A stretch of DNA of 64,000 nt from assembly GCA_021736255.1 (NCBI GenBank), contig JAIPGG010000001.1, positions 11,506-75,505 on the forward strand. The letters are read 5' to 3'. Source of the stretch: Spirochaetales bacterium. GTDB taxonomy: Bacteria; Spirochaetota; Spirochaetia; JAIPGG01. The position numbers were made by a program, and so were the translations under genes. This document shows, one piece after another, positions 1-64,000 of the stretch. The first letter of the stretch is position 1, and each line of letters starts with the position of its first letter. Under the pieces are notes generated by a model. It worked only from the letters and a program-made list of their open reading frames with translations, searched no databases and was not told where the DNA came from.

Positions 1-806
1 ATGACGTAAGGCCGCTGCTTCCCCTGTTTTTTAACAACGGGCGATTCTATCTTCTCCTGCTCAATCTTCATGGATGCCGGCTTTACCATGCCACCCGGTA
101 CACTCTCCAAAAAATTCCGTATAAAGAGTTAGAGAGGACAATGGAAGAAGTATTAAAGTATGATGTCCCGGAAAAACAGATTCAGTTTCATACCCAAACC
201 GGAAATGCGGCAGGCCGCAGGGCAGCCGTGTACCATGGTCAGGGTGTGGGTACCGAGCAGTCGGACGAAAAAGAAAAGATGCTGCCTTATCTGGGGGCAG
301 TGGAAAACAGGGTTACAAAACTGATAAACAGCGATACTATTCCGCTTCTGCTTGCAGGAGACGAACATCTGGTAGGATATTACAGAAGAGTGAATAACTA
401 TCATAATCTTCCTGATCAGGCAATAAAAAAGAACAGTAAGGAGCAGGACCCTGAAGAGTTTCACAATGCAGCATGGGAATTGCTGAAAGACACCTTTGAA
501 AACTCGAGAGAAAATGTTTTGCAAAGATACAACGAATATGCCGGTACCGATTATGCTGCAGAAGGGCTTGAAACGATTCTTCCCGCCGCTTTTGAGGGAA
601 GAATTCATGAGCTCCTCGTGCCGAAGAAAAAGGAAAAAAACGGGAGTTCTAATCCTGAAAATTTCCGGTTGGATTTTTCCCGTTGGGACTCAGAGACGGA
701 TTTGCTCGAAGCCGCTGTAAAACAGACCCTGCTTAATAATGGTAAGGTTGTAAACCTTGATGAACCGGAACTTCCGGGGAAATCGGAAGCTGCGGCGATT
801 TTTTGA
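1..806 (+). CDS. 5'-partial hypothetical protein. The frame has no stop from nt 3 up to the listed ORF start at 141, so the gene very likely continues upstream of the window. Weak eRF1/Pelota-like (baeRF-type) resemblance.
   Basis: In-frame codons 3..140 contain no stop, and the ORF ends at 806. Motifs 'VYHGQGVG' (GGQ-like) and C-terminal 'GLETILPAAFEGRIHELLV' resemble the eRF1/Pelota domain-3 'vETLLvs' motif. This is weak motif-level evidence only. Confidence 0.3.
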   Translation, partial: DVRPLLPLFFNNGRFYLLLLNLHGCRLYHATRYTLQKIPYKELERTMEEVLKYDVPEKQIQFHTQTGNAAGRRAAVYHGQGVGTEQSDEKEKMLPYLGAVENRVTKLINSDTIPLLLAGDEHLVGYYRRVNNYHNLPDQAIKKNSKEQDPEEFHNAAWELLKDTFENSRENVLQRYNEYAGTDYAAEGLETILPAAFEGRIHELLVPKKKEKNGSSNPENFRLDFSRWDSETDLLEAAVKQTLLNNGKVVNLDEPELPGKSEAAAIF

Positions 807-853
807 TACTAAATTCAGTGCCGGAAGACGGCATGAAAAAGGGGACGCACAGT

Positions 854-1852
854 ATGGAGCCGAAAAAATATTTGGCGTATGTAATCGAGGAGAAAGACGG
901 GACCTATACCCGGGAATTACAAACCCGGGATATCGAGGAACTGCCGCCGGGCGAGCTTTTGGTGGAGGTGCATTATACCTCGGTGAATTATAAGGACGCC
1001 CTTTCCGCCACGGGCAACAAAGGAGTTACAAAGGAGTACCCCCACACACCAGGAATTGATGCAGCAGGGGTTGTAGTTTCTTCTGATTCCGAGGATTTCA
1101 ACGAAAACGACGAGGTAATCGTAACCAGTTACGATCTGGGCATGAACACAGCCGGCGGATTCGGGCAGTATATCAGAGTGCCCGCCGAGTGGGCTGTACG
1201 ACTGCCTGAAGGCCTTTCCCTCAAAGAGGCCATGGTTATTGGAACCGCCGGCCTGACCGCGGCGATTTCAGTTTTGCGCCTTTTTGAAAAGGTAACACCC
1301 GATCAAGGCCCTATCGGTGTTTCCGGGGCTACCGGAGGTGTCGGTTCAATGGCAATATCCATTCTTTCCCGCCTCGGCTACGAGGTATCAGCGATAACCG
1401 GCAAGGAAGAAGAGGAGGATTATCTCCGGCGGATAGGCGCCGACCGGATTGTAAACCGCCGGGAATTCTCGGAAAAAAGCAAACGGCCTTTACTCAAATC
1501 CGCTTTTGCCGGGACCATAGACACGGTGGGGGGACTGATTCTGGAAAACCTCATCAAATCGACAAAACCTCAGGGTATTGTTACCTGTTGCGGGAATGCT
1601 GCTTCGGCAGAATTAAACCTGACAGTCTACCCCTTCATCCTGCGGGGAGTGTCCCTTGCCGGGGTGGATTCTCAAAACTATCCAATAACTGAAAGAGATG
1701 CCCTCTGGAGGCAGCTCGCCGAACAGTGGAAACCCCTGCCTATGCTCGATGAGTATCGGGAGATCGGTTTTCATGAGCTCGACGAGGTGATTGATTCACT
1801 CCTTGCAGGCAGGGGAAAGGGCCGGACAGTCCTGGACCTGAGGCGGAAATAA
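854..1852 (+). CDS. YhdH/YhfP-family quinone oxidoreductase (MDR superfamily, acrylyl-CoA reductase AcuI-like)
   Basis: 349-aa ORF at 803..1852; the best start is the internal Met at 854 ('MEPKKYLAYVIEEKDG...'). It shows the typical MDR N-terminal GroES-like region and a C-terminal Rossmann region 'GVSGATGGVGSMAISIL'. The length and profile match the YhdH family. Confidence 0.7.
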   Translation: MEPKKYLAYVIEEKDGTYTRELQTRDIEELPPGELLVEVHYTSVNYKDALSATGNKGVTKEYPHTPGIDAAGVVVSSDSEDFNENDEVIVTSYDLGMNTAGGFGQYIRVPAEWAVRLPEGLSLKEAMVIGTAGLTAAISVLRLFEKVTPDQGPIGVSGATGGVGSMAISILSRLGYEVSAITGKEEEEDYLRRIGADRIVNRREFSEKSKRPLLKSAFAGTIDTVGGLILENLIKSTKPQGIVTCCGNAASAELNLTVYPFILRGVSLAGVDSQNYPITERDALWRQLAEQWKPLPMLDEYREIGFHELDEVIDSLLAGRGKGRTVLDLRRK

Positions 1853-1903
1853 CCGATCGCATCATATTGACAGAGCTTTTCCTCGAAATTAGGGTCTACA
1901 CTT

Positions 1904-3463
1904 ATGGAAAAACAAAGCATAAATAGCATCGAAGAGGATTTAGGAAAGCTGAAGAATGCGGTAGCCGGTTTCATAACCGACATAGCGCAAATCTCGGATG
2001 TCAATGACGCATTTGTCCAAGAAATTCTCGAGGCCTCAAAAAAGAACAGCATCTCCATCGAGGATGTCTTCGGTGAACTCAAGGAGGTAAAAGAGGGTTC
2101 TCAGGATATTTACAAACGGGTTGATGACTCGGGTCGAACCATCCATCAGAGTATGGGGGATATCAACCAATCGATTACATCGATGAGCGGTATTATCTCC
2201 TCCCTGTTCGAGAAATTCCATGAGTTGAAAAGTATTTTCAGCAAGGTCGAGGATGCAAGCAAGAATGTGATAGAGAGAATTGCCGAGGTGGAAGATGTTG
2301 CCGACCTGACTCACATGCTTGCCCTGAATGCTGCTATAGAGGCCGCCCGGGCAGGGGAGGAGGGAAAGGGATTTTCGGTAGTTGCCAAGGAGGTCCGTTC
2401 TCTTGCCGAACGGAGCAAGAAGATCTCCGGGGAGGCTGCTGATATTGTAACTACCCTGCGGGAGCACCTGAGGCAATCCGATACGTCACTTTCCGAATAT
2501 GAAAAGATACAGCGCAATGCCTCAGAAGCAGCTGCTTCTACGGAGAACAATCTCGAATCCACTACGCAGAGTATCGATACGGTACTGAATGAAGTAGACA
2601 GCATCAAAACAATAGTCGGCCATCAAACGGAGGAAATCGAATCGATGTTTTCCGAGATGGCCGGGGTTCGGGAAAATGTACTTTTCATGGAATCGAGTTC
2701 GAACAAGATCGTGAAGAACATGAAGCTGCAGCAGAACAAGGTGCAAAAGATCCAATCCAAAATTGAAGATAGGTTTGCAGCCCACGAAGGAACAAGAAAA
2801 GAACAAGCCTCCATTATTGTGGGTCATGACAGCGCCTATCCTCCCTGGGTTTACCTGGAAGACGGAGAGAGCAGGGGTGTCAGTATCGATGCGGTCAAGG
2901 ATATTGCAGGCAAGCTCTCGATAGACGCGGATTATTATCCCAACCAGTGGGCGAATGTGTATCCGGCGCTGTTGAACAAAAAGATCGATCTGGTAGTGAA
3001 CGTGGGCTGGCCGAACGATCAGATCGATACGCAGAAGGTTATCGCTACCTCGCCCTATGAACACTTTGAAACAACCCTTTTTATCAAACGGGAAGACTAC
3101 GAAAAACGAGAAGGCGGTATCAGAGTCCAAGAGCTCGAGGGAAAAAAGGTTACCGCCCAGAGCGGTTCCTACACGGACCAGGACCTCGCAGAAACCGGCT
3201 GCGAGATCGTGTATGTAGACAACGACATCCAGGCCTTCGTCAAGCTCATCTGGAACAAGGTCTATGCCGTTGCCACCGACCGCCGGGTGGGAGAGCATAT
3301 CTCCGAGGTTTTTTTCGAGAACGAGATCGTACCGGCCTCCGATCCCCTCGGCAAGACCGATGTGGTCATGATCTGCAGGCGAGAGGACCAGGAGCTCTAC
3401 CGGAAGATCGAGGACGCCTTGAGGTACAGGGAGCAGAGTATAAAGCCTGCAATGAAGAGGTAA
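1904..3463 (+). CDS. Soluble methyl-accepting chemotaxis protein: an N-terminal MCP signalling (MA) domain fused to a C-terminal periplasmic-binding-protein type 3 (SBP_bac_3/PBPb) domain, with no TM or HAMP segment.
   Basis: The MCP highly conserved domain is present ('[38 protein letters not shown]'). The C-terminal roughly 220 aa ('[34 protein letters not shown]...[11 protein letters not shown]...') is typical of amino-acid/solute-binding family 3. There are no hydrophobic segments. Confidence 0.7.
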
Positions 3464-3505
3464 ACGGCAAGCAGTCCCGAAAAAACAAACCGCACATATC
3501 TGAAT

Positions 3506-6436
3506 TTGCTCCTGGGCAGTCTTGCTAGTATGCTTAATGAAAAGGGAGTTACTATGTTTTTTATTCTAGGTGTTCTTTTCCTTCTGGCGGGAGCTATTCC
3601 GCTTATCCTTACATTAAAACGGCGCGATTCTTACTCGGAGGATCAATTCCGCCATAAACTGAAAAAGGCGGTGATCGTCCTCATTGTTGATATTGCGGCA
3701 TTGATCATCATAAACGTTTATTTTTTCTTTTTTACAGATTTTCTCTGGTTTAAATCACTCGGATACGAGAACCGTTTTCTGCTCGTATTGCAAACCCGGA
3801 TTGTTCTCTTTTTTATCGGTGCCGCCATTGCCTATGTGTTTTACTCCTCTCATGTTCGAGCATCCCGCCTGGTCGGAGGAGCGGATATTCCCACGGCTAC
3901 TGCATTGCCGGTAGTGATCGTGTTGACTGTTATCAGCGCCGTCTGGGCTTCAAACCTGTGGGACAGTTATCTGCTGTTTGCAAATCAGGCGGAGACCAGC
4001 CTCACAGATCCGATTTTTGGTCAGTCGATTTCGTTTTATCTGTTCTCCCTGTCGTTTCTTTCAAACGTAGTTGGCTGGTTTATCTTCCTTTTTGTTGTTT
4101 CGATTGCCGTTCTGGGATTTCTTGCCAACGGAATCAACAACAAACTGAACAGCCCGGCGGAAGAAGAAAACGCTATGCTGAACCAGCAGATGAATTTGAT
4201 CGTTCAGCGTTTGCTTCTTCTCGGGGGCTTCTTGTTTCTGCTGATAGCCTTTAACACCTATTTGGGTATTTTCCGGCTTCTGTATTCTCCCGAAGGAGTA
4301 GTTACCGGAGCAGGCTGGACGGATATTCATGTGCGTCTCCCAGCTCACTATGTCTCTGTTGTCGTCTTTGCTTTGCTCGGTGTTTTATTGATTATCGGGG
4401 GTTTCAAGCGTTCGTTTCTAGCGAAACTCTTTGCATTACGTACTGATTCAAACAATAAAATAAAAACCTCACGGGCCACCTGGATCTTCCCTGCCGGTGT
4501 TATAGCGGTGCTCGTACTTGCAAATGGGATAATCCCTGCTCTTGTTCAGAGCGTAATCGTCGAACCAAATGAATTAACAAAAGAGCAGCAATATATTCCG
4601 CATAATATAGATAATACCCGTAAGGCATATGGAATCGACGAAGAGCGGATTACCTCCCGGACGTACGAAGTCGGAACCGATGTTGACCGGACCATTACCG
4701 AACAGAATCAGAGCACTATAGATAATATCCGGTTGTGGGACTGGCGGGCCCTTCGAAGCAACCTGCAGCAGCAGCAGGAAATGCGGCTATACTACAATTT
4801 CCATGATGTGGATATAGACAGGTATAACTTCGGAGGTGATTATCGGCAGGTTATGCTCTCGGTGCGGGAAATGGAAAAAGCAGATTTGGCGCCGGAATCG
4901 CAAACCTGGATGAACCGTCACTTGAAATATACGCACGGTTACGGATTGGTCATGATTGATTCCCATGAATTCAAAACCCAGGGCGGTCCTCAACTGCTGG
5001 TAAAAGGTATACCCCCGGAGGAGACAGTCGAGGATTTCACTATAGAACGGCCTCAGATTTACTATGGGGAGCGAACGAATGACCATGTTTATGCAAACAC
5101 AACACAGCAGGAATTCGACTATCCCAGCGGGGACGAGAATAAATATACCGACTACACAGGAAAAGGCGGCGTAGTACTGGATTCTTTTTGGAAGCGGTTT
5201 GTCTATGCCTGGAAGTTCGACGGCTACAGACAGCTGTTTTCCGGTTATTTCACCCGGGAGAGCCGGGTTATGTATAACAGAAACATCCTCAGCAGGGTGA
5301 AGCGTCTGGCCCCTTTCCTGCGGTTGAGTTCCGACCCCTATGCGGTCGTTACCGACAAGGGAGAGATAAAATATATCGTCGATGCCTACACTGTCTCCCG
5401 TCACTATCCCTATTCCGAAGCCTACAGGGGGTCAATGCAGCAATATGCCGGGATCAACTACATTCGCAATTCAGTCAAGGTTGTTGTCGATGCCTACAAC
5501 GGAGAGACTACTTTTTATCTGATGGAACCGGATGATATAATTGCCACTACCTACGGAAACATGTTTCCCGAGCTTTTTCGCCCCTTCGAGAAGATGCCGG
5601 AATATCTCAAGAAGCATATACGGTATCCCGCGGAATACTTCACAATTCAGGCGGAAATGTACCGCACCTACCACATGACCGATGTCGGCGCCTTTTACCA
5701 GAGGGAGGATGTCTGGGAATTCGCTACCGAGAGGTACGGGGAGGGATTTCTCCCTGTTCAGCCCTACTATATCATGGTCCATTTTCCCGAAGAAGAACAA
5801 ATGGAATATGTTATCATGCTTCCCTTCACTCCAAAAAACAAAAACGTTATTAATGCCTGGCTTGCAGGCCGTTCCGACGTTCCGAACTACGGAAAGGTAA
5901 TGTCTTTTGCGTTTCCCAAAGGAGTGGAAGTGCTCGGACCGAGGCAAATCGAAGCAAGAATCGATCAGGATTCAGAGATGTCGAGGAATCTGAGTCTTTG
6001 GAGTCAGCAGGGCTCGGATGTAATACGCGGTAATCTCCTTGCCGTCCCTCTGTTCAAAGAAGAAACCATGTACATCATGTTTGCCGAATCGATTTTCATT
6101 CAGGCCGAAGGAGCCAAACTTCCCGAAATCAAGCGGGTTGCCCTGGCGGATCAGGAGCAGGTTGTGTGGGCTGAAACATTCGAGGCCAGCCTCCGAAAGC
6201 TTGCCGGCGTTGCAGCCCCTCCCTCTGAGCAGGCAGCCGGAGAAGCGGCACAGGCGGCTGCAGCCGCAGGAGGCGAGAAGCGGGTTGTCTTGCCGCAGGA
6301 TCTGCAGAATAAGATCGACGAAGCGGTAAGCACCTTCGAAGCCTATACCGACGCTGTTTCTCAGTCCAATTTCCAGGAGGCCGGAGAAAAACTCGACACC
6401 CTAAAAGGACTCATTCAGGAATTGAAGGACCGATAG
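3506..6436 (+). CDS. UPF0182 family integral membrane protein (COG1615-like): N-terminal multi-TM region plus a large extracytoplasmic domain.
   Basis: 976 aa, with about 7 predicted TM helices in the first roughly 330 aa and then a large soluble domain with an Ala/Gln-rich C-terminal tail. Size and architecture are characteristic of UPF0182. The start could be a downstream Met (3530 or 3554). Confidence 0.6.
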
Positions 6437-6512
6437 AGAAACCGGCTGTGCAAATTGCAATCCTCCCCCCACCCAGGTTAGACTGTTTGCAGTCGAAACC
6501 TGTGGGGCGGGA

Positions 6513-6791
6513 GTGCATATGACAGAAAAAGAACAATTCTCCTGCCGGGCCGGCTGCGGAGCCTGCTGCATCGCCCTGTCGATTTCCTCTCCGATTCCGG
6601 GTATGCCGGAGGGAAAGCCTGCCGGTGTGCGATGTGTGCAGCTCTCCGAGGACAACCGCTGCGCTCTTTTCGGGGAACCCGAAAGACCGGAGGTCTGTGT
6701 CAAGCTTGTACCCAGTCGCGAGATGTGCGGACACTCCCGGGAAGAGGCGATGGACAACCTTTCCGAGCTCGAAGAAGCCACACAGCCCTAG
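6513..6791 (+). CDS. YkgJ-family cysteine-cluster (CxxCxxCC) zinc/iron-chelating domain protein
   Basis: 'CRAGCGACC' CxxCxxCC motif plus downstream Cys residues in a 92-aa ORF. It is convergent with the amidohydrolase gene. Confidence 0.5.
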
Positions 6792-6799
6792 ACGGATCG

Positions 6800-8392
6800 T
6801 CAGATGCGGCTGTTCATAATGTAGAATGGGTCGTAATCGAGCTCATCCCATCCTTCGTACCACTGATAATAATAGGGCTTGATCTTCTGCAGGGCTTCTG
6901 CAAACCGGCGCTGTTCAGCACTGATCCCCCGTTCAGCCTGCCTGCGGACCTCTTCGTAAAGGGCCTGAACATCCACCGTCAAGATCCGGCGATCTTCCAT
7001 GACTACCTTGCCCCCGACGATCGCCGTGTTTACGTGCGAACCCTTTGCCCGGTGAATAAATACCTCCGCCATGTTCAGATCCGGCGCCATCCAGGGGTCG
7101 TTCATGATCTCCTCTAGATCGACCAGGATCATGTCGGCCTTCATTCCCGGCCGCAGAGCGCCGATCTCGCCGGCAAACCCGCAAACCCGGGCGCCGTTGA
7201 CCGTTCCCATCTGCAGCACATCGAAGGCGTCCAGAGCCGGGGTGTTTTGCAGGTCGAAGCCGCCCACCCGGTGGAGCCGGTGGATCAGCCGGAGCTCCAT
7301 GATCGCATCCTCATCGTCGTTGATTCCCTTGTCGTCAAGACCCAGGGCAACGTTTACCCCTGCTTCCTTTAAAAAGAGCACCGGCGAGATCCCGTTTCGC
7401 ACCGCCAGATTGCAGCTCGGGTGGTGGGTCGTCGATGCCCCGTGTTTCGCGAGCAGCTCGATGTCCGATTCGGTCAAGAAGACCGCGTGTCCGAGGACCA
7501 GATTCTTGTCTACCAGGCCAATATCATCCATGTGGGCCAGGAGAGACTTTCCATACATGCGAAGCCCGTAGGCCTTCTGAACCGGGGTCTGCAGAGTGTG
7601 CAGATGGATCGGGAGTCCCCCGAGTTCGTCCGCCCGGACCTTTACCCGCTGAAGAAATTTATCGGTGGCCCCCATGGCCCAGCTTGGTCCCAGGATGAGG
7701 CGGGTCTCTTCCCCGTTGTAGGATTTGTACAGGTTTTCGAAGAGGTCCATGTAAGCATCGGCAAAGGCCTCTTTATCGTAAAAGACCATCGACCGGGTAA
7801 ACTCCTGAAGCTCCGGCGGCAAAGTTTCGAAAAAACCCTCATCATCCAGGGCCAATCTATTCATGTCCCGTCCGCCCGGGGAATAAGCCAGCCGGATACC
7901 CGCTTCGAGCGATCCCTCGATTACCTTCTCTGCGTTCTCGAGGATATTCGGCTCCTCCCCCCAGTTGTTGTGATGCCGGGTCGTGCAGCCGTTTCTCAGA
8001 TGACGGACAGCGCTCATCATTGATGAGAGTGCCGGATCCAACCCCCGCATAAAGGCCCAATCGATCAGCCCGTTCTCGAGGAAATCCAGGGGAATTCCCT
8101 GCTGTGTCAGCGTGAGCCCCCAGCCGTGACTGTGACTGTCCACCAGCCCCGGCATCAAAAGCTGTTTTCCGTTTCCCTTGACTGCAGCCCCGGGATATTT
8201 CTCCTTCAGGTCCCGGTAGTCTCCGACCTCGCTCACCAACCCTTCTTTGCAGTACACCGCCGCATCGTTGAGAATCCCCGATTCCCCTGCCGCCGGGTCG
8301 CTGATGAGATATTTCCCTCGGATCAGTAGTTCCCTGTCCCGATTGTCGGGCTTCCTCGATTTTCGCTCGGTTTCCGATTTATGTTTTGCCAT
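6800..8392 (-). CDS. Amidohydrolase-family metal-dependent hydrolase (cytosine/guanine/chlorohydrolase-deaminase-like)
   Basis: 530 aa. It has the 'VDSHSHG' HxH metal-binding signature of amidohydrolase_1, further His/Asp ligands ('IHLHTLQT', 'HHPSCN', 'GLDDKG') and a TIM-barrel length. Confidence 0.75.
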   Translation of the reverse strand: MAKHKSETERKSRKPDNRDRELLIRGKYLISDPAAGESGILNDAAVYCKEGLVSEVGDYRDLKEKYPGAAVKGNGKQLLMPGLVDSHSHGWGLTLTQQGIPLDFLENGLIDWAFMRGLDPALSSMMSAVRHLRNGCTTRHHNNWGEEPNILENAEKVIEGSLEAGIRLAYSPGGRDMNRLALDDEGFFETLPPELQEFTRSMVFYDKEAFADAYMDLFENLYKSYNGEETRLILGPSWAMGATDKFLQRVKVRADELGGLPIHLHTLQTPVQKAYGLRMYGKSLLAHMDDIGLVDKNLVLGHAVFLTESDIELLAKHGASTTHHPSCNLAVRNGISPVLFLKEAGVNVALGLDDKGINDDEDAIMELRLIHRLHRVGGFDLQNTPALDAFDVLQMGTVNGARVCGFAGEIGALRPGMKADMILVDLEEIMNDPWMAPDLNMAEVFIHRAKGSHVNTAIVGGKVVMEDRRILTVDVQALYEEVRRQAERGISAEQRRFAEALQKIKPYYYQWYEGWDELDYDPFYIMNSRI

Positions 8393-8606
8393 CTTACGCC
8401 TCCTGATATCGATATTTCATGATAGACCATTCTCGCCGGAGCGCAAGACGCCAAAACTGAACTTTTCACAAATATGCAGGCAGACAAAAAGGCAATCGAC
8501 CGGCGGCCGGTAGTATTCCTCTTTCTCAGATACTGAATACATGCGAAACTCGATACTATAGTGCCTATGATGCTCACCATACGGGAGAGTATGCCGGGAG
8601 GAATGA

Positions 8607-9134
8607 ATGAAGATACACATTGTTTATTATTCCCACAGCGGGAACAATGAAGCACTTGCCGCGGAGCTGCAGCGTCGCCTCGGATGCGAAGTAACCCAGA
8701 TCATGGACGCAAAAAGGCGGACAGGTTTTTCTCTGTTCCTCGATTCCTTTTTCGATCGCAAGCTCCCTTTTCAGATTCGGGGGCCGCATCCTGATTTTAC
8801 CGGTCTTGTTATATTTGTCGGACCCGTTTGGAACTACCGCATCGGAGCTCCCCTGAAGAACTACATCCGTTCTATTAGCGGCGAGCTCGGCAAGTTCGCC
8901 TTTCTGACGATTTGCACCGGCAGGAAGAGGCAGCATCAAAAACTCAACCGGCAGCTCCTTGAATTAACCGGTCGTGAGCCGAGGGCTATAGCCGAGCTCT
9001 GTGTAAATGATCTTCTGCCGGAAAAGCATCGTGGAAAGATAAAGTATGCCGGCAGCTATCAAGTAGGCGAGGAGGCCCTTCGTTACTTTGATGCATCGCT
9101 GCGGGATTTTCTCAATCATCTAGCTGTAAATTAG
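8607..9134 (+). CDS. Flavodoxin-like fold protein
   Basis: 175 aa, with N-terminal 'MKIHIVYYSHSGNNEALA', typical of the flavodoxin/NAD(P)H-dependent FMN reductase family. A GGGAGG RBS lies upstream. Confidence 0.5.
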   Translation: MKIHIVYYSHSGNNEALAAELQRRLGCEVTQIMDAKRRTGFSLFLDSFFDRKLPFQIRGPHPDFTGLVIFVGPVWNYRIGAPLKNYIRSISGELGKFAFLTICTGRKRQHQKLNRQLLELTGREPRAIAELCVNDLLPEKHRGKIKYAGSYQVGEEALRYFDASLRDFLNHLAVN

Positions 9135-9274
9135 GCTGGTATATCGCGCCGGATCTATTCGGGGTCACGGCTGTGCCGGATCGTGGTGATAGTTCAAGCC
9201 ATTGTGTTCTATCTCCACGATCGGGGGCACTAACCCTCTGTTTCAGCCGGAATACTTTTGTTACAATTACCTCG

Positions 9275-10348
9275 ATGCATCTGACCGAGATTTCTTTGCC
9301 GGAACTCTATCATACATCGGGCAGCAGCAGCCTCTTCCAGAGTGCTTTCTGGGGAAAATTCAAATGGAATGTCGGCCATGAGGTTCGTTCCTTCCGGGTC
9401 GAGTTTCGCGGTGAATACCGGAATCTGATTGTCGTTTTCCGCTCGTTTACCGGAGAAAGCTGTTTCGGCTATGTACCCTATGGGCCGGACGTGGATTTGC
9501 CCGAGGATTCCCACGGATTCTTTCTCGAAGAGATTGCTGAAAATCTGCGACCGCAGATGCCGGCAGGCTGCGTTTTTCTTCGCTTTGATCTGCCCTGGCA
9601 GAGCCCCTATTACAATGTTTACCCGGCGAAAACTGGTGGTGATGATGAGGTTCCCGATTCCAGGTTGCGTGAGCTTCGAATGAACTTCGGCAGCGCCTAC
9701 CGGAATCTCCGCAAGGCGCCTACCGACATGCAGCCGGTGGACACGGTCCTTATCGATCTCAGCCTGCCGGAGGACAAGCTCTTCCGCCGGTTTAAGCAGA
9801 AAACCCGATACAATATCCGTCTTGCAGAAAGAAAGGGCCTGCGGGTCAACTCTGCGCCGGTCGATTCGCTCTCTAGATGGTACGATTTGTATCGACTGAC
9901 GACCGAACGCAAGGGAATCGTTACCGAGGATTACTCCTACTTCGAACGACTTATTACTACCTCCCGGCATTGGATGCCGGACATCCAGCTGCTTCAGGCA
10001 TTCCATGGCGATACGGTGGTTGCAGGCATCCTGGCCGCGTTTTTCAAAGACCGTGCCTATTATCTCTACGGCGCTTCGGATTATTCACAGCGCCATCTTA
10101 TGGCACCCCAGCTGCTTCAGTGGGAAGCGATTCGCATGGCCGCAAGGCGGGGCTGCCGCTGGTACGATCTCTTCGGGATCCCCCCAACAGGCGAGCGTCA
10201 CCATCCGATGCACGGCTTGTACCGTTTCAAGACCAGCTTCGGCGGCCGGATCTATCACTGGCGTGGCTGCTGGGATTATCCCCTGGAACCCGATCGGTAC
10301 GACGGTTCCGTACTGCCTGCCGCACTTTTGAACCAGTATCACCTCTGA
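9275..10348 (+). CDS. FemAB-family aminoacyltransferase (peptidoglycan bridge formation / GNAT-like) protein
   Basis: 'QSAFWGKFK' and the overall length/pattern match the FemAB/lipid II:glycine glycyltransferase family. The listed ORF starts at 9173, but I prefer the first ATG in a good context at 9275 ('MHLTEISLPELY'). Confidence 0.55.
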   Translation: MHLTEISLPELYHTSGSSSLFQSAFWGKFKWNVGHEVRSFRVEFRGEYRNLIVVFRSFTGESCFGYVPYGPDVDLPEDSHGFFLEEIAENLRPQMPAGCVFLRFDLPWQSPYYNVYPAKTGGDDEVPDSRLRELRMNFGSAYRNLRKAPTDMQPVDTVLIDLSLPEDKLFRRFKQKTRYNIRLAERKGLRVNSAPVDSLSRWYDLYRLTTERKGIVTEDYSYFERLITTSRHWMPDIQLLQAFHGDTVVAGILAAFFKDRAYYLYGASDYSQRHLMAPQLLQWEAIRMAARRGCRWYDLFGIPPTGERHHPMHGLYRFKTSFGGRIYHWRGCWDYPLEPDRYDGSVLPAALLNQYHL

Positions 10349-10434
10349 TTTTTCTCGTCTGACGGCAATATACGACGAAATTCCGATAGCTTGCTGAATC
10401 GATTTTCCACACTATAGAACTCCGAACAGGAGAG

Positions 10435-11544
10435 GTGGATATGAAAAGAAAAGCAAAGAAAGACAACAGAGGTTTTTGGGTAAAGGTTTCGGCGGCTGCA
10501 GTCCTTTCGGGGCTGCTGGGGTTTGCTGTCGTCGGTTGTGCCGGTACCGATCCGATCACGGATGAGAGGGGAAACCCGGTGGAGGGAAGTATTTCCTCCC
10601 TGGAGAAGGTAATGATCGGCGGTACGGAACAAAGCATTTTGATTCGCGGGCATGACCGGGAAGCACCGGTCCTTCTCTGGCTGGCCGGAGGACCGGGTGG
10701 ATCAGAGTTGGGCTGGACACGAAAGTATCTGAATGAGCTGGAGCGGGATGTCGTTTTTGTGAATTGGGAGCAGCCGGGGGCCGGCAAGTCCTTTTATGCC
10801 GCAGATTATTCAACAATCGAAATCCAGGACTATGTGGATGATTTGGTTGAATTATCCCTTTATCTGGCAAAGCAATTTGGAAAGGACCGAATTTTTCTTG
10901 CCGGACACTCTTGGGGATCCATTATCGGGCTGATGGCAGCTGAACAGCGTCCTGACCTTTTTCACGCTTATATTGCGGTAGCACAACACGTGAATGCAAT
11001 AGAAAACGATCGTATTGGATACCGGATGGTTCTCGAAGGAGCCCGTAAGCGTGGGCATCAAGCGGTGGTCGATCGGCTCAAAGAGTTCGGCCCTCCTCCT
11101 TACAAGAGGGAACATGGAGAACGGTACATCTATCTCTTTCAGAAACTACCGGCATATACTCCCGCTCCTGCGGGATTGAAGGAGCCTGCATTCAAGGAGA
11201 TGGCATTTCCCGAGGAATATTCATTGTTGGACAGCCTCTTGATGGTCCGTGGTCTGTTATTGGGAGTGAAGAATGTCTATCCCCAGTTGGCGGATCTGGA
11301 TTTCGAACGAAGCACCAAGGTTTTAAAATTGCCGGTCTTTTTTATGACAGGCCGTTACGATGAAACCTGTGATCAGGATATCGCCTATCGTTACTTCCAG
11401 GGGCTCGAAGCCCCGAAGAAGGAGTTTTTCTGGTTCGAAAAATCTGGGCACAATCTGTGCTATCAGGAAAATGATTACTTTATCAAGCTGATTCGGGAAG
11501 AGGTTCTTCCCGTAGCCCTTAATAGTAAAGGAGAATACAAATGA
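10435..11544 (+). CDS. Alpha/beta-hydrolase fold lipoprotein (proline iminopeptidase-like)
   Basis: Signal peptide with lipobox 'VVGCAG'; nucleophile elbow 'GHSWG'; 'LWLAGGPGGS' resembling the HGGPG oxyanion motif; 369 aa. Confidence 0.7.
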   Translation: MDMKRKAKKDNRGFWVKVSAAAVLSGLLGFAVVGCAGTDPITDERGNPVEGSISSLEKVMIGGTEQSILIRGHDREAPVLLWLAGGPGGSELGWTRKYLNELERDVVFVNWEQPGAGKSFYAADYSTIEIQDYVDDLVELSLYLAKQFGKDRIFLAGHSWGSIIGLMAAEQRPDLFHAYIAVAQHVNAIENDRIGYRMVLEGARKRGHQAVVDRLKEFGPPPYKREHGERYIYLFQKLPAYTPAPAGLKEPAFKEMAFPEEYSLLDSLLMVRGLLLGVKNVYPQLADLDFERSTKVLKLPVFFMTGRYDETCDQDIAYRYFQGLEAPKKEFFWFEKSGHNLCYQENDYFIKLIREEVLPVALNSKGEYK

Positions 11545-12149
11545 AGAATCGTGTAATGATCGTTGTGTGTTTGTTGTTTGCCCTTGTAGCCGGTTTGGCC
11601 GTTCTCGGTGCTGAAGAGGCAGCAGAACCAAAACAGAAGGGCCTGGAGGTTTCTTTGTCGGTCGGTGCCACCATGTTCGATGGAGAGGCGGCGGGAATGC
11701 TTGCGGCACGGCTTTCCTACGGGCTTTGGGATTGGATGGAGGTCGTCCTCGACGGTACTGCTCTTCACACTTTGGAACGGTCGTATCGTGATGAGGAGGG
11801 AAAGGCTTATCAGGCAGGAGTAGGCTGGGCCTCGCTGGGATTGCGCCCGCATATAAATTTGGGGGAGAGGATCGAGATCGGATTTCCCCTGACCTCAGGA
11901 AGCGGTATCGTTCAGTATCGATACGAATATGGCTACCGGGATGATTTGGTATGGACGGACGAGATCCTCGACCAGGTTACTGTCGGTGTTACCACTGTTG
12001 GGATGGACATCCTAGTGAATATCAACGGTAACTTTCTATTGTCGGTGGAAGCCGGCAGTCGGTTTTCCTCGCCGTTGGATTCTCCTCTGGCCCGGGACAA
12101 TGCTCTTACTTCCTGGTACACAGGTCTGCGCGCGGGTTTTGCGCTCTAG
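11541..12149 (+). CDS. Secreted hypothetical protein, possibly a small outer-membrane beta-barrel; translationally coupled (ATGA overlap) to the upstream hydrolase.
   Basis: Signal peptide 'MKNRVMIVVCLLFALVAGLAVLGA'; alternating hydrophobic/aromatic beta-strand pattern; C-terminal 'LRAGFAL' aromatic-x-hydrophobic end typical of OMPs. Confidence 0.4.
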   Translation: MKNRVMIVVCLLFALVAGLAVLGAEEAAEPKQKGLEVSLSVGATMFDGEAAGMLAARLSYGLWDWMEVVLDGTALHTLERSYRDEEGKAYQAGVGWASLGLRPHINLGERIEIGFPLTSGSGIVQYRYEYGYRDDLVWTDEILDQVTVGVTTVGMDILVNINGNFLLSVEAGSRFSSPLDSPLARDNALTSWYTGLRAGFAL

Positions 12150-12215
12150 CCTAACGTACCCGGAAATGCCCGGATTCTAGTTGACCTGCTTGTTCACCCG
12201 GCATACTATAGCCGG

Positions 12216-13121
12216 GTGAATCATTTTGTTCTCCTGCTCTATATTATCCTGGTCACATTAAGCGGCGGCGGGGTCCTGGCTCTTGCTCTTCTCAACCAGC
12301 GTCTGCAGCATCGGTTCACTTCGTTTCTACTTATAGTAAACACGGCACTTTTAGCTTCACTGTTGCTGAGGATTATCTCTTCTTTTATGTCGGCGGTATT
12401 GATCCAGAGCTTTCTCGATGGTATCGGCGGATATGTGATTGGTTTTTTCCTCGGAGTGTGTGTGTACGGGGGAACGACCCTTGCCCTGCTTACCCTTCCC
12501 AAGGTTCCGAGAAAAACGCTCCTTGGAGTCTTTGCTGCTGTGGTGCTCGTCATGGGAGGGCAGCTCTATCTCCTGCTGTCTGGACGAGTGGAAACGGCAT
12601 ATCACATGCGCATTCCTGAAATGATTGCTATTTCCGCATACCTGTTTTTTCTTGGCCGGCTTATGTATAAAAAGGCGGCCGGTGCCGGCCAGGAAACCCT
12701 GGTCTGGCTGATCAAAACCCTGGGCATTCTCACCTTTCTTTTTGCCCTTGTTTCGACAGGAATCTATCTGATCCTGTCTCTCGTACCCGGGTTTTCGGAC
12801 CTCGGGATCTCTCTGGATTATTTTTATTATTTCGGATGGAGCGCTGTGTCGGTTGCCGCTCTGATACGCTATCTGACCCGCCCGCATGCCCTGATTACAG
12901 GAGGCCAGGTGAGTGATGCCTTCTGCAGGGGCTTTGGCGTCACCGAAAGAGAGCGGGAGGTGATCGAACGAATAAGCCGCGGTATGACGAACCAGCAGAT
13001 TGCCGATGACATGTGTATTTCATTTACAACAGTCAGGACGCATGTATATAATATCTTCCGTAAATGCGAAGTAAAAACCCGGGTAGAACTTTTACAGGTG
13101 CTTTCAGGATACACCGAATAG
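12216..13121 (+). CDS. Membrane-anchored LuxR-family transcriptional regulator (about 6-7 TM helices plus a C-terminal LuxR/GerE HTH)
   Basis: C-terminal 'REREVIERISRGMTNQQIADDMCISFTTVRTHVYNIFRKCEVKTRVEL' is a classic LuxR-type HTH. The N-terminal 230 aa are strongly hydrophobic with multiple helices. Confidence 0.6.
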   Translation: MNHFVLLLYIILVTLSGGGVLALALLNQRLQHRFTSFLLIVNTALLASLLLRIISSFMSAVLIQSFLDGIGGYVIGFFLGVCVYGGTTLALLTLPKVPRKTLLGVFAAVVLVMGGQLYLLLSGRVETAYHMRIPEMIAISAYLFFLGRLMYKKAAGAGQETLVWLIKTLGILTFLFALVSTGIYLILSLVPGFSDLGISLDYFYYFGWSAVSVAALIRYLTRPHALITGGQVSDAFCRGFGVTEREREVIERISRGMTNQQIADDMCISFTTVRTHVYNIFRKCEVKTRVELLQVLSGYTE

Positions 13122-13131
13122 GATTCGAAAT

Positions 13132-14337
13132 ATGGACCAGCAAAACCGGACAAGCCCGAAAAACCAGCTCAGGATAGGTATGGTCGGATACGGGGGGATA
13201 GCCGGGGTACACCTGCTCGGCTACCGCGGGATTCCCCTCTATTATCCGGATGCCCTGCCGCCGATTTCCATGCAGGCGGTCTGTACCAGCCGGAAAGAGA
13301 CAGCCGCCGAGGCCGCCCGGCACGGCGGGTTTGCGGCTTTTTATACGGACCTCGAGCGGATGCTCGCAGAGCAGGAGTTGGACGTGGTGGATATTACCAG
13401 CCCCAACCATCTCCATTACCGGCAGGTCCTGCAGTGCCTCGAAGCGGGGGTGCCGGTCTACTGCGAGAAGCCTCTTGCATTAAACGGCCTTGAGGCCGAA
13501 GAGATCGCCCGGCGTTCTGAGGAGCTCGAAGTTCCGGTGGGAATGACCTTTCACTACCGGTTTGTTCCGGCCTTGATGGAGGCCGGTCGGATGGTGGAAT
13601 CCGGACTTCTTGGGCGGGTGTATCATTACCGGGCCCTCTATCTGCACTCCGGTTATCAGAGGCCGGAACGCCCATTCTCCTGGCGCACGGACCGCAGCCG
13701 TTCAGGGGGAGGTGCCGTGGTGGATCTCGGTGCCCATGTGATCGATCTTATTCGTTACCTGGTTGATGAGATAAGTCAGGTGCGGTCGGCTTTCGAGACC
13801 TTTGTTCCCCGGCGTCCGGATGCCTCGGGCCGGATGGTCGATGTCGAAGTAGACGATGCTGCTTGGGTGCAAACTCGGCTGGCCGGCGGCGGTTTCGGTA
13901 CCATCGAGGTCTCCCGTTTTGCTACCGGTACCCTGGATGACCTGATTATCGAGGTACATGGAGAGAAGGGTGCCTTTCGATTCAGCCTGATGCAGCCCCA
14001 CTGGCTCGAATGGTACGATGCACGGTCCCCGGTTGAGAGGGGTGACCATTCAAGAGAGGAAGACCGGCAGACCGGGAGAGCAGCAGAAACTCTCTCTTCC
14101 TACGGCGGTTGGACCCGAATTGATACCGTGCAGAAGTTCCCCGGGGCCGCAGTGCCTCCCGGTCGTGCCGTTATGGGCTGGGACCGGCTGCATGGCGAAA
14201 GCCAGTACCGGTTTCTCCGTTCTCTTACCGGTACAGATCCCTTCAAACCGGATGCACATGACGGTTTGAAGACCCAGCGGATTCTCGATGCCGTTATACA
14301 GTCGGCGGGCAGCGGCCGCTGGGAAGCGGTAGAATAG
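13132..14337 (+). CDS. Gfo/Idh/MocA-family NAD(P)-dependent oxidoreductase
   Basis: N-terminal Rossmann 'LRIGMVGYGGIAGVHLLG', 'DITSPNHLHYRQVLQCLEAGVPVYCEKP' (the family EKP motif), and a C-terminal alpha/beta domain. Confidence 0.75.
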   Translation: MDQQNRTSPKNQLRIGMVGYGGIAGVHLLGYRGIPLYYPDALPPISMQAVCTSRKETAAEAARHGGFAAFYTDLERMLAEQELDVVDITSPNHLHYRQVLQCLEAGVPVYCEKPLALNGLEAEEIARRSEELEVPVGMTFHYRFVPALMEAGRMVESGLLGRVYHYRALYLHSGYQRPERPFSWRTDRSRSGGGAVVDLGAHVIDLIRYLVDEISQVRSAFETFVPRRPDASGRMVDVEVDDAAWVQTRLAGGGFGTIEVSRFATGTLDDLIIEVHGEKGAFRFSLMQPHWLEWYDARSPVERGDHSREEDRQTGRAAETLSSYGGWTRIDTVQKFPGAAVPPGRAVMGWDRLHGESQYRFLRSLTGTDPFKPDAHDGLKTQRILDAVIQSAGSGRWEAVE

Positions 14338-14344
14338 CTGTCCC

Positions 14345-14385
14345 AAGCCGTCCGAATGGATGGGCGGCCTTTTAGCTGCAACAGC
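14345..14385 (+). terminator. Possible intrinsic terminator after the Gfo/Idh/MocA gene
   Basis: Imperfect hairpin 'GCCGTCC-gaatg-GGATGGGC' followed by 'GGCCTTTT'; a weak call. Confidence 0.25.
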
Positions 14386-14438
14386 CATGAAATCCCCGGC
14401 GTTGCGTATATTTGAGGGTGGTTTATACTTAGTATGTA

Positions 14439-16142
14439 ATGTTCTGGAATTCCCGAAGAACTATACGAGCAGTCATCCCGCCGCTTTTCATATTCATTTT
14501 ATTTGCCGGAGTTCTTTTTTTTATCATTATTCCGCAGTCACGGTCGCTCCTTTTTCATCAGATACAAAAGAACAGTGAGGACAATGTTGATCTTGTGCTC
14601 AGGTTGATCGAGTATCATCACAGCAGGGCAGAAGAGGGCGAAATTCCGGTAAGCACGGCAAAACAACGCGCCCTCGATCAGGTTCGGAATCTGCGCTATG
14701 GGCCACAGGAGCGGAACTATTTCTGGATCTGTGATTATCAGCCGATACTGCTCATGCACCCCTATCGAAGCGATTTAGAAGGAAAAAACGTCGGATCATA
14801 TACAGACCCTGAAGGAAACAAGGTCTTTCAGGAAATGGTTGAACTCGTTAAGAAAAGGGGAGAGGGGTATACAGACTACCAGTGGCAATTCCATGGTGAT
14901 CGGTCTCAGGTAGTTTCGAAACGGTCTTATGTCGAGGGTTTTGAACCCTGGCAATGGATCGTAGGGACCGGTATTTACCTCAGTCAAGCTGAAGCGCTCA
15001 TAGACCGGCTGATTCGTTCTTCTACACTAATTGCCCTCATAGCTCTGGCTGTTATCGGATTCGGGGCGTTCTTCCTGGCAAATCGCTCGATTCGCCTCTT
15101 GAGAATATTCGAAACGAGTCAGGCCAATCTTGAGCTCGCCAATCGACAGTATCGTGATCTCGTGGAAACGATGAATGACGGCTTGATTGTGCTCGACCGG
15201 CAGTGGAATATTCGGTACACGAATAAAGCATTTCAGAATATGTTGGATTATACCCAATCCGAATTGGCGGGAAAGCATCTCGACCAGATTGTGCCGGTTT
15301 CCGAGCGTACGATACTCGATGAACAGTTGGAGAAAAGAAAAAAAGGGGAAGATGAGCCCTACGAGATTACATTTAAAAGGAAAAATGGAAAGGTAATTGA
15401 GTGTGTATGCTCCCCGAAACCGATATTTACCCGTGAGGGACTCTTTCACGGGAGTTTCGCCGTGATAACGGATGTGAACACGTTGAAATCAGTGCAAAAA
15501 GATTTGGAAGCAGCTCTTGAAGAAAAGAACCTTCTGCTGCGCGAGGTCCATCATCGGGTAAAAAACAATCTCCAGATTATCTCGAGTATGCTCCACTTGC
15601 AGCAGGAGTCGGTAACGGACCAGAATGCCTGGGCTGCTTTGCGCGATTCCCAATATCGTATCGAAACCCTTGCTCTCGTACATTCGTTCTTATACAGCTC
15701 CGAACAATTCGGTACAATACCCTTGCCTGAATACATCAATGATTTAGTTGCCTCCTTGAGTTCTGCATACGATGTACATGGGAGGAACATTACCATTTCT
15801 GCCGATGTGGCGGATATCGAAATCGGTATCGATCAGACGAATCCCTTGGCGCTGATAATTACCGAGCTGGTTACGAACTGCTTGAAACACGCTTTCCCGG
15901 AGAGGGATACCGGGAGCATCGAAATCACCGTGGCTTACGAGAAGGAACAGGCGGCCGGCACGGTAACCGTGTCTGACAACGGAATCGGGATACAACAAAA
16001 CAGGCAGGACTCCGGTTCGATAGGCATGATGCTGGTCCATGCCATGGTCGATCAGCTGAACGGCAGTATCGAAGTCCATTCCAATGAAGGGACGGTGATA
16101 ACCATTACGGCACCTCTGAAAGTTAAAAATCAGAAGGGATGA
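14439..16142 (+). CDS. Membrane sensor histidine kinase: periplasmic Cache-like sensor domain, PAS domain, HisKA_2 (HWE/HisKA_2-type) dimerisation domain and HATPase
   Basis: Two TM segments flank a roughly 150-aa extracytoplasmic region. PAS region 'MNDGLIVLDRQWNIRYTNKAF'. HisKA_2 signature 'EVHHRVKNNLQIISSMLHLQ'. HATPase motifs 'ELVTNCLKHAF', 'VSDNGIGI', 'GSIGMMLV'. No response regulator is adjacent. Confidence 0.75.
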   Translation: MFWNSRRTIRAVIPPLFIFILFAGVLFFIIIPQSRSLLFHQIQKNSEDNVDLVLRLIEYHHSRAEEGEIPVSTAKQRALDQVRNLRYGPQERNYFWICDYQPILLMHPYRSDLEGKNVGSYTDPEGNKVFQEMVELVKKRGEGYTDYQWQFHGDRSQVVSKRSYVEGFEPWQWIVGTGIYLSQAEALIDRLIRSSTLIALIALAVIGFGAFFLANRSIRLLRIFETSQANLELANRQYRDLVETMNDGLIVLDRQWNIRYTNKAFQNMLDYTQSELAGKHLDQIVPVSERTILDEQLEKRKKGEDEPYEITFKRKNGKVIECVCSPKPIFTREGLFHGSFAVITDVNTLKSVQKDLEAALEEKNLLLREVHHRVKNNLQIISSMLHLQQESVTDQNAWAALRDSQYRIETLALVHSFLYSSEQFGTIPLPEYINDLVASLSSAYDVHGRNITISADVADIEIGIDQTNPLALIITELVTNCLKHAFPERDTGSIEITVAYEKEQAAGTVTVSDNGIGIQQNRQDSGSIGMMLVHAMVDQLNGSIEVHSNEGTVITITAPLKVKNQKG

Positions 16143-16148
16143 ACAAGA

Positions 16149-17780
16149 GTGGAGACCAATCATACGGAAAAGCCTCTGGCCATCCTGATCAATCCTCCGG
16201 TTTATGATGCTGCCCTGTACGATCTCTATCTACGCCCTTTCGGGCTCTTGAGGGTGGGTGCGTGGCTTCGCTCGGCCGGATGGAACACGGTCTATGTGGA
16301 TGCTCTTCGGATCGACGATCCGTCGTCTCTGAAGACTTTCGGTCGGCCGAGGCGGAAAGCGGACGGGACAGGGCATTTTTTCCGCCGGCCGCTGGAGTAC
16401 TCAGATCTTGCCGGGCTATTTTCTGAGCCCAAGGCACGGGAGATATTCTCTGTATACGGGGAGGCAGGGCGGCGGCTTTCTCGTTACGGTGTACTCGCCG
16501 AGTCCTTCAGGAGCATGCTGCAGGATGCGGCAGAAGATGGATCGGCTGCCGGCGGCAGAAAACCCGATCTCTGTCTGGTTCAGGGCGGAATGACCTACTG
16601 GTACCCGGGAGTGCTCGAGACGGTGCGTCTTTGCCGGGAACTGTGGCCGACCGTTCCGGTTGCCGGAGGCGGCGTGTATCCGACCCTTTTACCCGGCCAC
16701 GCAGCACAGATCTGCGGCCTGGATGCGGTCGTCTCGGGGAATGATTTTTCTTCCCTCATCGAGATGTTTAAACACCGGTCTCTGCCGCAGCCGGCGGAAG
16801 CAGCTCCCCCCGTCGTTTCATCGGTTTACACAGGCGGCGATTCGGCGGTGCTCCGGTTGAATATCGGCTGCCCCTACCGCTGCAGCTACTGTGCCTCCGG
16901 ATTGGTCTCCGGCGCTTTTTGTGCCGGCAGTGCCGTCCAGGCGGCGGAGGCTGTTTACGATCTGTGGGAACGGAGGGGAGTGCGGAACTTTGCTTTCTAC
17001 GATGATGCGCTTCTGGTGAAGAAAGAGGAGGTTCTGCTGCCCTTTCTCGAGGCTGTCTCCGAAATAGCAGGCAAGCCGATCGGCAGGCAAGGTGGAGGGC
17101 TTCCCGGATCTGTTGCAGGCGGCAGCCCCGGCGGCACCCCTATCGGCAGCCCCAACGGCAGCCCCAACGGCAACCCCAACGGCAACCCCAACGGCAACCC
17201 CAACGGCAGCCCCGGCGGCACCCCTAGCGGCACCCCCAACGGCACCCTCAGCGGCAGCCCCAACGGCAGCCCCAACACGGGGGGCGAAAGTCCCCCGTGC
17301 TTCTATCTTCCCAATGCCCTGCACGCGGAACTCCTCGATGAACGGACTGCCCGACTGTTAGGACAGGCGGGATTTCAGGAGATCCGTCTCGGGCTTGAAA
17401 GCGCTTCGGATGATTTTCACCGCCGGCAGGATTCCAAACTCGATGAACAGGTTTTCTCCGATGCTGTCCGGATGCTGTTCTCCGCAGGTTTTCACGGCGA
17501 TCGGATCAAGGCTTATGTGCTTGCCGGAATACCGGATCAGACGGCGGAAGAAGCGGAAGAAACGATACGTTTTGCTCTGCGGCTCGGGATTCGGCCGATG
17601 GTTGCTGAGTTTTCACCGGTGCCAGGGACCGAACTGTTCGAGTCGGCACGACGGCAAAGCAGTTTCGATCTTGAGGAACCACTGTTTCAAAATAATTCGG
17701 TTTTTCCCATGGCTTCCCGGTATTTTTCCCGGCCGGAACTGGAACGGCTCAAACGGCTCTCTCGGCAACCGAAAGCTTAA
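16149..17780 (+). CDS. B12-binding-domain radical SAM protein, with an internal low-complexity [S/T/N]-P-x-G tetrapeptide repeat insert
   Basis: N-terminal cobalamin-binding-like region. Radical SAM cluster motif 'CPYRCSYC' (CxxxCxxC). It lies 7 nt downstream of the histidine kinase stop, so co-transcription is likely. It contains a 52-aa G/P/N/S repeat tract. Confidence 0.7.
   Translation: METNHTEKPLAILINPPVYDAALYDLYLRPFGLLRVGAWLRSAGWNTVYVDALRIDDPSSLKTFGRPRRKADGTGHFFRRPLEYSDLAGLFSEPKAREIFSVYGEAGRRLSRYGVLAESFRSMLQDAAEDGSAAGGRKPDLCLVQGGMTYWYPGVLETVRLCRELWPTVPVAGGGVYPTLLPGHAAQICGLDAVVSGNDFSSLIEMFKHRSLPQPAEAAPPVVSSVYTGGDSAVLRLNIGCPYRCSYCASGLVSGAFCAGSAVQAAEAVYDLWERRGVRNFAFYDDALLVKKEEVLLPFLEAVSEIAGKPIGRQGGGLPGSVAGGSPGGTPIGSPNGSPNGNPNGNPNGNPNGSPGGTPSGTPNGTLSGSPNGSPNTGGESPPCFYLPNALHAELLDERTARLLGQAGFQEIRLGLESASDDFHRRQDSKLDEQVFSDAVRMLFSAGFHGDRIKAYVLAGIPDQTAEEAEETIRFALRLGIRPMVAEFSPVPGTELFESARRQSSFDLEEPLFQNNSVFPMASRYFSRPELERLKRLSRQPKA
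17121..17276 (+). repeat. In-frame 12-nt tandem repeat (about 13 units; core 'AGCCCCAACGGC'/'AACCCCAACGGC') encoding (S/N/T)-P-(N/G/S)-G tetrapeptides within the radical SAM gene
   Basis: Direct reading: '...agccccaacggcagccccaacggcaaccccaacggcaaccccaacggcaaccccaacggcagccccggcggc...'. It translates to 'GSPGGTPIGSPNGSPNGNPNGNPNGNPNGSPGGTPSGTPNGTLSGSPNGSPN'. Confidence 0.85.
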
Positions 17781-18898
17781 CGAGCACCGTTATCTTCCAG
17801 ATCCATGTCGGGAGCGTTCCCTACTATTCCTGCAATGATCTTGTTCAGTGCACTGAAAGGGCTCTGGTCCCCGTTGAGGATGGTATAAACCCCGCTGATT
17901 ATAGGCAGCTTGAGATTGTACTCCTCTGCAAGGTGCATGGCATGTTTTGCCGCTACGACTCCCTCCGGCAGATAACCGATCTCCTCGATACGCCGGATCA
18001 GGTCTTCGATGCCGTTGAACCTGCTCAGTTTCCGGTCCAGTATAATCTCCCGGCCGAATCTTCGGTTCCTCCCGTACTTGCTCCGGCAGGTAACATCCAG
18101 GTCGCCTACTCCGGCTATGGAGGTGAAGGTTTCCGGATAATTCGATCCGAGGGCCTTTCCCAGAAGCTGAATCTCGTTGAGTCCGGCAGCCAGAAGCAGC
18201 GATTCAGTGTTGTCGCCGAATCGGTTGGAAAGCTCTTTCAGAGCGTCCAGCATCCCAAAGGCCAGGGCGATTACGTTCTTCACGGCGGCGCTGGTTTGCA
18301 CCCCAACCACATCCAGAGAGGAAAAAACCATGAGGGTTGAAGAGCTCAGCAGCTCACGGAACCTGATTGATTCCTTGCCGTTACTCGAGGCGCTGATTAA
18401 ACCGGTTATCTTGCCCCTGGCCACCTCTTCGGCATGGCTGGGGCCGGAAAGATATACGAGTCTGTCCTGATAATGGTCCGGCAGCATCTCTTCTAAAGCA
18501 GTGACAATCAGTTTCGGCCGGCCGGCGCTTTCGAGAAAGCCTTTTGTCAGGATTCCTATACTCGTTGTTCCCGACAGGATGTTTGGTGCATCGATGATTT
18601 TCCGGAAGGTATCGAGGATGAAAAGAGAGGGAGCGGCCAGGATAAGAAAATCCTTATTTTCTACCGCTTCCGAAATATTGCAGGTCGCGCTGAGGGAGGG
18701 GGGCAGGTCCACTCCCAAAAGATAGCGGCTGTTTTCATGTTCACGGTTGATGTCTCGGGCTACGTCCTCTTCGTAGCTCCAGATTTCTACCGGATTACCG
18801 GCAAGAGCAATACTTCTGGCGATGGCCGTCCCCCAAGCCCCGGCGCCGATGACGCCCACCCGTTGAGGGGTTCCCGTATGTGTTCCGTTTTCTGCCAC
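17777..18898 (-). CDS. gpsA: NAD(P)H-dependent glycerol-3-phosphate dehydrogenase
   Basis: 'VGVIGAGAWGTAIA' NAD-binding motif, 'LSGPSHAEEVA' catalytic region, roughly 340-aa core. It is convergent with the radical SAM gene, with a 4-nt overlap. Confidence 0.85.
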   Translation of the reverse strand: MAENGTHTGTPQRVGVIGAGAWGTAIARSIALAGNPVEIWSYEEDVARDINREHENSRYLLGVDLPPSLSATCNISEAVENKDFLILAAPSLFILDTFRKIIDAPNILSGTTSIGILTKGFLESAGRPKLIVTALEEMLPDHYQDRLVYLSGPSHAEEVARGKITGLISASSNGKESIRFRELLSSSTLMVFSSLDVVGVQTSAAVKNVIALAFGMLDALKELSNRFGDNTESLLLAAGLNEIQLLGKALGSNYPETFTSIAGVGDLDVTCRSKYGRNRRFGREIILDRKLSRFNGIEDLIRRIEEIGYLPEGVVAAKHAMHLAEEYNLKLPIISGVYTILNGDQSPFSALNKIIAGIVGNAPDMDLEDNGAR

Positions 18899-18922
18899 GT
18901 GCCTTGCTCCTTAATGTGTTGA

Positions 18923-20704
18923 TTAACCTTTTTTACTCAAAGCCTCATAGCGGCGGACCGCATCTTCGATGGTTCCGATCCCCTGCATCCAGAAGTTCTG
19001 TTTTGTAATATCGAATCCGGCCGCCTCTGCAACAGCTTCGGCGGGCGCCCTGCCGGTCATAACCAGAAGTTGGTTGTAGGTCGAAAAAAAATTCTCAGGG
19101 GACTGCTGGTAGCGCTGAAAGAGTCCGAGTCCGAAAAGCAGGCCAAAGGCATAGGGGAAATTATAGAATCCCAGATCCTGATTGTAGTAGTGTCCCTTAA
19201 CTGCCCACATATAGGGATGGCGTTTTTCCCGGTCCAGGACCGGTCCGTATGCCTTGGACTGGGCATCGAGCATAAGCTCGTTCAACTCCTCGGGGCTGCA
19301 CTCGTGGTCCTTCCGGCGTTCGAACAATGCGGATTCGAAGAGATACCGTGAATAGATATCCACCACGACCTGTGTGGTATCCTGCAGAAAGCTCTCGAGG
19401 GCAGATAATTCATTTCCGGTTTCGGCCTGACTGCGGACAGATTGGAAAAATAGCTGCTCAGAAAAGATTGATGCGGTCTCGGCGAGGGTCATGGGGTAAG
19501 AACGCAGTGAAGCGGGCATATTTCGCAGAACATGGTGATGCCAGGCGTGTCCGAGTTCGTGTGCAAGTGTGCTTGCCGCTCCAAGGGTTCCGTCGAAGTT
19601 TGTCAGCACTCGGCTCACACCGGAACGGGGGAAGCTGATGCAGTATGCTCCGCCGACTTTTCCCTTGGACGGGTAAACATCTATCCATCTCTCGCGAAAG
19701 GCCCGTTCAGCGAAGTCAGCATACTCCGGAGAAAGGTGACGGTAGGCGGAGATTACCGCCTCTTTTGCCTCCTGGTAACCCCATTCCTGCGGTTTTCCCA
19801 CCGGTGCGAAGAGGTCGTAAAAAGCAAGCTTTTTTCCGAGACCGAGAAAGGAGGCTTTCGCGGCCAAATAGCGGCGAAACACCGGCAGTGAACTTTCGAT
19901 AGTCTTCATCAAGGCGTGAAAACTTTTTTCCGAAAGACGGGATTGGATGCGTGAACGCTCGAGGGTGTCGGAATACCCGCGGCGGCGATTCAAAATGACG
20001 CTGAAGCCCTTCACCCCATTGAGGGCATAGCTGAGGGGGAGCTCCGCCTGTTTCCAGAGGCCGAGTTCGGCCCGGTATGCCCGCTCTCTTACCGAACGGT
20101 CACAGTCATGCGCCAAGGCACGAAGCTCCGTTACCGTTTTTCTCCGGTTTCCGTCCCATTCCGTATCGAGGTTGGCGCTGATCGATTCCTGGAGCCTGCT
20201 CCACGCATCACCCCCGGGACGGGAAAGGTCTGCGGCAAGGTCTTCCATGTCCAAAGGCATTTGTCTTCTTCCGAGTTCCGCTGCTTCTCCGAGGACAAAG
20301 GCATAAGCTTCCGCCTGTTCGAGGCCGGGGAGTCTGACGGGTATGGTTTCCATAGAGGCCATTGCCCGCTGAAAACGAGTCCATACCTGCTTGAGCGGAA
20401 GGGCCTGTTCCTCGAGTTTCCCGAGCGCATTCAAGGCCTCCCGGTCGTTCGTATCGGAACTGAAACGGGTATAGGCATACGAATACAGTTCTTCGAACAG
20501 GTCCGAGGCCTCATCGAGTACTTCGATGACCGAGGCGGTCCAGCCTTCGGGATCCTTGCGGAGGGTCACTTGATCATCCAAAAGGAGCTTTGCTTTCTCT
20601 ACAGATGTGTGATAGTTCTCGAGTGCCTGCCGGTAAGGAGGCCTTGAAAAATCTTCAAAAATTGATCCGAGATCCCAGCTTGTGTCTCTATCGAAACTGC
20701 TCAT
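18923..20704 (-). CDS. pepF: M3-family oligoendopeptidase (PepF-like, M3B)
   Basis: 593 aa; zinc motif 'HELGHAWHH' (HExxH); length and C-terminal pattern typical of oligoendopeptidase F. Confidence 0.75.
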   Translation of the reverse strand: MSSFDRDTSWDLGSIFEDFSRPPYRQALENYHTSVEKAKLLLDDQVTLRKDPEGWTASVIEVLDEASDLFEELYSYAYTRFSSDTNDREALNALGKLEEQALPLKQVWTRFQRAMASMETIPVRLPGLEQAEAYAFVLGEAAELGRRQMPLDMEDLAADLSRPGGDAWSRLQESISANLDTEWDGNRRKTVTELRALAHDCDRSVRERAYRAELGLWKQAELPLSYALNGVKGFSVILNRRRGYSDTLERSRIQSRLSEKSFHALMKTIESSLPVFRRYLAAKASFLGLGKKLAFYDLFAPVGKPQEWGYQEAKEAVISAYRHLSPEYADFAERAFRERWIDVYPSKGKVGGAYCISFPRSGVSRVLTNFDGTLGAASTLAHELGHAWHHHVLRNMPASLRSYPMTLAETASIFSEQLFFQSVRSQAETGNELSALESFLQDTTQVVVDIYSRYLFESALFERRKDHECSPEELNELMLDAQSKAYGPVLDREKRHPYMWAVKGHYYNQDLGFYNFPYAFGLLFGLGLFQRYQQSPENFFSTYNQLLVMTGRAPAEAVAEAAGFDITKQNFWMQGIGTIEDAVRRYEALSKKG

Positions 20705-20736
20705 AGAAGATAGTATACTGTAAAACAGGAGGTTAT

Positions 20737-22266
20737 ATGAAGCGTGTTTCCGGTGCTGCAGCGCGTTTTTTTCTTATCCTCGTCCTGATTGCCGCCGCTT
20801 TTTCGCCGATTGTATCCGCACAAGATTCTTCCTATCCGCTCCTCGAGCCGGGAGGGGTCAGAAATTCGAGTGTAATACTCGGTGATTCCCGGCCTGCCTA
20901 TCAGACATTCCGTTTTGTGGTGCCGGATACGGCGGTGGGAATACGCGTCAGTCTTCAAGGATCCCGGGGCGATTTGGACCTCTTTGCCAAACACGGAGCG
21001 GAGATCACGTCCTATTCGGATGTGGACGCGGGCAGCGAAACAGATCTCTTTAATGAAGAACTGGTAATCATGGGTTTTGGGGATGGTACATTGAAAAGCG
21101 GTGGGTACTTTCTCGATGTTGCCTATCAACTCGAATCGCCTCCTGTGGAGGAGGGGACACAGCTCGGCCAGGTACCGTTCTCGATAAGGTATGAAGTTAT
21201 GGAACCCGCGGTTGAAGATCTCGGCGGCCGCATCAAAGAGGCTGAACCATCGGCAGGCGGGATTGTCGTTCCGGTAGAGGGAACCCTCGATCCGGAACAG
21301 GGAATGGCTGCCGTTTACCGTCTTTTTCTTCCTGCCGACGCAGAAGATCTCCGTATTGATCTGTACGATACCTACACGGATTGTGATCTTTTTCTCGGGT
21401 TCGAGGGGCCGGTATATCGGCACCTTACAGCCGACCTTCGTTCTGAGTCATTTGCCGCCACAGAATCATTACATGTCTCTCTGGTGCCGGGCAGAAAGAA
21501 GATGGCTTGGATCACTGTCACCGATCAGGTGAGCCGGGAGATTCCGCAGAGGTTTCAGCTCCTGCTCAGTTTTCGAAAGGACCCTCCGTCCAGGCTGCGC
21601 CAAAACACCCATTTCCCTGAAACGGATAATCCTCTCGAGCAGGCACTGCTTGCTACCGTAGAGCTGGTGGGAAACAACGGGACGGGGTCCGGCTGCATAA
21701 TCGGCAAAGAGGGCCTTATTCTCACCAACAGGCATGTGATCCTCTCGGGCGACGGAAGTATCCCGGAGCAGGTGATAGTAGGAGTTAATCTCGACAGGAG
21801 GAGACCGGCGGCCGAGCGATTTCTTGCCGAGGTACTCGAGTGTGATGAGGCCGCTGATCTGGCGCTTCTGAGGGTTGTCTCGGACCGCTATGGTTTCGCT
21901 CTTCCGGAAGGGCTGCGTTTTCCCGCCTTCGATTTCGGGAAACCGGAAGAGGTTGCTATTGGTGACAGACTGGTTGCCTTCGGTTATCCTGATATCGGAG
22001 GAAGCGGTTCACGGACCTCAATAACCTTTTCGCGGGGAGTTGTGAGCGGGTATGATCGTGTGGCGGCGGGAGTGATCTTGAAAACCGATGCGGAAATCAA
22101 CAGTGGAAGTTCAGGAGGAGCGGCTTGCACCGGGGATTTTAAACTCATCGGCCTTCCTACCTCTATCATCGGCCAGGATTCCGGGCAGATTGCCTATATT
22201 CATCCGGTCTCGTTGATACCCGAGGTGTGGCGGGAAAAATACAATCTGGGCCCCGATACCCGTTAA
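20737..22266 (+). CDS. Secreted trypsin-like (S1) serine protease with an N-terminal pre-peptidase/beta-rich domain
   Basis: Signal peptide; catalytic triad contexts 'LTNRHV' (His), 'ADLALLRV' (Asp) and 'NSGSSGGA' (Ser) in the C-terminal half. Confidence 0.65.
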   Translation: MKRVSGAAARFFLILVLIAAAFSPIVSAQDSSYPLLEPGGVRNSSVILGDSRPAYQTFRFVVPDTAVGIRVSLQGSRGDLDLFAKHGAEITSYSDVDAGSETDLFNEELVIMGFGDGTLKSGGYFLDVAYQLESPPVEEGTQLGQVPFSIRYEVMEPAVEDLGGRIKEAEPSAGGIVVPVEGTLDPEQGMAAVYRLFLPADAEDLRIDLYDTYTDCDLFLGFEGPVYRHLTADLRSESFAATESLHVSLVPGRKKMAWITVTDQVSREIPQRFQLLLSFRKDPPSRLRQNTHFPETDNPLEQALLATVELVGNNGTGSGCIIGKEGLILTNRHVILSGDGSIPEQVIVGVNLDRRRPAAERFLAEVLECDEAADLALLRVVSDRYGFALPEGLRFPAFDFGKPEEVAIGDRLVAFGYPDIGGSGSRTSITFSRGVVSGYDRVAAGVILKTDAEINSGSSGGAACTGDFKLIGLPTSIIGQDSGQIAYIHPVSLIPEVWREKYNLGPDTR

Positions 22267-22293
22267 TTCGGAACGTTGTGAAGAGGAGGAGAT

Positions 22294-23658
22294 GTGAACA
22301 GCCGTGTGGTACTAAATCAGCAGCTGCTGCCCCTTATACGGGAGATGATTCAAAACGCCTGCGTCAACGAGGGCTCCCCTGAATCCGGAAACGAGATACG
22401 ATCTGCCTCAACCCTCGAGCGATTCTTTTCTGCCTATGGGATCGAATGTGAAATACTCAGTCCGATTCCGAATCGGGCCAATCTCCTGGTTCGGATTCCT
22501 GGAAGAGATCCGATGGCACCTTCCCTGATGTTCATGGGGCACATGGATGTTGTGCCGGCTAATTCCGAACGGTGGTCGGTTGATCCCTTTGCTGCAGAGG
22601 TCCACGACGATTATCTTTACGGGCGAGGAACCCTGGACATGTTGAACATCACCGCTTCTGCAGCGGTCGGCCTGGCAGAGTATGTAAAGGAAAACGGACG
22701 GGGAGAGGGCGACCTTTTGTACCTAGCCCTTGCAGACGAAGAGGCGATGGGGAACTACGGCGCCCGCTGGCTTGTGGAGAATCACTGGTCCAAGGTTCAG
22801 ACGGATTATATGGTTACCGAGCTGGGAGGATTCTTCGTGGATACTGCAGCCGGTCCGGCCGCAACGGTTACCATCGGAGAAAAAGGGCTTGCCTGGACGC
22901 GAGTCAGTTTGAGCGGAACCGCTGGGCACGGGAGCCTTCCATACGGGACAAAAAATGCTGCCGAAGCGGTGTCCAGGGCACTTTTGTCGATCTACCGGAA
23001 AAAGAGTAAGCGGTATACCGGCTCTGAATATCTGCGTATGGCGGATTCCTTTGCCTCGAGTCCGTTCGAGCGTTTTCTCCTGCATCATCGAGCTACCCTG
23101 GACTGGGGAATCAAACGGGTGGCCCGTCGTGATATGGGTGCGGCCAGGTTTCTTCATGCCGCTTCACGAATGACCATGAGCGCGAATGTGGTACAGGCTG
23201 GGAACAAGGTCAATGTTATTGCGGACCAGGGGGAGTTTCAGGTCGATGTCCGGCTGCTGCCGGGACAGGGTGTGGAACAGGTTCAGAGAAACCTGTCGAA
23301 AGCAGTCGAGAAGGAAGACCCGGAAGCACAGATCGAATTTCTCGATTTCTTTCCAGCAAACCTGTCCGACCAGAACACGCCTTTGATGAAAGCGATTCGA
23401 AGCCTGACCCGGCAAGCCTTTGAAGGGTGTGAGCTGGTTCCCCTATACATCGGCGGGGTGACCGACGGCAGGTTCTGGCGACAGCGCGGTACGGTTGTCT
23501 ATGGGTTCACCCACTACGACAAGGAAATGTCTATGTCCGCCTATGCGGCCGGTTTGCACGGAGTGGATGAACGGGTCTCCCTCGGCAGCCTCGAGCATTC
23601 ACTGCGTTTTTTTTATCAGCTGCCGGAGGCTTTCTCTAAAGCGGTTGCCGGAAAATAG
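22294..23658 (+). CDS. M20/M25/M40-family metallopeptidase (ArgE/DapE/CPG2-like)
   Basis: 'FMGHMDVVPA' metal-binding motif, 'ADEEAMG' (the catalytic Glu-Glu equivalent) and a dimerisation-domain insertion; 454 aa. GTG start. Confidence 0.75.
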   Translation: MNSRVVLNQQLLPLIREMIQNACVNEGSPESGNEIRSASTLERFFSAYGIECEILSPIPNRANLLVRIPGRDPMAPSLMFMGHMDVVPANSERWSVDPFAAEVHDDYLYGRGTLDMLNITASAAVGLAEYVKENGRGEGDLLYLALADEEAMGNYGARWLVENHWSKVQTDYMVTELGGFFVDTAAGPAATVTIGEKGLAWTRVSLSGTAGHGSLPYGTKNAAEAVSRALLSIYRKKSKRYTGSEYLRMADSFASSPFERFLLHHRATLDWGIKRVARRDMGAARFLHAASRMTMSANVVQAGNKVNVIADQGEFQVDVRLLPGQGVEQVQRNLSKAVEKEDPEAQIEFLDFFPANLSDQNTPLMKAIRSLTRQAFEGCELVPLYIGGVTDGRFWRQRGTVVYGFTHYDKEMSMSAYAAGLHGVDERVSLGSLEHSLRFFYQLPEAFSKAVAGK

Positions 23659-23696
23659 GCCGTGACCTGAAAGAAGGCCGGCTGGTTTTTCAACCC

Positions 23697-24299
23697 TCAA
23701 CCGCCGTTGCCGTACATATTTTTCAGCTCGTCCTTGATCTGTTCTACCACCTGGTTGTATTGGCCCTCGAGCTGGGATTGGTGATGGTGCAGGGCCGAGG
23801 CGAATTCAGGATCCTGTTCCGGATCAAGTTTTATCTGACTCCCGGTCTGGCGGGCTATCTGCTCTTCCTTTTGTTTGAGCTTGCCCTGGTACTGTTGTGC
23901 CAGCTGCTGTTTGAGCTGCTCACGGTTTTGGAGGTACTGCTCGAAAAGCTGGCGAAGCTGGGGAAATATTTGTTTGATCGCCCCTTTGTTTGTAAAGAGG
24001 TAACTGAATCCTGTTTCCAGAGATCCCAGCCGTTCGAGCTGATCTTCGCTGGTAGGAAGTTGAAGATAGGTCATCAGAGTATCGAAAAAGGAATCCTTCA
24101 GCCAGGAAAGTTCTTTCCCTTTGTATTCCTTGAAGGTCTCTTTGATTTCTTTTTCCGATGTCTCCGTATCATTGATGAGCTTAGAAGCAATCTTTTTTCC
24201 TACCTGTTTTACTTCGTGAGCCCGGAGAGCTTCCGGATCACCATTGATTGACTCTGTTCGTTCCAGAGCAATCTCAAGAGCTGATTTGATGCGTCCCAT
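23697..24299 (-). CDS. Hypothetical coiled-coil, Gln-rich protein
   Basis: The listed ORF is 23697..24428. The best start is the Met at 24299..24297 ('MGRIKSALEIALE...'), which overlaps the upstream MTHFS stop in a TGATG arrangement. No recognisable family. Confidence 0.4.
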   Translation of the reverse strand: MGRIKSALEIALERTESINGDPEALRAHEVKQVGKKIASKLINDTETSEKEIKETFKEYKGKELSWLKDSFFDTLMTYLQLPTSEDQLERLGSLETGFSYLFTNKGAIKQIFPQLRQLFEQYLQNREQLKQQLAQQYQGKLKQKEEQIARQTGSQIKLDPEQDPEFASALHHHQSQLEGQYNQVVEQIKDELKNMYGNGG

Positions 24300-24961
24300 C
24301 AGTTTACTCCCTCTTTCTGTGATTTCGAATAATTTGCTGTTATCAATTCCGATTCGGTGCAGATATACTCTACCCGGTGGTCCCACGGCGTTGTAGGGAC
24401 CTGTTCGACCAGCAGCTCGCTTGGGCATACCCCTACAATCCGGGCATCCGCTTTTGCGAGGCGGGAAAGGTACCGGTCGTAATAACTCTTTCCCCGTCCC
24501 AACCTGCGGCCGCTGGAGTCGAATGCCAAACCGGGAACAAGAACCAGAAGTTTCCGGCTGTCCGTCCTCGGGTCGAAGCGGGGTGAGCCGGCCGGGGGTT
24601 CATACATTCCGTAGGGGTGCTGTTCGAACCCGTCCCGTCCCGATTCGATGAGGTGATACTCCATGTGCCCCTGCGGATGATCAGCTGTGCGAGGGTAGGC
24701 AACAGCCTTTCCTCTCTCTTCGAGACGGTTCAGCAAGGGGCGTAGGGAAATTTCATGTCCCATAGCAGAGTAGCCAAGAATCAATTCGGCTTCTTCGACG
24801 AGCCGGGAGCGGAAAAGATTTTGAGAAAGCTTCCGGCTTCTCTCGGCCAGCTCCTCCCCACTCATTGACTGAATCTTTTGCTGCATCTGCCGGCGGAGTT
24901 CTGCCTTCTGCCTGCACAGATTTTCGAGATCAGAGGTGCAGGGGTCCTGTTCAGGTATCAT
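24299..24961 (-). CDS. ygfA: 5-formyltetrahydrofolate cyclo-ligase (MTHFS)
   Basis: 'LVLVPGLAFDSSGRRLGRGKSYYDRYL' is the characteristic MTHFS C-terminal motif. The start is ambiguous: Met at 25051 or internal Mets down to 24961. Confidence 0.75.
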   Translation of the reverse strand: MIPEQDPCTSDLENLCRQKAELRRQMQQKIQSMSGEELAERSRKLSQNLFRSRLVEEAELILGYSAMGHEISLRPLLNRLEERGKAVAYPRTADHPQGHMEYHLIESGRDGFEQHPYGMYEPPAGSPRFDPRTDSRKLLVLVPGLAFDSSGRRLGRGKSYYDRYLSRLAKADARIVGVCPSELLVEQVPTTPWDHRVEYICTESELITANYSKSQKEGVN

Positions 24962-25322
24962 CAGGATCCTCCTGTCCGTGATCGATAGTGAAGGACCTGT
25001 CGGTATTCGACTGATCTTCATTCTGCTCGTCGGAATCCTGTCCCCGTTCAACGGAAAAGGGCATTTCCCGGCTTTCCTCGTTCTCCGGCTCGGAACTGCG
25101 TTCTTCGATCAGGGAAACAGTCTGAAAGGGAAGCATAACATGGTCCGCCCGTCCGAAGATTTTCCGGACATCGTCTTCCGAGGGATCAATAATGAGCCCC
25201 TGTCCCGTAGGCAGGACCAGATCCCGAATCGAAACGAAATAGGGATGGGTCAAATCCAGGCTGCGGGCCTTGAGGGTCATTTCTTTTTCTTTCCACGTGA
25301 AATGTACAACGTAAAGTGACAC
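24951..25322 (-). CDS. Small hypothetical protein with an acidic Asp/Glu-rich C-terminal tail
   Basis: 123-aa ORF upstream of, and slightly overlapping, the MTHFS gene; no recognisable motif. Support comes from coding potential only. Confidence 0.3.
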   Translation of the reverse strand: MSLYVVHFTWKEKEMTLKARSLDLTHPYFVSIRDLVLPTGQGLIIDPSEDDVRKIFGRADHVMLPFQTVSLIEERSSEPENEESREMPFSVERGQDSDEQNEDQSNTDRSFTIDHGQEDPDDT

Positions 25323-25426
25323 AATTCAGCCTACTCTCTTGAGGGGGCGCTCGTCAATGAGTATGATAGGCGCGAGTGATTCAACAGTGTAGTACAGACT
25401 GCGCTAAAACCGGAGAGGGGGAAGCT

Positions 25427-25993
25427 ATGTATAAAGGGGAACTCGATTTGAAACGCTGGGGTATGTGGGCCATATTCCTTTCGGTTGCCACAATGATTCT
25501 GGGACAGATAATTCTTTATTTCAGTGACTTCACCGGTTTTCAGGTACCTCTGATACTTGCTTATGGCTTTCTCCTAGTTGTGGTAGTTACGGTGGTAATT
25601 ACCATGATATGGCACTACAAGAACTGGTCAATACTCCCGGAAAATCTCAGGGCAACCACACCGGGGCGAGCCGTCGGTTTTTTGTTTATCCCCATCTTCA
25701 ACTTTTATTGGATTTTTGTTTCCTTTGTCGGTCTGTGGAAGGGCTTGAACCGGTATGCTCCTGATGTTGTAGGGCCGCGATGGGAACCACTGCCGCTGCT
25801 AGTACCGAAAGCAATGAACATACTTGCGCTGATCAGCTTGATTCTGCCGAAGGTGCCCATTCTGACTGCTGCTCTTCAGATGTTGACGGGCGTACTCGCC
25901 CTTTCCTATCTTTTGATCACGCACAACCGGATCAAACTCGTCTGGGTCTATTCGGTTCAGATACCACGGAAGACTGAAAGAGAGAGCGATTAA
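25427..25993 (+). CDS. Hypothetical integral membrane protein (4-5 TM helices)
   Basis: Strongly hydrophobic helices ('WGMWAIFLSVATMILGQIILYF', 'LILAYGFLLVVVVTVVITMIW', 'VGFLFIPIFNFYWIFVSFVGLW'). The listed ORF is from 25376; I prefer the start at the Met at 25427. Confidence 0.4.
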   Translation: MYKGELDLKRWGMWAIFLSVATMILGQIILYFSDFTGFQVPLILAYGFLLVVVVTVVITMIWHYKNWSILPENLRATTPGRAVGFLFIPIFNFYWIFVSFVGLWKGLNRYAPDVVGPRWEPLPLLVPKAMNILALISLILPKVPILTAALQMLTGVLALSYLLITHNRIKLVWVYSVQIPRKTERESD

Positions 25994-26814
25994 ACCCGTT
26001 GTAAAACGTAGGCCCGGTACTGCATCGAGCCGTCTGCAAAAGAGTTGTATCGGCGCGAATGCTGCACCCCTGCAAATTCCCGGGCCGAATTGCTCAAAAG
26101 GCCGGGAGTTTTGCTCGAAATGAGCCCGGCCCGCCGTTCGCTGTCCTGGTCCAGGGCGAGAACAACGTTCTGAGAGATGTCCTCTTCCCGAATAATCCGG
26201 AACCCGCTCTCTTCGAGCCGTTGATTGAGTGTGGGCAGTTCGTCCGGCTGCCGCATATCCGCAAATAAAAGATAGCCTCCCGGCTTGAGAACCCGGTGGA
26301 CTTCACGGAAGAACTGCAAACGATCCGAATAACAGCGGGAGGACTCGATGTTGATAACCCGCTCAAAACTCCCGTCCGGAAAGGGGAGTGATTCCGCTCG
26401 GCCGGTGGTGAAAGACAATCCCGGCACATTATGGTGAGTGTTGCAAAAGGCTATTACCCGTTTGGACACATCGAGTCCCACATAGGACTCAGGATGAAGA
26501 TAGCGGGCAAGATAGGAAGCACCGCCCCCCCGGCCGCAGCCGACCTCGAGGACATTCCGATCGGAGATACCCGCCTCTTCAATGCCGTGGCCGGCGGCGA
26601 CGTGGTGATAGAGCTGAATGCTGACACGGTTGGTCTCGTCCCGTTCATGCAGGGCCGGTTGGTTTTGGGTTCCGTCCAACGGCTGATAGCCGTAATTCAT
26701 GAAGGTAATCTCGACACCCTGATCCTTTTTGATCAGCAGGGAATGAAGAAACTGCCATAGCGGACGCCGAAGAAACGACGGTAATTCGCAATATCTGTAT
26801 ACAACGTTAAACAT
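25990..26814 (-). CDS. Class I SAM-dependent methyltransferase
   Basis: Motif I 'VLEVGCGRGGGASYLA', motif post-I 'YVGLDVS', motif II/III 'PDGSFERVIN...LKPGGYLLF'. Confidence 0.75.
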   Translation of the reverse strand: MFNVVYRYCELPSFLRRPLWQFLHSLLIKKDQGVEITFMNYGYQPLDGTQNQPALHERDETNRVSIQLYHHVAAGHGIEEAGISDRNVLEVGCGRGGGASYLARYLHPESYVGLDVSKRVIAFCNTHHNVPGLSFTTGRAESLPFPDGSFERVINIESSRCYSDRLQFFREVHRVLKPGGYLLFADMRQPDELPTLNQRLEESGFRIIREEDISQNVVLALDQDSERRAGLISSKTPGLLSNSAREFAGVQHSRRYNSFADGSMQYRAYVLQRV

Positions 26815-26889
26815 ACGATTATACTATAATCAAGAAAATGAGCAACTGCAAGTTCCGTTTGGAAGTGCCGAATCGGGAAAGGAGAAAAA

Positions 26890-28173
26890 ATGCGTTTTGA
26901 TATGATGCATCCGCGAGATCAGATTGTTTCCTTTATGAAAAGAATCTATGGATACGGAATGACCACTACATCCGGTGGAAACCTCTCTATTATGGATGAA
27001 AACGGGGACATTTGGATTACGCCGGGAAGTGTTGATAAGGGATCCCTCAGGCCGGATGATATCGTCCGAGTGACACCCGACGGAACGGTGCACGGCAGAC
27101 GTAAGCCTTCTTCGGAATTCCCTTTCCACCAGGCTATATACCGGGCCCGGCCGGATGTGCACGCTGTGGTCCATGGCCATCCTCCGGCTCTGGTCTCTTT
27201 CAGTATTGTCCGCCGGATACCTGATACCAGGATCCTCCCGAAATCCCGGCAGATTTGCGGAGAGGTCGGCTTTGCCCCCTATGCTGTTCCTGGAAGCGAG
27301 GAGCTTGGAAAAAATATTTCCGAAACCTTTGAAAAGGGACACGATACCGTGCTGTTGGAAAACCATGGAATAGCCTGCAGCGGCAAGACGCTTCACCAGG
27401 CTTTCCAACGTTTTGAAACCCTGGATTTCTGTGCCCGCCTGATCATCCAGTCCCGTCAACTAGGGAGTCCGCAGGTGCTTAGCCAAGAGCAGCTGAATTT
27501 TATCAAAGGAGACTCTCACCTGCTGCCGGAGATTGACATAGAAAAGCGTTCCGGGAGGGAGCTCGAACTGCGGAAAGAGCTGGTAAAATTCATCCATCGT
27601 GCTTACCAGCAGATGCTTATCACCAGTACGGAAGGGACCTTTTCCGCCAGGATTTCGGACGACGAATTTTTAATAACCCCCTATGGGCTCGACCGCTATG
27701 AACTCGATCCTTCGGATTTTGTACTGATCAGAAATCTGAAACGGGAAAGGGGGAAGGTACCGAGCAGGTCCGTTCTGCTTCATCAAGAGATCTACCGGAG
27801 GCAGCCGGAAATAAACGCCGTAGTCATTGCTCATCCTACAAATGTTATGGCCTTCGGGATTTCCGGTGTACACTTCGATACAAGGACGATTCCGGAGAGC
27901 TATCTCTTTCTGCGGGACATTCCCTCGGTCCCTTACGGTACCCAGTACAAGGAACGGGAATGGGTTGCCGGCAAGATATCCCCCGAATCCCCGTTAATGA
28001 TAATTGAAAACGATGCGCTTATTACCTCAGGAAAGAGTTTGCTGCAGGCCTTTGATCTATTAGAGGTGGCTGAATACTCGGCTAAGTCGGTGGTTTTTGC
28101 ACAGCATCTGGGAGAAGTAAAAAAAATAAGCGATGAACAGGCTCAGCAGCTTGAGGATGCGTTCTGGTCCTGA
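26890..28173 (+). CDS. Fused tandem class II aldolase/adducin-domain protein (two L-fuculose-1-P aldolase / L-ribulose-5-P 4-epimerase-like domains in one polypeptide)
   Basis: Domain 1 (aa about 1-205) has 'GGNLSIMDENGDIWITPGSVDKG' and the Zn ligands 'VVHGHPPA'. Domain 2 (aa about 215-427) repeats the pattern ('STEGTFSARISDDEFLITPYG...') but shows 'VVIAHPTNV', with a single His. Confidence 0.7.
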   Translation: MRFDMMHPRDQIVSFMKRIYGYGMTTTSGGNLSIMDENGDIWITPGSVDKGSLRPDDIVRVTPDGTVHGRRKPSSEFPFHQAIYRARPDVHAVVHGHPPALVSFSIVRRIPDTRILPKSRQICGEVGFAPYAVPGSEELGKNISETFEKGHDTVLLENHGIACSGKTLHQAFQRFETLDFCARLIIQSRQLGSPQVLSQEQLNFIKGDSHLLPEIDIEKRSGRELELRKELVKFIHRAYQQMLITSTEGTFSARISDDEFLITPYGLDRYELDPSDFVLIRNLKRERGKVPSRSVLLHQEIYRRQPEINAVVIAHPTNVMAFGISGVHFDTRTIPESYLFLRDIPSVPYGTQYKEREWVAGKISPESPLMIIENDALITSGKSLLQAFDLLEVAEYSAKSVVFAQHLGEVKKISDEQAQQLEDAFWS

Positions 28174-28184
28174 AGAAAAAAATA

Positions 28185-28272
28185 CGGAGAGAGGGGGATT
28201 CGAACCCCCGGTACCCCGGAGGGTACACCTGATTTCGAGTCAGGCACGTTCGACCAGCTCCGTCATCTCTCC
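28185..28272 (-). tRNA. tRNA-Ser (anticodon CGA), class II with a long variable arm
   Basis: Reverse complement: GGAGAGA-UG-ACGG...CGU-CCUGA-CUCGAAA-UCAGG-[17-nt variable arm GUACCCUCCGGGGUAC]-CGGGGG-UUCGAAU-CCCCC-UCUCUCC-G. Acceptor and T arms pair perfectly, and the anticodon loop is CU-CGA-AA. Confidence 0.8.
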
Positions 28273-28556
28273 GTTTCTTTCGGGCCAGTATACACAAAGG
28301 TGAGCGATCTTTCCAGAGGGAAGGAAGGAGTTTTTTATGAGCTATACCGATTCTTCGAAAGCAGTTTCAGGTGGAAAGGCCCTCGAGGGCATCCGCATCT
28401 TCGACCTTATATCTCAATGGTTGACGGGCTGGAGGTCCTGATGGACGTACTGGGAATGGACCGGGAAGAGGCGGAAAAAGCTGCCGACAGCATCGCCTAG
28501 GCAGAGGAGTTATTTGTCGATTAACGTTCCACGTTCGCGGAGGATTCCACAAAAAA

Positions 28557-30104
28557 TTACCGATCCCTGGTGTACTCCACGAGTTTTCGGGATTCACTCT
28601 TCAGGGCATTGTAGGTTGCCTCGTATTGCCGCACGAACTCCTGGTAGTAGGCCGTCTTATCCCTGTCGGGCTGGATCGTTTTATTGATGCGTACCATTGC
28701 TTCCGCCGCCTTGTAAAGATCCGGGTAAATTCCTGCCGCTACCGATGCGCATATGGCGCTCCCGAGAGAGACCGCTTGTTGTTCCTCGGGGATGGTAATG
28801 GGTTTTCCGGTTACATCGGCGTGTATTTTCATCCACAGATCGCTTTGTGTAGCTCCCCCGCAGGTAATAATCTCGTCGATATGAAAACCCTCGTCTTCCA
28901 TTCTCTTGAGAATCACATTGGTGCCGTAGACTACTCCCTCCATAATGGCGCGGAAGATATGAGCCGGACCGTGTTTTAAGGTGAGCCCGCGAATGACGCC
29001 ACGGCTGTTTGGATCGATCCAGGGTGTACGGTTTCCCTGCCAGTGCTCTAGGACCAGAAGCCCTTCTGAGCCGGGTGGAAGCTCTTCTGCCCGTTCGTTG
29101 AGGATAGTATAAACCGAAACATTCCGTTTCTCCGCCTCTTCCTTGATTTCGGAGGAGAGGAAGTTATGAACGAACCAGTTGATGATCGATCCGGTTGAGA
29201 TTTGTCCCGCTTCAACCACCTGTACTCCCGGTACGATCGCATCCGGAAAGCTCCCGAATATGCCTTGTGCATGGATCTCTTTGTCGGAAAGGCCTATGTG
29301 GAGCTGAGAAGATCCGGTAATTATGGCGAGCTTGCCCGGTTTGAGGGCGTTTACTCCGATCACTCCGATATAGGCGTCAGCTCCTCCTGCTGCTACAGGA
29401 ATGCCGGCCGGAAGCCCTGTTTTTTCGGCAGCTTCTTTCGTTACCCTGCCGGCTGTTTCGCTGAGCGGCAAAACCCGAGAGGGCAGTTTTTCGAAGACCT
29501 CTTCTATCCCTATTTTCTCGTACAGGTCCTTTGGAAAGCCTCCGGCAGAATTGTTGTAAAACCAGCGAACAGAGGTGGTGTTTATGTTGGCTGTTATCTC
29601 GCCGGTCAGGCGATAGGTGATCCAATCAGTGTGTTCAAATATTGTATGTGCTTTATTATATACCTCGGGTTCGTTTCGCTTAACCCAGAGGACCTTGCAG
29701 GGGAACCATTCAGGCGAGAGGTTGCCGTAACCGATATAGGCTAAAGCGGGACTGTCGACGGCAGCAATATCTTCGGCCTCTTTCGTGGCCCGTATGTCCA
29801 TCCACATTATAGCATCTCGAAGCGGTTTTCCCGCTTTGTCGAGCATGATTACCGTGCAGCTGGTGCCGTCCAATCCGATTCCCTCTATTTCGGAGGGGTC
29901 TATAAATGAACCGCTAATGGCATTGCGGATTGCTTCGATGAGAGATTTGTCCCATTCAGCAACCGATTGCTCGGCCCAACCGGGATTTCGATGGATATTT
30001 TTATTGGCTGAAGTAGCGAAATTCAGGCACCGACCGGTTTCATCATATATCCCTGCGCGGATGCTCTCGGTGCCTGCATCAATTCCAAGTACGTAACGCG
30101 ACAT
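28557..30104 (-). CDS. FGGY-family carbohydrate kinase (pentulose/ribulokinase-like)
   Basis: N-terminal 'YVLGIDAGTESIRAGIYDETG' actin-like ATPase phosphate-1 motif. 515 aa. The 'GGGATQSDLWMKIHADVTGKPI' C-terminal FGGY signature is present. Confidence 0.8.
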   Translation of the reverse strand: MSRYVLGIDAGTESIRAGIYDETGRCLNFATSANKNIHRNPGWAEQSVAEWDKSLIEAIRNAISGSFIDPSEIEGIGLDGTSCTVIMLDKAGKPLRDAIMWMDIRATKEAEDIAAVDSPALAYIGYGNLSPEWFPCKVLWVKRNEPEVYNKAHTIFEHTDWITYRLTGEITANINTTSVRWFYNNSAGGFPKDLYEKIGIEEVFEKLPSRVLPLSETAGRVTKEAAEKTGLPAGIPVAAGGADAYIGVIGVNALKPGKLAIITGSSQLHIGLSDKEIHAQGIFGSFPDAIVPGVQVVEAGQISTGSIINWFVHNFLSSEIKEEAEKRNVSVYTILNERAEELPPGSEGLLVLEHWQGNRTPWIDPNSRGVIRGLTLKHGPAHIFRAIMEGVVYGTNVILKRMEDEGFHIDEIITCGGATQSDLWMKIHADVTGKPITIPEEQQAVSLGSAICASVAAGIYPDLYKAAEAMVRINKTIQPDRDKTAYYQEFVRQYEATYNALKSESRKLVEYTRDR

Positions 30105-30333
30105 GACTTCCTCCTCTTGTTTGTATTTGCTTTATGGTTTTTCATGCCTTTGTCTATTTCCTTTCGACTGTCATGTCGAATAAGTATAACACGGCTTTTT
30201 TGTTCAGGCTAATAAGTTTGAGGAGCCTTGGGGAACATTGGGGGCAGTCCGGAGTTGAGCTGGTGCAGGAGGTATTACCTTGACGGCTGCACAAGGGGGT
30301 TCTATAAAAAGAAGCAGGGGTGAAGGAGCAATT

Positions 30334-31956
30334 ATGGAAGCGTTTTTCGGGGTTGATATCGGGACTTACAGTTCAAAGGGAGTACTCGTAGACAGAGCAG
30401 GCACCATACAGGCTGAGTGCAGGCGGAGTCACGGACTCTCGGTGCCCAGGGCCGGATGGGCAGAACACGATGCAGATTCACTGTGGTGGGCTGATTTTTG
30501 TTCTCTTACAATCGAACTTTCACAGAAAGCCGACAGTCTTGGGTTGCAGCCTGCCGGGATCGGAATCAGTGCCATCGCTCCATGTGTCCTGCCGGTTGAC
30601 GAGCAAGGAAGGCCTCTGCGCCGGGGAATTCTCTACGGTATCGATACCCGGGCTTCTGAACAGATCAAGGCCATGGAAGCGGAACTCGGCAGTGAGCAGA
30701 TACGGAGGATCGCCGGATCCGGATTGGATTCTCAGTCTGCCGGTCCGAAGATACGCTGGGTCCGGGAGAACGAACCGGAGATCGCAGCGCAAACCAGGTA
30801 CTGGCTGACGTCGACAAGCTATCTCGTCTACCGGCTGACTGGACGGGCGGTGATCGACCGGTACACCGCTTCCTTTTTTCGGCCGCTTTACAATCTCGCG
30901 AAGGGCCGGTGGAGCGTCGAGGCGGCCGCATCCGTATGTCCGGTAGAACAGCTTCCCGAGCTCACGTGGACGACCGAGACCGCAGGAACCATCGGGCGGG
31001 AAGCCTCAAAAGCCTGTGGTTTGCCGGAGGGCCTGCCCGTTATCGCCGGTACGGCGGATGCGGCCGCAGAAGCAGTGAGTGCCGGGGTGCTCGAGCCGGG
31101 AGATTCGATGATCATGTTCGGATCGAGCCTGTTTATAATAACCTTGCACGATACACTGCAGCGTTCGAGTATTTTCTGGCCTGCGGTTTCTCTGTTTCCC
31201 GGAACCTGGGCTCTTACCGGGGGGATGGCCACCAGTGGTGCGGTAACTCAATGGATGAAAGACAACATCTTTGCGGGTATCGGCGGCTTCGATTCTGAAG
31301 CAGAGGCCGGAGCAGAACCCCGTTTTTCAGAACTGACGCGAAAGGCAGGAGAGGTACCTCCGGGAGCCGAGGGGCTGCTTATGCTTCCGTATATGAGCGG
31401 CGAACGGACTCCTGTTGATGATCCTCTGGCCCGGGGCGTATTGGCCGGTCTCAGTTTGCGGCACGGGCAGGCGCATCTATACCGGGCTGCGCTCGAGGCC
31501 GTGGGGTACGGCATACGCCACAACCTGGAAGAAATGGCCGGAGAGAGACGAATGGCCGGAGAGAAACTGAAGAAAAAAAACAACGGCGCTGAAGAAACTG
31601 CCGGCAGCCTGCAGAAAGCTGATCCTGGGGATGCCGGCGCCCTGGCGGTGGTCGGCGGAGGGGCGAAGAGCCCTGTCTGGATGCAGCTGGTAGCCGACAT
31701 TACCGGGAGAAGCCTTTCGGTGTTCCAAAGCGGCGGTGCCGCCTATGGCGACGCCATCCTGGCTGCCTACGGAACCGGGGTGTTTCCGAGTAGAAAGGCC
31801 GCGGCAGACTGGAAGCCCTCCCGGCATGGCTACCACCCGAATCCGGAGAATCGAAATCTGTATGACCGGTACTACCGCCGGTATCGAGAACTGTACGGGG
31901 CAACCGCCTCAATTGTTCATGAACTGGCCGGCGAGACGGAGACCCCTAAAGAATAA
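30334..31956 (+). CDS. FGGY-family carbohydrate kinase (xylulokinase-like) with a Lys-rich internal insertion
   Basis: 'FFGVDIGTYSSKGVLVD' phosphate-1 motif, and 'VVGGGAKSPVWMQLVADITGRSL' FGGY C-terminal signature. The listed ORF starts at 30280; I prefer the Met at 30334. Insert 'RRMAGEKLKKKNNGAEETAGSLQKADPGDA'. Confidence 0.75.
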   Translation: MEAFFGVDIGTYSSKGVLVDRAGTIQAECRRSHGLSVPRAGWAEHDADSLWWADFCSLTIELSQKADSLGLQPAGIGISAIAPCVLPVDEQGRPLRRGILYGIDTRASEQIKAMEAELGSEQIRRIAGSGLDSQSAGPKIRWVRENEPEIAAQTRYWLTSTSYLVYRLTGRAVIDRYTASFFRPLYNLAKGRWSVEAAASVCPVEQLPELTWTTETAGTIGREASKACGLPEGLPVIAGTADAAAEAVSAGVLEPGDSMIMFGSSLFIITLHDTLQRSSIFWPAVSLFPGTWALTGGMATSGAVTQWMKDNIFAGIGGFDSEAEAGAEPRFSELTRKAGEVPPGAEGLLMLPYMSGERTPVDDPLARGVLAGLSLRHGQAHLYRAALEAVGYGIRHNLEEMAGERRMAGEKLKKKNNGAEETAGSLQKADPGDAGALAVVGGGAKSPVWMQLVADITGRSLSVFQSGGAAYGDAILAAYGTGVFPSRKAAADWKPSRHGYHPNPENRNLYDRYYRRYRELYGATASIVHELAGETETPKE

Positions 31957-32002
31957 GGCGAGTAATGGAAAATGAACCGGAGAAAATGAAAGGAGAACAC
32001 TG

Positions 32003-33094
32003 ATGATTGATTCAATAGATCCGAGGTGGACAGATCTTGCAGATATTCTTGTAGAGTATTCTACCGGAGTAAAGGAAGGAGATTCTGTGCTGATACTCAT
32101 GCGGGAACTGCACACCTACCATCTTGCACGGGCGGTTGCTGGCGCTGCAGCGGTAAAAGGGGCCAGAGCTCAGGTGCTGTTTACTTCGGCAGAGCTCGAA
32201 GGGGACCTCATGCGGTTCGGTACCATGGAGATGATACACCGGGGCTCCGGAGCGGCTGAGGCGGCTATGAAGTGGGCAGATGTCTGTGTCGACCTTAGAG
32301 GTGCACACAATCTTGCTGCGTATTCCGGCATTTCACCCGAGCGGATGACCGGGCACCGGAAGGCGGAGGGCCGGCTCTCCGCCCTGCGAACTTCAACGAC
32401 TCGCTGGGTGATTGTCCGGGTTCCCTCTCCTGAGTTTGCCCAGCAGGCCGGGAAGTCTTTTGATGCGGTGATGGGGGAGTTTTTTACATCTGTTCTTCTG
32501 GATTGGGAATACGAATCGGAGAAATATCATCAATTGGCAAAGGTTCTGGAGGGGGCAAAGGAAATACGAATTGAAACACCCGACACGAAGCTTGTTATGT
32601 CTACCGAAGGCAGAACCTACCTCGTTGAAGACGGACACATTAATATGCCCGGTGGAGAGGTGATGTCCTCGCCGGTAGAGGATAGTGTAAATGGAATCAT
32701 TGCCTTCGAAGAGCCGGCGGTCTATTGGGGAGAACTGGTATATGGGTTGAAACTCGAATTCCGGAATGGACGGGTTGTTGATTTCGAAGCCCGGACGAAT
32801 CAGGATCTCATGTACAGACTTCTTGATATGGATGAGGGAGCCCGTGGAGTCGGCGAATTTGCCTTTGGCGTGAATCGGCGGATAACCGGTTTTGCGAAAG
32901 ATATTCTTCTGGATGAGAAGATATTCGGAACGGTACACATAGCTCTCGGAAGATCATACGCCGAATGCGGGGGAAAGAACCAATCCGCTCTACACTGGGA
33001 TATTATTAAAGACATTCGCCGAGGCGGGAAGGTGCTTGTCGACGGAATTGTGGTGCTTGAAGACGGACGCTATCCAGCGCTTGATTTGGCATGA
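32003..33094 (+). CDS. M29-family aminopeptidase (AmpS/aminopeptidase T-like)
   Basis: 363 aa. The C-terminal 'FGTVHIALGRSY...GGKNQSALHWDII' resembles the M29 thermophilic metalloprotease metal-binding region. Moderate confidence from pattern only. Confidence 0.5.
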   Translation: MIDSIDPRWTDLADILVEYSTGVKEGDSVLILMRELHTYHLARAVAGAAAVKGARAQVLFTSAELEGDLMRFGTMEMIHRGSGAAEAAMKWADVCVDLRGAHNLAAYSGISPERMTGHRKAEGRLSALRTSTTRWVIVRVPSPEFAQQAGKSFDAVMGEFFTSVLLDWEYESEKYHQLAKVLEGAKEIRIETPDTKLVMSTEGRTYLVEDGHINMPGGEVMSSPVEDSVNGIIAFEEPAVYWGELVYGLKLEFRNGRVVDFEARTNQDLMYRLLDMDEGARGVGEFAFGVNRRITGFAKDILLDEKIFGTVHIALGRSYAECGGKNQSALHWDIIKDIRRGGKVLVDGIVVLEDGRYPALDLA

Positions 33095-33235
33095 GCGGGA
33101 TGCATGCATGATTCCGGCGGAAAACAAGTAGTGTATAGTAACCCTGCAGGCAAGCATTTTGCCTCGTATTACGCAGTCAACCCGATGGCATTTTTCTCCC
33201 GCCGGTGATCGGAGTATGAAGCCGGTATCCGAAGC

Positions 33236-34045
33236 TTATGTTCTGATTTGATTTACCTTATCCATGAGTTTCTTTACTCGCGCAACCTCCACCTGGTTCC
33301 AGGTAACCCCGTCCTTTTTTAGACTGGTTCCTACAACAGCCCCGTCGGCTGCCGAAAGGAGGTCGTCGGCGGTCTCTACCTTTAACCCCGTGTTGATAAA
33401 TACCGGTATGGATACCCCCCGCTTCACCTCTTCGACGTTCTTGCCGGTAGGCGCTTGACCGGTTAACGGACCGGATACCAGAATGGCATCTGCAAGAGAA
33501 GAAAATTCGACGCTCTTCGCAATTATATCGAGAGGTCTGTTGTCGAGTCTGGATGCGAATTCGGCAAAGATGTTGAAAAAGACCGCAACATGATCCGCAT
33601 TGATCTGTTTTCGATAGCGATACACTTCCCCGACCTGTGTATTCCAGAAACCCATGTCTGAAATGTAGGCCCCGCTTACGATTTCCCGAATGAATTGAGC
33701 TCCGGTCGCTTTTGCCAGCGCCAGTGCCGCTTTTGCATCCCAGAGTACATCTACTCCATACGGAACGGTAATCTGATCCCGGACGGCATTGATCGCCCCG
33801 CTCATTGCTGCAACCGCCATGAAATCGGCATTGAATGTATACGGCCTGTCGTTTTCGTTGCAGAACATTACCGCATCGATTCCGCCCTCCTGTAATGCGA
33901 GAAGATCCTCACGGATTATTCGATAGATGTCCTCGAGGGTTTGCTTTGATTCATCGTATAAAGGTGTCCCCGGCAAAGGGGGAAAGTGAACCATTCCAAT
34001 AATGATTTTGCTCTTTTTACCGAAAATTTTCGTCAAATCGATCAT
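33236..34045 (-). CDS. BtpA/SgcQ-family TIM-barrel protein
   Basis: N-terminal 'KIIIGMVHFPPLPGTPLY' matches the BtpA family signature (IGMVHL-PLPGSP-Y); 269 aa. Confidence 0.75.
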   Translation of the reverse strand: MIDLTKIFGKKSKIIIGMVHFPPLPGTPLYDESKQTLEDIYRIIREDLLALQEGGIDAVMFCNENDRPYTFNADFMAVAAMSGAINAVRDQITVPYGVDVLWDAKAALALAKATGAQFIREIVSGAYISDMGFWNTQVGEVYRYRKQINADHVAVFFNIFAEFASRLDNRPLDIIAKSVEFSSLADAILVSGPLTGQAPTGKNVEEVKRGVSIPVFINTGLKVETADDLLSAADGAVVGTSLKKDGVTWNQVEVARVKKLMDKVNQIRT

Positions 34046-34094
34046 AATTTGCTCCTTTTACCCGGTAATTGCGGGATATCTTAATCATTGTACC

Positions 34095-34170
34095 ACAAAT
34101 ATGCGCAAGTCAAGCATGAAATGTGCAAAATCTGAACACTTTTTGCTGTACTTGTGCGCAAGTCCGTGCT
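34095..34170. promoter_or_regulatory. Divergent promoter/operator region between btpA/sgcQ and the DeoR regulator, with a 10-bp direct repeat TGCGCAAGTC present twice
   Basis: 'tgcgcaagtc' at 34101..34110 and 34154..34163, plus a related 'tgtgcaaaat' at 34121; AT-rich context. Candidate DeoR operators. Confidence 0.3.
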
Positions 34171-34182
34171 AAGATTTTATTC

Positions 34183-34998
34183 ATGAGCGATCCGAATCCA
34201 CAGGCCCAGGGAGCTACGGCCTTTATCCGCAACCGGGACAGGCTGGACCAGATCTACCGGGTAGTACGGGAAGAGGGGAATGCCTCGGTCAGCTTTCTGG
34301 CGCACCACTGCAAGGTCTCGGAATCCACCATCCGAAGAGACATAAACAATATGCTGGCAATGGATTCATACCCCAATCTCGAACGGGTTCACGGGGGAGT
34401 AGTAATATCTCGCCGGGAGGAGGATGCCTCCCTTATGTTCGATCTCAAATTCGACCTTGCCCGGCCGGAGAAAGAAGCAATTGCTGCGGAGGTGGTTCTC
34501 AAGCTCCATGACGGAGAAAGCATTGCCCTCGATACCGGCACTACGTGTCTGCTGATTGCTCGAAGGCTCGAACAGCTTTCCGGGCTGAAGGTTATCGCCA
34601 CCGATGTAAAGGTTGCAGAGCAGCTCGGTCAGTTTCCCGACATAGAGACGGTTGTTGCCGGCGGATTGATACGTCCGGCATATTTCGGCGTCGGCGGAGC
34701 CGCCAGCATCGAGTTCCTCGATCAGTTTCGGGTCGATACGGCGATTATCGCTGCGGATTCGGTGGACCCTGAAGATGGAATCACCAACCGCTCGCTCTTC
34801 GAGGTCGGAGTCAAACGCAAACTCATGGAAATTGCCAGGCGCGTCATATTAGTAGCTGATTCTTCAAAAATCGGTAAACGTTCGCTCTATCGGGTTTCAG
34901 ACTTTCATGGCATCGAACGTCTTATCACCGACCGCGGCCTTTCTGATGAATATGTAGTCGCATTTCGTGAACGAGGATTACAGGTCGATCTCGTCTGA
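34183..34998 (+). CDS. DeoR/GlpR-family transcriptional repressor (HTH plus sugar-phosphate-binding DeoR C-terminal domain)
   Basis: The N-terminal HTH region 'HHCKVSESTIRRDIN' and a C-terminal DeoR-type sensor domain ('IALDTGTTCLLIARRL', 'AIIAADSVDPEDGITN') are present. I prefer the start at Met 34183 ('MSDPNPQ') over the listed 34123. Confidence 0.75.
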   Translation: MSDPNPQAQGATAFIRNRDRLDQIYRVVREEGNASVSFLAHHCKVSESTIRRDINNMLAMDSYPNLERVHGGVVISRREEDASLMFDLKFDLARPEKEAIAAEVVLKLHDGESIALDTGTTCLLIARRLEQLSGLKVIATDVKVAEQLGQFPDIETVVAGGLIRPAYFGVGGAASIEFLDQFRVDTAIIAADSVDPEDGITNRSLFEVGVKRKLMEIARRVILVADSSKIGKRSLYRVSDFHGIERLITDRGLSDEYVVAFRERGLQVDLV

Positions 34999-35164
34999 GT
35001 TGTGTTGACACGGGATGCGGCCAGGATTGAATACAAAGGGTTTTTGTTATAAACGGTCCGGACCGGAATCGGAGATCCTTTCAAATGATTAGGTGATCCG
35101 TTTTTCAGCTCGGCCCGAAAACCCCGACACGTTGTGTCGGTGAAACTGCACAAGATGGAGGTGC

Positions 35165-36220
35165 ATGATGAAAAAAGGACTACTAATTCTTTTCATGGTG
35201 CTTGCTGTATCCGCTTTGGTGTTTGCGGGCGGACAACAGGAAGGAGAAAAAGCCGCCGAAGAATCAGGCGAAGAACAATTCGAGATCGCCATGGTTGTAA
35301 AGCTGGAAGGAGTTGCCTGGTTCGACAACATGAGGCTCGGCATACAGGATTTCAACAGTGATTTCGATGATGTAAATGCCTATCAGATCGGCGCGGATAC
35401 GGCGGACCCTGCTGCTCAGGTGGCTTTGGTAGAGGACCTGATCGCGAAGGGTGTTGATGCTATACTGGTTGTTCCGAATGATCCGGAATCACTTGTACCG
35501 GCGTTCAAAAAAGCGAACAATGCAGGAATTCTCACGTTTACTCATGAAGCTTCCGTACAGCGGCAGGTCAGCTATGATGTCGAGGCTTTCGACAACACTG
35601 CATACGGCCGCCACATGATGGATGTTATGGCTGATTGGATGGATGAAGAAGGGGTATGGCAGCCCTTTGTCGGGCACTTGACTTCGACGACCCACAATGA
35701 ATGGGTTGATGGAGAAATTGCTCAGGCACAGGAAAAGTATCCCAATCTAAAACAGGCAACCAACCGGATCGAAGAGAAGGAAAACCAGCAGATCGCTTAT
35801 GAAAAGGCTCTCGAACTTCTCAAGACCTATCCTGATATAGAAGCAATGATGGGAAGTGCAATGAGCACCGTACCCGGCGTTGCACAGGCGATCGAGGAAA
35901 AGGGGCGGATCGGTAAAGTTGCTGCGTTCGGTACGTGTCTGCCATCGGTAGCAGGCGATTATCTGGAAAGCGGAGCGGCAAAGTCGATTCACTTCTGGGT
36001 ACCGGCAGACGCCGGCTATGTCACTGCTCATGCGGCATATCTCTCCCTCAAGGGTGAAGAAATCAAGGAAGGCATGGATCTCGGAAAACCCGGTTATGAA
36101 AGCATCACCATACAGAAGAACGACTCCGGAGTACCTGTTATTTATGGACAGGCCTGGGTAGACGTTAATAAAGACAACCTCGATGAATGGAAAGATGCCG
36201 ACGGCAATTACAAGCTCTAA
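35165..36220 (+). CDS. Sugar ABC transporter periplasmic substrate-binding lipoprotein (PBP1 family; ribose/AI-2 LsrB-like)
   Basis: Signal peptide plus a 'GGQQEGEKAAEE' linker; 'IAMVVKLEGVAWFDNMRLG', 'KGVDAILVVPND' typical of periplasmic binding protein type 1. Confidence 0.75.
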   Translation: MMKKGLLILFMVLAVSALVFAGGQQEGEKAAEESGEEQFEIAMVVKLEGVAWFDNMRLGIQDFNSDFDDVNAYQIGADTADPAAQVALVEDLIAKGVDAILVVPNDPESLVPAFKKANNAGILTFTHEASVQRQVSYDVEAFDNTAYGRHMMDVMADWMDEEGVWQPFVGHLTSTTHNEWVDGEIAQAQEKYPNLKQATNRIEEKENQQIAYEKALELLKTYPDIEAMMGSAMSTVPGVAQAIEEKGRIGKVAAFGTCLPSVAGDYLESGAAKSIHFWVPADAGYVTAHAAYLSLKGEEIKEGMDLGKPGYESITIQKNDSGVPVIYGQAWVDVNKDNLDEWKDADGNYKL

Positions 36221-36240
36221 ACCAATACCGGCATATTTAC

Positions 36241-36276
36241 GGCAGTCTCGTCATAACGGCGGGGCTGCCTTTCTTG
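36241..36276 (+). promoter_or_regulatory. Intercistronic stem-loop between the SBP and ATPase genes (possible partial terminator/attenuator)
   Basis: 'GGCAG-tctcgtcataacggcgggg-CTGCC' followed by 'TTTCTT'. This is the common arrangement in ABC operons, giving SBP over-expression. Confidence 0.2.
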
Positions 36277-36295
36277 TCCGGGGAGAAGGGAAATT

Positions 36296-37813
36296 ATGAG
36301 TGAAGCCATATTAGATGTGCGTAATATCACAAAAACCTTCGCCGGGGTAACGGCCCTTAAAAATGTGGATCTAAAGATTGATGTCGGAGCAATTCATTGT
36401 CTCGTGGGAGAGAACGGTTCCGGAAAGTCCACCCTTATTAAGATTATTGGTGGAGTTCTTCAACCGGATTCAGGTTCGGTCACTATTAACGGGGTTGCAT
36501 ATGATAGTCAAAACCTCCGTGCAATCGAGGCTATTCGGGGCGGTATACAGATCATCTATCAGGATCTTGCCCTTTTTCCGAACTTATCGGTGGTGGAAAA
36601 TATCTCGATGAACCAGATGGTCGAGGCCAACGATAAATTGATCAAGTGGAAAGAGGCTTATGAGATCGCTGGACAAGCTCTGAGTCGAATTGAAGAAGAG
36701 ATCGATCTGAACGAGAAGGTCGAAAATCTTTCGATGGCTAAACAGCAGATTGTAGCGATAACCCGTGCTCTTACACAGAATGCACGGCTCGTGATTATGG
36801 ACGAGCCCACTTCTGCAATTACGCGGGAGGATGTAGACCATCTGTTTCGGGTAATACTTCGATTGAAGAAAATGGGCATTGCTACACTCTTTGTCAGCCA
36901 TAAGTTGAGCGAGGTGTTCGAGATTGCGGAAGAGGTTACCGTTATTCGGGACGGAAATAAAGTAGGGGATTATCCAGCTGGAGAATTGGACAACGACAAA
37001 CTTACCAATCTCATGACCGGTCGTATGATCGAATACAAGCCTTACTTCTATCAGGATACGGAACCGGAAAAGCCGAATCTCCTCGAGGTACGTAACCTGC
37101 AAAAGAGTGGTCAGTATGAAAAAATTTCCTTTACCCTGCGCAGAGGAGAGATACTGGGGATCACGGGCTTGATTGGCTCGGGGCGGACTGAAACGGCACT
37201 CTCCCTTTTCGGGATAAACCCTCCCGATGAAGGGGAAATTATAATCGACGGGAAACCGGTTGTAATTCATTCAACACATGATGCGATCCGCCACGGAATC
37301 GGCTATCTTCCGGAAGACCGGCTGAATCAAGGGCTTTTTCAGGAGCATCCGATCACCGACAACATAGTTGTTACGGTGCTGAAGAGGCTTTTGGACAAGA
37401 GGGGACTCATAAACTCTGAGAAACGGAAAACTGAAGGGAACCGTTGGATCAAAGAGCTCAGCATCAAAACCCCTTCCGGGGAGAATCCTGCCAACAGTCT
37501 TTCCGGGGGGAATCAACAACGTGTAGTATTGGCAAAATGGCTCGCCACGAACCCGAAAATATTCATTCTCGACGGACCGACAATAGGAATCGACATCGGA
37601 TCGAAGAGTACAATTCACGATATAATCCGTCGGCTTGCCGGAGAAGGGATGGGAATCATTATGATATCGGATGAGATCCAGGAGGTGCTTCAGAACTGCA
37701 ACCGGGTTCTGGTCATGTACAAAGGAAGACTCGTTCGAGAGATTCCCAATGCCGCCGAAGCGGATGAAGATGACGTGTTTGCAGCTGTCAGCGGAACCAG
37801 CGGGGGTGTGTGA
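36296..37813 (+). CDS. Sugar ABC transporter ATP-binding protein with two fused ABC domains (RbsA/MglA/LsrA-like)
   Basis: Walker A 'GENGSGKST' and a second 'GLIGSGRTE'; ABC signatures 'LSMAKQQIV' and 'LSGGNQQRV'; Walker B 'LVIMDEPT'/'IFILDGPT'. Confidence 0.85.
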   Translation: MSEAILDVRNITKTFAGVTALKNVDLKIDVGAIHCLVGENGSGKSTLIKIIGGVLQPDSGSVTINGVAYDSQNLRAIEAIRGGIQIIYQDLALFPNLSVVENISMNQMVEANDKLIKWKEAYEIAGQALSRIEEEIDLNEKVENLSMAKQQIVAITRALTQNARLVIMDEPTSAITREDVDHLFRVILRLKKMGIATLFVSHKLSEVFEIAEEVTVIRDGNKVGDYPAGELDNDKLTNLMTGRMIEYKPYFYQDTEPEKPNLLEVRNLQKSGQYEKISFTLRRGEILGITGLIGSGRTETALSLFGINPPDEGEIIIDGKPVVIHSTHDAIRHGIGYLPEDRLNQGLFQEHPITDNIVVTVLKRLLDKRGLINSEKRKTEGNRWIKELSIKTPSGENPANSLSGGNQQRVVLAKWLATNPKIFILDGPTIGIDIGSKSTIHDIIRRLAGEGMGIIMISDEIQEVLQNCNRVLVMYKGRLVREIPNAAEADEDDVFAAVSGTSGGV

Positions 37814-38826
37814 TTATGCTGAAAAACCTTTTCAAATCAACCGAGTCCTATCTGCTGATCGTTCTTTTGGCCTTTATTGTAGTGGTCGGTTTTATAAACC
37901 CGAAATTCTTCACCATAGAGAACCTGTTTGACCTGCTCAGAAGCAGTTCAGGTATGGCAATACTGGCGATGGGGTTCTTTATCGTTCTTTTGTCCGGCGG
38001 GATCGATGTTTCGTTTACCGCCATTGCTATTAGCGCTCAGTACATTGCCGTGAATTCTCTCATCGCATCGGGGGTGGACAACCTGGCGGTTGCTTTTCTC
38101 ATTGCCGTGGGTGTGGGGATTGCCGCAGGTGCAATCAATGCTGTGTTTATCGGCCTGTTCAACGTGCCCACCCTTATCACCACGCTGGGAACAATGAGCC
38201 TGTTTCATGGAGCGCTCTTGGAGTTCATGGGAACGAAAGCGGTAAACACCGGCGGGCTTCCGGAATGTTTTAAGACCTTCGGGCATTTCGACATTCTGAA
38301 TCTTACCCGGGCTGACGGTACTGAATACGGGCTCTCTGTTTTCTTCCTCATACTCGTAATCGTTGTGGTGGTTACCTGGTTCATTCTCAAATATACGCAA
38401 ATCGGCCGCGGTGTATATGCAATCGGAGGTAACAAGGAAGCAGCAAAACGGGCCGGCTTCAATATTCCCAAGATCCAGTTCTTCATATACATGTATGTTG
38501 GTTTACTGGCCGGCATTATGGGAATTATGCATGTTTCTCTGATTCGCTACAGCAATCCCAATTATATTGTGGGTAGTGAACTCGGGGTAATTGCAGCGGT
38601 TGTAATCGGGGGAACGCGAATTACCGGCGGCCGCGGGACTATTCTCGGCACCCTGGTGGGAGTAGGACTCATTGTGGTTCTCGAAAAAAACCTGGTGCTC
38701 ATCGGATTATCCTCGTACTGGCATCAGTTTTTTATCGGGCTGATTATCATCATCGGTGTCAGTATAACGTATCTGCAAAACAAGATTCGCAGTAAAAAGA
38801 ACTTGATCTTTGTTCGGGATACCTGA
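37810..38826 (+). CDS. Sugar ABC transporter permease (RbsC/LsrC-like)
   Basis: 338-aa polytopic membrane protein. It has a 4-nt overlap with the ATPase gene and the typical branched-chain/ribose permease pattern. Confidence 0.8.
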   Translation: MIMLKNLFKSTESYLLIVLLAFIVVVGFINPKFFTIENLFDLLRSSSGMAILAMGFFIVLLSGGIDVSFTAIAISAQYIAVNSLIASGVDNLAVAFLIAVGVGIAAGAINAVFIGLFNVPTLITTLGTMSLFHGALLEFMGTKAVNTGGLPECFKTFGHFDILNLTRADGTEYGLSVFFLILVIVVVVTWFILKYTQIGRGVYAIGGNKEAAKRAGFNIPKIQFFIYMYVGLLAGIMGIMHVSLIRYSNPNYIVGSELGVIAAVVIGGTRITGGRGTILGTLVGVGLIVVLEKNLVLIGLSSYWHQFFIGLIIIIGVSITYLQNKIRSKKNLIFVRDT

Positions 38827-38854
38827 TCATGAATGTAGGAACGGGAGTTAGCGT

Positions 38855-39886
38855 ATGAAGCTTACAATCAAGAATATGCAGAACTTTGTCCTGTTTGTTA
38901 TCCTCTTAGCTGTGGTTGCCGTTATTTCGATTTCCCTGCCGGATAAGTTCTTGACTGCAATCAATTTTCAATCCATGACCAGCCAATTTCCCGAATTCGG
39001 TTTGATGGCCCTTGCTATGATGATGGCAATGATAACCGGCGGTATCGATCTCTCGGTGGTTTCCGTCGCAAACCTATCGGGAGTAATGGCCGCTCTGGTG
39101 TTGACCTCTCAGTTAGGCGCAGACGGCGGAATTTCCGCTACTATGTTGATTGTTTTGGCGATTATTGTAGCACTTGTTACCTCGGTTGTGGCAGGAGCGA
39201 TTAATGGATTAATTATTACATTAGCCGGAGTGCCGGCTATCTTGGCAACCTTAGGAACTCAGGGTCTCTTTTTGGGCATAGCAATCGTAATCACCGAAGG
39301 GCACAGCATCAGCGGTTTCCCACCGGAGTATCTCTTTGTCGGAATGGGGCAAATATTGGGATTGCCTATGCCGTTGGTCATCTTTTTGATCACGATAGCG
39401 TTGCTGCTGGTAATTATGAAGAAAACCCGTCAGGGGTTTAATATGTACGTGGTAGGCGCTAATCCTATTGTTTCACGGTTTTCGGGAGTGAACAATACGA
39501 GAGCCCTGATTCAGACATACATGTTGACCGGTCTTATGGCGGGTATTGCCTCGATAATCATAATCTCCAGGGTTAATTCTATGCGTCCCGGCTACGGTTC
39601 CGCCTATCTGCTGCAGGCAGTTTTGGTAACCGTTATGGGGGGCACCGATCCCCGGGGCGGATTTGGTAATGTTTTCGGTGTGGTTATGGCGGTTGTAATC
39701 CTGCAGGTTATTCAAAGTGGATTGAATATTATGTCGTTCAGTCCATTTTTCAAAAACTTTACCTGGGGCTTTATGCTGCTGCTGATTATGGTAATAAACT
39801 TCTATTTGAATAGATATCAGCAAGGAAGGCGAATAGCAGAAACAAAGAAGCGGGTAGCGGCGGAAGCGTCTGGCAATTCACCCTAA
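38855..39886 (+). CDS. Sugar ABC transporter permease (second subunit, LsrD-like)
   Basis: 343-aa polytopic membrane protein, paralogous to the preceding permease. Confidence 0.8.
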   Translation: MKLTIKNMQNFVLFVILLAVVAVISISLPDKFLTAINFQSMTSQFPEFGLMALAMMMAMITGGIDLSVVSVANLSGVMAALVLTSQLGADGGISATMLIVLAIIVALVTSVVAGAINGLIITLAGVPAILATLGTQGLFLGIAIVITEGHSISGFPPEYLFVGMGQILGLPMPLVIFLITIALLLVIMKKTRQGFNMYVVGANPIVSRFSGVNNTRALIQTYMLTGLMAGIASIIIISRVNSMRPGYGSAYLLQAVLVTVMGGTDPRGGFGNVFGVVMAVVILQVIQSGLNIMSFSPFFKNFTWGFMLLLIMVINFYLNRYQQGRRIAETKKRVAAEASGNSP

Positions 39887-39974
39887 AGGAAAGCTAGAGT
39901 AAGGCGGCGCTGAGTCTGTCTCATGTATCGCAGGACCGGAAAGAAGGCGGGCTGGTATATTTCAAAGCTTAACA

Positions 39975-40040
39975 GACAGCAGCCCGCACAAATTGTACTG
40001 TCCTGACAAATTGTGCCGCTCAAATAGACAGTGCCGCCAA
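39975..40040. promoter_or_regulatory. Candidate operator upstream of the E1-alpha gene: interleaved direct repeats (C/G)ACAAATTGT(A/G)C x2 and GACAG(C/T)(A/G)(G/C)C(C/G)GC x2
   Basis: 'cacaaattgtac' at 39988..39999 and 'gacaaattgtgc' at 40005..40016; 'gacagcagcccgc' at 39975 and 'gacagtgccgcc' at 40027. Confidence 0.25.
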
Positions 40041-40100
40041 TACCGATAGAATAGGAAGGAGAAAACGAGCACAAAGATTTATCAACGGGGAGAAGTGGAT

Positions 40101-41102
40101 ATGGGAAAGAATGATATTGACTCGCGAACCAAGCGTTCCTTGCTGAGGACGATGGTTCGAATACGGGAGTTTGAAGACAGCGTCGGAGAAATGCACCTCC
40201 GCGGTTTAACGGCGGGGTCAATGCTTCACTTGTCGGTAGGAGAAGAAGCGATTGCAGCCGGAATCGGTTTGGCAATGCAGGAAGGTGATGTTTTTACGAC
40301 TCATCATAGAGGGCACGGGATTTTCATCGCGAGAGGCGGTGAAATGAACAGGATGATGGCCGAAATTTTCGGAAAATCAGATGGATATTGCCGCGGGAAA
40401 GGCGGTTCGATGCACATTGCAGATGTTCATTACGGGCATTTGGGGGCAAACGCTATAGTAGGTGGAAATATTGCCATAGCGATGGGTGGCGGTTTTACTC
40501 AGAACTATCGGAAAACCTCCAATGTAAGCGTCGCCTTTTTCGGCGACGGTGCCTTGAATCAAGGTGTCCTGTACGAATCGATGAACATGGCTGCTCTCTG
40601 GGATTTGCCGGTGATGTTCGCTGTTGTTAACAATCAGTACGGGATGGGAACCCGAATCGACAGAGCCTCCGCCAGTCAGGAATTCGTCAAGCGCGGTGAG
40701 AGCTTTGGGCTGCGCTCCTTGCAGGTGGACGGAATGGATGTGGAAGCGGTCTATCAGGGGGCGAATCGGCTTTTTGAACACAGCAGGTCCGGAAAAGGGC
40801 CGACGTTTTTTATATGTGATGCATACAGGTTTTACGGTCATGGACGAAAAGATCCTAGCCCCTATCGGGAAAAGAACGAAGAGAAAAAATGGTGGGACCG
40901 CGATCCGATTCCCGCCTATAAAGATACATTGATCTCAGCTGATCTGATTTCAGATGCTGATTATCAGGAAGATCTTGATGCTGCCAAAGCCGAGGTTGCT
41001 GATGCTGTTGAGTTTGCCAAGAATTCGCAGGTGCCGGAGGAAAACGACTTGTACACCTATGTCTATGTTGATCCGATTGATGCTTCCGGGACTATCGGCT
41101 GA
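40101..41102 (+). CDS. TPP-dependent 2-oxoacid/acetoin dehydrogenase E1 component, alpha subunit
   Basis: TPP-binding 'FFGDGALNQGVLYESMNMAALWDLPVMFAVVNNQYG' (GDG...N motif). A GGAG RBS precedes the ATG at 40101; the listed ORF begins at GTG 40095. Confidence 0.8.
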   Translation: MGKNDIDSRTKRSLLRTMVRIREFEDSVGEMHLRGLTAGSMLHLSVGEEAIAAGIGLAMQEGDVFTTHHRGHGIFIARGGEMNRMMAEIFGKSDGYCRGKGGSMHIADVHYGHLGANAIVGGNIAIAMGGGFTQNYRKTSNVSVAFFGDGALNQGVLYESMNMAALWDLPVMFAVVNNQYGMGTRIDRASASQEFVKRGESFGLRSLQVDGMDVEAVYQGANRLFEHSRSGKGPTFFICDAYRFYGHGRKDPSPYREKNEEKKWWDRDPIPAYKDTLISADLISDADYQEDLDAAKAEVADAVEFAKNSQVPEENDLYTYVYVDPIDASGTIG

Positions 41103-41122
41103 AGCGGGGAAGGAGAGCGCAT

Positions 41123-42097
41123 ATGAGTGTCATGATGTATCGAGAGGCTTTACGCCTTGCTTTATATGAAGAGATGAAGCGGGATGACCGTGTGTTTCTG
41201 GCCGGAGAGGATGTTGGGTCATATGGTGGGGCTTATGCCGTTTCCCGCGGATTGATCCAGGAATTCGGGTCTGAACGGCTAGTGGGTACACCTATCAGTG
41301 AGGCTGCAATAATTGGAATGGGCATCGGAGCGGCAATGACCGGTTTAAGACCTGTCGTTGAACTGATGTATATCGATTTCGTCGGACTTGCAATGGATCA
41401 AATTGCCAATCAGGCGGCGAAATTCCGGTATATGAGCGGCGGTCAACTCAAGATCCCCATGGTTATGCGGATGCAGGGCGGGACCGGACGATCTGCCGGC
41501 GCACAACACTCACAGAGCCTCGAGGCATGGCTGGTTCATATCCCCGGGCTCAGGGTGGTAATGCCCGCTTCCGCCCGGGATGCCCGGGGGCTGCTCAAAA
41601 CGGCAATTCGCAGCGATGACCCGGTGGTTTTTATCGAGCACAAGGGCCTGTATGCCAAAAAAGAAGAGGTTCCCGAAGAGGAAGAGCTCGTGCCATTCGG
41701 AAAGGCCCGAATAGCCCGTTCGGGTTCGGATGTAACCCTCATCACCTATTCACGAATGGTGTATACTGCTCTTGAAGCGGCCGAAGAGGCGTCTGCGGGG
41801 GGAATCGACGTAGAGGTGATTGATCTCAGAACGCTCAACCCCCTCGATTATCATACGATCGAGAAATCGGTTCGAAAAACCGGGACGGTTGTTGTAGCAT
41901 ATGAGGCACATCGAAACGTCGGGATGGGAAGCGAAATCAGCGCCCGTATCGGGGAAGAACTCATGGATGTTTTGAAGCATCCGGTTGTTCGCATCGGTGG
42001 CAAGGATGTACCGATACCCGCTACGGTTCTCGAGAAGTATTCGATTCCCCAGAAGCAAGACCTTCTCGAAGGGATTGAACAGGCCGCAGGTCGTTAA
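41123..42097 (+). CDS. TPP-dependent dehydrogenase E1 component, beta subunit (transketolase-like pyrimidine-binding and C-terminal domains)
   Basis: 324 aa; 'EAAIIGMGIGAAMTGLRPVVELMYIDF' is the typical E1-beta. Confidence 0.8.
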   Translation: MSVMMYREALRLALYEEMKRDDRVFLAGEDVGSYGGAYAVSRGLIQEFGSERLVGTPISEAAIIGMGIGAAMTGLRPVVELMYIDFVGLAMDQIANQAAKFRYMSGGQLKIPMVMRMQGGTGRSAGAQHSQSLEAWLVHIPGLRVVMPASARDARGLLKTAIRSDDPVVFIEHKGLYAKKEEVPEEEELVPFGKARIARSGSDVTLITYSRMVYTALEAAEEASAGGIDVEVIDLRTLNPLDYHTIEKSVRKTGTVVVAYEAHRNVGMGSEISARIGEELMDVLKHPVVRIGGKDVPIPATVLEKYSIPQKQDLLEGIEQAAGR

Positions 42098-42141
42098 TCT
42101 CTGAAGCCGGGAAACCGGTACATGAAGAAAGGAGCTAGTGT

Positions 42142-42393
42142 ATGACGTATGAGGTAAAGATGCCCCAGTTAACAGAAACAATGGAGGCCGGTACAATCAT
42201 CGAGTGGAAGAAGGCCACTGGCGAGTACGTAGAAAAAGGGGAAAAACTTGTCGAGGTTGAAACAGACAAGATGACGTTTGAAGTCGAGGCATTGGACAGC
42301 GGATATCTCTGTGAGATATTCCATGAAGGAGATTCCGAGGTCCCTGTAGGAGAGTTGATCGCTAAACTCGCTGATTCGATGGACGAATGTTGA
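42142..42393 (+). CDS. Stand-alone biotinyl/lipoyl-domain protein (lipoyl carrier; the E2 catalytic domain is absent)
   Basis: 83 aa; 'VEVETDKMTFEVEA' carries the lipoyl-lysine in the ETDK(A/M) context, flanked by the hammerhead 'GTIIEWKK...GDSEVPVGELIA'. Confidence 0.7.
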   Translation: MTYEVKMPQLTETMEAGTIIEWKKATGEYVEKGEKLVEVETDKMTFEVEALDSGYLCEIFHEGDSEVPVGELIAKLADSMDEC

Positions 42394-42396
42394 ACG

Positions 42397-43041
42397 TTAT
42401 TTGTCCACAGCCTCGTTCTCTGAAGGAGGCTGTGGGGGAGTTATGGTGCGGCGTGAACGGGCGTAGGAAAGATCTTCCGTTTCCATCCCCCTTTTTTCCA
42501 GTTCATCGAGTATCAGCTCTGCCGTCCAGGAGGAGGCAAGACCGACTACGGAGGTGCAGCCGTCTGTATGAGCGCCTGCTTCTTCAAATGCCCGGCGTTC
42601 ATCGGTGTTCCAGATATCAAAACTCCGCCCGTAGAGCCGGCGGTGAATTTTGCCACAGAGGAGAGAACCGTATTTTTTCTGAAACCGTTCAGCCAACTGT
42701 TCGGCCATACGAAAAGATGCGTATTTCTCGTTTCGGTCTCCATCGAATCTCTCGCGGCTTCTACCGAAGAGGGTGCTCATGACCATTACACCCCCCGAGT
42801 AGCCGCCGCACGGGCCGAGTGTAGTCAGGCCTCCGCCGGTTGCGAGGCCGCTGCCGGCTTTGAATACATCGTCGTTTCGAATGTTTAGGGTATCCTGGAC
42901 AGCGGCGATGGTGCTTTGGGAACAGCCGCGGTAATCCCGTTCATAGGCGAATCCCAGGTCGTAGGCTTTTTGAATAAGTTCTTCCCTGTTTGCGATTGAC
43001 TGCATACCAAGGATTGTAATCCTGCGCAAGCTCCCAGTCAA
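42397..43041 (-). CDS. C_GCAxxG_C_C-family putative redox-active protein
   Basis: 'DYRGCSQSTIAAV' (CAQS-like) and 'TLGPCGGYSGGVMVMSTLFG' match the two conserved Cys segments of the family. The start may be the internal Met at 43005. Confidence 0.5.
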   Translation of the reverse strand: MTGSLRRITILGMQSIANREELIQKAYDLGFAYERDYRGCSQSTIAAVQDTLNIRNDDVFKAGSGLATGGGLTTLGPCGGYSGGVMVMSTLFGRSRERFDGDRNEKYASFRMAEQLAERFQKKYGSLLCGKIHRRLYGRSFDIWNTDERRAFEEAGAHTDGCTSVVGLASSWTAELILDELEKRGMETEDLSYARSRRTITPPQPPSENEAVDK

Positions 43042-43094
43042 TTGACGAAGGAATTTGGCCGGGAGAACGGAAACGATAGATTAATACAAAGGAG

Positions 43095-44111
43095 ATGGCC
43101 ATGAAGAAGTTTTTGAACAAACCGGAAAACTTTGTCGATGAGTTTCTCGAAGGAATTCTCATAGCTCATCCGGACAAGCTCGAGCATGTACAGGATGATT
43201 TGAGATGCATCGTTACGAAGAACAAGCAGCCCGGAAGAGTAGCTATTGCTACAGGAGGCGGCTCGGGACATCTGCCGCTGTTTCTCGGATATGTTGGAGA
43301 CGGGGTGATCGACGGATGCTCGGTAGGAGGAGTTTTTCAATCGCCGAGTGCGGAACAGATGTACAACGTGACCAAGCACATCGACAACGGCGCTGGAGTG
43401 CTGTATCTGTACGGTAATTACGGCGGAGACATTATGAATTTCGACATGGCCGCGGAAATGGCGGACATGGATGATATTCGGGTGGAGTCCTTTATTGCCG
43501 CCGACGATGTAGCTTCAGCCCCGAAGGGTGAAGAAGGAAAACGGCGGGGTGTTGCAGGTATCTTTTTTCTCTACAAGGTGGCTGGAGCGAAGGCGGACAA
43601 GAAGGCGAGCCTGGACGAAGTAAAAGCGGTAGTTGAAAAGGCTGCCTCCGGTACCCGCACGATGGGAGTGGCATTGACTCCCTGTATTGTTCCTGAAGTG
43701 GGAAAACCTTCCTTTCAACTCGGCGAAAACGAGATGGAGATCGGAATGGGCATTCATGGTGAACCCGGAATTCGCCGGGGAGAGATTCGCCCGGCAGATG
43801 AAGTAGTTGATGAGATGATGGAGGCAATTGTCGCCGATCTACCTTACAAGTCCGGTGACGAGGTGTCGGTATTGATCAACGGCCTGGGTGCAACACCGAA
43901 AGAAGAACTGTATTTGGTAAACAGGCGGGTTGCTCAATTTCTGAAAGAAAAAGAAATGACGGTCTATCGGACATTTGTGGACGAGTTCGCCGCCTCGCTG
44001 GAGATGGCCGGGTTCTCAATATCACTGATGAAGATGGACGGGGAGCTCAAAGAACTGATTGACGCTCCTGCAAATACGCCCTTCTATGCTCAGCATTCGT
44101 GCAATAACTGA
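43095..44111 (+). CDS. dhaK: Dihydroxyacetone kinase subunit DhaK (Dak1 domain)
   Basis: 'VAIATGGGSGHLPLFLGYVG' (GGGSGHEP-like substrate-binding loop), about 335 aa, 'GMGIHGEPG'. Confidence 0.8.
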   Translation: MAMKKFLNKPENFVDEFLEGILIAHPDKLEHVQDDLRCIVTKNKQPGRVAIATGGGSGHLPLFLGYVGDGVIDGCSVGGVFQSPSAEQMYNVTKHIDNGAGVLYLYGNYGGDIMNFDMAAEMADMDDIRVESFIAADDVASAPKGEEGKRRGVAGIFFLYKVAGAKADKKASLDEVKAVVEKAASGTRTMGVALTPCIVPEVGKPSFQLGENEMEIGMGIHGEPGIRRGEIRPADEVVDEMMEAIVADLPYKSGDEVSVLINGLGATPKEELYLVNRRVAQFLKEKEMTVYRTFVDEFAASLEMAGFSISLMKMDGELKELIDAPANTPFYAQHSCNN

Positions 44112-44127
44112 ACCGAACTGGAGGTGA

Positions 44128-44754
44128 ATGTATATGGACAGTGGACGAGCACAGAAGATCATTGAACGTATACGGCAAATCATGGCGGAACAAAAAGACT
44201 ATCTAATAGAGATAGACGGCCGAATGGGTGACGGCGATCTCGGCCTAACAATGGAAAAGGCCTTTACCGCTGCAGCGGACGAAATAAAAGACAAAGACAT
44301 TGAGGATGCCGGGAAACTGTTTATGAAAGCAGGAATGGTAATGGCCAAGGCTGCACCATCGACGATGGGAACCCTTGTGGCAACCGGCTTCATGCGCGGC
44401 GGAAAGGGGATGAGTGGAGAAACCGAAGCAGGAGAGCTCTCTACATTTTTTACATCATTTGTTGAGGGGCTGATGGAACGGGGAAAATCGAAACCCGGAG
44501 AAAAGACGATCATCGATGCTCTTCATCCTGCAGCACAAGCACTTGAAAAGGCTGCTGGTGAGGGAATAGGAGCTGTAGAAGCTTTGGAAGCTGCACTGTC
44601 GGCAGGCCGGAAAGGTTTGGAAGCAACGAAAGATATGGTAGCCCAGCATGGCCGAGTTGCCTATTATCAGGATCAGTCAAAAGGAATGGAAGATCCGGGG
44701 GCGACCGCCGGAGTGTTTATCCTCCGCGGCTTCCTCGATGTTTTCAAGGAGTAG
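44128..44754 (+). CDS. dhaL: Dihydroxyacetone kinase subunit DhaL (Dak2 ADP-binding domain)
   Basis: 'IDGRMGDGDLGLTM' Dak2 nucleotide-binding motif; 208 aa, all-helical. Confidence 0.75.
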   Translation: MYMDSGRAQKIIERIRQIMAEQKDYLIEIDGRMGDGDLGLTMEKAFTAAADEIKDKDIEDAGKLFMKAGMVMAKAAPSTMGTLVATGFMRGGKGMSGETEAGELSTFFTSFVEGLMERGKSKPGEKTIIDALHPAAQALEKAAGEGIGAVEALEAALSAGRKGLEATKDMVAQHGRVAYYQDQSKGMEDPGATAGVFILRGFLDVFKE

Positions 44755-44844
44755 AGGCCGTATGCAGATTATTTTAATCTGAATCAAACAAGCAATTGTG
44801 CCTGAAATTGCAGGGACAAAAAGGCCGGAGTAGACAAGGAGGCG

Positions 44845-45930
44845 ATGATGAGGTACCGCAAGCTTGGTAACAGTGGGCTAATCGTGAGTGCTTTTGCTCT
44901 CGGAACTATGCAGTTCGGAGAGAAAATGAATATGGGAGCACTCGGACAAAAAGAGACGAATAACATGGTATCAGCTGCAATCGACAGGGGAATCAACTTT
45001 ATCGATACGGCTGATGTCTACAGTCTCGGTGAGAGCGAAACACTTTTAGGGAATGCTCTCAAGGGAAAAAGGGAGGATATTGTACTTGCCTCCAAGGTTC
45101 GCCTTCCGATGAGCGACAATTTTAATCGGAGCGGCGCTACTCGCGTGAACATCATGCGGGGAATCGAAAGCAGCCTGAAACGTCTGCAAACTGACTACCT
45201 GGATCTGTATCAGCTGCATGGCTGGGACAGCAATACACCTTTGGAGGAAACCCTGCGGACTCTCGATGACCTTGTCCGCCAGGGTAAGGTCCGATATGTC
45301 GGCCTGAGCAACTATACCTCATGGCAGGCGGCTACTGCCATCGGTTTGCAAAAACAAGAAAATCTCGAGCGGTTTGTAACTGCACAGCTTCATTACAGCC
45401 TGGTCGATCGGGGTATAGAGCACGAGTGGCAGAGTTTTGCTGAATATTCAGGCCTGGGCATTCTGGTGTGGAGCCCGTTAGCCGGTGGATTTTTGTCCGG
45501 AAAGTACGACCGCGGCAATCCGCCTCCGGAGGGAACTCGTTTTCGCGAGGCCGGACAGTTTGTTCCATTTGACCGGGAACGGGGATTCAAGGTGGTGGAT
45601 GTTCTCAAGGAGGTTGCCTCGAAATACGGGGTGAGTCCTGCTCGCGTGGCTTTGAAATGGACTATGATTCAGCCGGGGATAAGCAGTGTGATCGTTGCGG
45701 CCAGGAAGCTCGAACATCTGGATGACAATATAGCGGCCCTCGATCTGGAGCTGGAGGAAAAAGACATAGCGAAGATAGATAAGGTTTCTCATCCGGGATT
45801 TCCCTACCCGAAGTGGATGGTGCTGCAGCTCGATGTTGCAGAAGATCCCAGACCGAAAATTCTCTATCCGGAAAGGTATGAATCCGGAGGAATGTGGAAT
45901 GATTTACGGGGAACCCAGTGGGAAGGATGA
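44845..45930 (+). CDS. Aldo/keto reductase family oxidoreductase
   Basis: 'YRKLGNSGLIVSAFALGTMQFG', 'INFIDTADVYS', 'VRYVGLSNYTSWQ' typical AKR motifs. Confidence 0.8.
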   Translation: MMRYRKLGNSGLIVSAFALGTMQFGEKMNMGALGQKETNNMVSAAIDRGINFIDTADVYSLGESETLLGNALKGKREDIVLASKVRLPMSDNFNRSGATRVNIMRGIESSLKRLQTDYLDLYQLHGWDSNTPLEETLRTLDDLVRQGKVRYVGLSNYTSWQAATAIGLQKQENLERFVTAQLHYSLVDRGIEHEWQSFAEYSGLGILVWSPLAGGFLSGKYDRGNPPPEGTRFREAGQFVPFDRERGFKVVDVLKEVASKYGVSPARVALKWTMIQPGISSVIVAARKLEHLDDNIAALDLELEEKDIAKIDKVSHPGFPYPKWMVLQLDVAEDPRPKILYPERYESGGMWNDLRGTQWEG

Positions 45931-45994
45931 TTCAGCTGCCTTTTCGGTACATTTTTCAATTACAACTTCTATAGAACAATAGGAATATCTACCC

Positions 45995-46030
45995 CAAAAA
46001 AAGGCCGCTCAGATTGAGCGTCCTTTTTGT
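45995..46030. terminator. Bidirectional rho-independent terminator between the convergent AKR and opuAC genes
   Basis: 'AAAAAAAGGCCGCTCA-gat-TGAGCGTCCTTTTTG': a GC-rich stem flanked by an A-tract upstream and a T-tract downstream. Confidence 0.6.
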
Positions 46031-46065
46031 TTCAAGAACTGTTCAGATTACTTCTGAAGCTGTCC

Positions 46066-46959
46066 TTACGGAAGCCAGTCTTCTACAACACTCTGGTTGT
46101 CATTGACCCACTTCTCTGCATTTTCATAGGGATCTGCGCCTTCTTCTTCATTCATGACCATGAGTTCACCGATTTCAGCATCGGTCATCTCGAAGTTGTC
46201 CAGAATGGCATAGGCTTCGGGCATATCCTCTTTCAGGCCCTGACGGACGATGGTCTTAATGACTTCAGCTTCGCCGAAGTACTTTACCCGGTCTCCGCCG
46301 CCTTCGAGGTATTTCAGATCCCAGCGACCGAACATCCAGTGAGGACTCCATCCGGGGACGGCGATCCACTCTTCGTTCTTGATAGCGGTTCCGAGAGCCG
46401 CGGTCATGGCGGCACTGCTTGAAGCCTTCAGCTCGATAGTGCCTTCCCAGCCCTTGTCTGCAATCAGGTCTTCTGTCTGCTGCATAACGCCGGCGCCTGC
46501 ATCGATACCAACAATCTCGTTGTCGAACTTGTCGGCATATTTTGCAAGATCATCAAGGGTTTCAGCTTCTACATAGGTAGGTACGACGATACCGCTCTTG
46601 GTTCCTTCGTACCAGGGGCCGAGATCTACAATGTCGCCCTTGTTCTTGGCAAAGTAGTCCTTATGGAGAGTAGGCAGCCAGGCTGCGAGGGTTACTTCCG
46701 AATCACCGGTGGCAAGGGCCTGCCAGATAGGTCCAATATCGACCATCTTGACGCTGGCGTTATAACCCTGCTGGTCGAGGACGTAATCCATCAGATGAGT
46801 AGCAGCTTCGCTGGCGGACCAGCCTGATACTGCGAGCAGTTCGATGTTTCCTTTCTCTTCAGCCTGTGCTGCTCCTTCCTGCTGTCCCTCTGCGAAGACC
46901 ATGCCGCTTGTTGCGACGAGCATTACAATAATCAATACACTAAGTAGTTTACGATTCAC
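46066..46959 (-). CDS. opuAC: Glycine betaine ABC transporter substrate-binding lipoprotein
   Basis: Signal peptide plus 'EGQQEGAAQAEE' linker; the OpuAC/ProX fold pattern ('GWSASEAATHLM', 'WLPTLH'). Confidence 0.75.
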   Translation of the reverse strand: MNRKLLSVLIIVMLVATSGMVFAEGQQEGAAQAEEKGNIELLAVSGWSASEAATHLMDYVLDQQGYNASVKMVDIGPIWQALATGDSEVTLAAWLPTLHKDYFAKNKGDIVDLGPWYEGTKSGIVVPTYVEAETLDDLAKYADKFDNEIVGIDAGAGVMQQTEDLIADKGWEGTIELKASSSAAMTAALGTAIKNEEWIAVPGWSPHWMFGRWDLKYLEGGGDRVKYFGEAEVIKTIVRQGLKEDMPEAYAILDNFEMTDAEIGELMVMNEEEGADPYENAEKWVNDNQSVVEDWLP

Positions 46960-47026
46960 GTTTACCTCCTTGCATGAATCACTTGTCTATAATTAACGGG
47001 ATGAATCACCCCGCTATCTCCATTAT

Positions 47027-47932
47027 TTATTCAGTTTCTGCCGGGCTTTTTCGTCTTCTCCCGGCTACGTTCTGCGTAATTCGGTCAAGAAGCATTGCGA
47101 CTATTACAACGCCGAGTCCGGCCTCGAAGGCCTCTCCCGGTCTGAAGCGCGTCAATGCCGCCAGCACCTTTCCACCAAGTCCGCCTGCTCCGATCATTGC
47201 TGCAATAACGACCATGGAGAGGGCCAGCATGATGGTCTGGTTGATTCCCGCCATAATGGTGGGTTTGGCCAGAGGAAGCTGCACCTTCAAAAGTTTCTGT
47301 GCAGGGGTTGTTCCAAAGGATTCGGATGCCTCGATCAGTTCCTTGTCGATCTGCCGGATGCCGAGGTTGGTTAACCGGATAGCCGGCGGTACGGCGAAGA
47401 TCATGGTTGCAAAGGCTGCAGCTACTGTTCCCAGACCGAAGAACGGGATCATCGGTATAAGATAAACAAACGGAGGCATCGTCTGCATAAAGTCGAGTAT
47501 CGGTGTGATCACCTTATTGACTCGATCGTCCAATGCCGCCCAGATGCCGAGGGGAATGCCGACAATCAGCGCAAGAATGGTGGAAAGCAGGACCAGTACG
47601 ATTGTGTATATCGTAGCGTCCCACAGCTGCAGGTTCCAGGTGACCAAAAGCCCGATCAGGGCAAATATTCCCAGATTCCTGCCGATGAACTTCCATACAA
47701 CAAAGGTTATCACGGCGATTACAACAAGCGTGGGTACCGCTATGATCCCCTCTCCGAGTCCTTCTACACCGGTTTCGATAAAATTGGAAGCTATTTTGGT
47801 TACACCTGCAAGAGCTTCCGTCAGGAAATCGAGTATAGCGAGGGTAATCTTGTCCAACGGGAATTTGGGTAGTTCGAAATTGAATATATTACTCATCATA
47901 CATTTGTTCTCCCTGTTCTGCGAGGGCGGCAA
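47027..47932 (-). CDS. opuAB: Glycine betaine/proline ABC transporter permease
   Basis: Polytopic membrane protein with the ABC permease EAA-like region; the OpuAB/ProW pattern. Confidence 0.8.
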   Translation of the reverse strand: MPPSQNRENKCMMSNIFNFELPKFPLDKITLAILDFLTEALAGVTKIASNFIETGVEGLGEGIIAVPTLVVIAVITFVVWKFIGRNLGIFALIGLLVTWNLQLWDATIYTIVLVLLSTILALIVGIPLGIWAALDDRVNKVITPILDFMQTMPPFVYLIPMIPFFGLGTVAAAFATMIFAVPPAIRLTNLGIRQIDKELIEASESFGTTPAQKLLKVQLPLAKPTIMAGINQTIMLALSMVVIAAMIGAGGLGGKVLAALTRFRPGEAFEAGLGVVIVAMLLDRITQNVAGRRRKSPAETE

Positions 47933-49097
47933 GAACCGAACCGCGGTATATTACCCCTTTGAGGTTGCGTTTCTCGTCGACCACAGCTATCGGGTCCCGG
48001 CTGTCTGCAACCATGGGGAATATCTGCTTCAGCGGCTCATCCGGGGGTACCGTCGGAACCTCTTGTGTGCAGATATGATCAATCCACGCATCTTCATTTT
48101 TAACGCCCTGGACTGCTGCTTCGGCGGAGAGGTATCCAACGAGTTCCCGGTTCTGCTTGACGACCATGACACCTGCCAGCCCGAACTCCTTAATGACATG
48201 AAGCGCCGTTCGCGGGCCGTCTTTGAGGGTTACCACATGCTGGTGTTTGAGCATAACGTCTTCAGCCGAAAGAACCTTGGTGATATCCACGTTTTCAACG
48301 AACTTTTCAACGTAGCGGGTTGCCGGGTCGGTAAGAATTTCATCCGGTGTTCCGATCTGTACGACCTTGCCGTCTTTCATCAGGACGATTCGATCACCCA
48401 TCTTGAGTGCTTCGTCGAGGTCGTGCGTGATAAAAACAATGGTCTTTTGAACCTGGCTCTCCAGTTTTAAGAGCTCATCCTGCATATCGCTTCGAATCAG
48501 GGGGTCGAGTGCACTAAAAGCCTCGTCCATCAGCAGGATGGCGGGATCGACCGTCAAGGCTCGGGCCAGTCCTACTCGCTGCTTCATTCCTCCGCTGAGT
48601 TTTTCCGGCAGATAATCTCCCCAACCACCGAGACCCACGAGTTCGAGCGATTCCTGGGCCTTATTTCGCCGTGTTTCCTCGTCGACTTCCTGGATCTCCA
48701 GGCCGAACTCAACGTTTTCGAGTACGGTTCGATGAGGAAAAAGGGCAAAACTCTGAAACACCATTCCGAATTGTTTCCGGCGGAACATGCGAAGCTCATC
48801 ATCGTCAAGAGTGGTTACATCCGTTCCGTCTACAATAACTGTGCCGTAGGTGGGTTCGATCAAGCGGTTCAGCATCCGGATGAGTGTCGATTTTCCACTT
48901 CCGGACAAACCCATGACTACGAGGGTTTCGCCCTCGTACACATTAAACGAGGTATCCTGAACTCCAACGGCCTGTCCCGTTTTGTTGAGGATTTCCTCCT
49001 TCGATACACCCTGTGACAGAAGTTTTTTCGCTTGTGCCGGGTGTTTTCCGAAAATTTTATACAGATCCTTGATCTGTATCATTACCTTCTTGTCCAT
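47889..49097 (-). CDS. opuAA: Glycine betaine/proline ABC transporter ATP-binding protein with tandem C-terminal CBS domains
   Basis: Walker A 'GLSGSGKST', signature 'LSGGMKQRV', Walker B 'ILLMDEAFS', and a C-terminal CBS pair. Confidence 0.85.
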   Translation of the reverse strand: MDKKVMIQIKDLYKIFGKHPAQAKKLLSQGVSKEEILNKTGQAVGVQDTSFNVYEGETLVVMGLSGSGKSTLIRMLNRLIEPTYGTVIVDGTDVTTLDDDELRMFRRKQFGMVFQSFALFPHRTVLENVEFGLEIQEVDEETRRNKAQESLELVGLGGWGDYLPEKLSGGMKQRVGLARALTVDPAILLMDEAFSALDPLIRSDMQDELLKLESQVQKTIVFITHDLDEALKMGDRIVLMKDGKVVQIGTPDEILTDPATRYVEKFVENVDITKVLSAEDVMLKHQHVVTLKDGPRTALHVIKEFGLAGVMVVKQNRELVGYLSAEAAVQGVKNEDAWIDHICTQEVPTVPPDEPLKQIFPMVADSRDPIAVVDEKRNLKGVIYRGSVLAALAEQGEQMYDE

Positions 49098-49363
49098 TTG
49101 TGTTCCTGCAGATAAAATTGTTTGTTAATCAATAGATGTTTTTAACATGTTTCCAAATATAGGTAGCATGCTAAACAATTTAAATTGTGAATATTGCTGC
49201 ACAAGCGCAGCAAATCCTTGCAAAATCATTACTTAAAGAATAATACAGAGATTACATGAAAAAGTCAAGAAGGCATGATGAAAAAATGATTAGTAAACAA
49301 AATATTTGTGCACGACGGGAAAACGCTTGTGCACAACGGGTTTTTTCTGTATATTATACTTCC

Positions 49364-49861
49364 ATGGAACAGAGTCTAATAAACCAACAAGTCATCGTTG
49401 CCCTTCGCCAGATTACCAGAGCGATAGATCTTCATTCGAAACAGCTTCAGAAGGAATACGGACTTACTGTTCCTCAGTTGATTTCTCTCAAGCGTATTCA
49501 GACTGAAGAACCGATTTCAGTAGGGCGGTTGGCAGGACAGATCAGTTTGAGTCATGCTACCGTTACGCGGATACTCGATCGCCTCGAATTGAAGGGGCTT
49601 GTAGAACGCTGCCGGGACACGATCGACAAAAGAAAGATTTCCGTACGGGTTACCGATGCCGGAAAAGAGCTCCTGGATCAGAACCCGACCCTCATGCAGG
49701 AGGTGTTTCTGCGCCGTTTTTCAAACCTAGAAGACTGGGAAAAAACGCTCATCCTCTCCTCCATTCAGCGCCTCGCCTCCATGATGGATGTCGAGGACAA
49801 TGATACCCACCCGATTCTCTCGACGGAACCGCTTCACGAACAAAGGCACGACGGGAAATAG
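49364..49861 (+). CDS. MarR-family transcriptional regulator, divergent from opuA
   Basis: Winged-helix region 'LTVPQLISLKRIQTEEPISVGRLAGQISLSHATVTRILDRLELKGLVER'. I prefer the Met at 49364 over the listed 49256. Confidence 0.65.
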   Translation: MEQSLINQQVIVALRQITRAIDLHSKQLQKEYGLTVPQLISLKRIQTEEPISVGRLAGQISLSHATVTRILDRLELKGLVERCRDTIDKRKISVRVTDAGKELLDQNPTLMQEVFLRRFSNLEDWEKTLILSSIQRLASMMDVEDNDTHPILSTEPLHEQRHDGK

Positions 49862-49940
49862 AGCCGTGTAAGCTGATCCCTCGTTGTTTTCGTTTCCAGT
49901 TGTTCGGCAGGCGGAAGTGCAGGAAAAAAGGAAAAAGGTT

Positions 49941-50014
49941 TGGAGAATACCGGATTCGAACCGGTGACCTGTTGATTGCGAACCAACCGCTCTAGCCGAC
50001 TGAGCTAATTCCCC
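49941..50014 (-). tRNA. tRNA-Ala (anticodon CGC)
   Basis: Reverse complement: GGGGAAU-UA-GCUC-AGUCGGCUA-GAGC-G-GUUGG-UUCGCAA-UCAAC-AGGUC-ACCGG-UUCGAAU-CCGGU-AUUCUCC-A. The G3:U70 Ala identity pair and U33 are present. CCA is not encoded. Confidence 0.8.
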
Positions 50015-50195
50015 ATGGCGGAGGAACCGTTCGAGGTTCCACTGCTCCGGCAGTATATCCAAATCAGAGAAAAAACGCAACGCCGCTGCACCTTGCCGAA
50101 AGCCTGTCCCGGCCGATAACTAGGGATGGACACATTGTTGCAGGCTGTTCAATAATGAAAGATCTGTAAAGGTTCCGCACAGATGGTGATAGATC

Positions 50196-51572
50196 ATGAA
50201 AAAACCGAACTTTCAGGATATGCACAAGGTTGTTGCCATCGGGCTTCCTCTGATGGCCGGCCTTTTCGCTGAATATTTGATGTATCTTGCTGATTCCTCG
50301 ATGGTCGGGCGGTTAGGAACCGAGTATCTGGCGGCAATCGCAGTAGGCGGATTGGTTGCCGAGATACTGTGGAACTTTTGCTGGACCATCAGTCCCGGTA
50401 CTCAGAGTATTGCAGCCCGCCGGTATGGACGGGTGCAGGCTGCTAAGCTCAATTCCCCGGAATACAAAAGAGCGGTAAAAAATACCGCTCAGGTAATGGA
50501 TCATGCACTTATTTTTTCATTTATTACCGGCATTGCATCGTTTTTGCTTGCCTCCTTTTCCCGGTCATTTCTGCAGCTGGTTATTGATGACCCGGAAATC
50601 GTTACCATCGCAGTACAGTATATCGACATTATCAAGTGGTCAATGCTGCCGGTGGCGGTGTATTTCGGGATATATGGATTTCTTTCCGGCTTGAATATTA
50701 TCAAACCGGTTATGTATTCGACCATCGGGACGAATGTTCTCAATTTTTTCCTTGATTATGTTCTGATTTTCGGGAAATTCGGGTTTCCGGCTATGGGGAT
50801 TGAAGGGGCTGCTTTAGGAACGGCTATTGCCCAGACCGGAGGACTCATATACACCCTCATTGTTCTTTTGAGCCACCCCCATTTGAAGGAGTATACCCTA
50901 TTCCGCTTCCGAAAAATCCGGCCGGCTACTATTCGGGATGTGGCGCTCTATTCCCTTCCCATTGCTTTCCAGCACAGCACCAATCAGGTTCTCTTGCTCG
51001 TTTTTGAAGGGCTCATTAACCGGTACGGAGCAGCGTATCTTGCGGTTGTTCATATCCTTTTTCTTATGGCCTGGTCCGGTAAGTCGGTGATCGGGGGTAT
51101 AGCCCAGGGGGCTTCGATCCTGGTCGGAAATGCGCTCGGCCGGGGAGAACGGGAAACGGCGGTGCGTTACGTGTGGGCCTCGGTATGGTTTGCCGCACTT
51201 ATCGCTTCGGCGATTGCAGCCGTTTTCTTGTTCATGCCGGAGATGGTCGTCCGATTGTTCAACAGCGATGCACAAACACTGCGTGTGGGTAGTGTTGCGC
51301 TTCGGATGATGATCCCCTTCTTTTTTGTTCTCTTTATGGCCTTTACCTTCGAGGTAGTCTTTTCCCATAACGGACTAGGGAGGTTTGTATTTCTCTCCGA
51401 TGCATTGAGCAGTCTGTTATTTCTTCTGGGGTATGCGGCCTTGATGGTATTCGTCTTCGATGCAGGCGGATGGGCGGTACTTGTTGGCTTCGGACTGTAT
51501 CTTGCAGGTCACGCTCTGGTAATGACGCTTGGTTACCGTTCGGGGAAGTGGCTGGAAATGCATGTGGAGTAA
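50196..51572 (+). CDS. MATE-family multidrug/sodium efflux transporter
   Basis: 458 aa, 12 predicted TM helices, N-terminal 'AIGLPLMAGLFAEYLMYLADSSMVGRLG', typical of MatE. Confidence 0.8.
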   Translation: MKKPNFQDMHKVVAIGLPLMAGLFAEYLMYLADSSMVGRLGTEYLAAIAVGGLVAEILWNFCWTISPGTQSIAARRYGRVQAAKLNSPEYKRAVKNTAQVMDHALIFSFITGIASFLLASFSRSFLQLVIDDPEIVTIAVQYIDIIKWSMLPVAVYFGIYGFLSGLNIIKPVMYSTIGTNVLNFFLDYVLIFGKFGFPAMGIEGAALGTAIAQTGGLIYTLIVLLSHPHLKEYTLFRFRKIRPATIRDVALYSLPIAFQHSTNQVLLLVFEGLINRYGAAYLAVVHILFLMAWSGKSVIGGIAQGASILVGNALGRGERETAVRYVWASVWFAALIASAIAAVFLFMPEMVVRLFNSDAQTLRVGSVALRMMIPFFFVLFMAFTFEVVFSHNGLGRFVFLSDALSSLLFLLGYAALMVFVFDAGGWAVLVGFGLYLAGHALVMTLGYRSGKWLEMHVE

Positions 51573-51596
51573 CGATAAAAGACGAAGGAGGAAAAG

Positions 51597-52670
51597 ATGA
51601 ATGCCGGAGCGAATTTCCTGCAGCGCCTTCTCGGGCGTCTTTCGAAGCGGAATGCAATCAAGGAATTGCGCAACAGGATTGCAGAAAAAGGGATCGAGAG
51701 CATCGATCATGAATACGTTGGAGAACTGGAATCGCGATACGGCGTTTCCTTCGATCGCGATCTTTCCGAAGAAAGGAAAGCCGTGTATAGAGATTTTCTC
51801 GATGCGTGCCTGACCGACAAATGGCTCGACAACAATGAAATCAGCGAGCTCCGCAGGCTGCGGGATCTCCTCGGGCTGACTGATCGGCAGGAACGGGAAG
51901 TGCGGGAAGCGGCAGTTACAGAGGTCTATCGGGAAACATTGAAAGAGGCGTTGGCCGATAATGAGATCAACGAAGATGAACGCCGCACCCTGCAGCTCAT
52001 GCAGGAGAACCTGGCCATTTCCGAAGAACAGGCTGCGCGTATTTACCGGCAAACGGCTACCGAGCGTCTGCAGTCTATTCTCGACAAGGCGATCTCCGAC
52101 AAAGAGCTTTCCCCGGAAGAAGACAAAGAGATGGAGCAGGTGGCACGGAATCTCGGGATAACCCTTTCCTTGTCCGACAAGACGAAAGCTGCACTCGAGC
52201 GCTACCGTCTGTACTGGCAGATCAAAAACGGCGAGCTTCCCGAGCCGGCGGTGACTTTGAATCTGTCCAAAGGGGAACACTGTCATTTCTTTGCCAATAT
52301 CAACTGGTACGAACTCCAACAGGTGACTCGGCGGACTCGCTCGGGCGGGCCGACATTTCGGCTAAAGTTGATGAAGGGAATCTATTGGCGGATGGAGAAT
52401 CTAGGGCTTCGGCGGCTCAGTGAAGATGAAATGACCCTCGTCGACAGCGGTACGGTTTATCTAACCAACACGCGTCTCTTGTTTCTTGGTTCACGGAAAA
52501 ACAGTATGATCCGGTTGAATAGCATTTTGGATTACGAGGTCTATTCGAATGGGGTTCAGCTGCAAAATAGTTCAGGAGCAAGCCCGTTTTTAGAGTTCTC
52601 GAAGAACGTGGATCTTTTTGCCCTGATTCTTGCCCGTCTGCTCCGACAGAGAAGCTATTCCAAACAATAA
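51597..52670 (+). CDS. Hypothetical protein with N-terminal TerB-like helical repeats and a C-terminal bacterial PH (bPH/GRAM-like) domain
   Basis: Repeated 'ISELRRLRDLLGLTDRQ...'/'DERRTLQLMQENLAISEEQ...'/'EEDKEMEQVARNLGITLS...' helical units. The C-terminus 'MTLVDSGTVYLTNTRLLFLG' resembles the bPH beta-strand pattern. Weak evidence. Confidence 0.3.
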   Translation: MNAGANFLQRLLGRLSKRNAIKELRNRIAEKGIESIDHEYVGELESRYGVSFDRDLSEERKAVYRDFLDACLTDKWLDNNEISELRRLRDLLGLTDRQEREVREAAVTEVYRETLKEALADNEINEDERRTLQLMQENLAISEEQAARIYRQTATERLQSILDKAISDKELSPEEDKEMEQVARNLGITLSLSDKTKAALERYRLYWQIKNGELPEPAVTLNLSKGEHCHFFANINWYELQQVTRRTRSGGPTFRLKLMKGIYWRMENLGLRRLSEDEMTLVDSGTVYLTNTRLLFLGSRKNSMIRLNSILDYEVYSNGVQLQNSSGASPFLEFSKNVDLFALILARLLRQRSYSKQ

Positions 52671-52701
52671 TCATTCGCGATTACAGCCTTTTCTTATTAT
52701 A

Positions 52702-54678
52702 ATGAAAACTATGGAAAATGTTTTTTCAGGAAATTCCGGGGAGGGGTGTTTTGATTATCAGCAAGCCGCAGAGGACCTGAGGGCCGAAAGCGGTGCAAAA
52801 TATGTAGTCTTCAACGAGCTCATCAGGGGCGAAAAGCTTCTTGAAACAAGGGCAATAGCAGGGGGAAGTGAACAGATTCGCAAGGCCGCCGGTTTCCTCG
52901 GGCTCGATCTTGTCGGTTCGAAATGGGAACCGGATGAACTCGTAGAGCGAGTGATCAATATGCCCAGCCTGAGTTATCTCGGAACACTTCCCGATGTAAG
53001 TATGAACCAAATTCCCGCGCCGCTGGGCCTCGCTGTGTCCCGGATGTTCGGGGTTGATGCTGTCTATGGAATGGGGCTTCAAACCGGAGGGGAAAAACTC
53101 GGGTTCTTCCTTTTTTTTCTTAAGAAGGGAGAGGAGCTCAGGAATGCTTCGCAGCTCGACCGGATCATCCGGTATATCGGCATAGCCCTCAAGGCCGTAC
53201 GGGAGAGGAACGCCCTGCCGGCGGGGGATGTGCTCGGTGACATCCGGGTGGAATCAGAGCGGGAGGAAATCGAGGAAGCTCTGGTTCCTGAAATCCTCTA
53301 CCAACTCGATGACCAATCGCGCGTTGTTTTTCTCAGCCGCGCCATAACCCGGTATGGATATCAGCCGGAAGAACTGATCGGCCGGAGTGTGTTTGAAATC
53401 ATTCATCCCGAGGACCGGGAACGAGCCCAGTGGCGGATAAACGAGCGGCGCACAGGGGAAAGACGTACCTTTCAGTTCGAACTCCGCCTGCTTCCAAAGG
53501 ACCGGGAGCCAATACGCTTTTCAGTTTACGGGTATCAGCTGGAAATCGATCCGGTAATTGTTATCGATGCCAGGGGCTTATACCGGGAAGATGAGGCCGG
53601 AAAGAAAACCTTTCAGGGAACGGTGGGGGTGGCTCGTGATATGACCCAGGTTCGGGCCCTCGAAAAGCAGCTTTCGGAGCAGAAAATCATCTCCGACACC
53701 ATAGCAGAGGCTATTCAGGAGGCAATATGGGTTGAGGAATCCGGTCCCAAGCGAATTCTGTATGTTAATAAGGCCTTCGAGAATATGTTCGGGAACTCTG
53801 AAGCCTGGCTCTCGGTCGTCCACCCGGAAGACCGGGAAAAGATGAGAAAGCGAAGCGAAGACCCTGCTTCCACAGAGGAGTTTCGGGAATACCGCATTCT
53901 CTCCGGTGATAGCGTGCGGTGGATCAGGTCCATTCTCTTTCCTGTTCGGGTTGATGCGGAGGGGACCCCCAACCGCTTCGTAGGGCTTGCTGAGGACATC
54001 ACCTCCCTCAAGGAGAGAGAAAATGAACTAAAGCAGTCCCTGGAAGTGAAGACTCTGCTGATGCGGGAGATTTATCACCGGGTAAAAAACAACCTGATGA
54101 TTATCGACAGCATCATTTCGCTCGAATTGGCTGATATGCCCGACAAAGATATGTCCGCGCGCAGCGTCCTTCAGAGCGTTCAGTCGCGGATCGCCACCAT
54201 GGGGATCATACACCAGATGCTGTTTCGCGATTCGGGGCACAGTGATGCGCGGCAGGGAGAGCTGGATATACGGGAGTATCTTGACTATTTGCTCGATTAT
54301 CTGCTGAGAAGCTTGACCGAGGACCCGGGAAGGATTCGAGTCCATTCTCAGGTCGATACGATAATGCTTGATTCTGATCAGGCGGTGCCTCTTGGGTTGA
54401 TTGTAACGGAACTGATAATAAACGCGCTGAAGTATGGTTTTCCAGAAGGACGCTCCGGGCGGCTCGAACTCCACTTTCAGGAAATCGGTGAGGAGTATCA
54501 TCTCATCGTATGGAACGATGGTCCTCAGTATGGAAAAACCGGTACGAATCAGAACGGGGTGCACTTGGGTTTTCAACTCATCGAGACCCTCACCGAGCAG
54601 CTGGACGGCAGATGCATCTTTCCCGAAGAGGGCGGGGATGCCCGGTTTGAGATAGTAATTCCTCGGCGTTCGGATTAG
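52702..54678 (+). CDS. Cytoplasmic sensor histidine kinase: GAF-like domain, two PAS domains, HisKA_2 and HATPase (HWE/HisKA_2 class)
   Basis: HisKA_2 box 'EIYHRVKNNLMIIDSIISLE'; HATPase 'ELIINALKYGFPEG', 'VWNDGPQY'; PAS regions 'SRAITRYGYQPEELIGRSVFEIIHPEDRE' and 'KAFENMFGNSEAWLSVVHPEDRE'. The listed ORF starts at 52630; I prefer Met 52702 because it avoids an overlap with the upstream gene. Confidence 0.7.
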   Translation: MKTMENVFSGNSGEGCFDYQQAAEDLRAESGAKYVVFNELIRGEKLLETRAIAGGSEQIRKAAGFLGLDLVGSKWEPDELVERVINMPSLSYLGTLPDVSMNQIPAPLGLAVSRMFGVDAVYGMGLQTGGEKLGFFLFFLKKGEELRNASQLDRIIRYIGIALKAVRERNALPAGDVLGDIRVESEREEIEEALVPEILYQLDDQSRVVFLSRAITRYGYQPEELIGRSVFEIIHPEDRERAQWRINERRTGERRTFQFELRLLPKDREPIRFSVYGYQLEIDPVIVIDARGLYREDEAGKKTFQGTVGVARDMTQVRALEKQLSEQKIISDTIAEAIQEAIWVEESGPKRILYVNKAFENMFGNSEAWLSVVHPEDREKMRKRSEDPASTEEFREYRILSGDSVRWIRSILFPVRVDAEGTPNRFVGLAEDITSLKERENELKQSLEVKTLLMREIYHRVKNNLMIIDSIISLELADMPDKDMSARSVLQSVQSRIATMGIIHQMLFRDSGHSDARQGELDIREYLDYLLDYLLRSLTEDPGRIRVHSQVDTIMLDSDQAVPLGLIVTELIINALKYGFPEGRSGRLELHFQEIGEEYHLIVWNDGPQYGKTGTNQNGVHLGFQLIETLTEQLDGRCIFPEEGGDARFEIVIPRRSD

Positions 54679-54728
54679 CGGCGTCTTTTGTTTGATTTCC
54701 CTGCTTTCATGGGCTAAGCTGTATCTAT

Positions 54729-56900
54729 GTGATGGAAAAAAGGATCGAACAGATGGATCAGAACAAGCAAGAGGTTATTCAGCTTCCTCGCGGAGGCTAT
54801 TTGGCTCATACTCCGATAGGACCGATACAGTTCGGTTCCCCGCCGGAAACAATAAAAGATACCATGGGTACTGAGCACGGCGTTCCTCAGTATTTTGTTC
54901 TTCCGAAAAAGTTTTTCAACTGGATCAAGGGAATAAGCGTGGCCGAGGTCGAATTCCCGTTATACTACAATTTCTTTTTAAAAAAACGGAAGACTACCAT
55001 TATCTGTACCCCGGAACAGCATAAGCGGTTTATGGCGGCATTGCAGCAGGCGGTATTCGGTCCGGAAGATCTCGATCTCTTGCAGAACTACAGCTCGGAA
55101 CTCGATCCGGAGGATCTGCCTCCTATCAAGGCGGAGCTCGATTTTTTTCGTCACGGACTGCAGCTCGATGACCTGGTTGAATTCCGGTTTTTCGAAAATG
55201 ATCAGGTACTCATTGAAGATCTGAAAATCGAGCTCGAGGAAGACAAAGAGTTTCTCCTGAGCCGCCGGGGGGAGGAACTTGCCAGGGTGCCGGCTATGAT
55301 CGAGTACCACCCTACCTATGATATCGGACGCCGTTTGCCGGAACCCTACAAACCGCCTTTGTTCGGCGTAACCTGTCTGGGGCCGAGCCATGGTTTTGAT
55401 CCAACCGAAAACACTTCGGGATTTATTCTGTGGATGAACCGTCGGGGAATCATGATCGACCCACCCGTCAATACGACTGAGTGGCTGGTGGCATCGAATG
55501 TCAATCCGAAACTCATCGACAGTATTATTCTTACCCACTGTCATGCCGATCACGATGCCGGCACCTTTCAAAAGATACTCGAAGAGAGCAAGGTCGATGT
55601 CTACACGGTTCCGACTGTCATGAACAGTTTCCTCCGGAAATACAGCGCCCTTACCGGGGTTTCGCGGGAATATCTGCAGCAGCTCTTTGAATACCGGCCG
55701 GTCAGTATCGATCAACCGGCCTTTATAAACGGGGGGAAATTCACCTTTCATTTCTCTCTCCATTCGATACCCACGATCGGATTTCAGCTCGAACACGAAG
55801 GTGCATCTTTTGTCTATTCTTCGGACCACAACAATGACCCGGAGATTCACAAAAAACTCTATGACGAGGGGTTGATCTCTCAAAAACGCTACGAAGAGCT
55901 CCTCAATTTTCCATGGTATGCCGACCTGATCTATCACGAAGCCGGTATTCCCCCTCTTCATACCCCGGTAACCGTCCTCAACTCACTTCCAACAAAGATC
56001 AGGAAGAAAATAATCACCTACCATATTGCCAAAAAGGATTTTCCTAAACGCACACCGCTGCGCCTTGCCCAGTTCGGTATCGAACACACTGTTACCATGC
56101 CCGTTAAACCGCCGGACCATGAAGGTGCGTATCATATACTCGGCTTGCTCGACCATCTCGATATCTTCGAAGATATTCCCGTCCGAAAAGCCCGCGAGTT
56201 CGTCAGCATCGTAAAGGAAGAGTCGTTTCGAAAAGGATCAAGGATCATCGAAAAGGGTACGGTGGGAGACAAATTCTACATAATCAAATCCGGCAATGTA
56301 GCGGTTCTGGGAAAGGACCTCGAGCACAGAAAGATTTACGGAGCCTATGATTATTTTGGAGAGGTCGCTCTGTTGACCAGTGCTCCCCGGACTGCAGATG
56401 TGGTTGCCGAAACGGATGTTTCTCTCTACACCATTGAAAAGGAGAAATTTCTTCATTTTATCCGGAATACCGATCTCGATCACACGCTGCGCAGGCTCAC
56501 CCAGATACGGGACAGCGAAACCTGGAACATACTCTCGACCAGTCCGATTTTACGAATTTTGACGAGTACACAGAAGACTCTGCTCGAGTCGATGCTCCAC
56601 AAGCGGACAATAGACAAGCCGGGTACTCTTGTCGAAGAGGGAGCGCAGTACCGGCAGATCTATATTATCAGGGACGGCTCGGTTGAAGTCAGGGATGGTG
56701 GAGAAAAGGTAACCACGCTCGGACGGGGAGATTTTATCGGTGCAATGGGGAAAATCCACCGGAATGAACCTGCCTCGGTTAGCTTTCAGAACACAACCCC
56801 CCTGAAGGTGTATATTATGAAGAAGGAAGATGTCATTGCCTTTCTCAAAAAGAACCCGGGCCTGATTATGAAGCTGGACTATGATTATCCGGGGGCATGA
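54729..56900 (+). CDS. Three-part protein: N-terminal domain of unknown function, metallo-beta-lactamase-fold hydrolase domain, and two C-terminal cyclic-nucleotide-binding (cNMP/CAP-type) domains
   Basis: MBL signature 'IILTHCHADHDAG' (HxHxDH). cNMP-binding cores 'YFGEVALLTSAPRTADVVA' and 'GDFIGAMGKIH...' follow glycine-rich beta-roll segments ('IIEKGTVGDKFYIIKSGNV', 'LVEEGAQYRQIYIIRDGSV'). Confidence 0.7.
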   Translation: MMEKRIEQMDQNKQEVIQLPRGGYLAHTPIGPIQFGSPPETIKDTMGTEHGVPQYFVLPKKFFNWIKGISVAEVEFPLYYNFFLKKRKTTIICTPEQHKRFMAALQQAVFGPEDLDLLQNYSSELDPEDLPPIKAELDFFRHGLQLDDLVEFRFFENDQVLIEDLKIELEEDKEFLLSRRGEELARVPAMIEYHPTYDIGRRLPEPYKPPLFGVTCLGPSHGFDPTENTSGFILWMNRRGIMIDPPVNTTEWLVASNVNPKLIDSIILTHCHADHDAGTFQKILEESKVDVYTVPTVMNSFLRKYSALTGVSREYLQQLFEYRPVSIDQPAFINGGKFTFHFSLHSIPTIGFQLEHEGASFVYSSDHNNDPEIHKKLYDEGLISQKRYEELLNFPWYADLIYHEAGIPPLHTPVTVLNSLPTKIRKKIITYHIAKKDFPKRTPLRLAQFGIEHTVTMPVKPPDHEGAYHILGLLDHLDIFEDIPVRKAREFVSIVKEESFRKGSRIIEKGTVGDKFYIIKSGNVAVLGKDLEHRKIYGAYDYFGEVALLTSAPRTADVVAETDVSLYTIEKEKFLHFIRNTDLDHTLRRLTQIRDSETWNILSTSPILRILTSTQKTLLESMLHKRTIDKPGTLVEEGAQYRQIYIIRDGSVEVRDGGEKVTTLGRGDFIGAMGKIHRNEPASVSFQNTTPLKVYIMKKEDVIAFLKKNPGLIMKLDYDYPGA

Positions 56901-56912
56901 GTCTTTACAAAA

Positions 56913-57866
56913 TCAATCGTCGTCCCGGCGGGTGTCGAATACGGCCCAGAGAGGGCGGTGATCGCTTACGGCAAGGCTCGCTTTTCGATCATCATTGTCG
57001 TATTCGATTTCGTCGAAGAAGTAGACCCCCCAGCGGCCGGTGAATTCAGCGTTCCCGGTGTGCTCGGGGGAAAACCGGATATTGTCGTAGAGGCGGTCTC
57101 TGATACTGGTAGGAAGGATCGGGTTTACCGGATCGGTGATACGGTCCAGGCCGGTAAAGGCCTCGTCATCCGGAGGCAGGTTGAAGTCCCCGGCAAGCAA
57201 GAGGTCCTTTTCTCCCTCGAGCTCTACCAGCATCCCCTTATAGAGTAAATCCAGGAGCCTTACTTCCCCGCGCCGCTGACGGATGGAATCTCCGTAGATA
57301 ATGTGGATCGTCATCACGAAAAAATCGAAGTTTCCTGCCCGAAACCCGGCCACGTAAGGCTCGCGGATAAAGTAATCCTTCTCGTCTGAAATCATGTAGG
57401 TTTTTCTGAACAGCTCGATTCTGTCATCTCGATAGAGAAAGGCGTACCGCTCGGTGATCCCCCGGCCAACCGGTGGAGACACAATATATTCATACCCAAG
57501 ATCATAATCCCTTTTGAGCATGGCAACCGTACGCTTTAGAATCTGTTCGTCTCGAACTTCTTGAAGGGCAATCAGATCGAAATGTTTCAGTATATCGCAA
57601 ATTGCCGAGAGCTCATGCTCGTTTCTCGATCCGTCGGAGAAGATTCGAATATTAAAGGTGGCTATGGATATCTCGTGATCTACTGTGACGGGCAGTTCCC
57701 GAGACTGAGCGCCGATATTCGGGGGAACAGCGGCAAAAAGAATAGAGAGAACTATCGGAAATATGATCCGGACAAGACCGGATGGGTTATTTTTTCCCTG
57801 TCTCAAAGAGTTTCTCGAGTATCTGAGTGTAGTCTTGCTTTGTGTAAACGGGTATGTTGTTTTCAT
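56913..57866 (-). CDS. Secreted endonuclease/exonuclease/phosphatase (EEP) family protein
   Basis: Signal-anchor 'LVRIIFPIVLSILFAAVPPNIGAQS'. EEP motifs 'IATFNIRIF', 'DLIALQEV', 'LLAGDFN', 'SDHRPLWAVF'. The start is uncertain: the listed 57926 and the Met at 57866 both overlap the upstream ADH 3' end. Confidence 0.65.
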   Translation of the reverse strand: MKTTYPFTQSKTTLRYSRNSLRQGKNNPSGLVRIIFPIVLSILFAAVPPNIGAQSRELPVTVDHEISIATFNIRIFSDGSRNEHELSAICDILKHFDLIALQEVRDEQILKRTVAMLKRDYDLGYEYIVSPPVGRGITERYAFLYRDDRIELFRKTYMISDEKDYFIREPYVAGFRAGNFDFFVMTIHIIYGDSIRQRRGEVRLLDLLYKGMLVELEGEKDLLLAGDFNLPPDDEAFTGLDRITDPVNPILPTSIRDRLYDNIRFSPEHTGNAEFTGRWGVYFFDEIEYDNDDRKASLAVSDHRPLWAVFDTRRDDD

Positions 57867-59046
57867 TCGATCCGTTCGATGCAGCACGTTCTGCGATGAG
57901 GGGGATGTCTTCCGGTGGAACGGCAAAACTCGAAAAATCCGGCAGACCGACTTCTGCGGACAACCAGCGAACGCGATTTATGGCGGAAAGAGCACTGTTT
58001 TTGGGTTCCTCCGATTCATCTGTGCTCATAGCAGCGGATAAGGCTGCATAGCGGTCTGCTATCGATAGATCAGCCGATTCTCCCCTGGCAAGATTGAACT
58101 CCATGACCTCCGGAAGGCAGACGGAGTTTGCCGCGCCGTGGGGTATATCGTACAAGCCGCCGAGGGCCTCGGCTATGCAATGAACAGCTCCAACATCCGC
58201 ATGGCTGAAGGCAAGCCCTGCCAGTAGACTGCCGCTCATAACGGCGGATCTGGCTCGGCTGTCTTTTCCGTCTTTTACAGCTGTGGGAAGCCGGCGGCTT
58301 AAGAGTCCGGCTGCATGAAGTGCGCAGGCATCCGAAATGGGTTCGGATGCCTGTGAGGTATAGGCTTCGATTGCGTGGGTAAGGGCATCCATGCCTGTTG
58401 CGGCGGTGAGTGCCGGCGGAAGGGTGTGGGTGAGCTGTGGATCGATGATCGCCAGGGCCGGAGCGATGGCCGGGGTTTTTATCGTAAATTTTGTGTTACG
58501 GGTTGTGTCGGTAATAACTGAGCTGAAGGTTACTTCGCTTCCTGTTCCTGCGGTTGTGGGTACGGCAATCAAGGGGGGTATAATCGAAGCTGATTTGTTC
58601 TCACGTGCTTTCGAAAGCAGAGAATCGACTTGATCCCTGTCTTGAAATAGCGCAGGTTCTCCGCCCAATCCCGCTGTGAGTACTGCTGCTTTCGCAGCGT
58701 CAATAGCGCTTCCTCCTCCAACGGCTACGACCATACCAGCTTGGAAGTCATGAAACAAAGCCGCTATAGCCATGACCTCACTGTCCTTCGGGTTTGCCGT
58801 TACCTTGGAATAGATTTCAATTCCGTACCCGGCTGTTTCAAGCATATCAACAATTGCAGAGAACCATAGCTGTTTTTCGATTCCATTGTCCGTTACCACG
58901 AGTATTCTGCAGGCGGAGTTATTGGAGGAAGGAAGGGCCTCCTTGAGTTTTTCCGGGAGAAGATTGACGGCTCCTTCACCGAATTCAATTTTTGTAGGAA
59001 GAAGAAAAGAAAATGAGGTTGTTTTAAACATATACATTATTGATAT
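57787..59046 (-). CDS. Iron-containing (group III) alcohol dehydrogenase
   Basis: 'VAVGGGSAIDAAKA' NAD-binding GGGS motif, and 'GMDALTHAIEAYTS' and 'HCIAEALGGLYDIPHGAANS' metal-binding His motifs. The listed ORF is from 59313, but I prefer the Met at 59046 ('MYMFKTTSF'). Confidence 0.8.
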   Translation of the reverse strand: MSIMYMFKTTSFSFLLPTKIEFGEGAVNLLPEKLKEALPSSNNSACRILVVTDNGIEKQLWFSAIVDMLETAGYGIEIYSKVTANPKDSEVMAIAALFHDFQAGMVVAVGGGSAIDAAKAAVLTAGLGGEPALFQDRDQVDSLLSKARENKSASIIPPLIAVPTTAGTGSEVTFSSVITDTTRNTKFTIKTPAIAPALAIIDPQLTHTLPPALTAATGMDALTHAIEAYTSQASEPISDACALHAAGLLSRRLPTAVKDGKDSRARSAVMSGSLLAGLAFSHADVGAVHCIAEALGGLYDIPHGAANSVCLPEVMEFNLARGESADLSIADRYAALSAAMSTDESEEPKNSALSAINRVRWLSAEVGLPDFSSFAVPPEDIPLIAERAASNGSNENNIPVYTKQDYTQILEKLFETGKK

Positions 59047-59173
59047 TCTTTCTTCCGGAAATTTGCAAATTCGCTCGTGATTATTTGCACTATCTTTTCG
59101 GAAATACCTGCGGTTCCTCTTTTTTCGACACGAAAATGACGATATTCTATATAGTATCCGAAGGAGGAAACTG

Positions 59174-59965
59174 ATGAACCTACGTCCATTTCGAGATATA
59201 AGGGTGGGGATACGGCCGCCGAAACGTGTATGGATTCTCCTGTCTGTTGCCGCTTTCCTGTTTTTTTTCACATTGCTTCCTTTGAGTTCGACCTCGATCC
59301 GGTCGATCACCACTGTGGAGTCGGAACTTTATTCTTTTGATGACCACACCTGGGACATAGAAGAGGTCGGTATATTCAGTGTTACAGAACAGTTGAGTAT
59401 AGTCGGGAAGGTGCAGTGGTACCAAGAAACCTGGAAACAGGGGGTCAAAGGGATGGCAGGCGTCGTGTTTCCGGTTATCCCCTCCTCATACATGGAAACA
59501 TCCTATGGGCTTGCTTTTGAGGATACTGGTGATATTGTTCATCACGCCCTAGCTGATTTTTACTATGAACATCCGGCTTTTCTGGGGCTGCTCAGTGTCC
59601 GCGCCCAATTTTCCGATAACGGTCAAGTCTATATGCCTTCGGTCGGCATTAAGTGGTATACCACCGACCGCCTTTCTTTGTGGGGAAAATATACAACATC
59701 CATCGACACAGTTATTGGCTTCGACCACTCCTTCTGGGGGGAAGCGGAATATAAAATTCTGGACCCTCTTCTTCTAAAGGCAGGAGGAACAATCGGTTCA
59801 TATCATGCGGATGAATCGAGTCCTCAGGAACTGGAATATTCCTTTCTCGGCGGACTGGGATTTCTCCCAATGGAAATGATCAAATTGTCCTACCAGTTTG
59901 AATATACAATCCGGCAGCAGTATGGAATAATCAGTAATGCTCTTATTCTTGATGCGAGGTTGTAA
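59174..59965 (+). CDS. Hypothetical secreted/outer-membrane protein
   Basis: N-terminal hydrophobic segment 'VWILLSVAAFLFFFTLLPLSS', then alternating aromatic/hydrophobic beta-like strands. No family recognised. Confidence 0.35.
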   Translation: MNLRPFRDIRVGIRPPKRVWILLSVAAFLFFFTLLPLSSTSIRSITTVESELYSFDDHTWDIEEVGIFSVTEQLSIVGKVQWYQETWKQGVKGMAGVVFPVIPSSYMETSYGLAFEDTGDIVHHALADFYYEHPAFLGLLSVRAQFSDNGQVYMPSVGIKWYTTDRLSLWGKYTTSIDTVIGFDHSFWGEAEYKILDPLLLKAGGTIGSYHADESSPQELEYSFLGGLGFLPMEMIKLSYQFEYTIRQQYGIISNALILDARL

Positions 59966-60004
59966 TCTCCGAAGATTCAAATCAGAAGGACCGGGAGGCA
60001 TTGA

Positions 60005-62083
60005 GTGAATACCGCTGAAGCGGTTGAACTTTCGGAGGGAATATTTTGGGTAGGTCAGGATCAGGACCTGAACGGGCTCCATTGCAACGCCTATCTTTTA
60101 ACCGAAGGCGAGCAGGGAGTGTTGATCGATCCGGGCTCGAACCTCGACTATAAGGAAGTTCACCGCAAGACTACCGGGATTCTCCCGATCGAAAAGCTGG
60201 AATACATTATACTCCTCCACCAGGATCCGGATGTTGCATCGAGTGTCCCGCGGTTTCAGGAGGCCGGCTTTACCGGGCAGATCGCAACCCACTGGCGGAC
60301 TTCGCTCATAGCAGCGTATTATGGAATTAATCCTCCCTGGTATCTGGTAAACAAAAAAGGATATAAAATAGTATTCGGCGGCAGGGAGGAACTCGACCGC
60401 GGCGCAAACAACACCTATGGGGAAGGAGAATTGTCCGCAGGCCGCGAACTCGAAGTCATTCCCGCCCCTTACCTGCATTTTCCCGGCGCTGTCATGATTT
60501 ACGATTCCCGTTCGAGAATTCTTTTTTCCGGGGATGTTTTCGGTGCAATTTCAAAAGACTGGTCGCTTTTTGCCGATTCGAATTACACCGAAGGTATGCT
60601 CCGCTTCCACCGGGAATATGTGCCTTCGAACGATATAATAAGACCGGTGATGGAGAACTTGCTCGAGAGAAAGATCGATATGATCTGCCCTCAGCATGGA
60701 TCAATCATTTCAGATAATATTCCTGAATATATTCGTGCGCTCAGAGATCTTGAATGCGGAATATATTTGGAACCTGTAAGAAAAGCTCTTTTGGAGGATG
60801 TCGGATATACCCATCTGGTAAATAAGGTTCTCGGCGCTCTCGTCGAAAGCTATGGAGTCGCTTCTGTTCTCGAAACCTTTGCAGATACAGATGTCATGTT
60901 GGATCAGGCGACAGGTATGCTGCAGGATTATGCAGGAGATCTGGAAAATCTCTGGAATGAACTCTTTGAACAGATATACATCTTTCGAGGTATTGACTGG
61001 ATAATGCTGCTCGAGCCGTTGGTTCGTAAAATTGAACACAACTACGGCATACATAAACCTGTTATTTACCAGAATGAACTGTTTCGAACACAACAGCAGA
61101 TGAATGTTTTGCTGAAAGAAAAGCAGCGGCTCGAGGCGATCAATCAAAGCCTGAGGAACAACCTCAATTTTACCCAGGAGGCCATGACCAAGGATTCGGT
61201 CACCGGTCTGTTCAATGAGGATTTTTGTGTCCGCTTTCTGCTGAATATTTTCAATCAAGAACAATGGGATGACTTCTCGGTTCTTTTTTTCCTCATCGAT
61301 GATATGAAACAGATTAACTCTACCTATGGTGAACGCGCCGGCAATGATATCCTGGAAAGTACTGGAGCAGTTTTATTTTACCAGAAGCATGACGATGATA
61401 CCTTGTTTAGGATAAGCGGCCCCGCTTTTGCCCTGGTGACAAGTGTCCGGGATCAGGAAGATCTCCTCGGCTATGCGGAAAAATTCAGGGTAAGTATAGA
61501 GAATGACAGAGGGTTCCTCACAAAGGTTACCGTTTCGGTGGGCATTGTCCGGGTGCAGAATAGTAAATTAGCTGAACAGTCCGCTCCTGAAAGCATGGAG
61601 CAGATTTTTTCCCGGGGGAGGATGTCTCTTCGAAGCGTCCAGCGGGAAGGCGGTAACCGTGTGCTTTTCGATTCCGATATACAGGGCAGGGACGAAGACA
61701 ATGGGCGGGCAGTCATTCTGGAATTCGATCAGTTCCATGCCAGACTGATTCGTGAATCACTCGAAGCACTGTCCATCGAAACTCGAGTGTGCATGAATGG
61801 GCCGGAAGCTGTACAAACAGCACTTGAATTTCATCCGGATGTTATCGTTTCAGAACTTTTTCTATTGGAAAATGATGCCTTTAGTGTTCGTGAAGATCTT
61901 ATGGAATATACGAAGACGAAGGACATCCCCTTTATACTCATTTCTCATCAGAAAAACGAAGCCATGGTTATCCGAGCCCAGAGTCTGGGTATACTTCATT
62001 ATATAAAAAAGCCCTATATGCTCCCCGAACTCTTGGGTTTGATTACCAGTTATGTCCAGCAGGCGTTTCGGCATGAGCCTTGA
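60005..62083 (+). CDS. Multidomain signalling protein: N-terminal flavodiiron/ODP-like MBL-fold diiron domain, degenerate GGDEF domain and degenerate receiver (REC-like) domain
   Basis: GTG start with a GGGAGG RBS. N-terminal '[33 protein letters not shown]', '[13 protein letters not shown]', '[11 protein letters not shown]...[10 protein letters not shown]', 'ICPQHGSII' align with the flavodiiron-protein diiron site (HxExDH / H / D / H), with E->D and the fourth ligand H->V. The middle section is GGDEF-like with 'RISGPAF' in place of 'R-GG(D/E)EF'. The C-terminal REC-like fold has '[11 protein letters not shown]', i.e. Glu at the phospho-acceptor position. Confidence 0.65.
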
Positions 62084-64000
62084 TATCTCCTTTATTACTA
62101 ATCTATTGATTGTTTTGCTCGCGATTACGGGGGCAATGATTGGACTTCTCTTCTTTAGCAAGCATCAGTATCGCAGGCGTAACAGGAAGAAAACCAGAAT
62201 GTCCAAACTCATCATAGATGGGGTTCTCAAAGGCGGGGGAGAGACGGGTCTTTTGGACCAGCTCAAGAGAGACCGGAAACTCATGTTCAAACTGCTGAAG
62301 GAAATCGGTGATTCTGTAGAGCTTCCTGCATCGGTCAAAGCAAAGTTGGTAGAGGGACTCAGGGAGCGGAAACTTGAAAAAAGCATGATCGGTCAGCTCG
62401 ATGCAATGATGCCCTTAAAGAGGATACGGGCAGCTATGGGGCTCGGCGTTATCGGAGGAACTGCAGCTGAGGAAGCTATGTACAATCGTTTGACGAAAGA
62501 ACCGAAATGGTTTATTCGGTTGGCGCTGGTGCATTCTTTGGTCAGGCTCGAGTATACACCGGTTATTCCCGTTATCTTTTCTTTTCTTCCGGAAGCCCCT
62601 CACTGGTTCCGGGAGAAAGTCATAGCGGTACTGCCGGTTTTTGGCGAAGAGCTGGAACGTCACCTCAAGTTTATGATCGAGACCGGAGAGGGAAAAAACC
62701 GGGGCTTGCTTTTCGAACTTGCCGATCGATTTCCCTCTGCCGTTTTAAATCAATATCTTCAGGATTCGCTGAACAGTAAATATCCTGTGTTACGCCGACG
62801 TGCTGCGGCAGTTCTCGAAAAAAGTGATCCCAGTGTAATGTACGGTTCCGGATATCTGCACGACAAGGACCTGTTTGTTCGGGTGCATGCGGTAAGAAGC
62901 CTGGCTTCAAAACCCGGCGAAGCCGAGATCGATTTTCTCCTAGGAATCCTGGATTCGGATCAGGCGGAAGAGCGCCGGGCCGCACGGTATTCGCTGGGCT
63001 CGATAATTACCGCCGAGCCGAAGCATCTGGAAAAACTACTCGACAGATTTATGGATACAGGCAAAAGGCTTCTTAAGCAGGAACTTGCCCGGGTATTGGA
63101 AAGCAGGCTGGAATACATCCTCTACCGAGTCAAGACGGACCGTTACTGGACGGTCGTCGAAGTGATAAAGGTGTTGATTCAAATGCGCCGTGTGGCTGTT
63201 TTGTTCGGATTTTTTGAACGGAACCAGGATCTGAGTATAGAAAAGGAATTGATAGAGATAATTCAAGGACTGCTCGAAAAAGACCACCAAGCACAGGAAA
63301 TGTTTTCTCGATACATGCCGGAACACAACTTGAAGCAGCTCGGTCTCGAAAGAAGTCTTCCTGAAAACACTCGCGAAAAGGCTCCGATGAAAAAGCAGAA
63401 CAGGCGACTGCTCGTAGGACTGTTCGTTTTGATCCTCATATCCATGCCCCTCATCTACTTCCTGTCGATGGCTGCTGGTGGAGGTTTGTGGGATTCTTTG
63501 TTTTCCGGAAAAGAGGGAACATTTTCCCTGCTTAAGGACCTTATTCTCGGCTTCCGGGTAGAAGGATTTGTTTCCGGATTCAACTATATCTTTGCTTATT
63601 ATTCTATAGCTTTGAATTCAATCTATTTTCTTCTTTTACTGCTCGCCCTAATTCACCTTTTCAAACAGTTTCGGTACTGGGAAATAAGCAGTCTGAGGTT
63701 CTTGTTTTCCGAAGAATTATTGCCGTCGATCTCTATTCTCGCTCCTGCTTATAACGAAGAACTGAATGTTGTAGATAATGTAAAGTCTCTGCTGAACCTT
63801 CATTACCCGGATGTGGAGGTCATTGTTATCAACGATGGATCCGGAGACGGAACTCTGTCTTCTCTGATCGAAACCTTTGAGCTGGAACGGGTAGACATAG
63901 AACGTCGAAATAGTATTCCAACGGAACCGGTTCGAGGGATTTATCGGAGCAGGTCTTATTCCAATCTTACTGTTATTGACAAAGCCAACGGCGGCAAAGC
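62072..64000 (+). CDS. 3'-partial membrane glycosyltransferase: N-terminal TM anchor, HEAT/PBS-lyase-like repeat region, TM segments and a family-2 glycosyltransferase domain (PgaC/IcaA/HmsR-like processive synthase)
   Basis: An open frame from the ATG at 62072 (overlapping the upstream stop by 12 nt) runs to the window end with no stop; alternative start ATG 62198 with a GGAAG RBS. HEAT-like '[13 protein letters not shown]', '[12 protein letters not shown]'. GT2 start '[41 protein letters not shown]'. Confidence 0.65.

What the first reader, a model, noticed from the sequence alone, without database searches (positions are those of the whole stretch)
54729..56900. MBL-fold hydrolase fused to two cNMP-binding domains behind a 250-aa domain of unknown function
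A 723-aa protein carries a canonical metallo-beta-lactamase metal site 'THCHADHDAG' in its centre. Two CAP/cNMP-binding modules sit at the C-terminus, each with a Gly-rich beta-roll and an 'FGE(V)AL...R(T)A' phosphate-binding-cassette-like core. The N-terminal quarter has no recognisable motif.

MBL-fold enzymes include class II cyclic-nucleotide phosphodiesterases. An MBL enzyme allosterically gated by (or acting on) cyclic nucleotides would be a self-contained cNMP feedback module.

It sits between an orphan PAS-GAF histidine kinase and the diiron-GGDEF* protein, which suggests a neighbourhood that integrates second messengers.
Basis: partly seen in the sequence, partly recalled or inferred. 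Interest (0 to 1): 0.7.

Follow-up and report, generated by a model that had tools for sequence, protein, structure and literature searches.

The report
Cyclic-nucleotide-gated MBL phosphodiesterase, GbpA/GbpB type
This spirochaete gene most likely encodes an enzyme that destroys cAMP or cGMP and is switched on by the same molecules; the design is already known from the amoeba Dictyostelium and already annotated, so it is an ordinary finding apart from a hidden, inactive second copy of the catalytic fold at the front of the protein.

Summary
The ORF is real. The maximal ORF is 54729-56900; the likely CDS is 54753-56900 (715 aa).

Pfam finds an MBL domain and two cNMP-binding (CNB) domains. All MBL metal and catalytic motifs are invariant in 58 homologues.

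An identical protein is already in NCBI, named "cAMP/cGMP-dependent 3',5'-cyclic-AMP/GMP phosphodiesterase". The architecture matches the characterised Dictyostelium enzymes GbpA and GbpB: an MBL phosphodiesterase (PDE) followed by two activating CNB domains.

Many protists also carry it.

- Only the first CNB domain has the phosphate-binding Glu and Arg. The second lacks both, family-wide.
- The "unknown" N-terminal region is, by predicted structure, a truncated MBL fold without metal ligands. With the catalytic domain it forms a tandem like long-form RNase Z.
- The neighbouring genes are not conserved, so nothing supports a second-messenger neighbourhood.

The catalytic domain is structurally closest to Apyc1, PhnP and yeast PDE1.

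Verdict: a new, biochemically untested bacterial member of a known kind. Interest is low to moderate.

The parts
54753..56900 (+). Likely CDS (715 aa plus stop) of the cNMP-regulated MBL phosphodiesterase. The maximal ORF starts at the GTG at 54729.
   Evidence: ORF list and translation. 100% identical to NCBI protein P0001, 715 aa. AAGGA box 8 nt upstream of the ATG at 54753.
54753..55352 (+). N-terminal domain (res 1-200): a degenerate, truncated MBL-like fold with no metal ligands. 'YFVLPKKFF' sits where HxHxDH would be. The conserved core is res 8-105 (54774-55067), containing LPRGG and GSPPETIKD.
55353..56117 (+). Catalytic MBL domain (res 201-455). Motif I is D236 (55446-55466). HxHxDH is H262/H264/D266/H267. 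Motif III is H337. Motif IV is D358. 'YHEAG..LHTP' holds H395/E396/H403. Motif V is H424.
55533..55562 (+). THCHADHDAG metal-binding motif (MBL motif II).
   Evidence: Translation check. Invariant T261-G270.
56118..56507 (+). CNB-A (res 456-585): a canonical cyclic-nucleotide-binding domain. Its phosphate-binding cassette FGEVALLTSAPRTADVVA lies at 56355-56408.
   Evidence: PF00027. PDB matches to PKG and PKA-R CNB domains. F535, G536, E537 and R546 are 58/58; position 547 is A40/S7/T6.
56508..56897 (+). CNB-B (res 586-715): CNB fold with a degenerate cassette, GDFIGAMGKIHRNEPASVSF (56727-56786). It has no phosphate-binding Glu or Arg.
   Evidence: Second PF00027 stretch. Column counts. Also degenerate in eukaryotic relatives.

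Best explanation
The gene encodes a soluble, four-domain 3',5'-cyclic-nucleotide phosphodiesterase of the Dictyostelium GbpA/GbpB type. This type is called 'class IIb', or the atypical class II MBL PDE group.

Shown here:
- an MBL catalytic domain with a complete, invariant binuclear-metal ligand set;
- two CNB-fold domains following it;
- full-length homology to a large family found in Spirochaetota, to at least one sequence labelled Planctomycetota, and to many protists.

Inferred mechanism:
- The MBL domain hydrolyses cAMP and/or cGMP to the 5'-monophosphate.
- The nucleotide binds the one canonical site, CNB-A, and relieves autoinhibition. Degradation therefore accelerates as the messenger rises (substrate-activated feedback).
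- CNB-B is a pseudo-site that serves as a structural or relay element.
- The N-terminal pseudo-MBL domain packs against the catalytic domain as an intramolecular stand-in for the second protomer of the homodimeric relatives (Apyc1, YhfI, RNase Z), as in long-form RNase Z. It probably contributes conserved polar residues to the single active site.
- cAMP is the more likely ligand family-wide, because the consensus cassette is 'RAA', as in PKA. This particular protein has 'RTA', as in PKG, so cGMP is not excluded.
For: Domains and motifs:
- Two PF00027 matches, E 5e-32, plus MBL families above threshold.
- D236, H262, H264, D266, H267, H337, D358, H395, E396, H403 and H424 are invariant in 58 homologues and kept in eukaryotic relatives.
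- The CNB-A Glu and Arg are 58/58.

Family:
- The identical NCBI protein is named 'cAMP/cGMP-dependent 3',5'-cyclic-AMP/GMP phosphodiesterase'.
- Eukaryotic relatives named 'cGMP-dependent 3',5'-cGMP phosphodiesterase A' share 34-43% identity over 500-800 residues, including the N-terminal domain.
- GbpA and GbpB are described as MBL PDEs activated by cNMP binding to two downstream CNB domains (PMC11988041; PMC4758236).

Fold:
- The top sequence-level PDB hits include Apyc1 and YhfI.

Pseudo-dimer:
- The N-domain matches only MBL folds.
- Its secondary-structure order equals the first two thirds of the catalytic domain.
- The full model aligns 357 residues to human ELAC2 and 362 to yeast long RNase Z. 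An MBL domain alone aligns about 205-228 residues.
- pTM is 0.89.
- The N-core is as conserved as the catalytic domain.
- In Apyc1, residues of the opposing protomer are needed for catalysis (PMC9117128).
Against: - No biochemical data exist for any bacterial member in the literature I could search.
- Dictyostelium sequences themselves were not available for direct comparison.
- Pfam and NCBIfam place the catalytic domain only in generic MBL families. The weak best NCBIfam hits are RNase Z.
- The pseudo-MBL assignment rests on a predicted structure. Foldseek TM-scores are only about 0.4, and profile-profile comparison shows no sequence trace of duplication.
- I could not inspect coordinates, so the interface and the contribution of N-domain residues to the active site are inferences.
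- One CNB site is degenerate, so the two-site activation described for GbpA/GbpB may not transfer directly.
Confidence: 0.7

Rival explanations
1. A cNMP-regulated nuclease or other phosphodiesterase. The MBL domain would cleave RNA (RNase Z or RNase J-like), 2',3'-cyclic phosphates or cyclic dinucleotides. The cyclic mononucleotide would be only the allosteric signal, not the substrate.
Against: The RNase Z models score 28.6 bits against a cut-off of 293. The best structural neighbours are cNMP and cyclic-phosphate PDEs. The homologous Dictyostelium enzymes are reported as cAMP/cGMP PDEs. Related stand-alone MBL PDEs (Rv1339, YhfI, Apyc1) hydrolyse cyclic mononucleotides.
Confidence: 0.12
2. 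A constitutive cNMP phosphodiesterase. The CNB domains would not gate activity, serving instead for dimerisation or localisation, or sensing a different small ligand.
For: CNB-B lacks the phosphate-binding Glu and Arg family-wide. Some distant relatives (P0125, P0134) have also lost the CNB-A Arg. CNB folds are known to bind other ligands (general knowledge).
Against: The CNB-A Glu and Arg are invariant in 58/58 close homologues. This argues for selection on cNMP binding. The Dictyostelium precedents are cNMP-activated.
Confidence: 0.12
3. A phage-defence or counter-defence component: an Apyc1-like degrader of Pycsar or CBASS signals, or a cNMP-sensing effector.
For: Apyc1 is the best structural match. 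PADLOC models of Pycsar effectors match the CNB region.
Against: The PADLOC matches cover only the CNB domain. PF23023 (Apyc1) does not match this protein, and scores 11-13 bits against a cut-off of 50 in eukaryotic relatives. The gene recurs across spirochaete genomes, and where a neighbour does recur it is housekeeping (NAD kinase, HisI, MnmG and RecN by my reading of the sequences), each in at most 11 of 80 loci.
Confidence: 0.03

Closest known systems
Dictyostelium discoideum GbpA (PdeD/PDE5) and GbpB (PdeE/PDE6): 'class IIb' cNMP-stimulated MBL phosphodiesterases
   Same: An MBL catalytic domain followed by two CNB domains, and the proposed logic of cNMP-activated cNMP hydrolysis (PMC11988041). 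The NCBI name of the identical protein derives from these enzymes (the origin of the name is my own knowledge). Protist homologues named after PdeD align full-length, N-terminal domain included.
   Different: This protein is bacterial, compact (715 aa, no low-complexity inserts) and biochemically untested. Only one CNB site is canonical here.
Apyc1, YhfI and Rv1339: 'atypical class II' (PF12706) stand-alone MBL cNMP phosphodiesterases
   Different: Those enzymes are single-domain proteins of about 250 aa, and homodimers where this was determined (Apyc1, YhfI), with no CNB domains. Here a degenerate MBL copy in cis appears to replace the partner protomer. The PF23023 family test is not met.
Long-form RNase Z (human ELAC2, yeast Trz1)
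   Different: There is no significant sequence relation and the RNase Z family models are not met. I did not test for the tRNA-binding exosite. The substrate is presumably a cyclic nucleotide. The duplication may be independent.
Typical class II PDEs (PF02112: yeast PDE1, Dictyostelium PdsA, Vibrio CpdP)
   Different: PF02112 is not detected. Those enzymes have no CNB regulatory domains.
PKA-R / PKG tandem CNB modules
   Same: Two consecutive CNB domains. CNB-A has a canonical cassette and strong matches to PKG and PKA-R.
   Different: The tandem is attached to a hydrolase rather than a kinase. The second site is degenerate.

Membership tests
GbpA/GbpB-type (class IIb) cNMP-stimulated MBL phosphodiesterases | MBL catalytic domain with HxHxDH and the full set of metal ligands | tested here: met
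   Pfam MBL families are above threshold. D236, H262, H264, D266, H267, H337, D358 and H424 are invariant.
GbpA/GbpB-type (class IIb) cNMP-stimulated MBL phosphodiesterases | Two CNB domains located C-terminal to the MBL domain | tested here: met
   Two PF00027 stretches after the MBL domain. The architecture is described in PMC11988041.
GbpA/GbpB-type (class IIb) cNMP-stimulated MBL phosphodiesterases | Full-length sequence homology to eukaryotic members | tested here: inconclusive
   34-43% identity over 500-800 residues to protist proteins, two of them named 'cGMP-dependent 3',5'-cGMP phosphodiesterase A'. The Dictyostelium sequences themselves were not available, so the link is indirect (names plus architecture).
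GbpA/GbpB-type (class IIb) cNMP-stimulated MBL phosphodiesterases | Hydrolysis of cAMP/cGMP that is stimulated by cNMP binding | not testable with these tools
   Needs enzyme assays.
Canonical cNMP-binding site (PBC with Glu and Arg) | FGE...R[AST]A cassette in CNB-A | tested here: met
   F535, G536, E537 and R546 are 58/58.
Canonical cNMP-binding site (PBC with Glu and Arg) | FGE...R[AST]A cassette in CNB-B | tested here: not met
   The equivalent columns hold G/S/A and P/A. There is no Glu or Arg here, in the 58 homologues, or in six distant or eukaryotic relatives.
Typical class II PDE (Pfam PF02112 PDEase_II) | Match to the family model | tested here: not met
   PF02112 is not reported even at E<=10. 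There is only fold similarity to yeast PDE1.
Apyc1 anti-Pycsar nuclease (Pfam PF23023) | Match to the family model above the gathering score (50 bits) | tested here: not met
   No hit for this protein. Eukaryotic relatives score 11-13 bits. Apyc1 is nevertheless the best structural neighbour.
RNase Z (TIGR02651 / NF000801) | Match above the curated cut-off | tested here: not met
   28.6 bits against a cut-off of 292.95.
Tandem pseudo-MBL plus MBL architecture (as in long-form RNase Z) | N-terminal domain with an MBL fold but no metal ligands, packed against the catalytic MBL domain | tested here: inconclusive

The most novel reading that the evidence does not exclude
The family, from spirochaetes to protists, would be an intramolecular pseudo-dimer. 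An ancient, now sequence-unrecognisable duplicate of the MBL domain replaces the second protomer of homodimeric cNMP phosphodiesterases and supplies conserved residues (R13, E32, K35, D36, E67, N73) to a single active site. Only one of the two CNB domains still binds nucleotide. That would be a new structural and allosteric solution for cNMP PDEs, parallel to ELAC2. It would also give a bacterial source or counterpart for the eukaryotic GbpA/GbpB enzymes.
Probability: 0.45. Interest if true: 0.45.

Novelty: new member of a known kind. Interest (0 to 1): 0.3.

Why it matters
If the bacterial proteins behave like GbpA/GbpB, spirochaetes (relatives were found in MAGs labelled Leptospira and Treponema) have a conserved, substrate-activated cAMP/cGMP phosphodiesterase. 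I found no experimental work on such an enzyme in the literature I could search. It would be a natural handle for studying cyclic-nucleotide turnover in this phylum.

The predicted pseudo-MBL domain also explains a 200-residue region that no Pfam model in the 2025 copy searched here covers. It gives a testable reason why that region is as conserved as the catalytic domain.

None of this changes the overall picture: the architecture and its logic have been known since 2002 (the publication year of the GbpA/GbpB papers in the reference list read), and the protein is already annotated accordingly.

Tried and rejected
- **Conserved neighbourhood.** I ran tblastn of the seven window neighbours against 80 related loci and clustered the flanking ORFs. 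Nothing is conserved. The commonest neighbours each occur in at most 11 of 80 loci and look like housekeeping genes.
- **Cyclase in the window.** Pfam on 37 of the 49 window ORFs of at least 100 aa found none.
- **Sequence trace of an internal MBL duplication.** hhalign of the N-domain profile against the catalytic profile gave probability 1%, the same as the control against the CNB region. Rejected at sequence level.
- **Defence role.** PADLOC hits cover only the CNB domain. Rejected.
- **Exact-sequence contig look-up for P0001.** Nothing on record.
- **AlphaFold-database fold search.** The library was unavailable.
- **Original GbpA/GbpB papers** (PMC133600, PMC133599, PMC124474, PMC1783984). 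Not held.
- **Literature on a characterised bacterial member.** None found.
- **Promoter and terminator scan.** Nothing informative.
- **Taxon names for distant cluster representatives.** Mostly unnamed metagenome proteins.

Full report
**Observation**

An uninterrupted ORF runs from 54729 to 56900 on the + strand, 723 codons from a GTG. The likely start is the ATG at 54753. It follows an AAGGA box by 8 nt. It is the start of the 100% identical NCBI protein P0001 (715 aa). It is also where the homologues begin to align. All residue numbers below count from that Met.

Pfam finds two cNMP_binding stretches (PF00027, E 5e-32). It also finds Lactamase_B_2 and Lactamase_B above their gathering scores. 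'THCHADHDAG' lies at window 55533-55562. The first 206 residues match no Pfam family even at E<=10.

**What it is**

A search of 5.8 billion proteins returned 1863 relatives. The top 120 are all 704-796 aa, 55-72% identical and of the same architecture. The identical sequence is named by NCBI 'cAMP/cGMP-dependent 3',5'-cyclic-AMP/GMP phosphodiesterase [Spirochaetales bacterium]'.

The best 80 loci carry spirochaete labels, apart from one unlabelled metagenome chromosome. The labels include Spirochaetales, Leptospirales, Leptospira, Treponema and Marispirochaeta.

An exhaustive HMMER search with residues 1-462 (N-terminal region plus MBL) found 1366 clusters at 50% identity, 342 of them below 1e-30. 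Many are 800-2179 aa. Named examples are eukaryotic: Chlorokybus, Pavlova, Rhodelphis, and a Chloropicon 'guanylate cyclase' fusion.

A profile of eukaryotic members retrieved further relatives:
- Hondaea proteins named 'cGMP-dependent 3',5'-cGMP phosphodiesterase A';
- oomycete and Triparma proteins;
- a Planctomycetota protein.

These share 34-43% identity with the spirochaete proteins over 500-800 residues. The alignment shows that all four regions are shared, including the N-terminal 'LPRGG...QFG.PPETIKD...EFP.Y.NFF' block.

The architecture and the names point to Dictyostelium GbpA (PdeD) and GbpB (PdeE). [quoted passage not shown] PMC4758236 says the same.

**Catalytic domain**

In 58 homologues the following are invariant, and all are retained in eukaryotic relatives:
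- D236;
- the whole T261-H-C-H-A-D-H-D-A-G270 block;
- H337;
- D358 and H359;
- H395 and E396;
- H403;
- H424.

This is the full ligand set of an active binuclear MBL phosphodiesterase. It includes an RNase-Z-like 'HEA(T/G)' element; that motif assignment is my own knowledge.

At sequence level the weak best PDB hits include Apyc1 and YhfI. Apyc1, YhfI and Rv1339 are cyclic-nucleotide PDEs of the PF12706 'atypical class II' group (PMC9117128; PMC9293780).

The curated family tests are not met for RNase Z (28.6 bits against 293), Apyc1 PF23023, or typical class II PF02112. The domain is therefore a separate branch within this clade of phosphodiesterases.

**Regulatory domains**

CNB-A (res 456-585) has a textbook phosphate-binding cassette, FGEVALLTSAPRTADVVA. 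F535, G536, E537 and R546 are present in 58/58 sequences. The residue after the Arg is Ala in 40, Ser in 7 and Thr in 6, and this protein has Thr. By my knowledge of PKA and PKG, 'RAA' is PKA-like and 'RTA' is PKG-like. Ligand preference therefore cannot be fixed from sequence. cAMP seems more likely for the family, but cGMP is not excluded here.

CNB-B (res 586-715) is recognised as a CNB fold by Pfam. At the cassette it reads GDFIGAMGKIHRNEPASVSF. The Glu position holds G, S or A, and the Arg position holds P or A, across all 58 homologues and the distant or eukaryotic relatives.

**N-terminal region**

Foldseek agrees in ranking: Apyc1 is first, with E 4e-3 and probability 1.0. But TM-scores are only about 0.4 and no hit falls below 1e-3.

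The secondary-structure order of the N-domain is three strands, helix, strand, helix, strand, helix, short helices, then five strands. This reproduces the first two thirds of the catalytic domain's order. 'YFVLPKKFF' sits where HxHxDH would be.

The full-length model aligns 357 residues to human ELAC2 and 362 to yeast long-form RNase Z. An MBL domain alone aligns about 205-228 residues. This implies that both halves superpose at once, in the same order: a pseudo-domain followed by a catalytic domain.

Profile-profile comparison finds no sequence trace of duplication: probability 1%, equal to the control. The N-core (res 8-105) is as conserved as the catalytic domain. Both are 67% within Spirochaetota, and 47% against 49% towards distant or eukaryotic relatives. 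The CNB domains are more variable.

Apyc1 is a homodimer that needs two residues of the opposing protomer for catalysis. I therefore infer that the pseudo-MBL domain acts as a built-in partner protomer and helps form the single active site. This is inference from a predicted structure; I could not inspect coordinates.

**Context**

The gene is flanked by the following:
- upstream: a MatE transporter, a TerB-like protein and a PAS-HisKA_2 kinase, the kinase on the same strand with a 74-nt gap;
- downstream: convergent EEP and Fe-ADH genes, an unknown ORF, and an ODP-GGDEF-receiver protein 3 kb away.

Among 80 related loci, kinase-like sequences turn up in 2 and weak matches to the ODP-GGDEF protein in 3. 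None of these is shown to flank the gene, and one kinase match is on the opposite strand. The EEP gene turns up in none.

The commonest neighbours are, by my reading of the example sequences, NAD kinase, HisI, MnmG and RecN. Each occurs in at most 11 loci. No nucleotide cyclase was found among the 37 window ORFs scanned with Pfam. The idea of a second-messenger neighbourhood is therefore unsupported. The gene behaves as a stand-alone chromosomal gene. PADLOC matches are limited to the CNB domain, so a defence role is unlikely.

**Mechanism and rivals**

The best explanation (about 0.7) is a cNMP-activated cNMP phosphodiesterase of the GbpA/GbpB type. It would have one functional allosteric site (CNB-A), a pseudo-site (CNB-B) and an intramolecular pseudo-dimer.

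The rivals are:
- a cNMP-regulated nuclease or other phosphodiesterase (0.12);
- a PDE whose CNB domains do not gate activity (0.12);
- a defence or anti-defence role (0.03).

**Novelty and verdict**

The design has been known since 2002 (the publication year of the GbpA/GbpB papers in the reference list read), and this very protein is already annotated accordingly. What remains open:
- no bacterial member appears to have been tested;
- the N-terminal region, not covered by any Pfam model in the copy searched, is predicted to be a degenerate MBL copy;
- the second CNB site is degenerate.

This is a new member of a known kind. Interest is 0.3.

Noticed in passing
window 60005-62083 (+): A 692-aa protein combining an ODP-type oxygen-binding diiron MBL domain (PF19583, E 2e-55), a GGDEF domain and a C-terminal receiver domain. 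It is not linked to the target gene in other genomes.
   Followed up: partly
window 52630-54678 (+): The upstream histidine kinase has PAS domains, HisKA_2 and HATPase_c. Pfam detects no GAF domain, and its first ~210 residues match nothing at E<=0.001. A second HisKA_2 kinase with sCache and PAS domains lies at 14439-16142.
   Followed up: no
window 1904-3463 (+): A 519-aa ORF with an MCP signalling domain (res 100-252) N-terminal to a family-3 solute-binding domain (res 304-507). This is an unusual order for a chemoreceptor.
   Followed up: no
window 56913-57926 (-) and 57787-59313 (-): The EEP-family ORF and the Fe-ADH ORF overlap by about 140 nt on the same strand. The Fe-ADH domains begin only at residue ~106, so its true start is probably further downstream.
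   Followed up: no
proteins P0167, P0371 (Rhodelphis marinus) and P0271 (Chloropicon roscoffensis): Some eukaryotic family members carry extra catalytic modules. The Rhodelphis proteins have a class I PDE domain (PF00233). The 2113-aa Chloropicon protein is annotated as a guanylate cyclase.
   Followed up: no
proteins P0298-P0303, P0311, P0321, P0330, P0351 (unlabelled metagenome proteins, 713-750 aa): These compact proteins are 46-58% identical to labelled eukaryotic members, against 34-43% for the spirochaete proteins. They are either unlabelled eukaryotes or a bacterial group closer to the eukaryotic branch. This bears on the direction of any bacteria-eukaryote transfer.
   Followed up: partly
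window 51597-52670 (+): A 357-aa protein with weak Tic110-like and TerB-like matches, located between the MatE transporter and the kinase.
   Followed up: no
window 3506-6436 (+): A 976-aa UPF0182 family membrane protein with a very strong match (E 6e-245) and no known function.
   Followed up: no

What the first reader, a model, noticed from the sequence alone, without database searches (positions are those of the whole stretch)
60005..62083. ODP/flavodiiron-like diiron sensor domain fused to a degenerate GGDEF and a pseudo-receiver
Seen in the sequence:
- The first roughly 260 aa align motif-for-motif with the MBL-like diiron domain of flavodiiron proteins ('IFWVGxxDxxLxxxHCNAYLL', 'H-Q-D-P-D-V' in the HxExDH position, 'LHFPG', 'SGDVFG', 'PQHG').
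- Five of the seven canonical ligands are kept. The Glu is conservatively substituted by Asp, and only one His is replaced, by Val.
- The same polypeptide continues into a GGDEF-like domain whose active-site motif reads 'SGPAF', so it is probably catalytically dead.
- It ends in a REC-like domain with Glu in place of the phosphorylatable Asp.

Established knowledge: stand-alone flavodiiron-like 'ODP' proteins act as O2/Fe(II) sensors that partner chemoreceptors in Treponema/Thermotoga.

What is unusual: I am not aware of a described fusion of this sensor fold to c-di-GMP-type and receiver-type output domains. It would be a candidate O2/NO/iron-responsive c-di-GMP receptor or scaffold rather than an enzyme.
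Basis: partly seen in the sequence, partly recalled or inferred. Interest (0 to 1): 0.8.

Follow-up and report, generated by a model that had tools for sequence, protein, structure and literature searches.

The report
Iron-oxygen sensor paired with polysaccharide synthase
This gene encodes a di-iron oxygen/iron sensor domain joined to a dead c-di-GMP cyclase domain and a non-phosphorylatable receiver, and it belongs to a widespread, unstudied family in anaerobes that always sits directly in front of a membrane polysaccharide synthase, so it is most likely that synthase's sensor-regulator.

Summary
ORF 60005-62083 (+, 692 aa) contains an ODP di-iron domain (Pfam E=2e-55; fold TM 0.8 to solved ODPs), a GGDEF domain reading SGPAF, and a receiver with Glu at the phospho-acceptor site.

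Three parts of the interpretation need correcting:
- "HQDPDV" is the ODP family norm. The complete ODP ligand set (H72, D74, D76, H158, D177, Q230, H231) is intact.
- The architecture is not rare or new. ODP fusions to GGDEF were noted in 2019-2020, and about 190 full-length family members share the same degenerate GGDEF and the Glu receiver.
- The I-site RxxD is not conserved (2 of 190), so the c-di-GMP-receptor idea lacks support.

The main new result is gene linkage. In 72 of 72 genome loci with enough downstream sequence, spanning at least four or five phyla, the gene is followed directly, usually overlapping, by a ~1000-aa protein. That protein has a TM segment, HEAT repeats and a processive GT2 with intact catalytic motifs. 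The window shows the same arrangement (partner starts at 62073, 11-nt overlap). In this spirochaete clade a 14-stranded outer-membrane barrel gene precedes the pair.

Best reading: an O2/Fe(II)-responsive, probably c-di-GMP-independent, regulatory subunit of an exopolysaccharide synthase. It is a new variant of a known kind (BcsE/PelD-like) and has not been characterised experimentally.

The parts
59174..59965 (+). First gene of the apparent operon: a 263-aa protein with a signal peptide and a 14-stranded outer-membrane beta-barrel. It is specific to the spirochaete clade.
   Evidence: No Pfam or NCBIfam family. Only 11 homologues were found, and five of them come from contigs whose lengths match contigs that carry the regulator. 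A homologue (41-45% identity) lies directly upstream of the regulator in L006 and L005. The AF2 model has pLDDT 88.5 and shows a signal helix followed by 14 strands. Foldseek's best TM is to OmpG (0.65); the PgaA-type polysaccharide porin 4y25 and KdgM also match.
59993..59998 (+). Shine-Dalgarno GGGAGG, 6 nt before the GTG start of the ODP gene. The gap after the barrel gene is 39 nt.
   Evidence: Sequence read. No terminator-like site lies in the gap.
60005..60766 (+). ODP di-iron sensor domain (aa 1-254). Ligand positions are H72, D74, D76, H158, D177, Q230 and H231. H202, Y205 and C251-G252 are also invariant.
   Evidence: Pfam ODP E=2.3e-55. Solved ODPs are the best sequence and fold matches. 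The ligand columns are 187-190 of 190 conserved. Residues 129-143 are a low-confidence insert that falls in a gap opposite the T. maritima ODP in the phmmer alignment.
60767..61054 (+). Family-specific middle domain (aa 255-350). It is mostly helical with a small hairpin, and no database family covers it.
   Evidence: AF2 secondary structure. W317, F321 and G329 are invariant, and W332 and P338 nearly invariant, in alignment A1. No Pfam hit covers this stretch.
61055..61189 (+). Long signalling helix (about aa 358-395) leading into the GGDEF domain. It is probably a dimeric coiled coil.
   Evidence: One continuous helix, 358-395, in the model. Conserved hydrophobic positions are spaced 7-3-4-4. 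Foldseek matches coiled-coil+GGDEF structures: DgcB 6ttr at TMt 0.82, and IsPadC.
61190..61672 (+). Degenerate GGDEF domain (aa 396-556). The motif reads SGPAF, there is no Mg ligand equivalent to PleD D327, and there is no RxxD I-site.
   Evidence: Pfam GGDEF E=1.7e-12. Residue correspondences come from the PleD alignment. Across the family 0 of 190 have GG[DE]EF and 2 of 190 have RxxD, and the catalytic and base-binding columns are variable.
61700..62071 (+). Pseudo-receiver (aa 566-689) with Glu617 at the phospho-acceptor position. The rest of the pocket is kept (E573, D575, S647, K669).
   Evidence: Pfam Response_reg E=1.8e-8. E617 aligns to PleD D53. Family counts of 192: Glu at this position in 180 and Asp in 8; the Ser in 190; the Lys in 188.
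62073..64000 (+). Partner gene, cut off by the window end (at least 642 aa). It encodes an N-terminal TM helix, a cytoplasmic HEAT-repeat region, two TM helices, and the start of a processive family-2 glycosyltransferase. Its ATG overlaps the ODP gene's stop by 11 nt.
   Evidence: Open frame to the window end. HEAT_2 1.3e-13, Glycos_transf_2 5.9e-10 and PgaC_IcaA 1e-12. Junction sequence. The same start was called on an independent contig. Topology by the positive-inside rule. An orthologue lies downstream in 72 of 72 loci. GT2 motifs are at least 90% conserved among 65 orthologues.

Best explanation
The 692-aa protein is the cytoplasmic sensor-regulator subunit of a conserved two-gene exopolysaccharide module. 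In this spirochaete the module has three genes.

Proposed mechanism:
1. The N-terminal ODP domain holds a di-iron centre that reports O2 and/or Fe(II), as in the chemotaxis ODPs.
2. The resulting change in conformation or subunit association passes through a family-specific middle domain and a coiled-coil helix to a catalytically dead GGDEF domain and a Glu-locked pseudo-receiver.
3. Those two C-terminal domains do not make or sense c-di-GMP and do not receive phosphate. They act as a protein-protein output that docks on the cytoplasmic HEAT-repeat region of the co-translated membrane GT2 synthase. That synthase is PgaC/IcaA/cellulose-synthase-like.
4. Docking switches polymer synthesis on or off.
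5. In this diderm a 14-stranded outer-membrane barrel encoded just upstream is the candidate exit pore.

Shown here: the domain architecture, the intact ODP ligand set, the family-wide loss of cyclase, I-site and phospho-acceptor residues, the strict gene linkage, and the intact synthase motifs.

Inferred: O2/Fe(II) as the signal, physical contact with the HEAT domain, independence from c-di-GMP, and the direction of regulation, which is unknown.
For: 1. ODP domain. Pfam 2.3e-55. Solved ODPs are the top sequence and fold hits. H72, D74, D76, H158, D177, Q230 and H231 are conserved in 187-190 of 190 members. This is the most conserved domain of the protein, with mean column identity 0.64, as expected for a working metal site.

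2. Output domains are not enzymes or classical receivers. 0 of 190 have GG[DE]EF and 2 of 190 have RxxD. The D327, N335, D344, E370 and E371 equivalents are variable. Glu sits at the acceptor position in 180 of 192, with the Ser and Lys kept. A 2025 review reports that Glu is the commonest residue there in pseudo-receivers and can mimic phosphorylation through the conserved T and K (PMC12632262).

3. Linkage. 72 of 72 loci with at least 1.5 kb downstream carry the HEAT-GT2 orthologue next on the same strand. These loci come from Spirochaetota, Bacillota, Fibrobacterota, Chloroflexota and others. The genes overlap in the window and in Desulfosporosinus. The pair is duplicated as a unit in Clostridium grantii. 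Apart from the partner and the third downstream gene, no other gene family recurs widely in the flanks of the 80 loci.

4. The partner looks active. NDGSxDxT, IDxDS, GEDME and QRxRW are at least 90% conserved in 65 orthologues. Its HEAT region and GT2 domain are predicted to be cytoplasmic, where the soluble regulator is; no TM segment was found in the regulator.

5. Precedent. PelD and BcsE are degenerate-GGDEF regulators of EPS synthases (PMC8461298). ODP is an established O2/Fe(II) sensor (abstract-level knowledge of Muok 2019).
Against: - No experiment exists on any member of the family.
- The metal content and the signal are inferred from homology at 23-26% identity to the solved ODPs.
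- Contact between REC*/GGDEF* and the HEAT region is inferred only from gene adjacency and predicted topology. No complex was modelled.
- The one apparent regulator-synthase fusion (P0094) is an in-frame deletion that cuts the GGDEF domain in half, so it is poor Rosetta-stone evidence.
- Non-canonical nucleotide binding cannot be excluded from sequence alone.
- The partner's polymer is unknown. PgaC_IcaA scores 121.9 bits against a cutoff of 422.
- The window ends before the partner's catalytic motifs, so for this organism they are inferred from orthologues such as L006.
Confidence: 0.5

Rival explanations
1. It is a c-di-GMP (or GTP or other nucleotide) receptor. The dead GGDEF or the pseudo-receiver binds the nucleotide through a non-canonical site, and the ODP domain adds an O2/iron input. 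In this reading the synthase is controlled jointly by c-di-GMP and O2.
For: Known degenerate-GGDEF regulators of EPS synthases (PelD, BcsE) are c-di-GMP receptors. The GGDEF fold core is retained: D432, G472, F475, R/K469 and R495 are conserved. The window protein itself keeps the PleD K332, N335 and R366 equivalents.
Against: RxxD is present in only 2 of 190 members. The positions equivalent to R359, D362, R390, N335 and D344 are variable across the family. A ligand site under selection would be expected to be conserved. No PilZ or other known c-di-GMP module is detected in the regulator or the partner.
Confidence: 0.15
2. It is a constitutive structural or assembly subunit of the synthase complex. 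The ODP domain no longer senses anything physiologically: the metal site is kept for folding, or it binds Zn or Mn.
For: Strict co-occurrence and gene overlap fit an obligate subunit just as well as a regulator. A zinc-reconstituted ODP crystal form exists (6qwo).
Against: All seven ODP ligand positions, plus H202 and Y205, are conserved in 187-190 of 190 members across phyla. ODP is the most conserved domain of the protein. That degree of conservation is hard to explain for a purely structural remnant, especially when the neighbouring GGDEF active site has drifted freely. The family is found in anaerobes, which fits O2 being a relevant signal.
Confidence: 0.15
3. It is a conventional two-component response regulator whose receiver is still controlled by a kinase, by phosphorylation at another residue or in the Asp-bearing members. 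ODP would then be a secondary input.
For: 8 of 192 members, including Desulfosporosinus acidiphilus and Fusibacter, have Asp at the acceptor position. The acidic pocket, the Ser and the Lys are retained.
Against: The window protein and 94% of the family have Glu, which cannot be phosphorylated in the normal way. Apart from the partner and the third downstream gene, no other gene family, and so no histidine kinase, recurs widely in the flanks of the 80 loci. The receiver is C-terminal to the output-like domain, which is atypical for a response regulator.
Confidence: 0.05
4. It is an active diguanylate cyclase, as database annotations say ('diguanylate cyclase', 'PleD-like cell cycle response regulator').
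For: Only the database names and sub-threshold NCBIfam PleD similarity, 91 bits against a cutoff of 474.
Against: SGPAF stands in place of GGEEF. The equivalents of the Mg ligand D327 and of E370 and E371 are missing. No family member has GG[DE]EF.
Confidence: 0.01

Closest known systems
ODP, oxygen-binding di-iron protein (T. denticola TDE2498, T. maritima ODP; PDB 6qnm, 6r9n, 6qrq, 6qwo; Pfam PF19583)
   Same: Same fold (TM about 0.8) and the same HQDPDV, H, D and PQHG ligand pattern. The FDP His is replaced by a hydrophobic residue and compensated by the motif-5 Gln. It is used as a signalling input, not as an enzyme.
   Different: The known ODPs are stand-alone proteins of about 250 aa that act on a cytoplasmic chemoreceptor and CheA. 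Here the domain is covalently joined to GGDEF* and REC*, and it is genetically tied to a glycosyltransferase, not to an MCP. Identity to the solved ODPs is only 23-26%.
BcsE (cellulose secretion regulator: REC* plus GGDEF* with an I-site) and PelD (GAF plus degenerate GGDEF)
   Same: Catalytically dead GGDEF domains, combined in BcsE with a non-phosphorylatable receiver according to my own recollection of Zouhir et al. 2020 (not read here). They are encoded with a synthase-dependent exopolysaccharide machine and regulate it post-translationally.
   Different: BcsE and PelD keep RxxD and work by binding c-di-GMP. This family has lost RxxD (2 of 190). It has an ODP metal sensor as its apparent input, a different domain order (sensor, GGDEF*, REC*), and a HEAT-domain synthase without PilZ as its partner. 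There is no detectable sequence relationship beyond the shared domain families.
Hemerythrin-GGDEF (Vibrio cholerae Bhr-DGC) and globin-coupled DGCs (DgcO)
   Same: A non-haem di-iron (or haem) O2-sensing domain fused N-terminally to a GGDEF domain.
   Different: Those GGDEF domains are active cyclases and the output is c-di-GMP concentration. Here the GGDEF is dead and the di-iron fold is MBL-type, not a hemerythrin four-helix bundle.
Flavodiiron proteins (FprA, ROO, NorV)
   Same: A homologous MBL-like di-iron domain, which gives the second tier of fold hits.
   Different: There is no flavodoxin/FMN domain. Asp stands in place of the FDP Glu. The FDP His84 position is always hydrophobic (F/L/V/I in 189 of 192). 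It is not an O2/NO reductase.
PgaC/IcaA, BcsA, NodC-type processive GT2 synthases (comparison for the partner gene)
   Same: D, DxD, GED/TED and QxxRW motifs with flanking TM helices. The best NCBIfam hit is PgaC_IcaA at 3e-35.
   Different: The score is far below the PgaC_IcaA cutoff (121.9 against 422). The partner has a unique N-terminal TM helix plus a cytoplasmic HEAT-repeat region of about 415 aa, and no PilZ domain.

Membership tests
ODP family (Pfam PF19583) | Profile match above the gathering score | tested here: met
   187.9 bits against a cutoff of 27.2, covering model positions 1-194 of 194.
ODP family (Pfam PF19583) | ODP-type ligand set: H-x-D-x-D followed by a non-His residue, then His (motif 3), Asp (motif 4) and Gln-His (motif 5) | tested here: met
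   H72, D74, D76, V77, H158, D177, Q230 and H231 are present and align with both solved ODPs. The role of the Gln comes from PMC7785958. Family conservation is 187-190 of 190.
ODP family (Pfam PF19583) | ODP three-dimensional fold | tested here: met
   Foldseek top 10 hits are all ODP chains, with TMt 0.72-0.83. The model has pLDDT 86.7.
ODP family (Pfam PF19583) | Binds two Fe and forms a reversible O2 (peroxo) adduct | not testable with these tools
   Needs metal analysis and spectroscopy.
Flavodiiron proteins | H-x-E-x-D-H motif and a C-terminal flavodoxin (FMN) domain | tested here: not met
   The motif reads HQDPDV. No flavodoxin domain appears in Pfam. NorV equivalog models score 33-38 bits against cutoffs of 635-711.
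Diguanylate cyclases (active GGDEF) | GG(D/E)EF active-site motif and Mg-binding Asp | tested here: not met
   SGPAF, and L430 at the PleD D327 position. 0 of 190 family members have GG[DE]EF. The domain itself passes the Pfam GGDEF cutoff, 47.8 against 23.8.
Degenerate-GGDEF c-di-GMP receptors (PelD, BcsE, PopA type) | Intact I-site RxxD five residues before the GGDEF position | tested here: not met
   HDDD in the window protein. RxxD occurs in 2 of 190 members, and the secondary Arg (PleD R390 equivalent) is variable.
Degenerate-GGDEF c-di-GMP receptors (PelD, BcsE, PopA type) | Binds c-di-GMP | not testable with these tools
   Needs DRaCALA or ITC.
Degenerate-GGDEF c-di-GMP receptors (PelD, BcsE, PopA type) | Encoded with an exopolysaccharide synthase | tested here: met
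   The HEAT-GT2 gene lies directly downstream in 72 of 72 loci and in the window.
Receiver domains (PF00072), phosphorylatable | Asp at the phospho-acceptor position at the end of beta-3 | tested here: not met
   E617 aligns to PleD D53. Glu is found in 180 of 192 family members. The domain passes the Pfam cutoff, 35.0 against 30.2.
Pseudo-receivers / aspartate-less receivers (ALR) | Receiver fold that lacks the acceptor Asp | tested here: met
   As in the row above. Glu is the commonest replacement in ALRs (PMC12632262). The model shows the (beta-alpha)5 pattern over aa 567-689.

The most novel reading that the evidence does not exclude
The gene marks a previously unrecognised class of synthase-dependent exopolysaccharide system that is widespread in strict anaerobes, with relatives in up to about 500 species genomes across at least four or five phyla. 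In this system polymer synthesis is gated directly by O2 or Fe(II) through a di-iron ODP sensor. A GGDEF domain and a receiver domain have both lost their nucleotide and phosphoryl chemistry and have been repurposed as a pure protein-protein transducer to a HEAT-domain GT2 synthase. Biofilm-matrix control would then bypass c-di-GMP altogether.
Probability: 0.35. Interest if true: 0.75.

Novelty: new variant of a known kind. Interest (0 to 1): 0.58.

Why it matters
If the model is right, many anaerobes have a hard-wired link between oxygen or iron exposure and production of a surface polysaccharide. These include clostridia, acetogens, syntrophs, Anaerolineae, Fibrobacteres and free-living or host-associated spirochaetes. 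It would be a simple, testable route to oxygen-tolerance biofilms.

It would also be a clear case of GGDEF and receiver domains surviving as signal-transducing scaffolds after losing all of their classical chemistry. That matters for genome annotation, because these proteins are currently named 'diguanylate cyclase' or 'response regulator'. It also matters for counts of c-di-GMP signalling capacity.

The family offers a second, non-chemotaxis output for the ODP sensor. It also provides about 190 natural regulator-synthase pairs for co-evolution analysis and structural work.

Tried and rejected
- **Reading Muok et al. 2019 directly.** I tried by DOI and by PMC id, and the paper is not held. The ODP ligand set and the prior notice of fusions therefore rest on secondary sources.
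- **Literature searches for a described family.** Searches for ODP with GGDEF or c-di-GMP, and for PF19583, found no characterisation of this family. A 2022 census of c-di-GMP sensory domains lists hemerythrin, globin and PAS for O2, and none of the terms lactamase, flavodiiron or diiron occurs in it.
- **P0094 as a Rosetta-stone fusion.** This 989-aa protein carries ODP+GGDEF+GT2. I rejected it as strong evidence because it joins the regulator at about aa 475, in the middle of GGDEF*, to partner residue about 431. It is an in-frame deletion or an assembly artefact.
- **Homologue search with the partner fragment, looking for true fusions or alternative sensors.** The word prefilter returned a single hit, so the search was uninformative.
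- **The third conserved downstream gene** (about 1000 aa, present in 41 of 59 loci). It has no Pfam, NCBIfam or PDB sequence match, so its function is left open. It is absent from the nearest spirochaete relatives, and the window ends too early to tell whether it is present here.
- **RNA genes.** Rfam and tRNA scans of 58.5-64 kb and 55-64 kb found nothing. The apparently ORF-poor stretch after 62083 is simply the partner gene running off the window.
- **Promoter and terminator scan.** Counts are no better than in shuffled sequence and are not used as evidence.
- **L007:1131-1865 as a barrel homologue.** No similarity.
- **Source contig.** The independent contig found for the window protein ends at about the same place as the window, so nothing further downstream could be read.
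Full report
**1. What is there**

The window holds an ORF at 60005..62083 on the + strand (692 aa, GTG start) exactly as reported. A GGGAGG ribosome-binding site lies 6 nt upstream.

- Pfam places three domains above their gathering scores: ODP (PF19583, aa 25-232, E=2.3e-55), GGDEF (aa 396-521, E=1.7e-12) and Response_reg (aa 573-678, E=1.8e-8).
- The closest solved structures by sequence are the two oxygen-binding di-iron proteins, 6qrq/6qwo and 6qnm/6r9n.
- An AlphaFold2 model built on 38 family members has mean pLDDT 86.7. Its top ten Foldseek matches in the PDB are all ODP chains (TM 0.72-0.83). Flavodiiron proteins and coiled-coil+GGDEF structures follow.
- The model also shows a family-specific, mostly helical middle domain (aa 255-350) and one long helix (aa 358-395) with heptad-like conserved hydrophobics running into the GGDEF domain.

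**2. The three domains in detail**

- Both solved ODPs also read HQDPDV, so this is the family norm.
- A survey of the MBL superfamily states that in T. maritima ODP the missing third His of motif 2 is replaced as a ligand by a Gln at motif 5 (PMC7785958). That Gln is the Q of PQHG, Q230 here.
- In about 190 non-redundant family members, H72, D74, D76, H158, D177, Q230 and H231 are each conserved in 187-190 sequences. H202 and Y205 (FHxxY) and C251-G252 are invariant. The FDP-His position is always hydrophobic.
- ODP is the most conserved domain of the protein. The site is a complete ODP site under strong selection.

*GGDEF.* The phmmer alignment to PleD gives these correspondences:

| PleD residue | Role | Window residue |
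|---|---|---|
| GGEEF | active-site motif | SGPAF |
| D327 | Mg ligand | L430 |
| D344 | guanine binding | N447 |
| R359-x-x-D362 | I-site | HDDD |

Family-wide, none of 190 members has GG[DE]EF and only 2 have RxxD. The columns equivalent to D327, K332, N335, D344, E370, E371 and R390 are all variable, while fold-core residues are kept. The domain is therefore neither a cyclase nor a canonical I-site receptor.

*Receiver.* E617 aligns with the PleD acceptor D53.
- Glu occupies this column in 180 of 192 members and Asp in 8. The Asp-bearing members include Desulfosporosinus acidiphilus and Fusibacter.
- The acidic pocket (D/E573, D575), the Ser at the 'T' position (190 of 192) and the Lys (188 of 192) are kept.
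- A 2025 review of pseudo-receivers notes that Glu is the commonest residue at this position. It can act as a phosphomimetic by engaging the conserved T and K (PMC12632262).

**3. How common, and is the fusion new?**

- A search of 5.8 billion proteins returned 513 hits. 119 of the best 120 have the same ODP+GGDEF+REC architecture, and nearly all are about 640-715 aa long. They come from Spirochaetia, Clostridia, Desulfitobacteria, Neomarinimicrobiota and others. The window protein is identical to a 'diguanylate cyclase' of a Spirochaetales MAG.
- A scan of one genome per species found relatives in 497 genomes. This is an upper bound for the family, because the search patterns lie in the ODP domain. 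Nearly all of the best 80 cover almost the full length. They come from Spirochaetota, Bacillota (including Negativicutes), Fibrobacterota, Chloroflexota (Anaerolineae), Margulisbacteria and a few others, essentially all from anaerobic lineages.
- The TREND paper and its Fig. S2 legend summarise Muok et al. 2019 as having already identified ODP homologues fused to signal-transduction domains, GGDEF among them.

So the fusion is not new as an architecture. I found no paper that characterises the family, notes its degenerate GGDEF and Glu receiver, or describes its gene context. No NCBIfam model is specific for it.

**4. The context is the key**

- The stretch after 62083 looked ORF-free only because the ORF lister omits frames that run off the window. 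A + strand frame is open from 62043 to the window end.
- Its ATG at 62073 overlaps the ODP gene's TGA (62081-62083) by 11 nt. The same start was called on an independent contig.
- The product has an N-terminal TM helix, HEAT repeats (1.3e-13) and the beginning of a family-2 glycosyltransferase (5.9e-10; PgaC_IcaA 1e-12).
- The same pair, overlapping, occurs in Desulfosporosinus acidiphilus. It occurs twice in tandem in Clostridium grantii. The partners are homologous over their whole length, not just in the GT2 domain.
- Of the 80 genome loci, all 72 with at least 1.5 kb of downstream sequence have the partner next on the same strand.
- Among 65 full-length partners, the hallmark motifs of processive GT2 synthases are at least 90% conserved: NDGSxDxT, IDxDS, GEDME and QRxRW. 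The best curated model is PgaC/IcaA, at 3e-35 but far below its cutoff.
- The positive-inside rule places the roughly 415-aa HEAT region and the GT2 domain in the cytoplasm. The regulator is soluble, with no TM segment.
- Apart from the partner and the third gene below, no other gene family recurs widely in the flanks, and so no conserved histidine kinase.
- A third gene of about 1000 aa, with no database match, follows the partner in 41 of 59 loci. It is absent from the closest spirochaete relatives.

**5. Spirochaete-specific addition**

The 263-aa ORF at 59174-59965 ends 39 nt before the ODP gene.
- It has no family assignment.
- It is conserved directly upstream of the regulator in related spirochaete contigs, at 41-45% identity.
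- It has only 11 homologues. Five of them come from contigs whose lengths match regulator-bearing contigs.
- Its AF2 model (pLDDT 88.5) is a signal helix followed by a 14-stranded beta-barrel. The model is most similar to OmpG. A PgaA-type polysaccharide porin and KdgM are also among the matches.

In this diderm the unit is therefore an outer-membrane barrel, the ODP-GGDEF*-REC* regulator, and the HEAT-GT2 synthase. This is the minimal parts list of a synthase-dependent polysaccharide secretion system.

**6. Mechanism proposed**

- Shown: an intact, strongly conserved ODP metal site. Output domains stripped of their catalytic, I-site and phospho-acceptor residues across the whole family. Obligate, often translationally coupled linkage to an apparently active processive synthase that carries a large cytoplasmic HEAT domain.
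- Inferred: the ODP domain reports O2 and/or Fe(II), as in chemotaxis ODPs. The signal passes through the middle domain and the coiled coil, probably in a dimer. The GGDEF* and the Glu-locked REC* form the surface that contacts the synthase's HEAT region to switch polymerisation.
- The sign of regulation is unknown. I give the whole model about 0.5.
- Rivals: a non-canonical c-di-GMP or nucleotide receptor (0.15), a constitutive structural subunit with a non-sensing metal site (0.15), a kinase-controlled receiver (0.05), and an active cyclase (0.01).

**7. Comparison and novelty**

- It is a member of the ODP family by profile, ligand pattern and fold. Metal and O2 binding could not be tested here.
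- It is not a flavodiiron protein, because it has no FMN domain and no HxExDH motif.
- It is not an active diguanylate cyclase.
- It fails the defining I-site test for PelD/BcsE-type receptors, although it resembles them in what it appears to do: a dead GGDEF, here with a dead receiver, regulating an EPS synthase.
- Its receiver meets the definition of a pseudo-receiver (ALR).
- It resembles hemerythrin-GGDEF proteins in joining a di-iron O2 sensor to a GGDEF domain, but those are active enzymes.

I therefore class it as a new variant of a known kind. The gene is one member of a large, already sequenced but uncharacterised family. Interest is moderate to high (0.58). The conserved sensor-synthase module, and the family-wide loss of all c-di-GMP and phosphoryl chemistry, form a concrete and testable lead.

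Noticed in passing
window 54729-56900 (+): A 723-aa protein with an MBL-fold domain (Lactamase_B_2, RNase Z-like; an Anti-Pycsar Apyc1-like hit is on record for the identical gene on contig L086) followed by two cNMP-binding domains (5e-32). It is a candidate cyclic-nucleotide-regulated MBL phosphodiesterase. Two minus-strand genes separate it from the ODP operon, and it is not part of the conserved module.
   Followed up: partly
window 59174-59965 (+): A spirochaete-restricted family (11 homologues) of 14-stranded outer-membrane beta-barrels with no Pfam family, always found next to the ODP regulator. Databases name it variously as 'opacity protein-like' or 'TonB-dependent receptor'.
   Followed up: yes
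L057:6631-9930, L010:12038-15241, L084:11872-14745 and 38 other loci: A third conserved gene of about 960-1100 aa with an N-terminal TM segment follows the HEAT-GT2 synthase in 41 of 59 loci, usually with a 4-nt overlap. It has no Pfam, NCBIfam or PDB sequence match, and its function is unknown.
   Followed up: partly
L003 (Clostridium grantii) 8001-17932: Two complete regulator+synthase pairs lie in tandem. The pair was duplicated as a unit, which suggests pair-specific matching of regulator and synthase.
   Followed up: no
L005:7303-10272 (P0094): A 989-aa 'ODP+GGDEF+GT2' protein that is really an in-frame deletion. It joins the middle of the GGDEF* domain to the partner just before its second TM helix, and so lacks REC*, TM1 and most of the HEAT region. 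It is either a natural deletion variant or an assembly artefact.
   Followed up: partly
window 57787-59313 (-): The mechanical 508-aa ORF for the iron-containing alcohol dehydrogenase is over-extended at its 5' end. The gene call on the identical contig gives 414 aa, equivalent to window 57787-59031. The apparent overlap with the barrel gene's start at 59174 is therefore not real, and the two genes diverge from an intergenic region of about 140 nt.
   Followed up: partly
window 60389-60433 (aa 129-143 of the ODP protein): A Gly/Asn/Glu-rich insert ([15 protein letters not shown]) with pLDDT below 50. It falls in a gap opposite the T. maritima ODP in the phmmer alignment and is probably a surface loop.
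   Followed up: no
regulators P0076 (D. acidiphilus) and P0108, and those of loci L070, L074, L076, L080, L082 and L083 (Fusibacter, Acidaminobacter, Peptostreptococcaceae): A minority of family members (8 of 192) carry Asp instead of Glu at the receiver's acceptor position. These may still be phosphorylatable, or they may represent the ancestral state.
   Followed up: no

Follow-up and report, generated by a model that had tools for sequence, protein, structure and literature searches.

Degenerate GGDEF proteins encoded beside exopolysaccharide (EPS) synthases are classic c-di-GMP receptors (PMC8461298). PelD-type receptors use an RxxD I-site (R367/D370 in PelD) to bind c-di-GMP, and in PgaCD c-di-GMP regulates at the PgaC-PgaD interface (PMC8461298). 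BcsE, from the E. coli-type cellulose system, is cytoplasmic, regulates a GT2 synthase and carries a degenerate GGDEF domain (PMC8461298). It keeps its I-site, senses c-di-GMP and works via BcsQ/R/F. Zouhir and colleagues reportedly described it in 2020 as a degenerate receiver followed by a degenerate GGDEF domain. Listeria PssE and B. subtilis YdaK are degenerate GGDEF receptors that activate EPS machines. Among sensors, oxygen-binding diiron proteins (ODPs) are described as sensing O2/Fe(II) and as having been recruited to signal transduction both by themselves and as fusions with signalling domains (PMC7319448, summarising Muok et al. 2019). Characterised ODPs are stand-alone proteins that feed chemoreceptors.

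The window, meaning the whole 64,000-nt stretch analysed here, derives from a Spirochaetales metagenome-assembled genome and carries three genes on the + strand that are, on balance, better read as an EPS module than otherwise: an outer-membrane barrel, a partner protein (ODP, linker, degenerate GGDEF, degenerate receiver) and a HEAT-fused GT2 synthase, with an O2/Fe sensor gating the synthase. Judged from its sequence, the module is a variant of the synthase-dependent EPS systems, and apparently an undescribed one; full-text literature searches found no description of ODP-GGDEF proteins with a GT2 or of HEAT-GT2 synthases, and no curated family was found. The features are as follows.

59174 to 59965, + strand: predicted 263-aa outer-membrane beta-barrel with a signal helix, 14 strands and a C-terminal beta-signal (...DARL/ADIRF), from AlphaFold2 and Foldseek
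60005 to 62083, + strand: predicted 692-aa cytoplasmic partner protein comprising an ODP diiron sensor, helical linker, degenerate GGDEF and degenerate receiver, from Pfam and its position directly upstream of the synthase
60005 to 60790, + strand: ODP domain, partner residues 1-262, from Pfam PF19583 and phmmer to solved ODPs
61181 to 61663, + strand: degenerate GGDEF domain, residues 393-553, from alignment to solved diguanylate cyclases (5llw, 4wxo, 4zve) and the family alignment
61415 to 61429, + strand: SGPAF signature (S471-G-P-A-F475) in place of GG(D/E)EF, from residue-level alignment
61721 to 62038, + strand: degenerate receiver, residues 573-678, with Glu617 (61853 to 61855) at the phospho-acceptor Asp position, from Pfam Response_reg and motif columns
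62073 to 62083, + strand: 11-nt stop/start overlap ATGAGCCTTGA, the synthase start lying inside the partner's last codons
62073 to 64000, + strand: HEAT-fused GT2 polysaccharide synthase, the first 642 of ~950 codons (5' two-thirds) up to the window end, where the gene is truncated, with the length taken from homologues (P0001, 953 aa; L003 ORF, 950 aa)
62073 to 62165, + strand: N-terminal TM anchor, synthase residues 1-31, followed by a basic cluster, from hydropathy and an AlphaFold2 helix at 5-53 in a homologue
62205 to 63362, + strand: HEAT/PBS-lyase-like alpha-solenoid, residues ~45-430 (~385 aa), from Pfam HEAT_2, alphaRep PDB matches and AlphaFold2
63399 to 63668, + strand: two TM helices, residues 443-472 and 505-532, predicted to return the chain to the cytoplasm before the GT domain, from hydropathy and AlphaFold2
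63723 to 63998, + strand: start of the GT-A/GT2 catalytic domain, residues 551-642, with ILAPAYNEE and the first Asp motif VINDGS, from Pfam, NCBIfam and the extension described below

The synthase ORF is stop-free from its ATG to the window's last full codon, and the partner gene ends with a TGA at 62081-62083. The preliminary description had reported an overlap, which is real, but its figures needed correction: the ATG lies at 62073 rather than 62072 and the overlap is 11 nt rather than 12. It had also pointed to a second in-frame start with a good ribosome-binding site; the site exists (AGGAAG, 9 nt upstream), with the start at 62199 rather than 62198. This internal start (Met43) was rejected. 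Met43 is unconserved, and the conserved N-terminal TM helix and basic cluster align with homologues from residue 1, so 62073 is favoured. The Shine-Dalgarno sequence before 62073 is only weak (AGGCG); those of the two upstream genes are strong, with GAAGGAGG at the barrel gene start.

Truncation by the window end was noted correctly, and about 310 final codons are predicted to lie beyond it. One Logan contig from this organism, L001 (13,996 nt with 1 mismatch), carries the gene on for just 203 nt, as far as residue 710. That supplied the DxD motif (DSDSLL) 20 residues past the window end but fell short of the full gene. Word-index protein searches returned few relatives; the productive search was an exhaustive phmmer run with the N-terminal arm, in which about 80 cluster representatives matched the N-terminal 444 aa at E < 1e-10. 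This number is far beyond chance and, as far as sequence comparison can tell, the ORF is genuine. A scan of genome contigs, aimed at recovering the full gene, gave only a Sediminispirochaeta relative.

Hydropathy and Pfam bear out the architecture first proposed for the synthase, namely a TM anchor, a HEAT region of ~400 aa, further TM helices and a GT2 domain opening on ILAPAYNEE. The predicted hydrophobic spans are residues 1-31, 443-472 and 505-532, and the basic cluster behind the first places the HEAT arm in the cytoplasm by the positive-inside rule. HEAT_2 matches residues 230-308 (E 1.3e-13, 51.5 bits against a cutoff of 27.7), alphaRep proteins in the PDB match the solenoid at E 3.7e-11, and Glycos_transf_2 matches residues 554-597 (E 5.9e-10). 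An AlphaFold2 model of a homologue is all-helical over residues 58-422, with a pLDDT of 70-83 over residues ~41-100 and most 10-residue blocks of the solenoid above 85 beyond residue ~100. The long HEAT extension, initially regarded as unusual, recurs as the hallmark of a ~950-aa architecture, and a larger split family has it as a gene of its own.

For the catalytic half, the homologue P0001 was modelled with high confidence (pLDDT 88.6, pTM 0.87) and has the TM helices and fold of a processive synthase; the window protein has both N-proximal TM helices. Foldseek with this model ranked hyaluronan synthases best (8smp, E 1.5e-10, TM-score 0.63 over the target), followed by BcsA and chitin synthases (Chs1). 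Class I hyaluronan synthases (CvHAS, XlHAS1), BcsA and chitin synthases, the closest solved folds, are single-polypeptide synthase-translocases; they share 12-17% identity with the module synthase and differ from it in having no N-terminal HEAT solenoid and no GGDEF-receiver partner. The D,D,D,QxxRW catalytic set on which the initial assignment depended (D, DxD, GED, QRDRW) is present in the full-length homologues, where D571, D645xD647, E759-D760 and Q802-R-x-R-W806 are invariant across 34 family members. The window's own gene contributes VINDGS within the window and DSDSLL from L001; GED and QRDRW lie past its known sequence. As part of the overall reading, and sharing its somewhat better than even standing, the synthase would be an inner-membrane processive GT2 with an N-terminal membrane-anchored, cytoplasmic HEAT-like solenoid.

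The best-scoring named family for the GT2 half is the PgaCD/IcaAD poly-beta-1,6-GlcNAc synthase. Like PgaC, full-length family members are GT2 enzymes embedded in the membrane, with two TM helices ahead of the GT-A domain and several behind it, and have D, DxD and QxxRW motifs. Membership in the PgaC family, as proposed earlier, did not hold up, since TIGR03937 gives 111.1 and 111.5 bits for full-length homologues and 47.6 for the truncated window protein against a cutoff of 422.3. Unlike PgaC, the module synthase has a ~440-aa HEAT arm, and the loci examined carry no PgaA porin or PgaB-type deacetylase: among the neighbours in L002, L003, L005, L006, L008, L009, L011 and L012, no Pfam match to deacetylase or TPR-porin families was found. 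The pgaB/pgaA-like genes raised earlier as possible downstream neighbours were not encountered in the homologous loci scanned; PgaD is unrecognisable by sequence. A C-terminal W-G-x-x-x-R motif (W939 and R944 invariant) is reminiscent of the SWGT(R/K) motif of GlcNAc-using synthases, which is a lead only. The polymer may be a homopolymer with beta linkages, or something similar; GlcNAc-type chemistry is a weak lead.

The partner protein is named 'diguanylate cyclase' at NCBI (MCF7927506.1). Pfam assigns it ODP (187.9 bits against a cutoff of 27.2), GGDEF (47.8 bits) and Response_reg (only 35.0 bits against 30.2), with no DNA-binding or enzymatic output domain. Its sensor is clearly homologous to the Thermotoga maritima and Treponema denticola ODPs (6qrq, E 3e-27; 6qnm, E 1.8e-22), and HQDPDV, LH, FSGD and PQHG are identical or conserved with both. 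The diiron domain noted at the outset thus looks intact, and metal and O2 binding are predicted. In contrast to the characterised ODPs, this one sits in a single protein with dead GGDEF and receiver domains, and that protein is linked to a polysaccharide synthase.

Degeneracy of these two domains, also noted at the outset, was supported by family and residue-level alignments. The GGDEF fold is clearly kept, with 39 PDB cyclase matches, but all 18 partners read xG[PASHV]x[FYILM] at the active site and none has GG[DE]EF. In the LTGLxNRR guanine-binding motif, the Asn is retained in most partners and the RR is lost. Five residues upstream of the GGDEF position, where solved cyclases have RxxD, the window partner reads HDDD; none of the 18 has RxxD, and no Arg or Asp pattern is conserved there. 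In the receiver, Glu617 replaces the phospho-acceptor Asp (VIVSELF) and the acidic pair is reduced to E-F-D, with the Ser and Lys-Pro kept; Glu occupies the phospho-site in 17 of the 20 partners. The GGDEF motif and the I-site are missing from every partner examined and the receiver Asp is Glu in most, and the PelD/PgaCD-style c-di-GMP logic suggested in the preliminary description is therefore unsupported, although loss of RxxD may be compatible with a non-canonical nucleotide site. As with PelD, a dead GGDEF protein stands beside, and is dedicated to, a polysaccharide machine; unlike PelD, with its intact RxxD, the partner is soluble, lacks the I-site, and has a diiron sensor and a C-terminal pseudo-receiver. 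It resembles BcsE in its degenerate GGDEF and receiver domains but differs from it in domain order (GGDEF before receiver) and in having an ODP; nor does BcsE act through a HEAT arm.

Genomic neighborhoods support the pairing. In 20 of 20 loci with upstream DNA (the window, L002, L003, L005, L006, L008-L012, L014-L020, L023, L025 and L027), all picked by synthase similarity only, the gene directly upstream of the fused HEAT-GT2 gene, on the same strand, encodes a protein with the degenerate GGDEF-receiver pair. Stop and start overlap by 11 nt in eight of them (the window, L002, L003, L005, L010, L014, L017 and L025) and by 4 nt (ATGA) in seven more. The arrangement persists down to 24-28% identity when N-terminal arms are compared (~33-40% for the entire synthase), across a range from spirochaetes to a firmicute, Heliophilum. 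This agrees with the earlier proposal of a translationally coupled pair, predicted here to be a dedicated one.

A related split form, which is more abundant, has separate genes for a canonical receiver, a TM-HEAT protein that stands free and a GT2, together with one for a TPR-YaiO barrel. Of 34 such loci, 26 have a HEAT-like ORF and 30 a receiver ORF, and 37 of 41 receivers have the phospho-site Asp. In split operons (e.g., L036), the GT2 shares 41-47% identity with the C-terminal half of the fused synthase and the TM-HEAT protein matches its N-terminal arm; in contrast to the fused module, they have no ODP or GGDEF domain, and their barrel is not the 14-strand one. The split form is ancestral-looking. 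Because a genuine single-domain receiver is linked there to a TM-HEAT protein and a GT2, docking of the receiver-like domain on the HEAT arm is suggested.

AlphaFold2 modelled the barrel, using 11 homologues, at a pLDDT of 88.5 with 14 strands, and Foldseek matched it to OmpG (TMq 0.65), KdgM and the PgaA barrel (4y25). Homologues end in ADIRF. In L002, L003 and L005 their genes immediately precede the module, and in L023 and L028 they come after the synthase gene. The barrel is a likely candidate for the module's exporter, a role that is a guess. Two accessory genes of non-spirochaete loci, X and Y, were not found in the window.

In the mechanism proposed for the module, translational coupling would match the partner's production to that of the synthase. 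The partner would dock via its pseudo-receiver onto the HEAT arm, a dedicated adaptor surface, as read from the gene neighborhoods. O2 and/or Fe(II) at the diiron site would then act through both the helical linker and the degenerate GGDEF dimer scaffold, opening or closing the synthase with no part played by c-di-GMP or phosphorylation, and the polymer would leave through the small barrel. The conserved pair probably lets the sensor directly switch slime production on. A stronger version is tentative, possible rather than probable: the module would be a second-messenger-free, phosphorylation-free switch in which a diiron O2/Fe(II) sensor is wired to an EPS synthase, the fossil GGDEF and receiver (with its phosphomimetic Glu) serving only as a mechanical adaptor on the fused HEAT arm, and would have evolved from the widespread two-component-controlled receiver/HEAT/GT2 system.

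Several other explanations were weighed against this mechanism. The partner could serve chiefly in the scaffolding, assembly or localisation of the synthase, for instance at poles or curved membranes, with an optional sensor and no acute gating. The linker, degenerate GGDEF and degenerate receiver are constant, whereas some partners have no ODP (Heliophilum L012, L023) and the L011 partner has one with degenerate metal motifs. The sensor is therefore exchangeable, and the core may serve in scaffolding or localisation instead of gating by a signal. The C-terminal DivIVA domain of the Heliophilum partner points the same way, and with Glu at the phospho-site the receiver surface may be permanently 'on'. 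Yet the ODP is kept in at least 15 of 20 partners, with intact motifs in the window, a retention that would be pointless without sensing, and we regard this explanation as unlikely. Quite unlikely, in our estimate, is a c-di-GMP receptor in the style of PelD, BcsE, PssE or YdaK that gates the synthase, with the ODP only modulating. Precedent for such receptors beside EPS synthases (PMC8461298) and the retained GGDEF fold speak for it; the absent I-site with no conserved Arg, the guanine-binding motif that has lost its RR along with GG(D/E)EF though it keeps its Asn, and the absence of a PilZ domain on the synthase by Pfam speak against it.

Co-expression might also be all that links the two genes, the partner signalling elsewhere and the HEAT arm serving substrate channelling or the binding of another enzyme. 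HEAT repeats do bind many kinds of partner, and the contact between partner and synthase is a predicted one. This explanation is nonetheless highly improbable given the unbroken adjacency from spirochaetes to Heliophilum with overlap in most loci, the partner's want of an output domain of its own, and the receiver-HEAT-GT2 linkage that recurs in the split family. A separate question, orthogonal to regulation, is whether the product is a periplasmic or oligomeric glycan or glycolipid (NodC-like or osmoregulated-glucan-like) rather than a secreted matrix. The NodC model also matches (41-46 bits) and the spirochaete loci have no TPR-type porin, but the C-terminal TM helices and QRDRW fit channel-forming processive synthases, an outer-membrane barrel gene accompanies the module, and the split relatives carry a TPR-YaiO barrel; such a product is very unlikely.

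If the sensor-gated mechanism is true, it offers a direct, testable route by which anaerobic spirochaetes and other bacteria could couple matrix production to O2 or iron sensing independently of c-di-GMP. The TM-anchored HEAT arm would be a conserved, apparently unstudied accessory of a large GT2 synthase group, and dead GGDEF and receiver domains would be reusable as adaptors. The 'diguanylate cyclase' label would be a systematic misannotation of these partners, and counts of c-di-GMP genes would be inflated because of it.

A second kind of ~250-aa gene found upstream is GH16-like. Its homology to the barrel gene was rejected (hhalign probability 0.3%), and the GH16 assignment is a lead only, from a Pfam match below the cutoff (E 1e-3) and an EIDFEF/EIDIEF motif, with no PDB sequence match. 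A link to anti-phage defence was considered and dropped, as PADLOC gave no match. The HEAT-armed GT2 group is common in soil and sediment metagenomes.

The synthase gene begins with an ATG at 62073-62075, and by sequence reading its frame remains open for 642 codons up to the window end. The upstream partner, an ODP-linker-GGDEF*-REC* protein (asterisks mark degenerate domains), stops with a TGA at 62081-62083, so the two genes overlap by 11 nt (ATGAGCCTTGA). This confirms the overlap with the signalling gene reported in the preliminary description, although its figures (start at 62072, overlap of 12 nt, alternative start at 62198) were each one base off and become 62073, 11 nt and 62199. The genes concerned are:

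59174..59965 (+), gene of a predicted outer-membrane barrel, 263 aa
60005..62083 (+), partner, 692 aa
62073 onward (+), HEAT-fused GT2 synthase, cut by the window end

The internal ATG at 62199 is real and has a good AGGAAG ahead of it, but it is ruled out as the start because the corresponding Met43 is unconserved and the TM anchor and basic cluster of relatives align from residue 1; judging from this alignment, we take 62073 as the probable start. Ahead of 62073 there is only a weak Shine-Dalgarno sequence, AGGCG; the preceding two genes have GGGAGG and GAAGGAGG instead, and this difference is consistent with translation of the synthase by reinitiation at the overlap. In a Logan contig of this organism (L001, one mismatch over 13,996 nt), the synthase continues for only 203 nt more, which takes it to residue 710 and adds the sequence DSDSLL.

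The order of domains given in the preliminary description (TM anchor, HEAT region, further TM helices and a GT2 domain) was recovered by hydropathy and Pfam analysis:

Residues 1-31, hydrophobic N-terminus, followed by a basic cluster (hydropathy)
After the basic cluster, long helical region (Pfam HEAT_2, E 1.3e-13)
Residues 443-472 and 505-532, hydrophobic spans (hydropathy)
From ILAPAYNEE, GT2 domain (Pfam Glycos_transf_2, E 5.9e-10)

Full-length relatives are ∼950 aa long, such as a 950-aa ORF from a Sediminispirochaeta MAG and the 953-aa homologue P0001, which shares 42% identity over 642 window residues by BLASTP and 47% when aligned with the version extended to 710 residues. Aligning 34 full-length members shows the GT2 signature residues D571, D645/D647, E759-D760 and Q802-R-x-R-W806 to be invariant; the same holds for W939 and R944, close to the C-terminal end. 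An AlphaFold2 model of P0001 built on this alignment (pLDDT 88.6, pTM 0.87) starts with a single TM helix and an entirely helical solenoid (58-422); a pair of TM helices, the GT-A domain and C-terminal helices follow. When the model was compared with the PDB using Foldseek, hyaluronan synthases ranked at the top (8smp, E 1.5e-10, TM-score 0.63 on the target), followed by BcsA and chitin synthases. The best named match of full-length homologues is the NCBIfam model PgaC_IcaA, but the score of 111 bits falls far below the cutoff of 422, which rules out a PgaC equivalog and leaves the PgaC-like reading of the preliminary description without support. The combination of invariant GT2 motifs, fold matches and this sub-cutoff score identifies the enzyme as a predicted processive membrane GT2 synthase that is not a PgaC equivalog. 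An even number of TM helices separates the HEAT arm from the GT domain; together with the positive-inside rule, this presumably places both on the cytoplasmic side.

With residues 1-444 as query, an exhaustive phmmer search returned 267 cluster representatives at E ≤ 1e-3, of which 80 reach ≤ 1e-10. About half of the first 100 representatives are 920-1010 aa long, with a DxD near residue 640 and a QR[DEN]RW near residue 800, and many of the remainder look like fragments. The few named members are labelled 'glycosyltransferase' and come from Spirochaetia/Spirochaetales MAGs and the firmicute Heliophilum fasciatum (WP_131919220.1). The HEAT arm is thus the hallmark of a recurrent, unnamed family, for which as such there is no Pfam or NCBIfam model.

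Loci were gathered by synthase similarity alone and their ORFs classed with purpose-built HMMs, yielding 21 distinct fused-gene loci including the window, 20 of which have upstream DNA. In all 20, a linker-GGDEF*-REC* protein is encoded directly upstream on the same strand, mostly overlapping the synthase gene; partner and synthase are thus associated as a dedicated, coupled regulator-synthase pair. The junctions are distributed as follows:

Junctions between partner stop and synthase start
11-nt overlap, 8 loci
4-nt ATGA overlap, 7 loci
1-nt overlap, 1 locus
1-nt gap, 1 locus
Gap of 20 or 26 nt, 2 loci
Unclear, 1 locus (L018)

The ODP is more variable. At least 15 of the 20 partners have it, and three partners are truncated at contig ends. 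In L011 the metal motifs of the ODP are degenerate; L023 and Heliophilum lack the domain, and the Heliophilum partner ends in a DivIVA domain instead. In L008 (5975..8004) the ODP is an ORF separate from GGDEF*-REC*, with an overlap of ∼20 nt, which may stem from a frameshift or be a true variant made of two proteins. What stays constant is thus linker-GGDEF*-REC* together with HEAT-GT2, while the sensor can be exchanged.

The window partner matches Pfam ODP (187.9 bits), GGDEF and Response_reg. Its ODP aligns to the solved ODPs 6qrq (E 3e-27) and 6qnm (E 1.8e-22) with conservation of HQDPDV, LH, FSGD and PQHG, and looks functional on this basis. In the literature, ODPs appear as O2/Fe(II) sensors that signalling pathways have recruited (PMC7319448, summarising Muok et al. 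2019). Relative to seven other aligned ODP-bearing partners, the window ODP carries a 19-residue insertion (residues ∼127-145).

The two remaining domains are degenerate, as had been proposed. In a residue-level alignment with solved cyclases, SGPAF of the window takes the place of GGEEF/GGDEF, and HDDD that of the RxxD I-site. Across 18 partners the GGDEF signature reads xG[PASHV]x[FYILM] and never GG[DE]EF, with no conservation at the I-site position. Since c-di-GMP binding by PelD and BcsE depends on RxxD (PMC8461298), the PelD-like c-di-GMP gate envisaged in the preliminary description appears wrong, or at least unsupported, although a non-canonical c-di-GMP site is conceivable. The NCBI label of the window partner (MCF7927506.1), 'diguanylate cyclase', is very probably wrong in view of its SGPAF motif, and the same misannotation likely extends to the whole partner family. 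At the receiver phospho-acceptor position, 17 of the 20 partners have Glu (Glu617 in the window), two have Asp and one has Gly (L008); the Ser and Lys-Pro are kept. REC* is thus a conserved pseudo-receiver whose residue at this position is of phosphomimetic type.

A metagenome scan also recovered many loci matching the GT2 half alone (41-47% identity), in which the components are separate genes. One such split module (L036, 2313..7736) comprises, in order:

Gene 1, canonical 125-aa receiver
Gene 2, 384-aa single-pass protein of no family
Gene 3, 364-aa TM-anchored HEAT protein (HEAT_2, E 9e-32)
Gene 4, 478-aa GT2
Gene 5, TPR-YaiO outer-membrane barrel

Among the 34 split loci with at least 3.5 kb of upstream DNA, 26 have a HEAT-like ORF directly upstream of the GT2, and 30 have a same-strand receiver ORF no more than 4 kb away; the Asp is retained in 37 of 41 split-locus receivers. 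No component of the split system has a specific curated family. This version (L030-L093, GT2 ∼480 aa) is much more abundant, in soil and sediment metagenomes.

The linkage in split loci suggests that receiver, membrane-anchored HEAT protein and synthase belong together, and it is the main basis of the proposed mechanism. In the split system the receiver is canonical and the HEAT protein free, whereas in the window's group the HEAT region is fused to the synthase and the receiver forms the tail of the partner. The HEAT protein of a split-type system would have been fused to the synthase, and the receiver would have turned into a phosphorylation-independent tail of the sensor protein. These findings are best explained by a synthase-dependent exopolysaccharide module in which the ODP-GGDEF*-REC* adaptor would control the synthase through its HEAT arm. 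The association of adaptor and synthase is shown; docking, the O2/Fe signal, the product and the exporter role are inferred. The module corresponds to no curated family and to no description in full-text literature searches.

The barrel protein encoded upstream of the partner has no Pfam or NCBIfam match and 10 homologues, labelled in the source as 'opacity protein-like' or short 'TonB-dependent receptor'. Its AlphaFold2 model (pLDDT 88.5) consists of a signal helix and 14 strands, with OmpG, KdgM and the PgaA barrel as nearest folds. In L002, L003 and L005 the gene immediately precedes the module, and in L023 and L028 it is found downstream of the synthase. The protein is a candidate outer-membrane exit for the polymer.

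Between barrel and partner, L003 (1131..1865) and L005 (629..1381) carry a ∼245-aa GH16-like gene for a candidate polymer-trimming hydrolase; it has an EIDFEF/EIDIEF motif and matches Pfam GH16 only weakly (E 1e-3). L002 keeps a 29-aa relic (4778..4864), and a related ORF in L025 (379..1017) lies ∼2 kb upstream of the partner (same purpose-built HMM, E 1e-26). The gene is absent from the window, where a 39-nt gap (59966..60004) suggests clean loss.

Two accessory genes of unknown family, X and Y, recur in non-spirochaete loci and were not found in the window or the spirochaete loci. X is a single-pass protein with a ∼350-aa domain, and in Heliophilum it is fused to the C-terminal end of the synthase, which has 1377 aa; Y has ∼600-750 residues. 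Their locations are:

L009, 5318..7147, X/Y
L021, 2937..5756, X/Y
L012, 11100..12092, X/Y
L006, 945..3200 (-), X/Y
L012, 3429..5543 (-), X/Y

In the spirochaete relatives L002 (9894..10397, -) and L003 (6813..7406, -), the synthase is closely followed by a peroxiredoxin gene (Redoxin/AhpC-TSA) in the opposite orientation, which may reflect an oxygen-stress context or simply shared synteny. Elsewhere in the window, 54729..56900 encodes a 723-aa protein with a metallo-beta-lactamase domain and two cyclic-nucleotide-binding domains, with Anti-Pycsar_Apyc1 also among its Pfam matches. It is possibly a cNMP-regulated cyclic-nucleotide phosphodiesterase, and its gene adjoins that of a PAS/HisKA_2 kinase (52630..54678).
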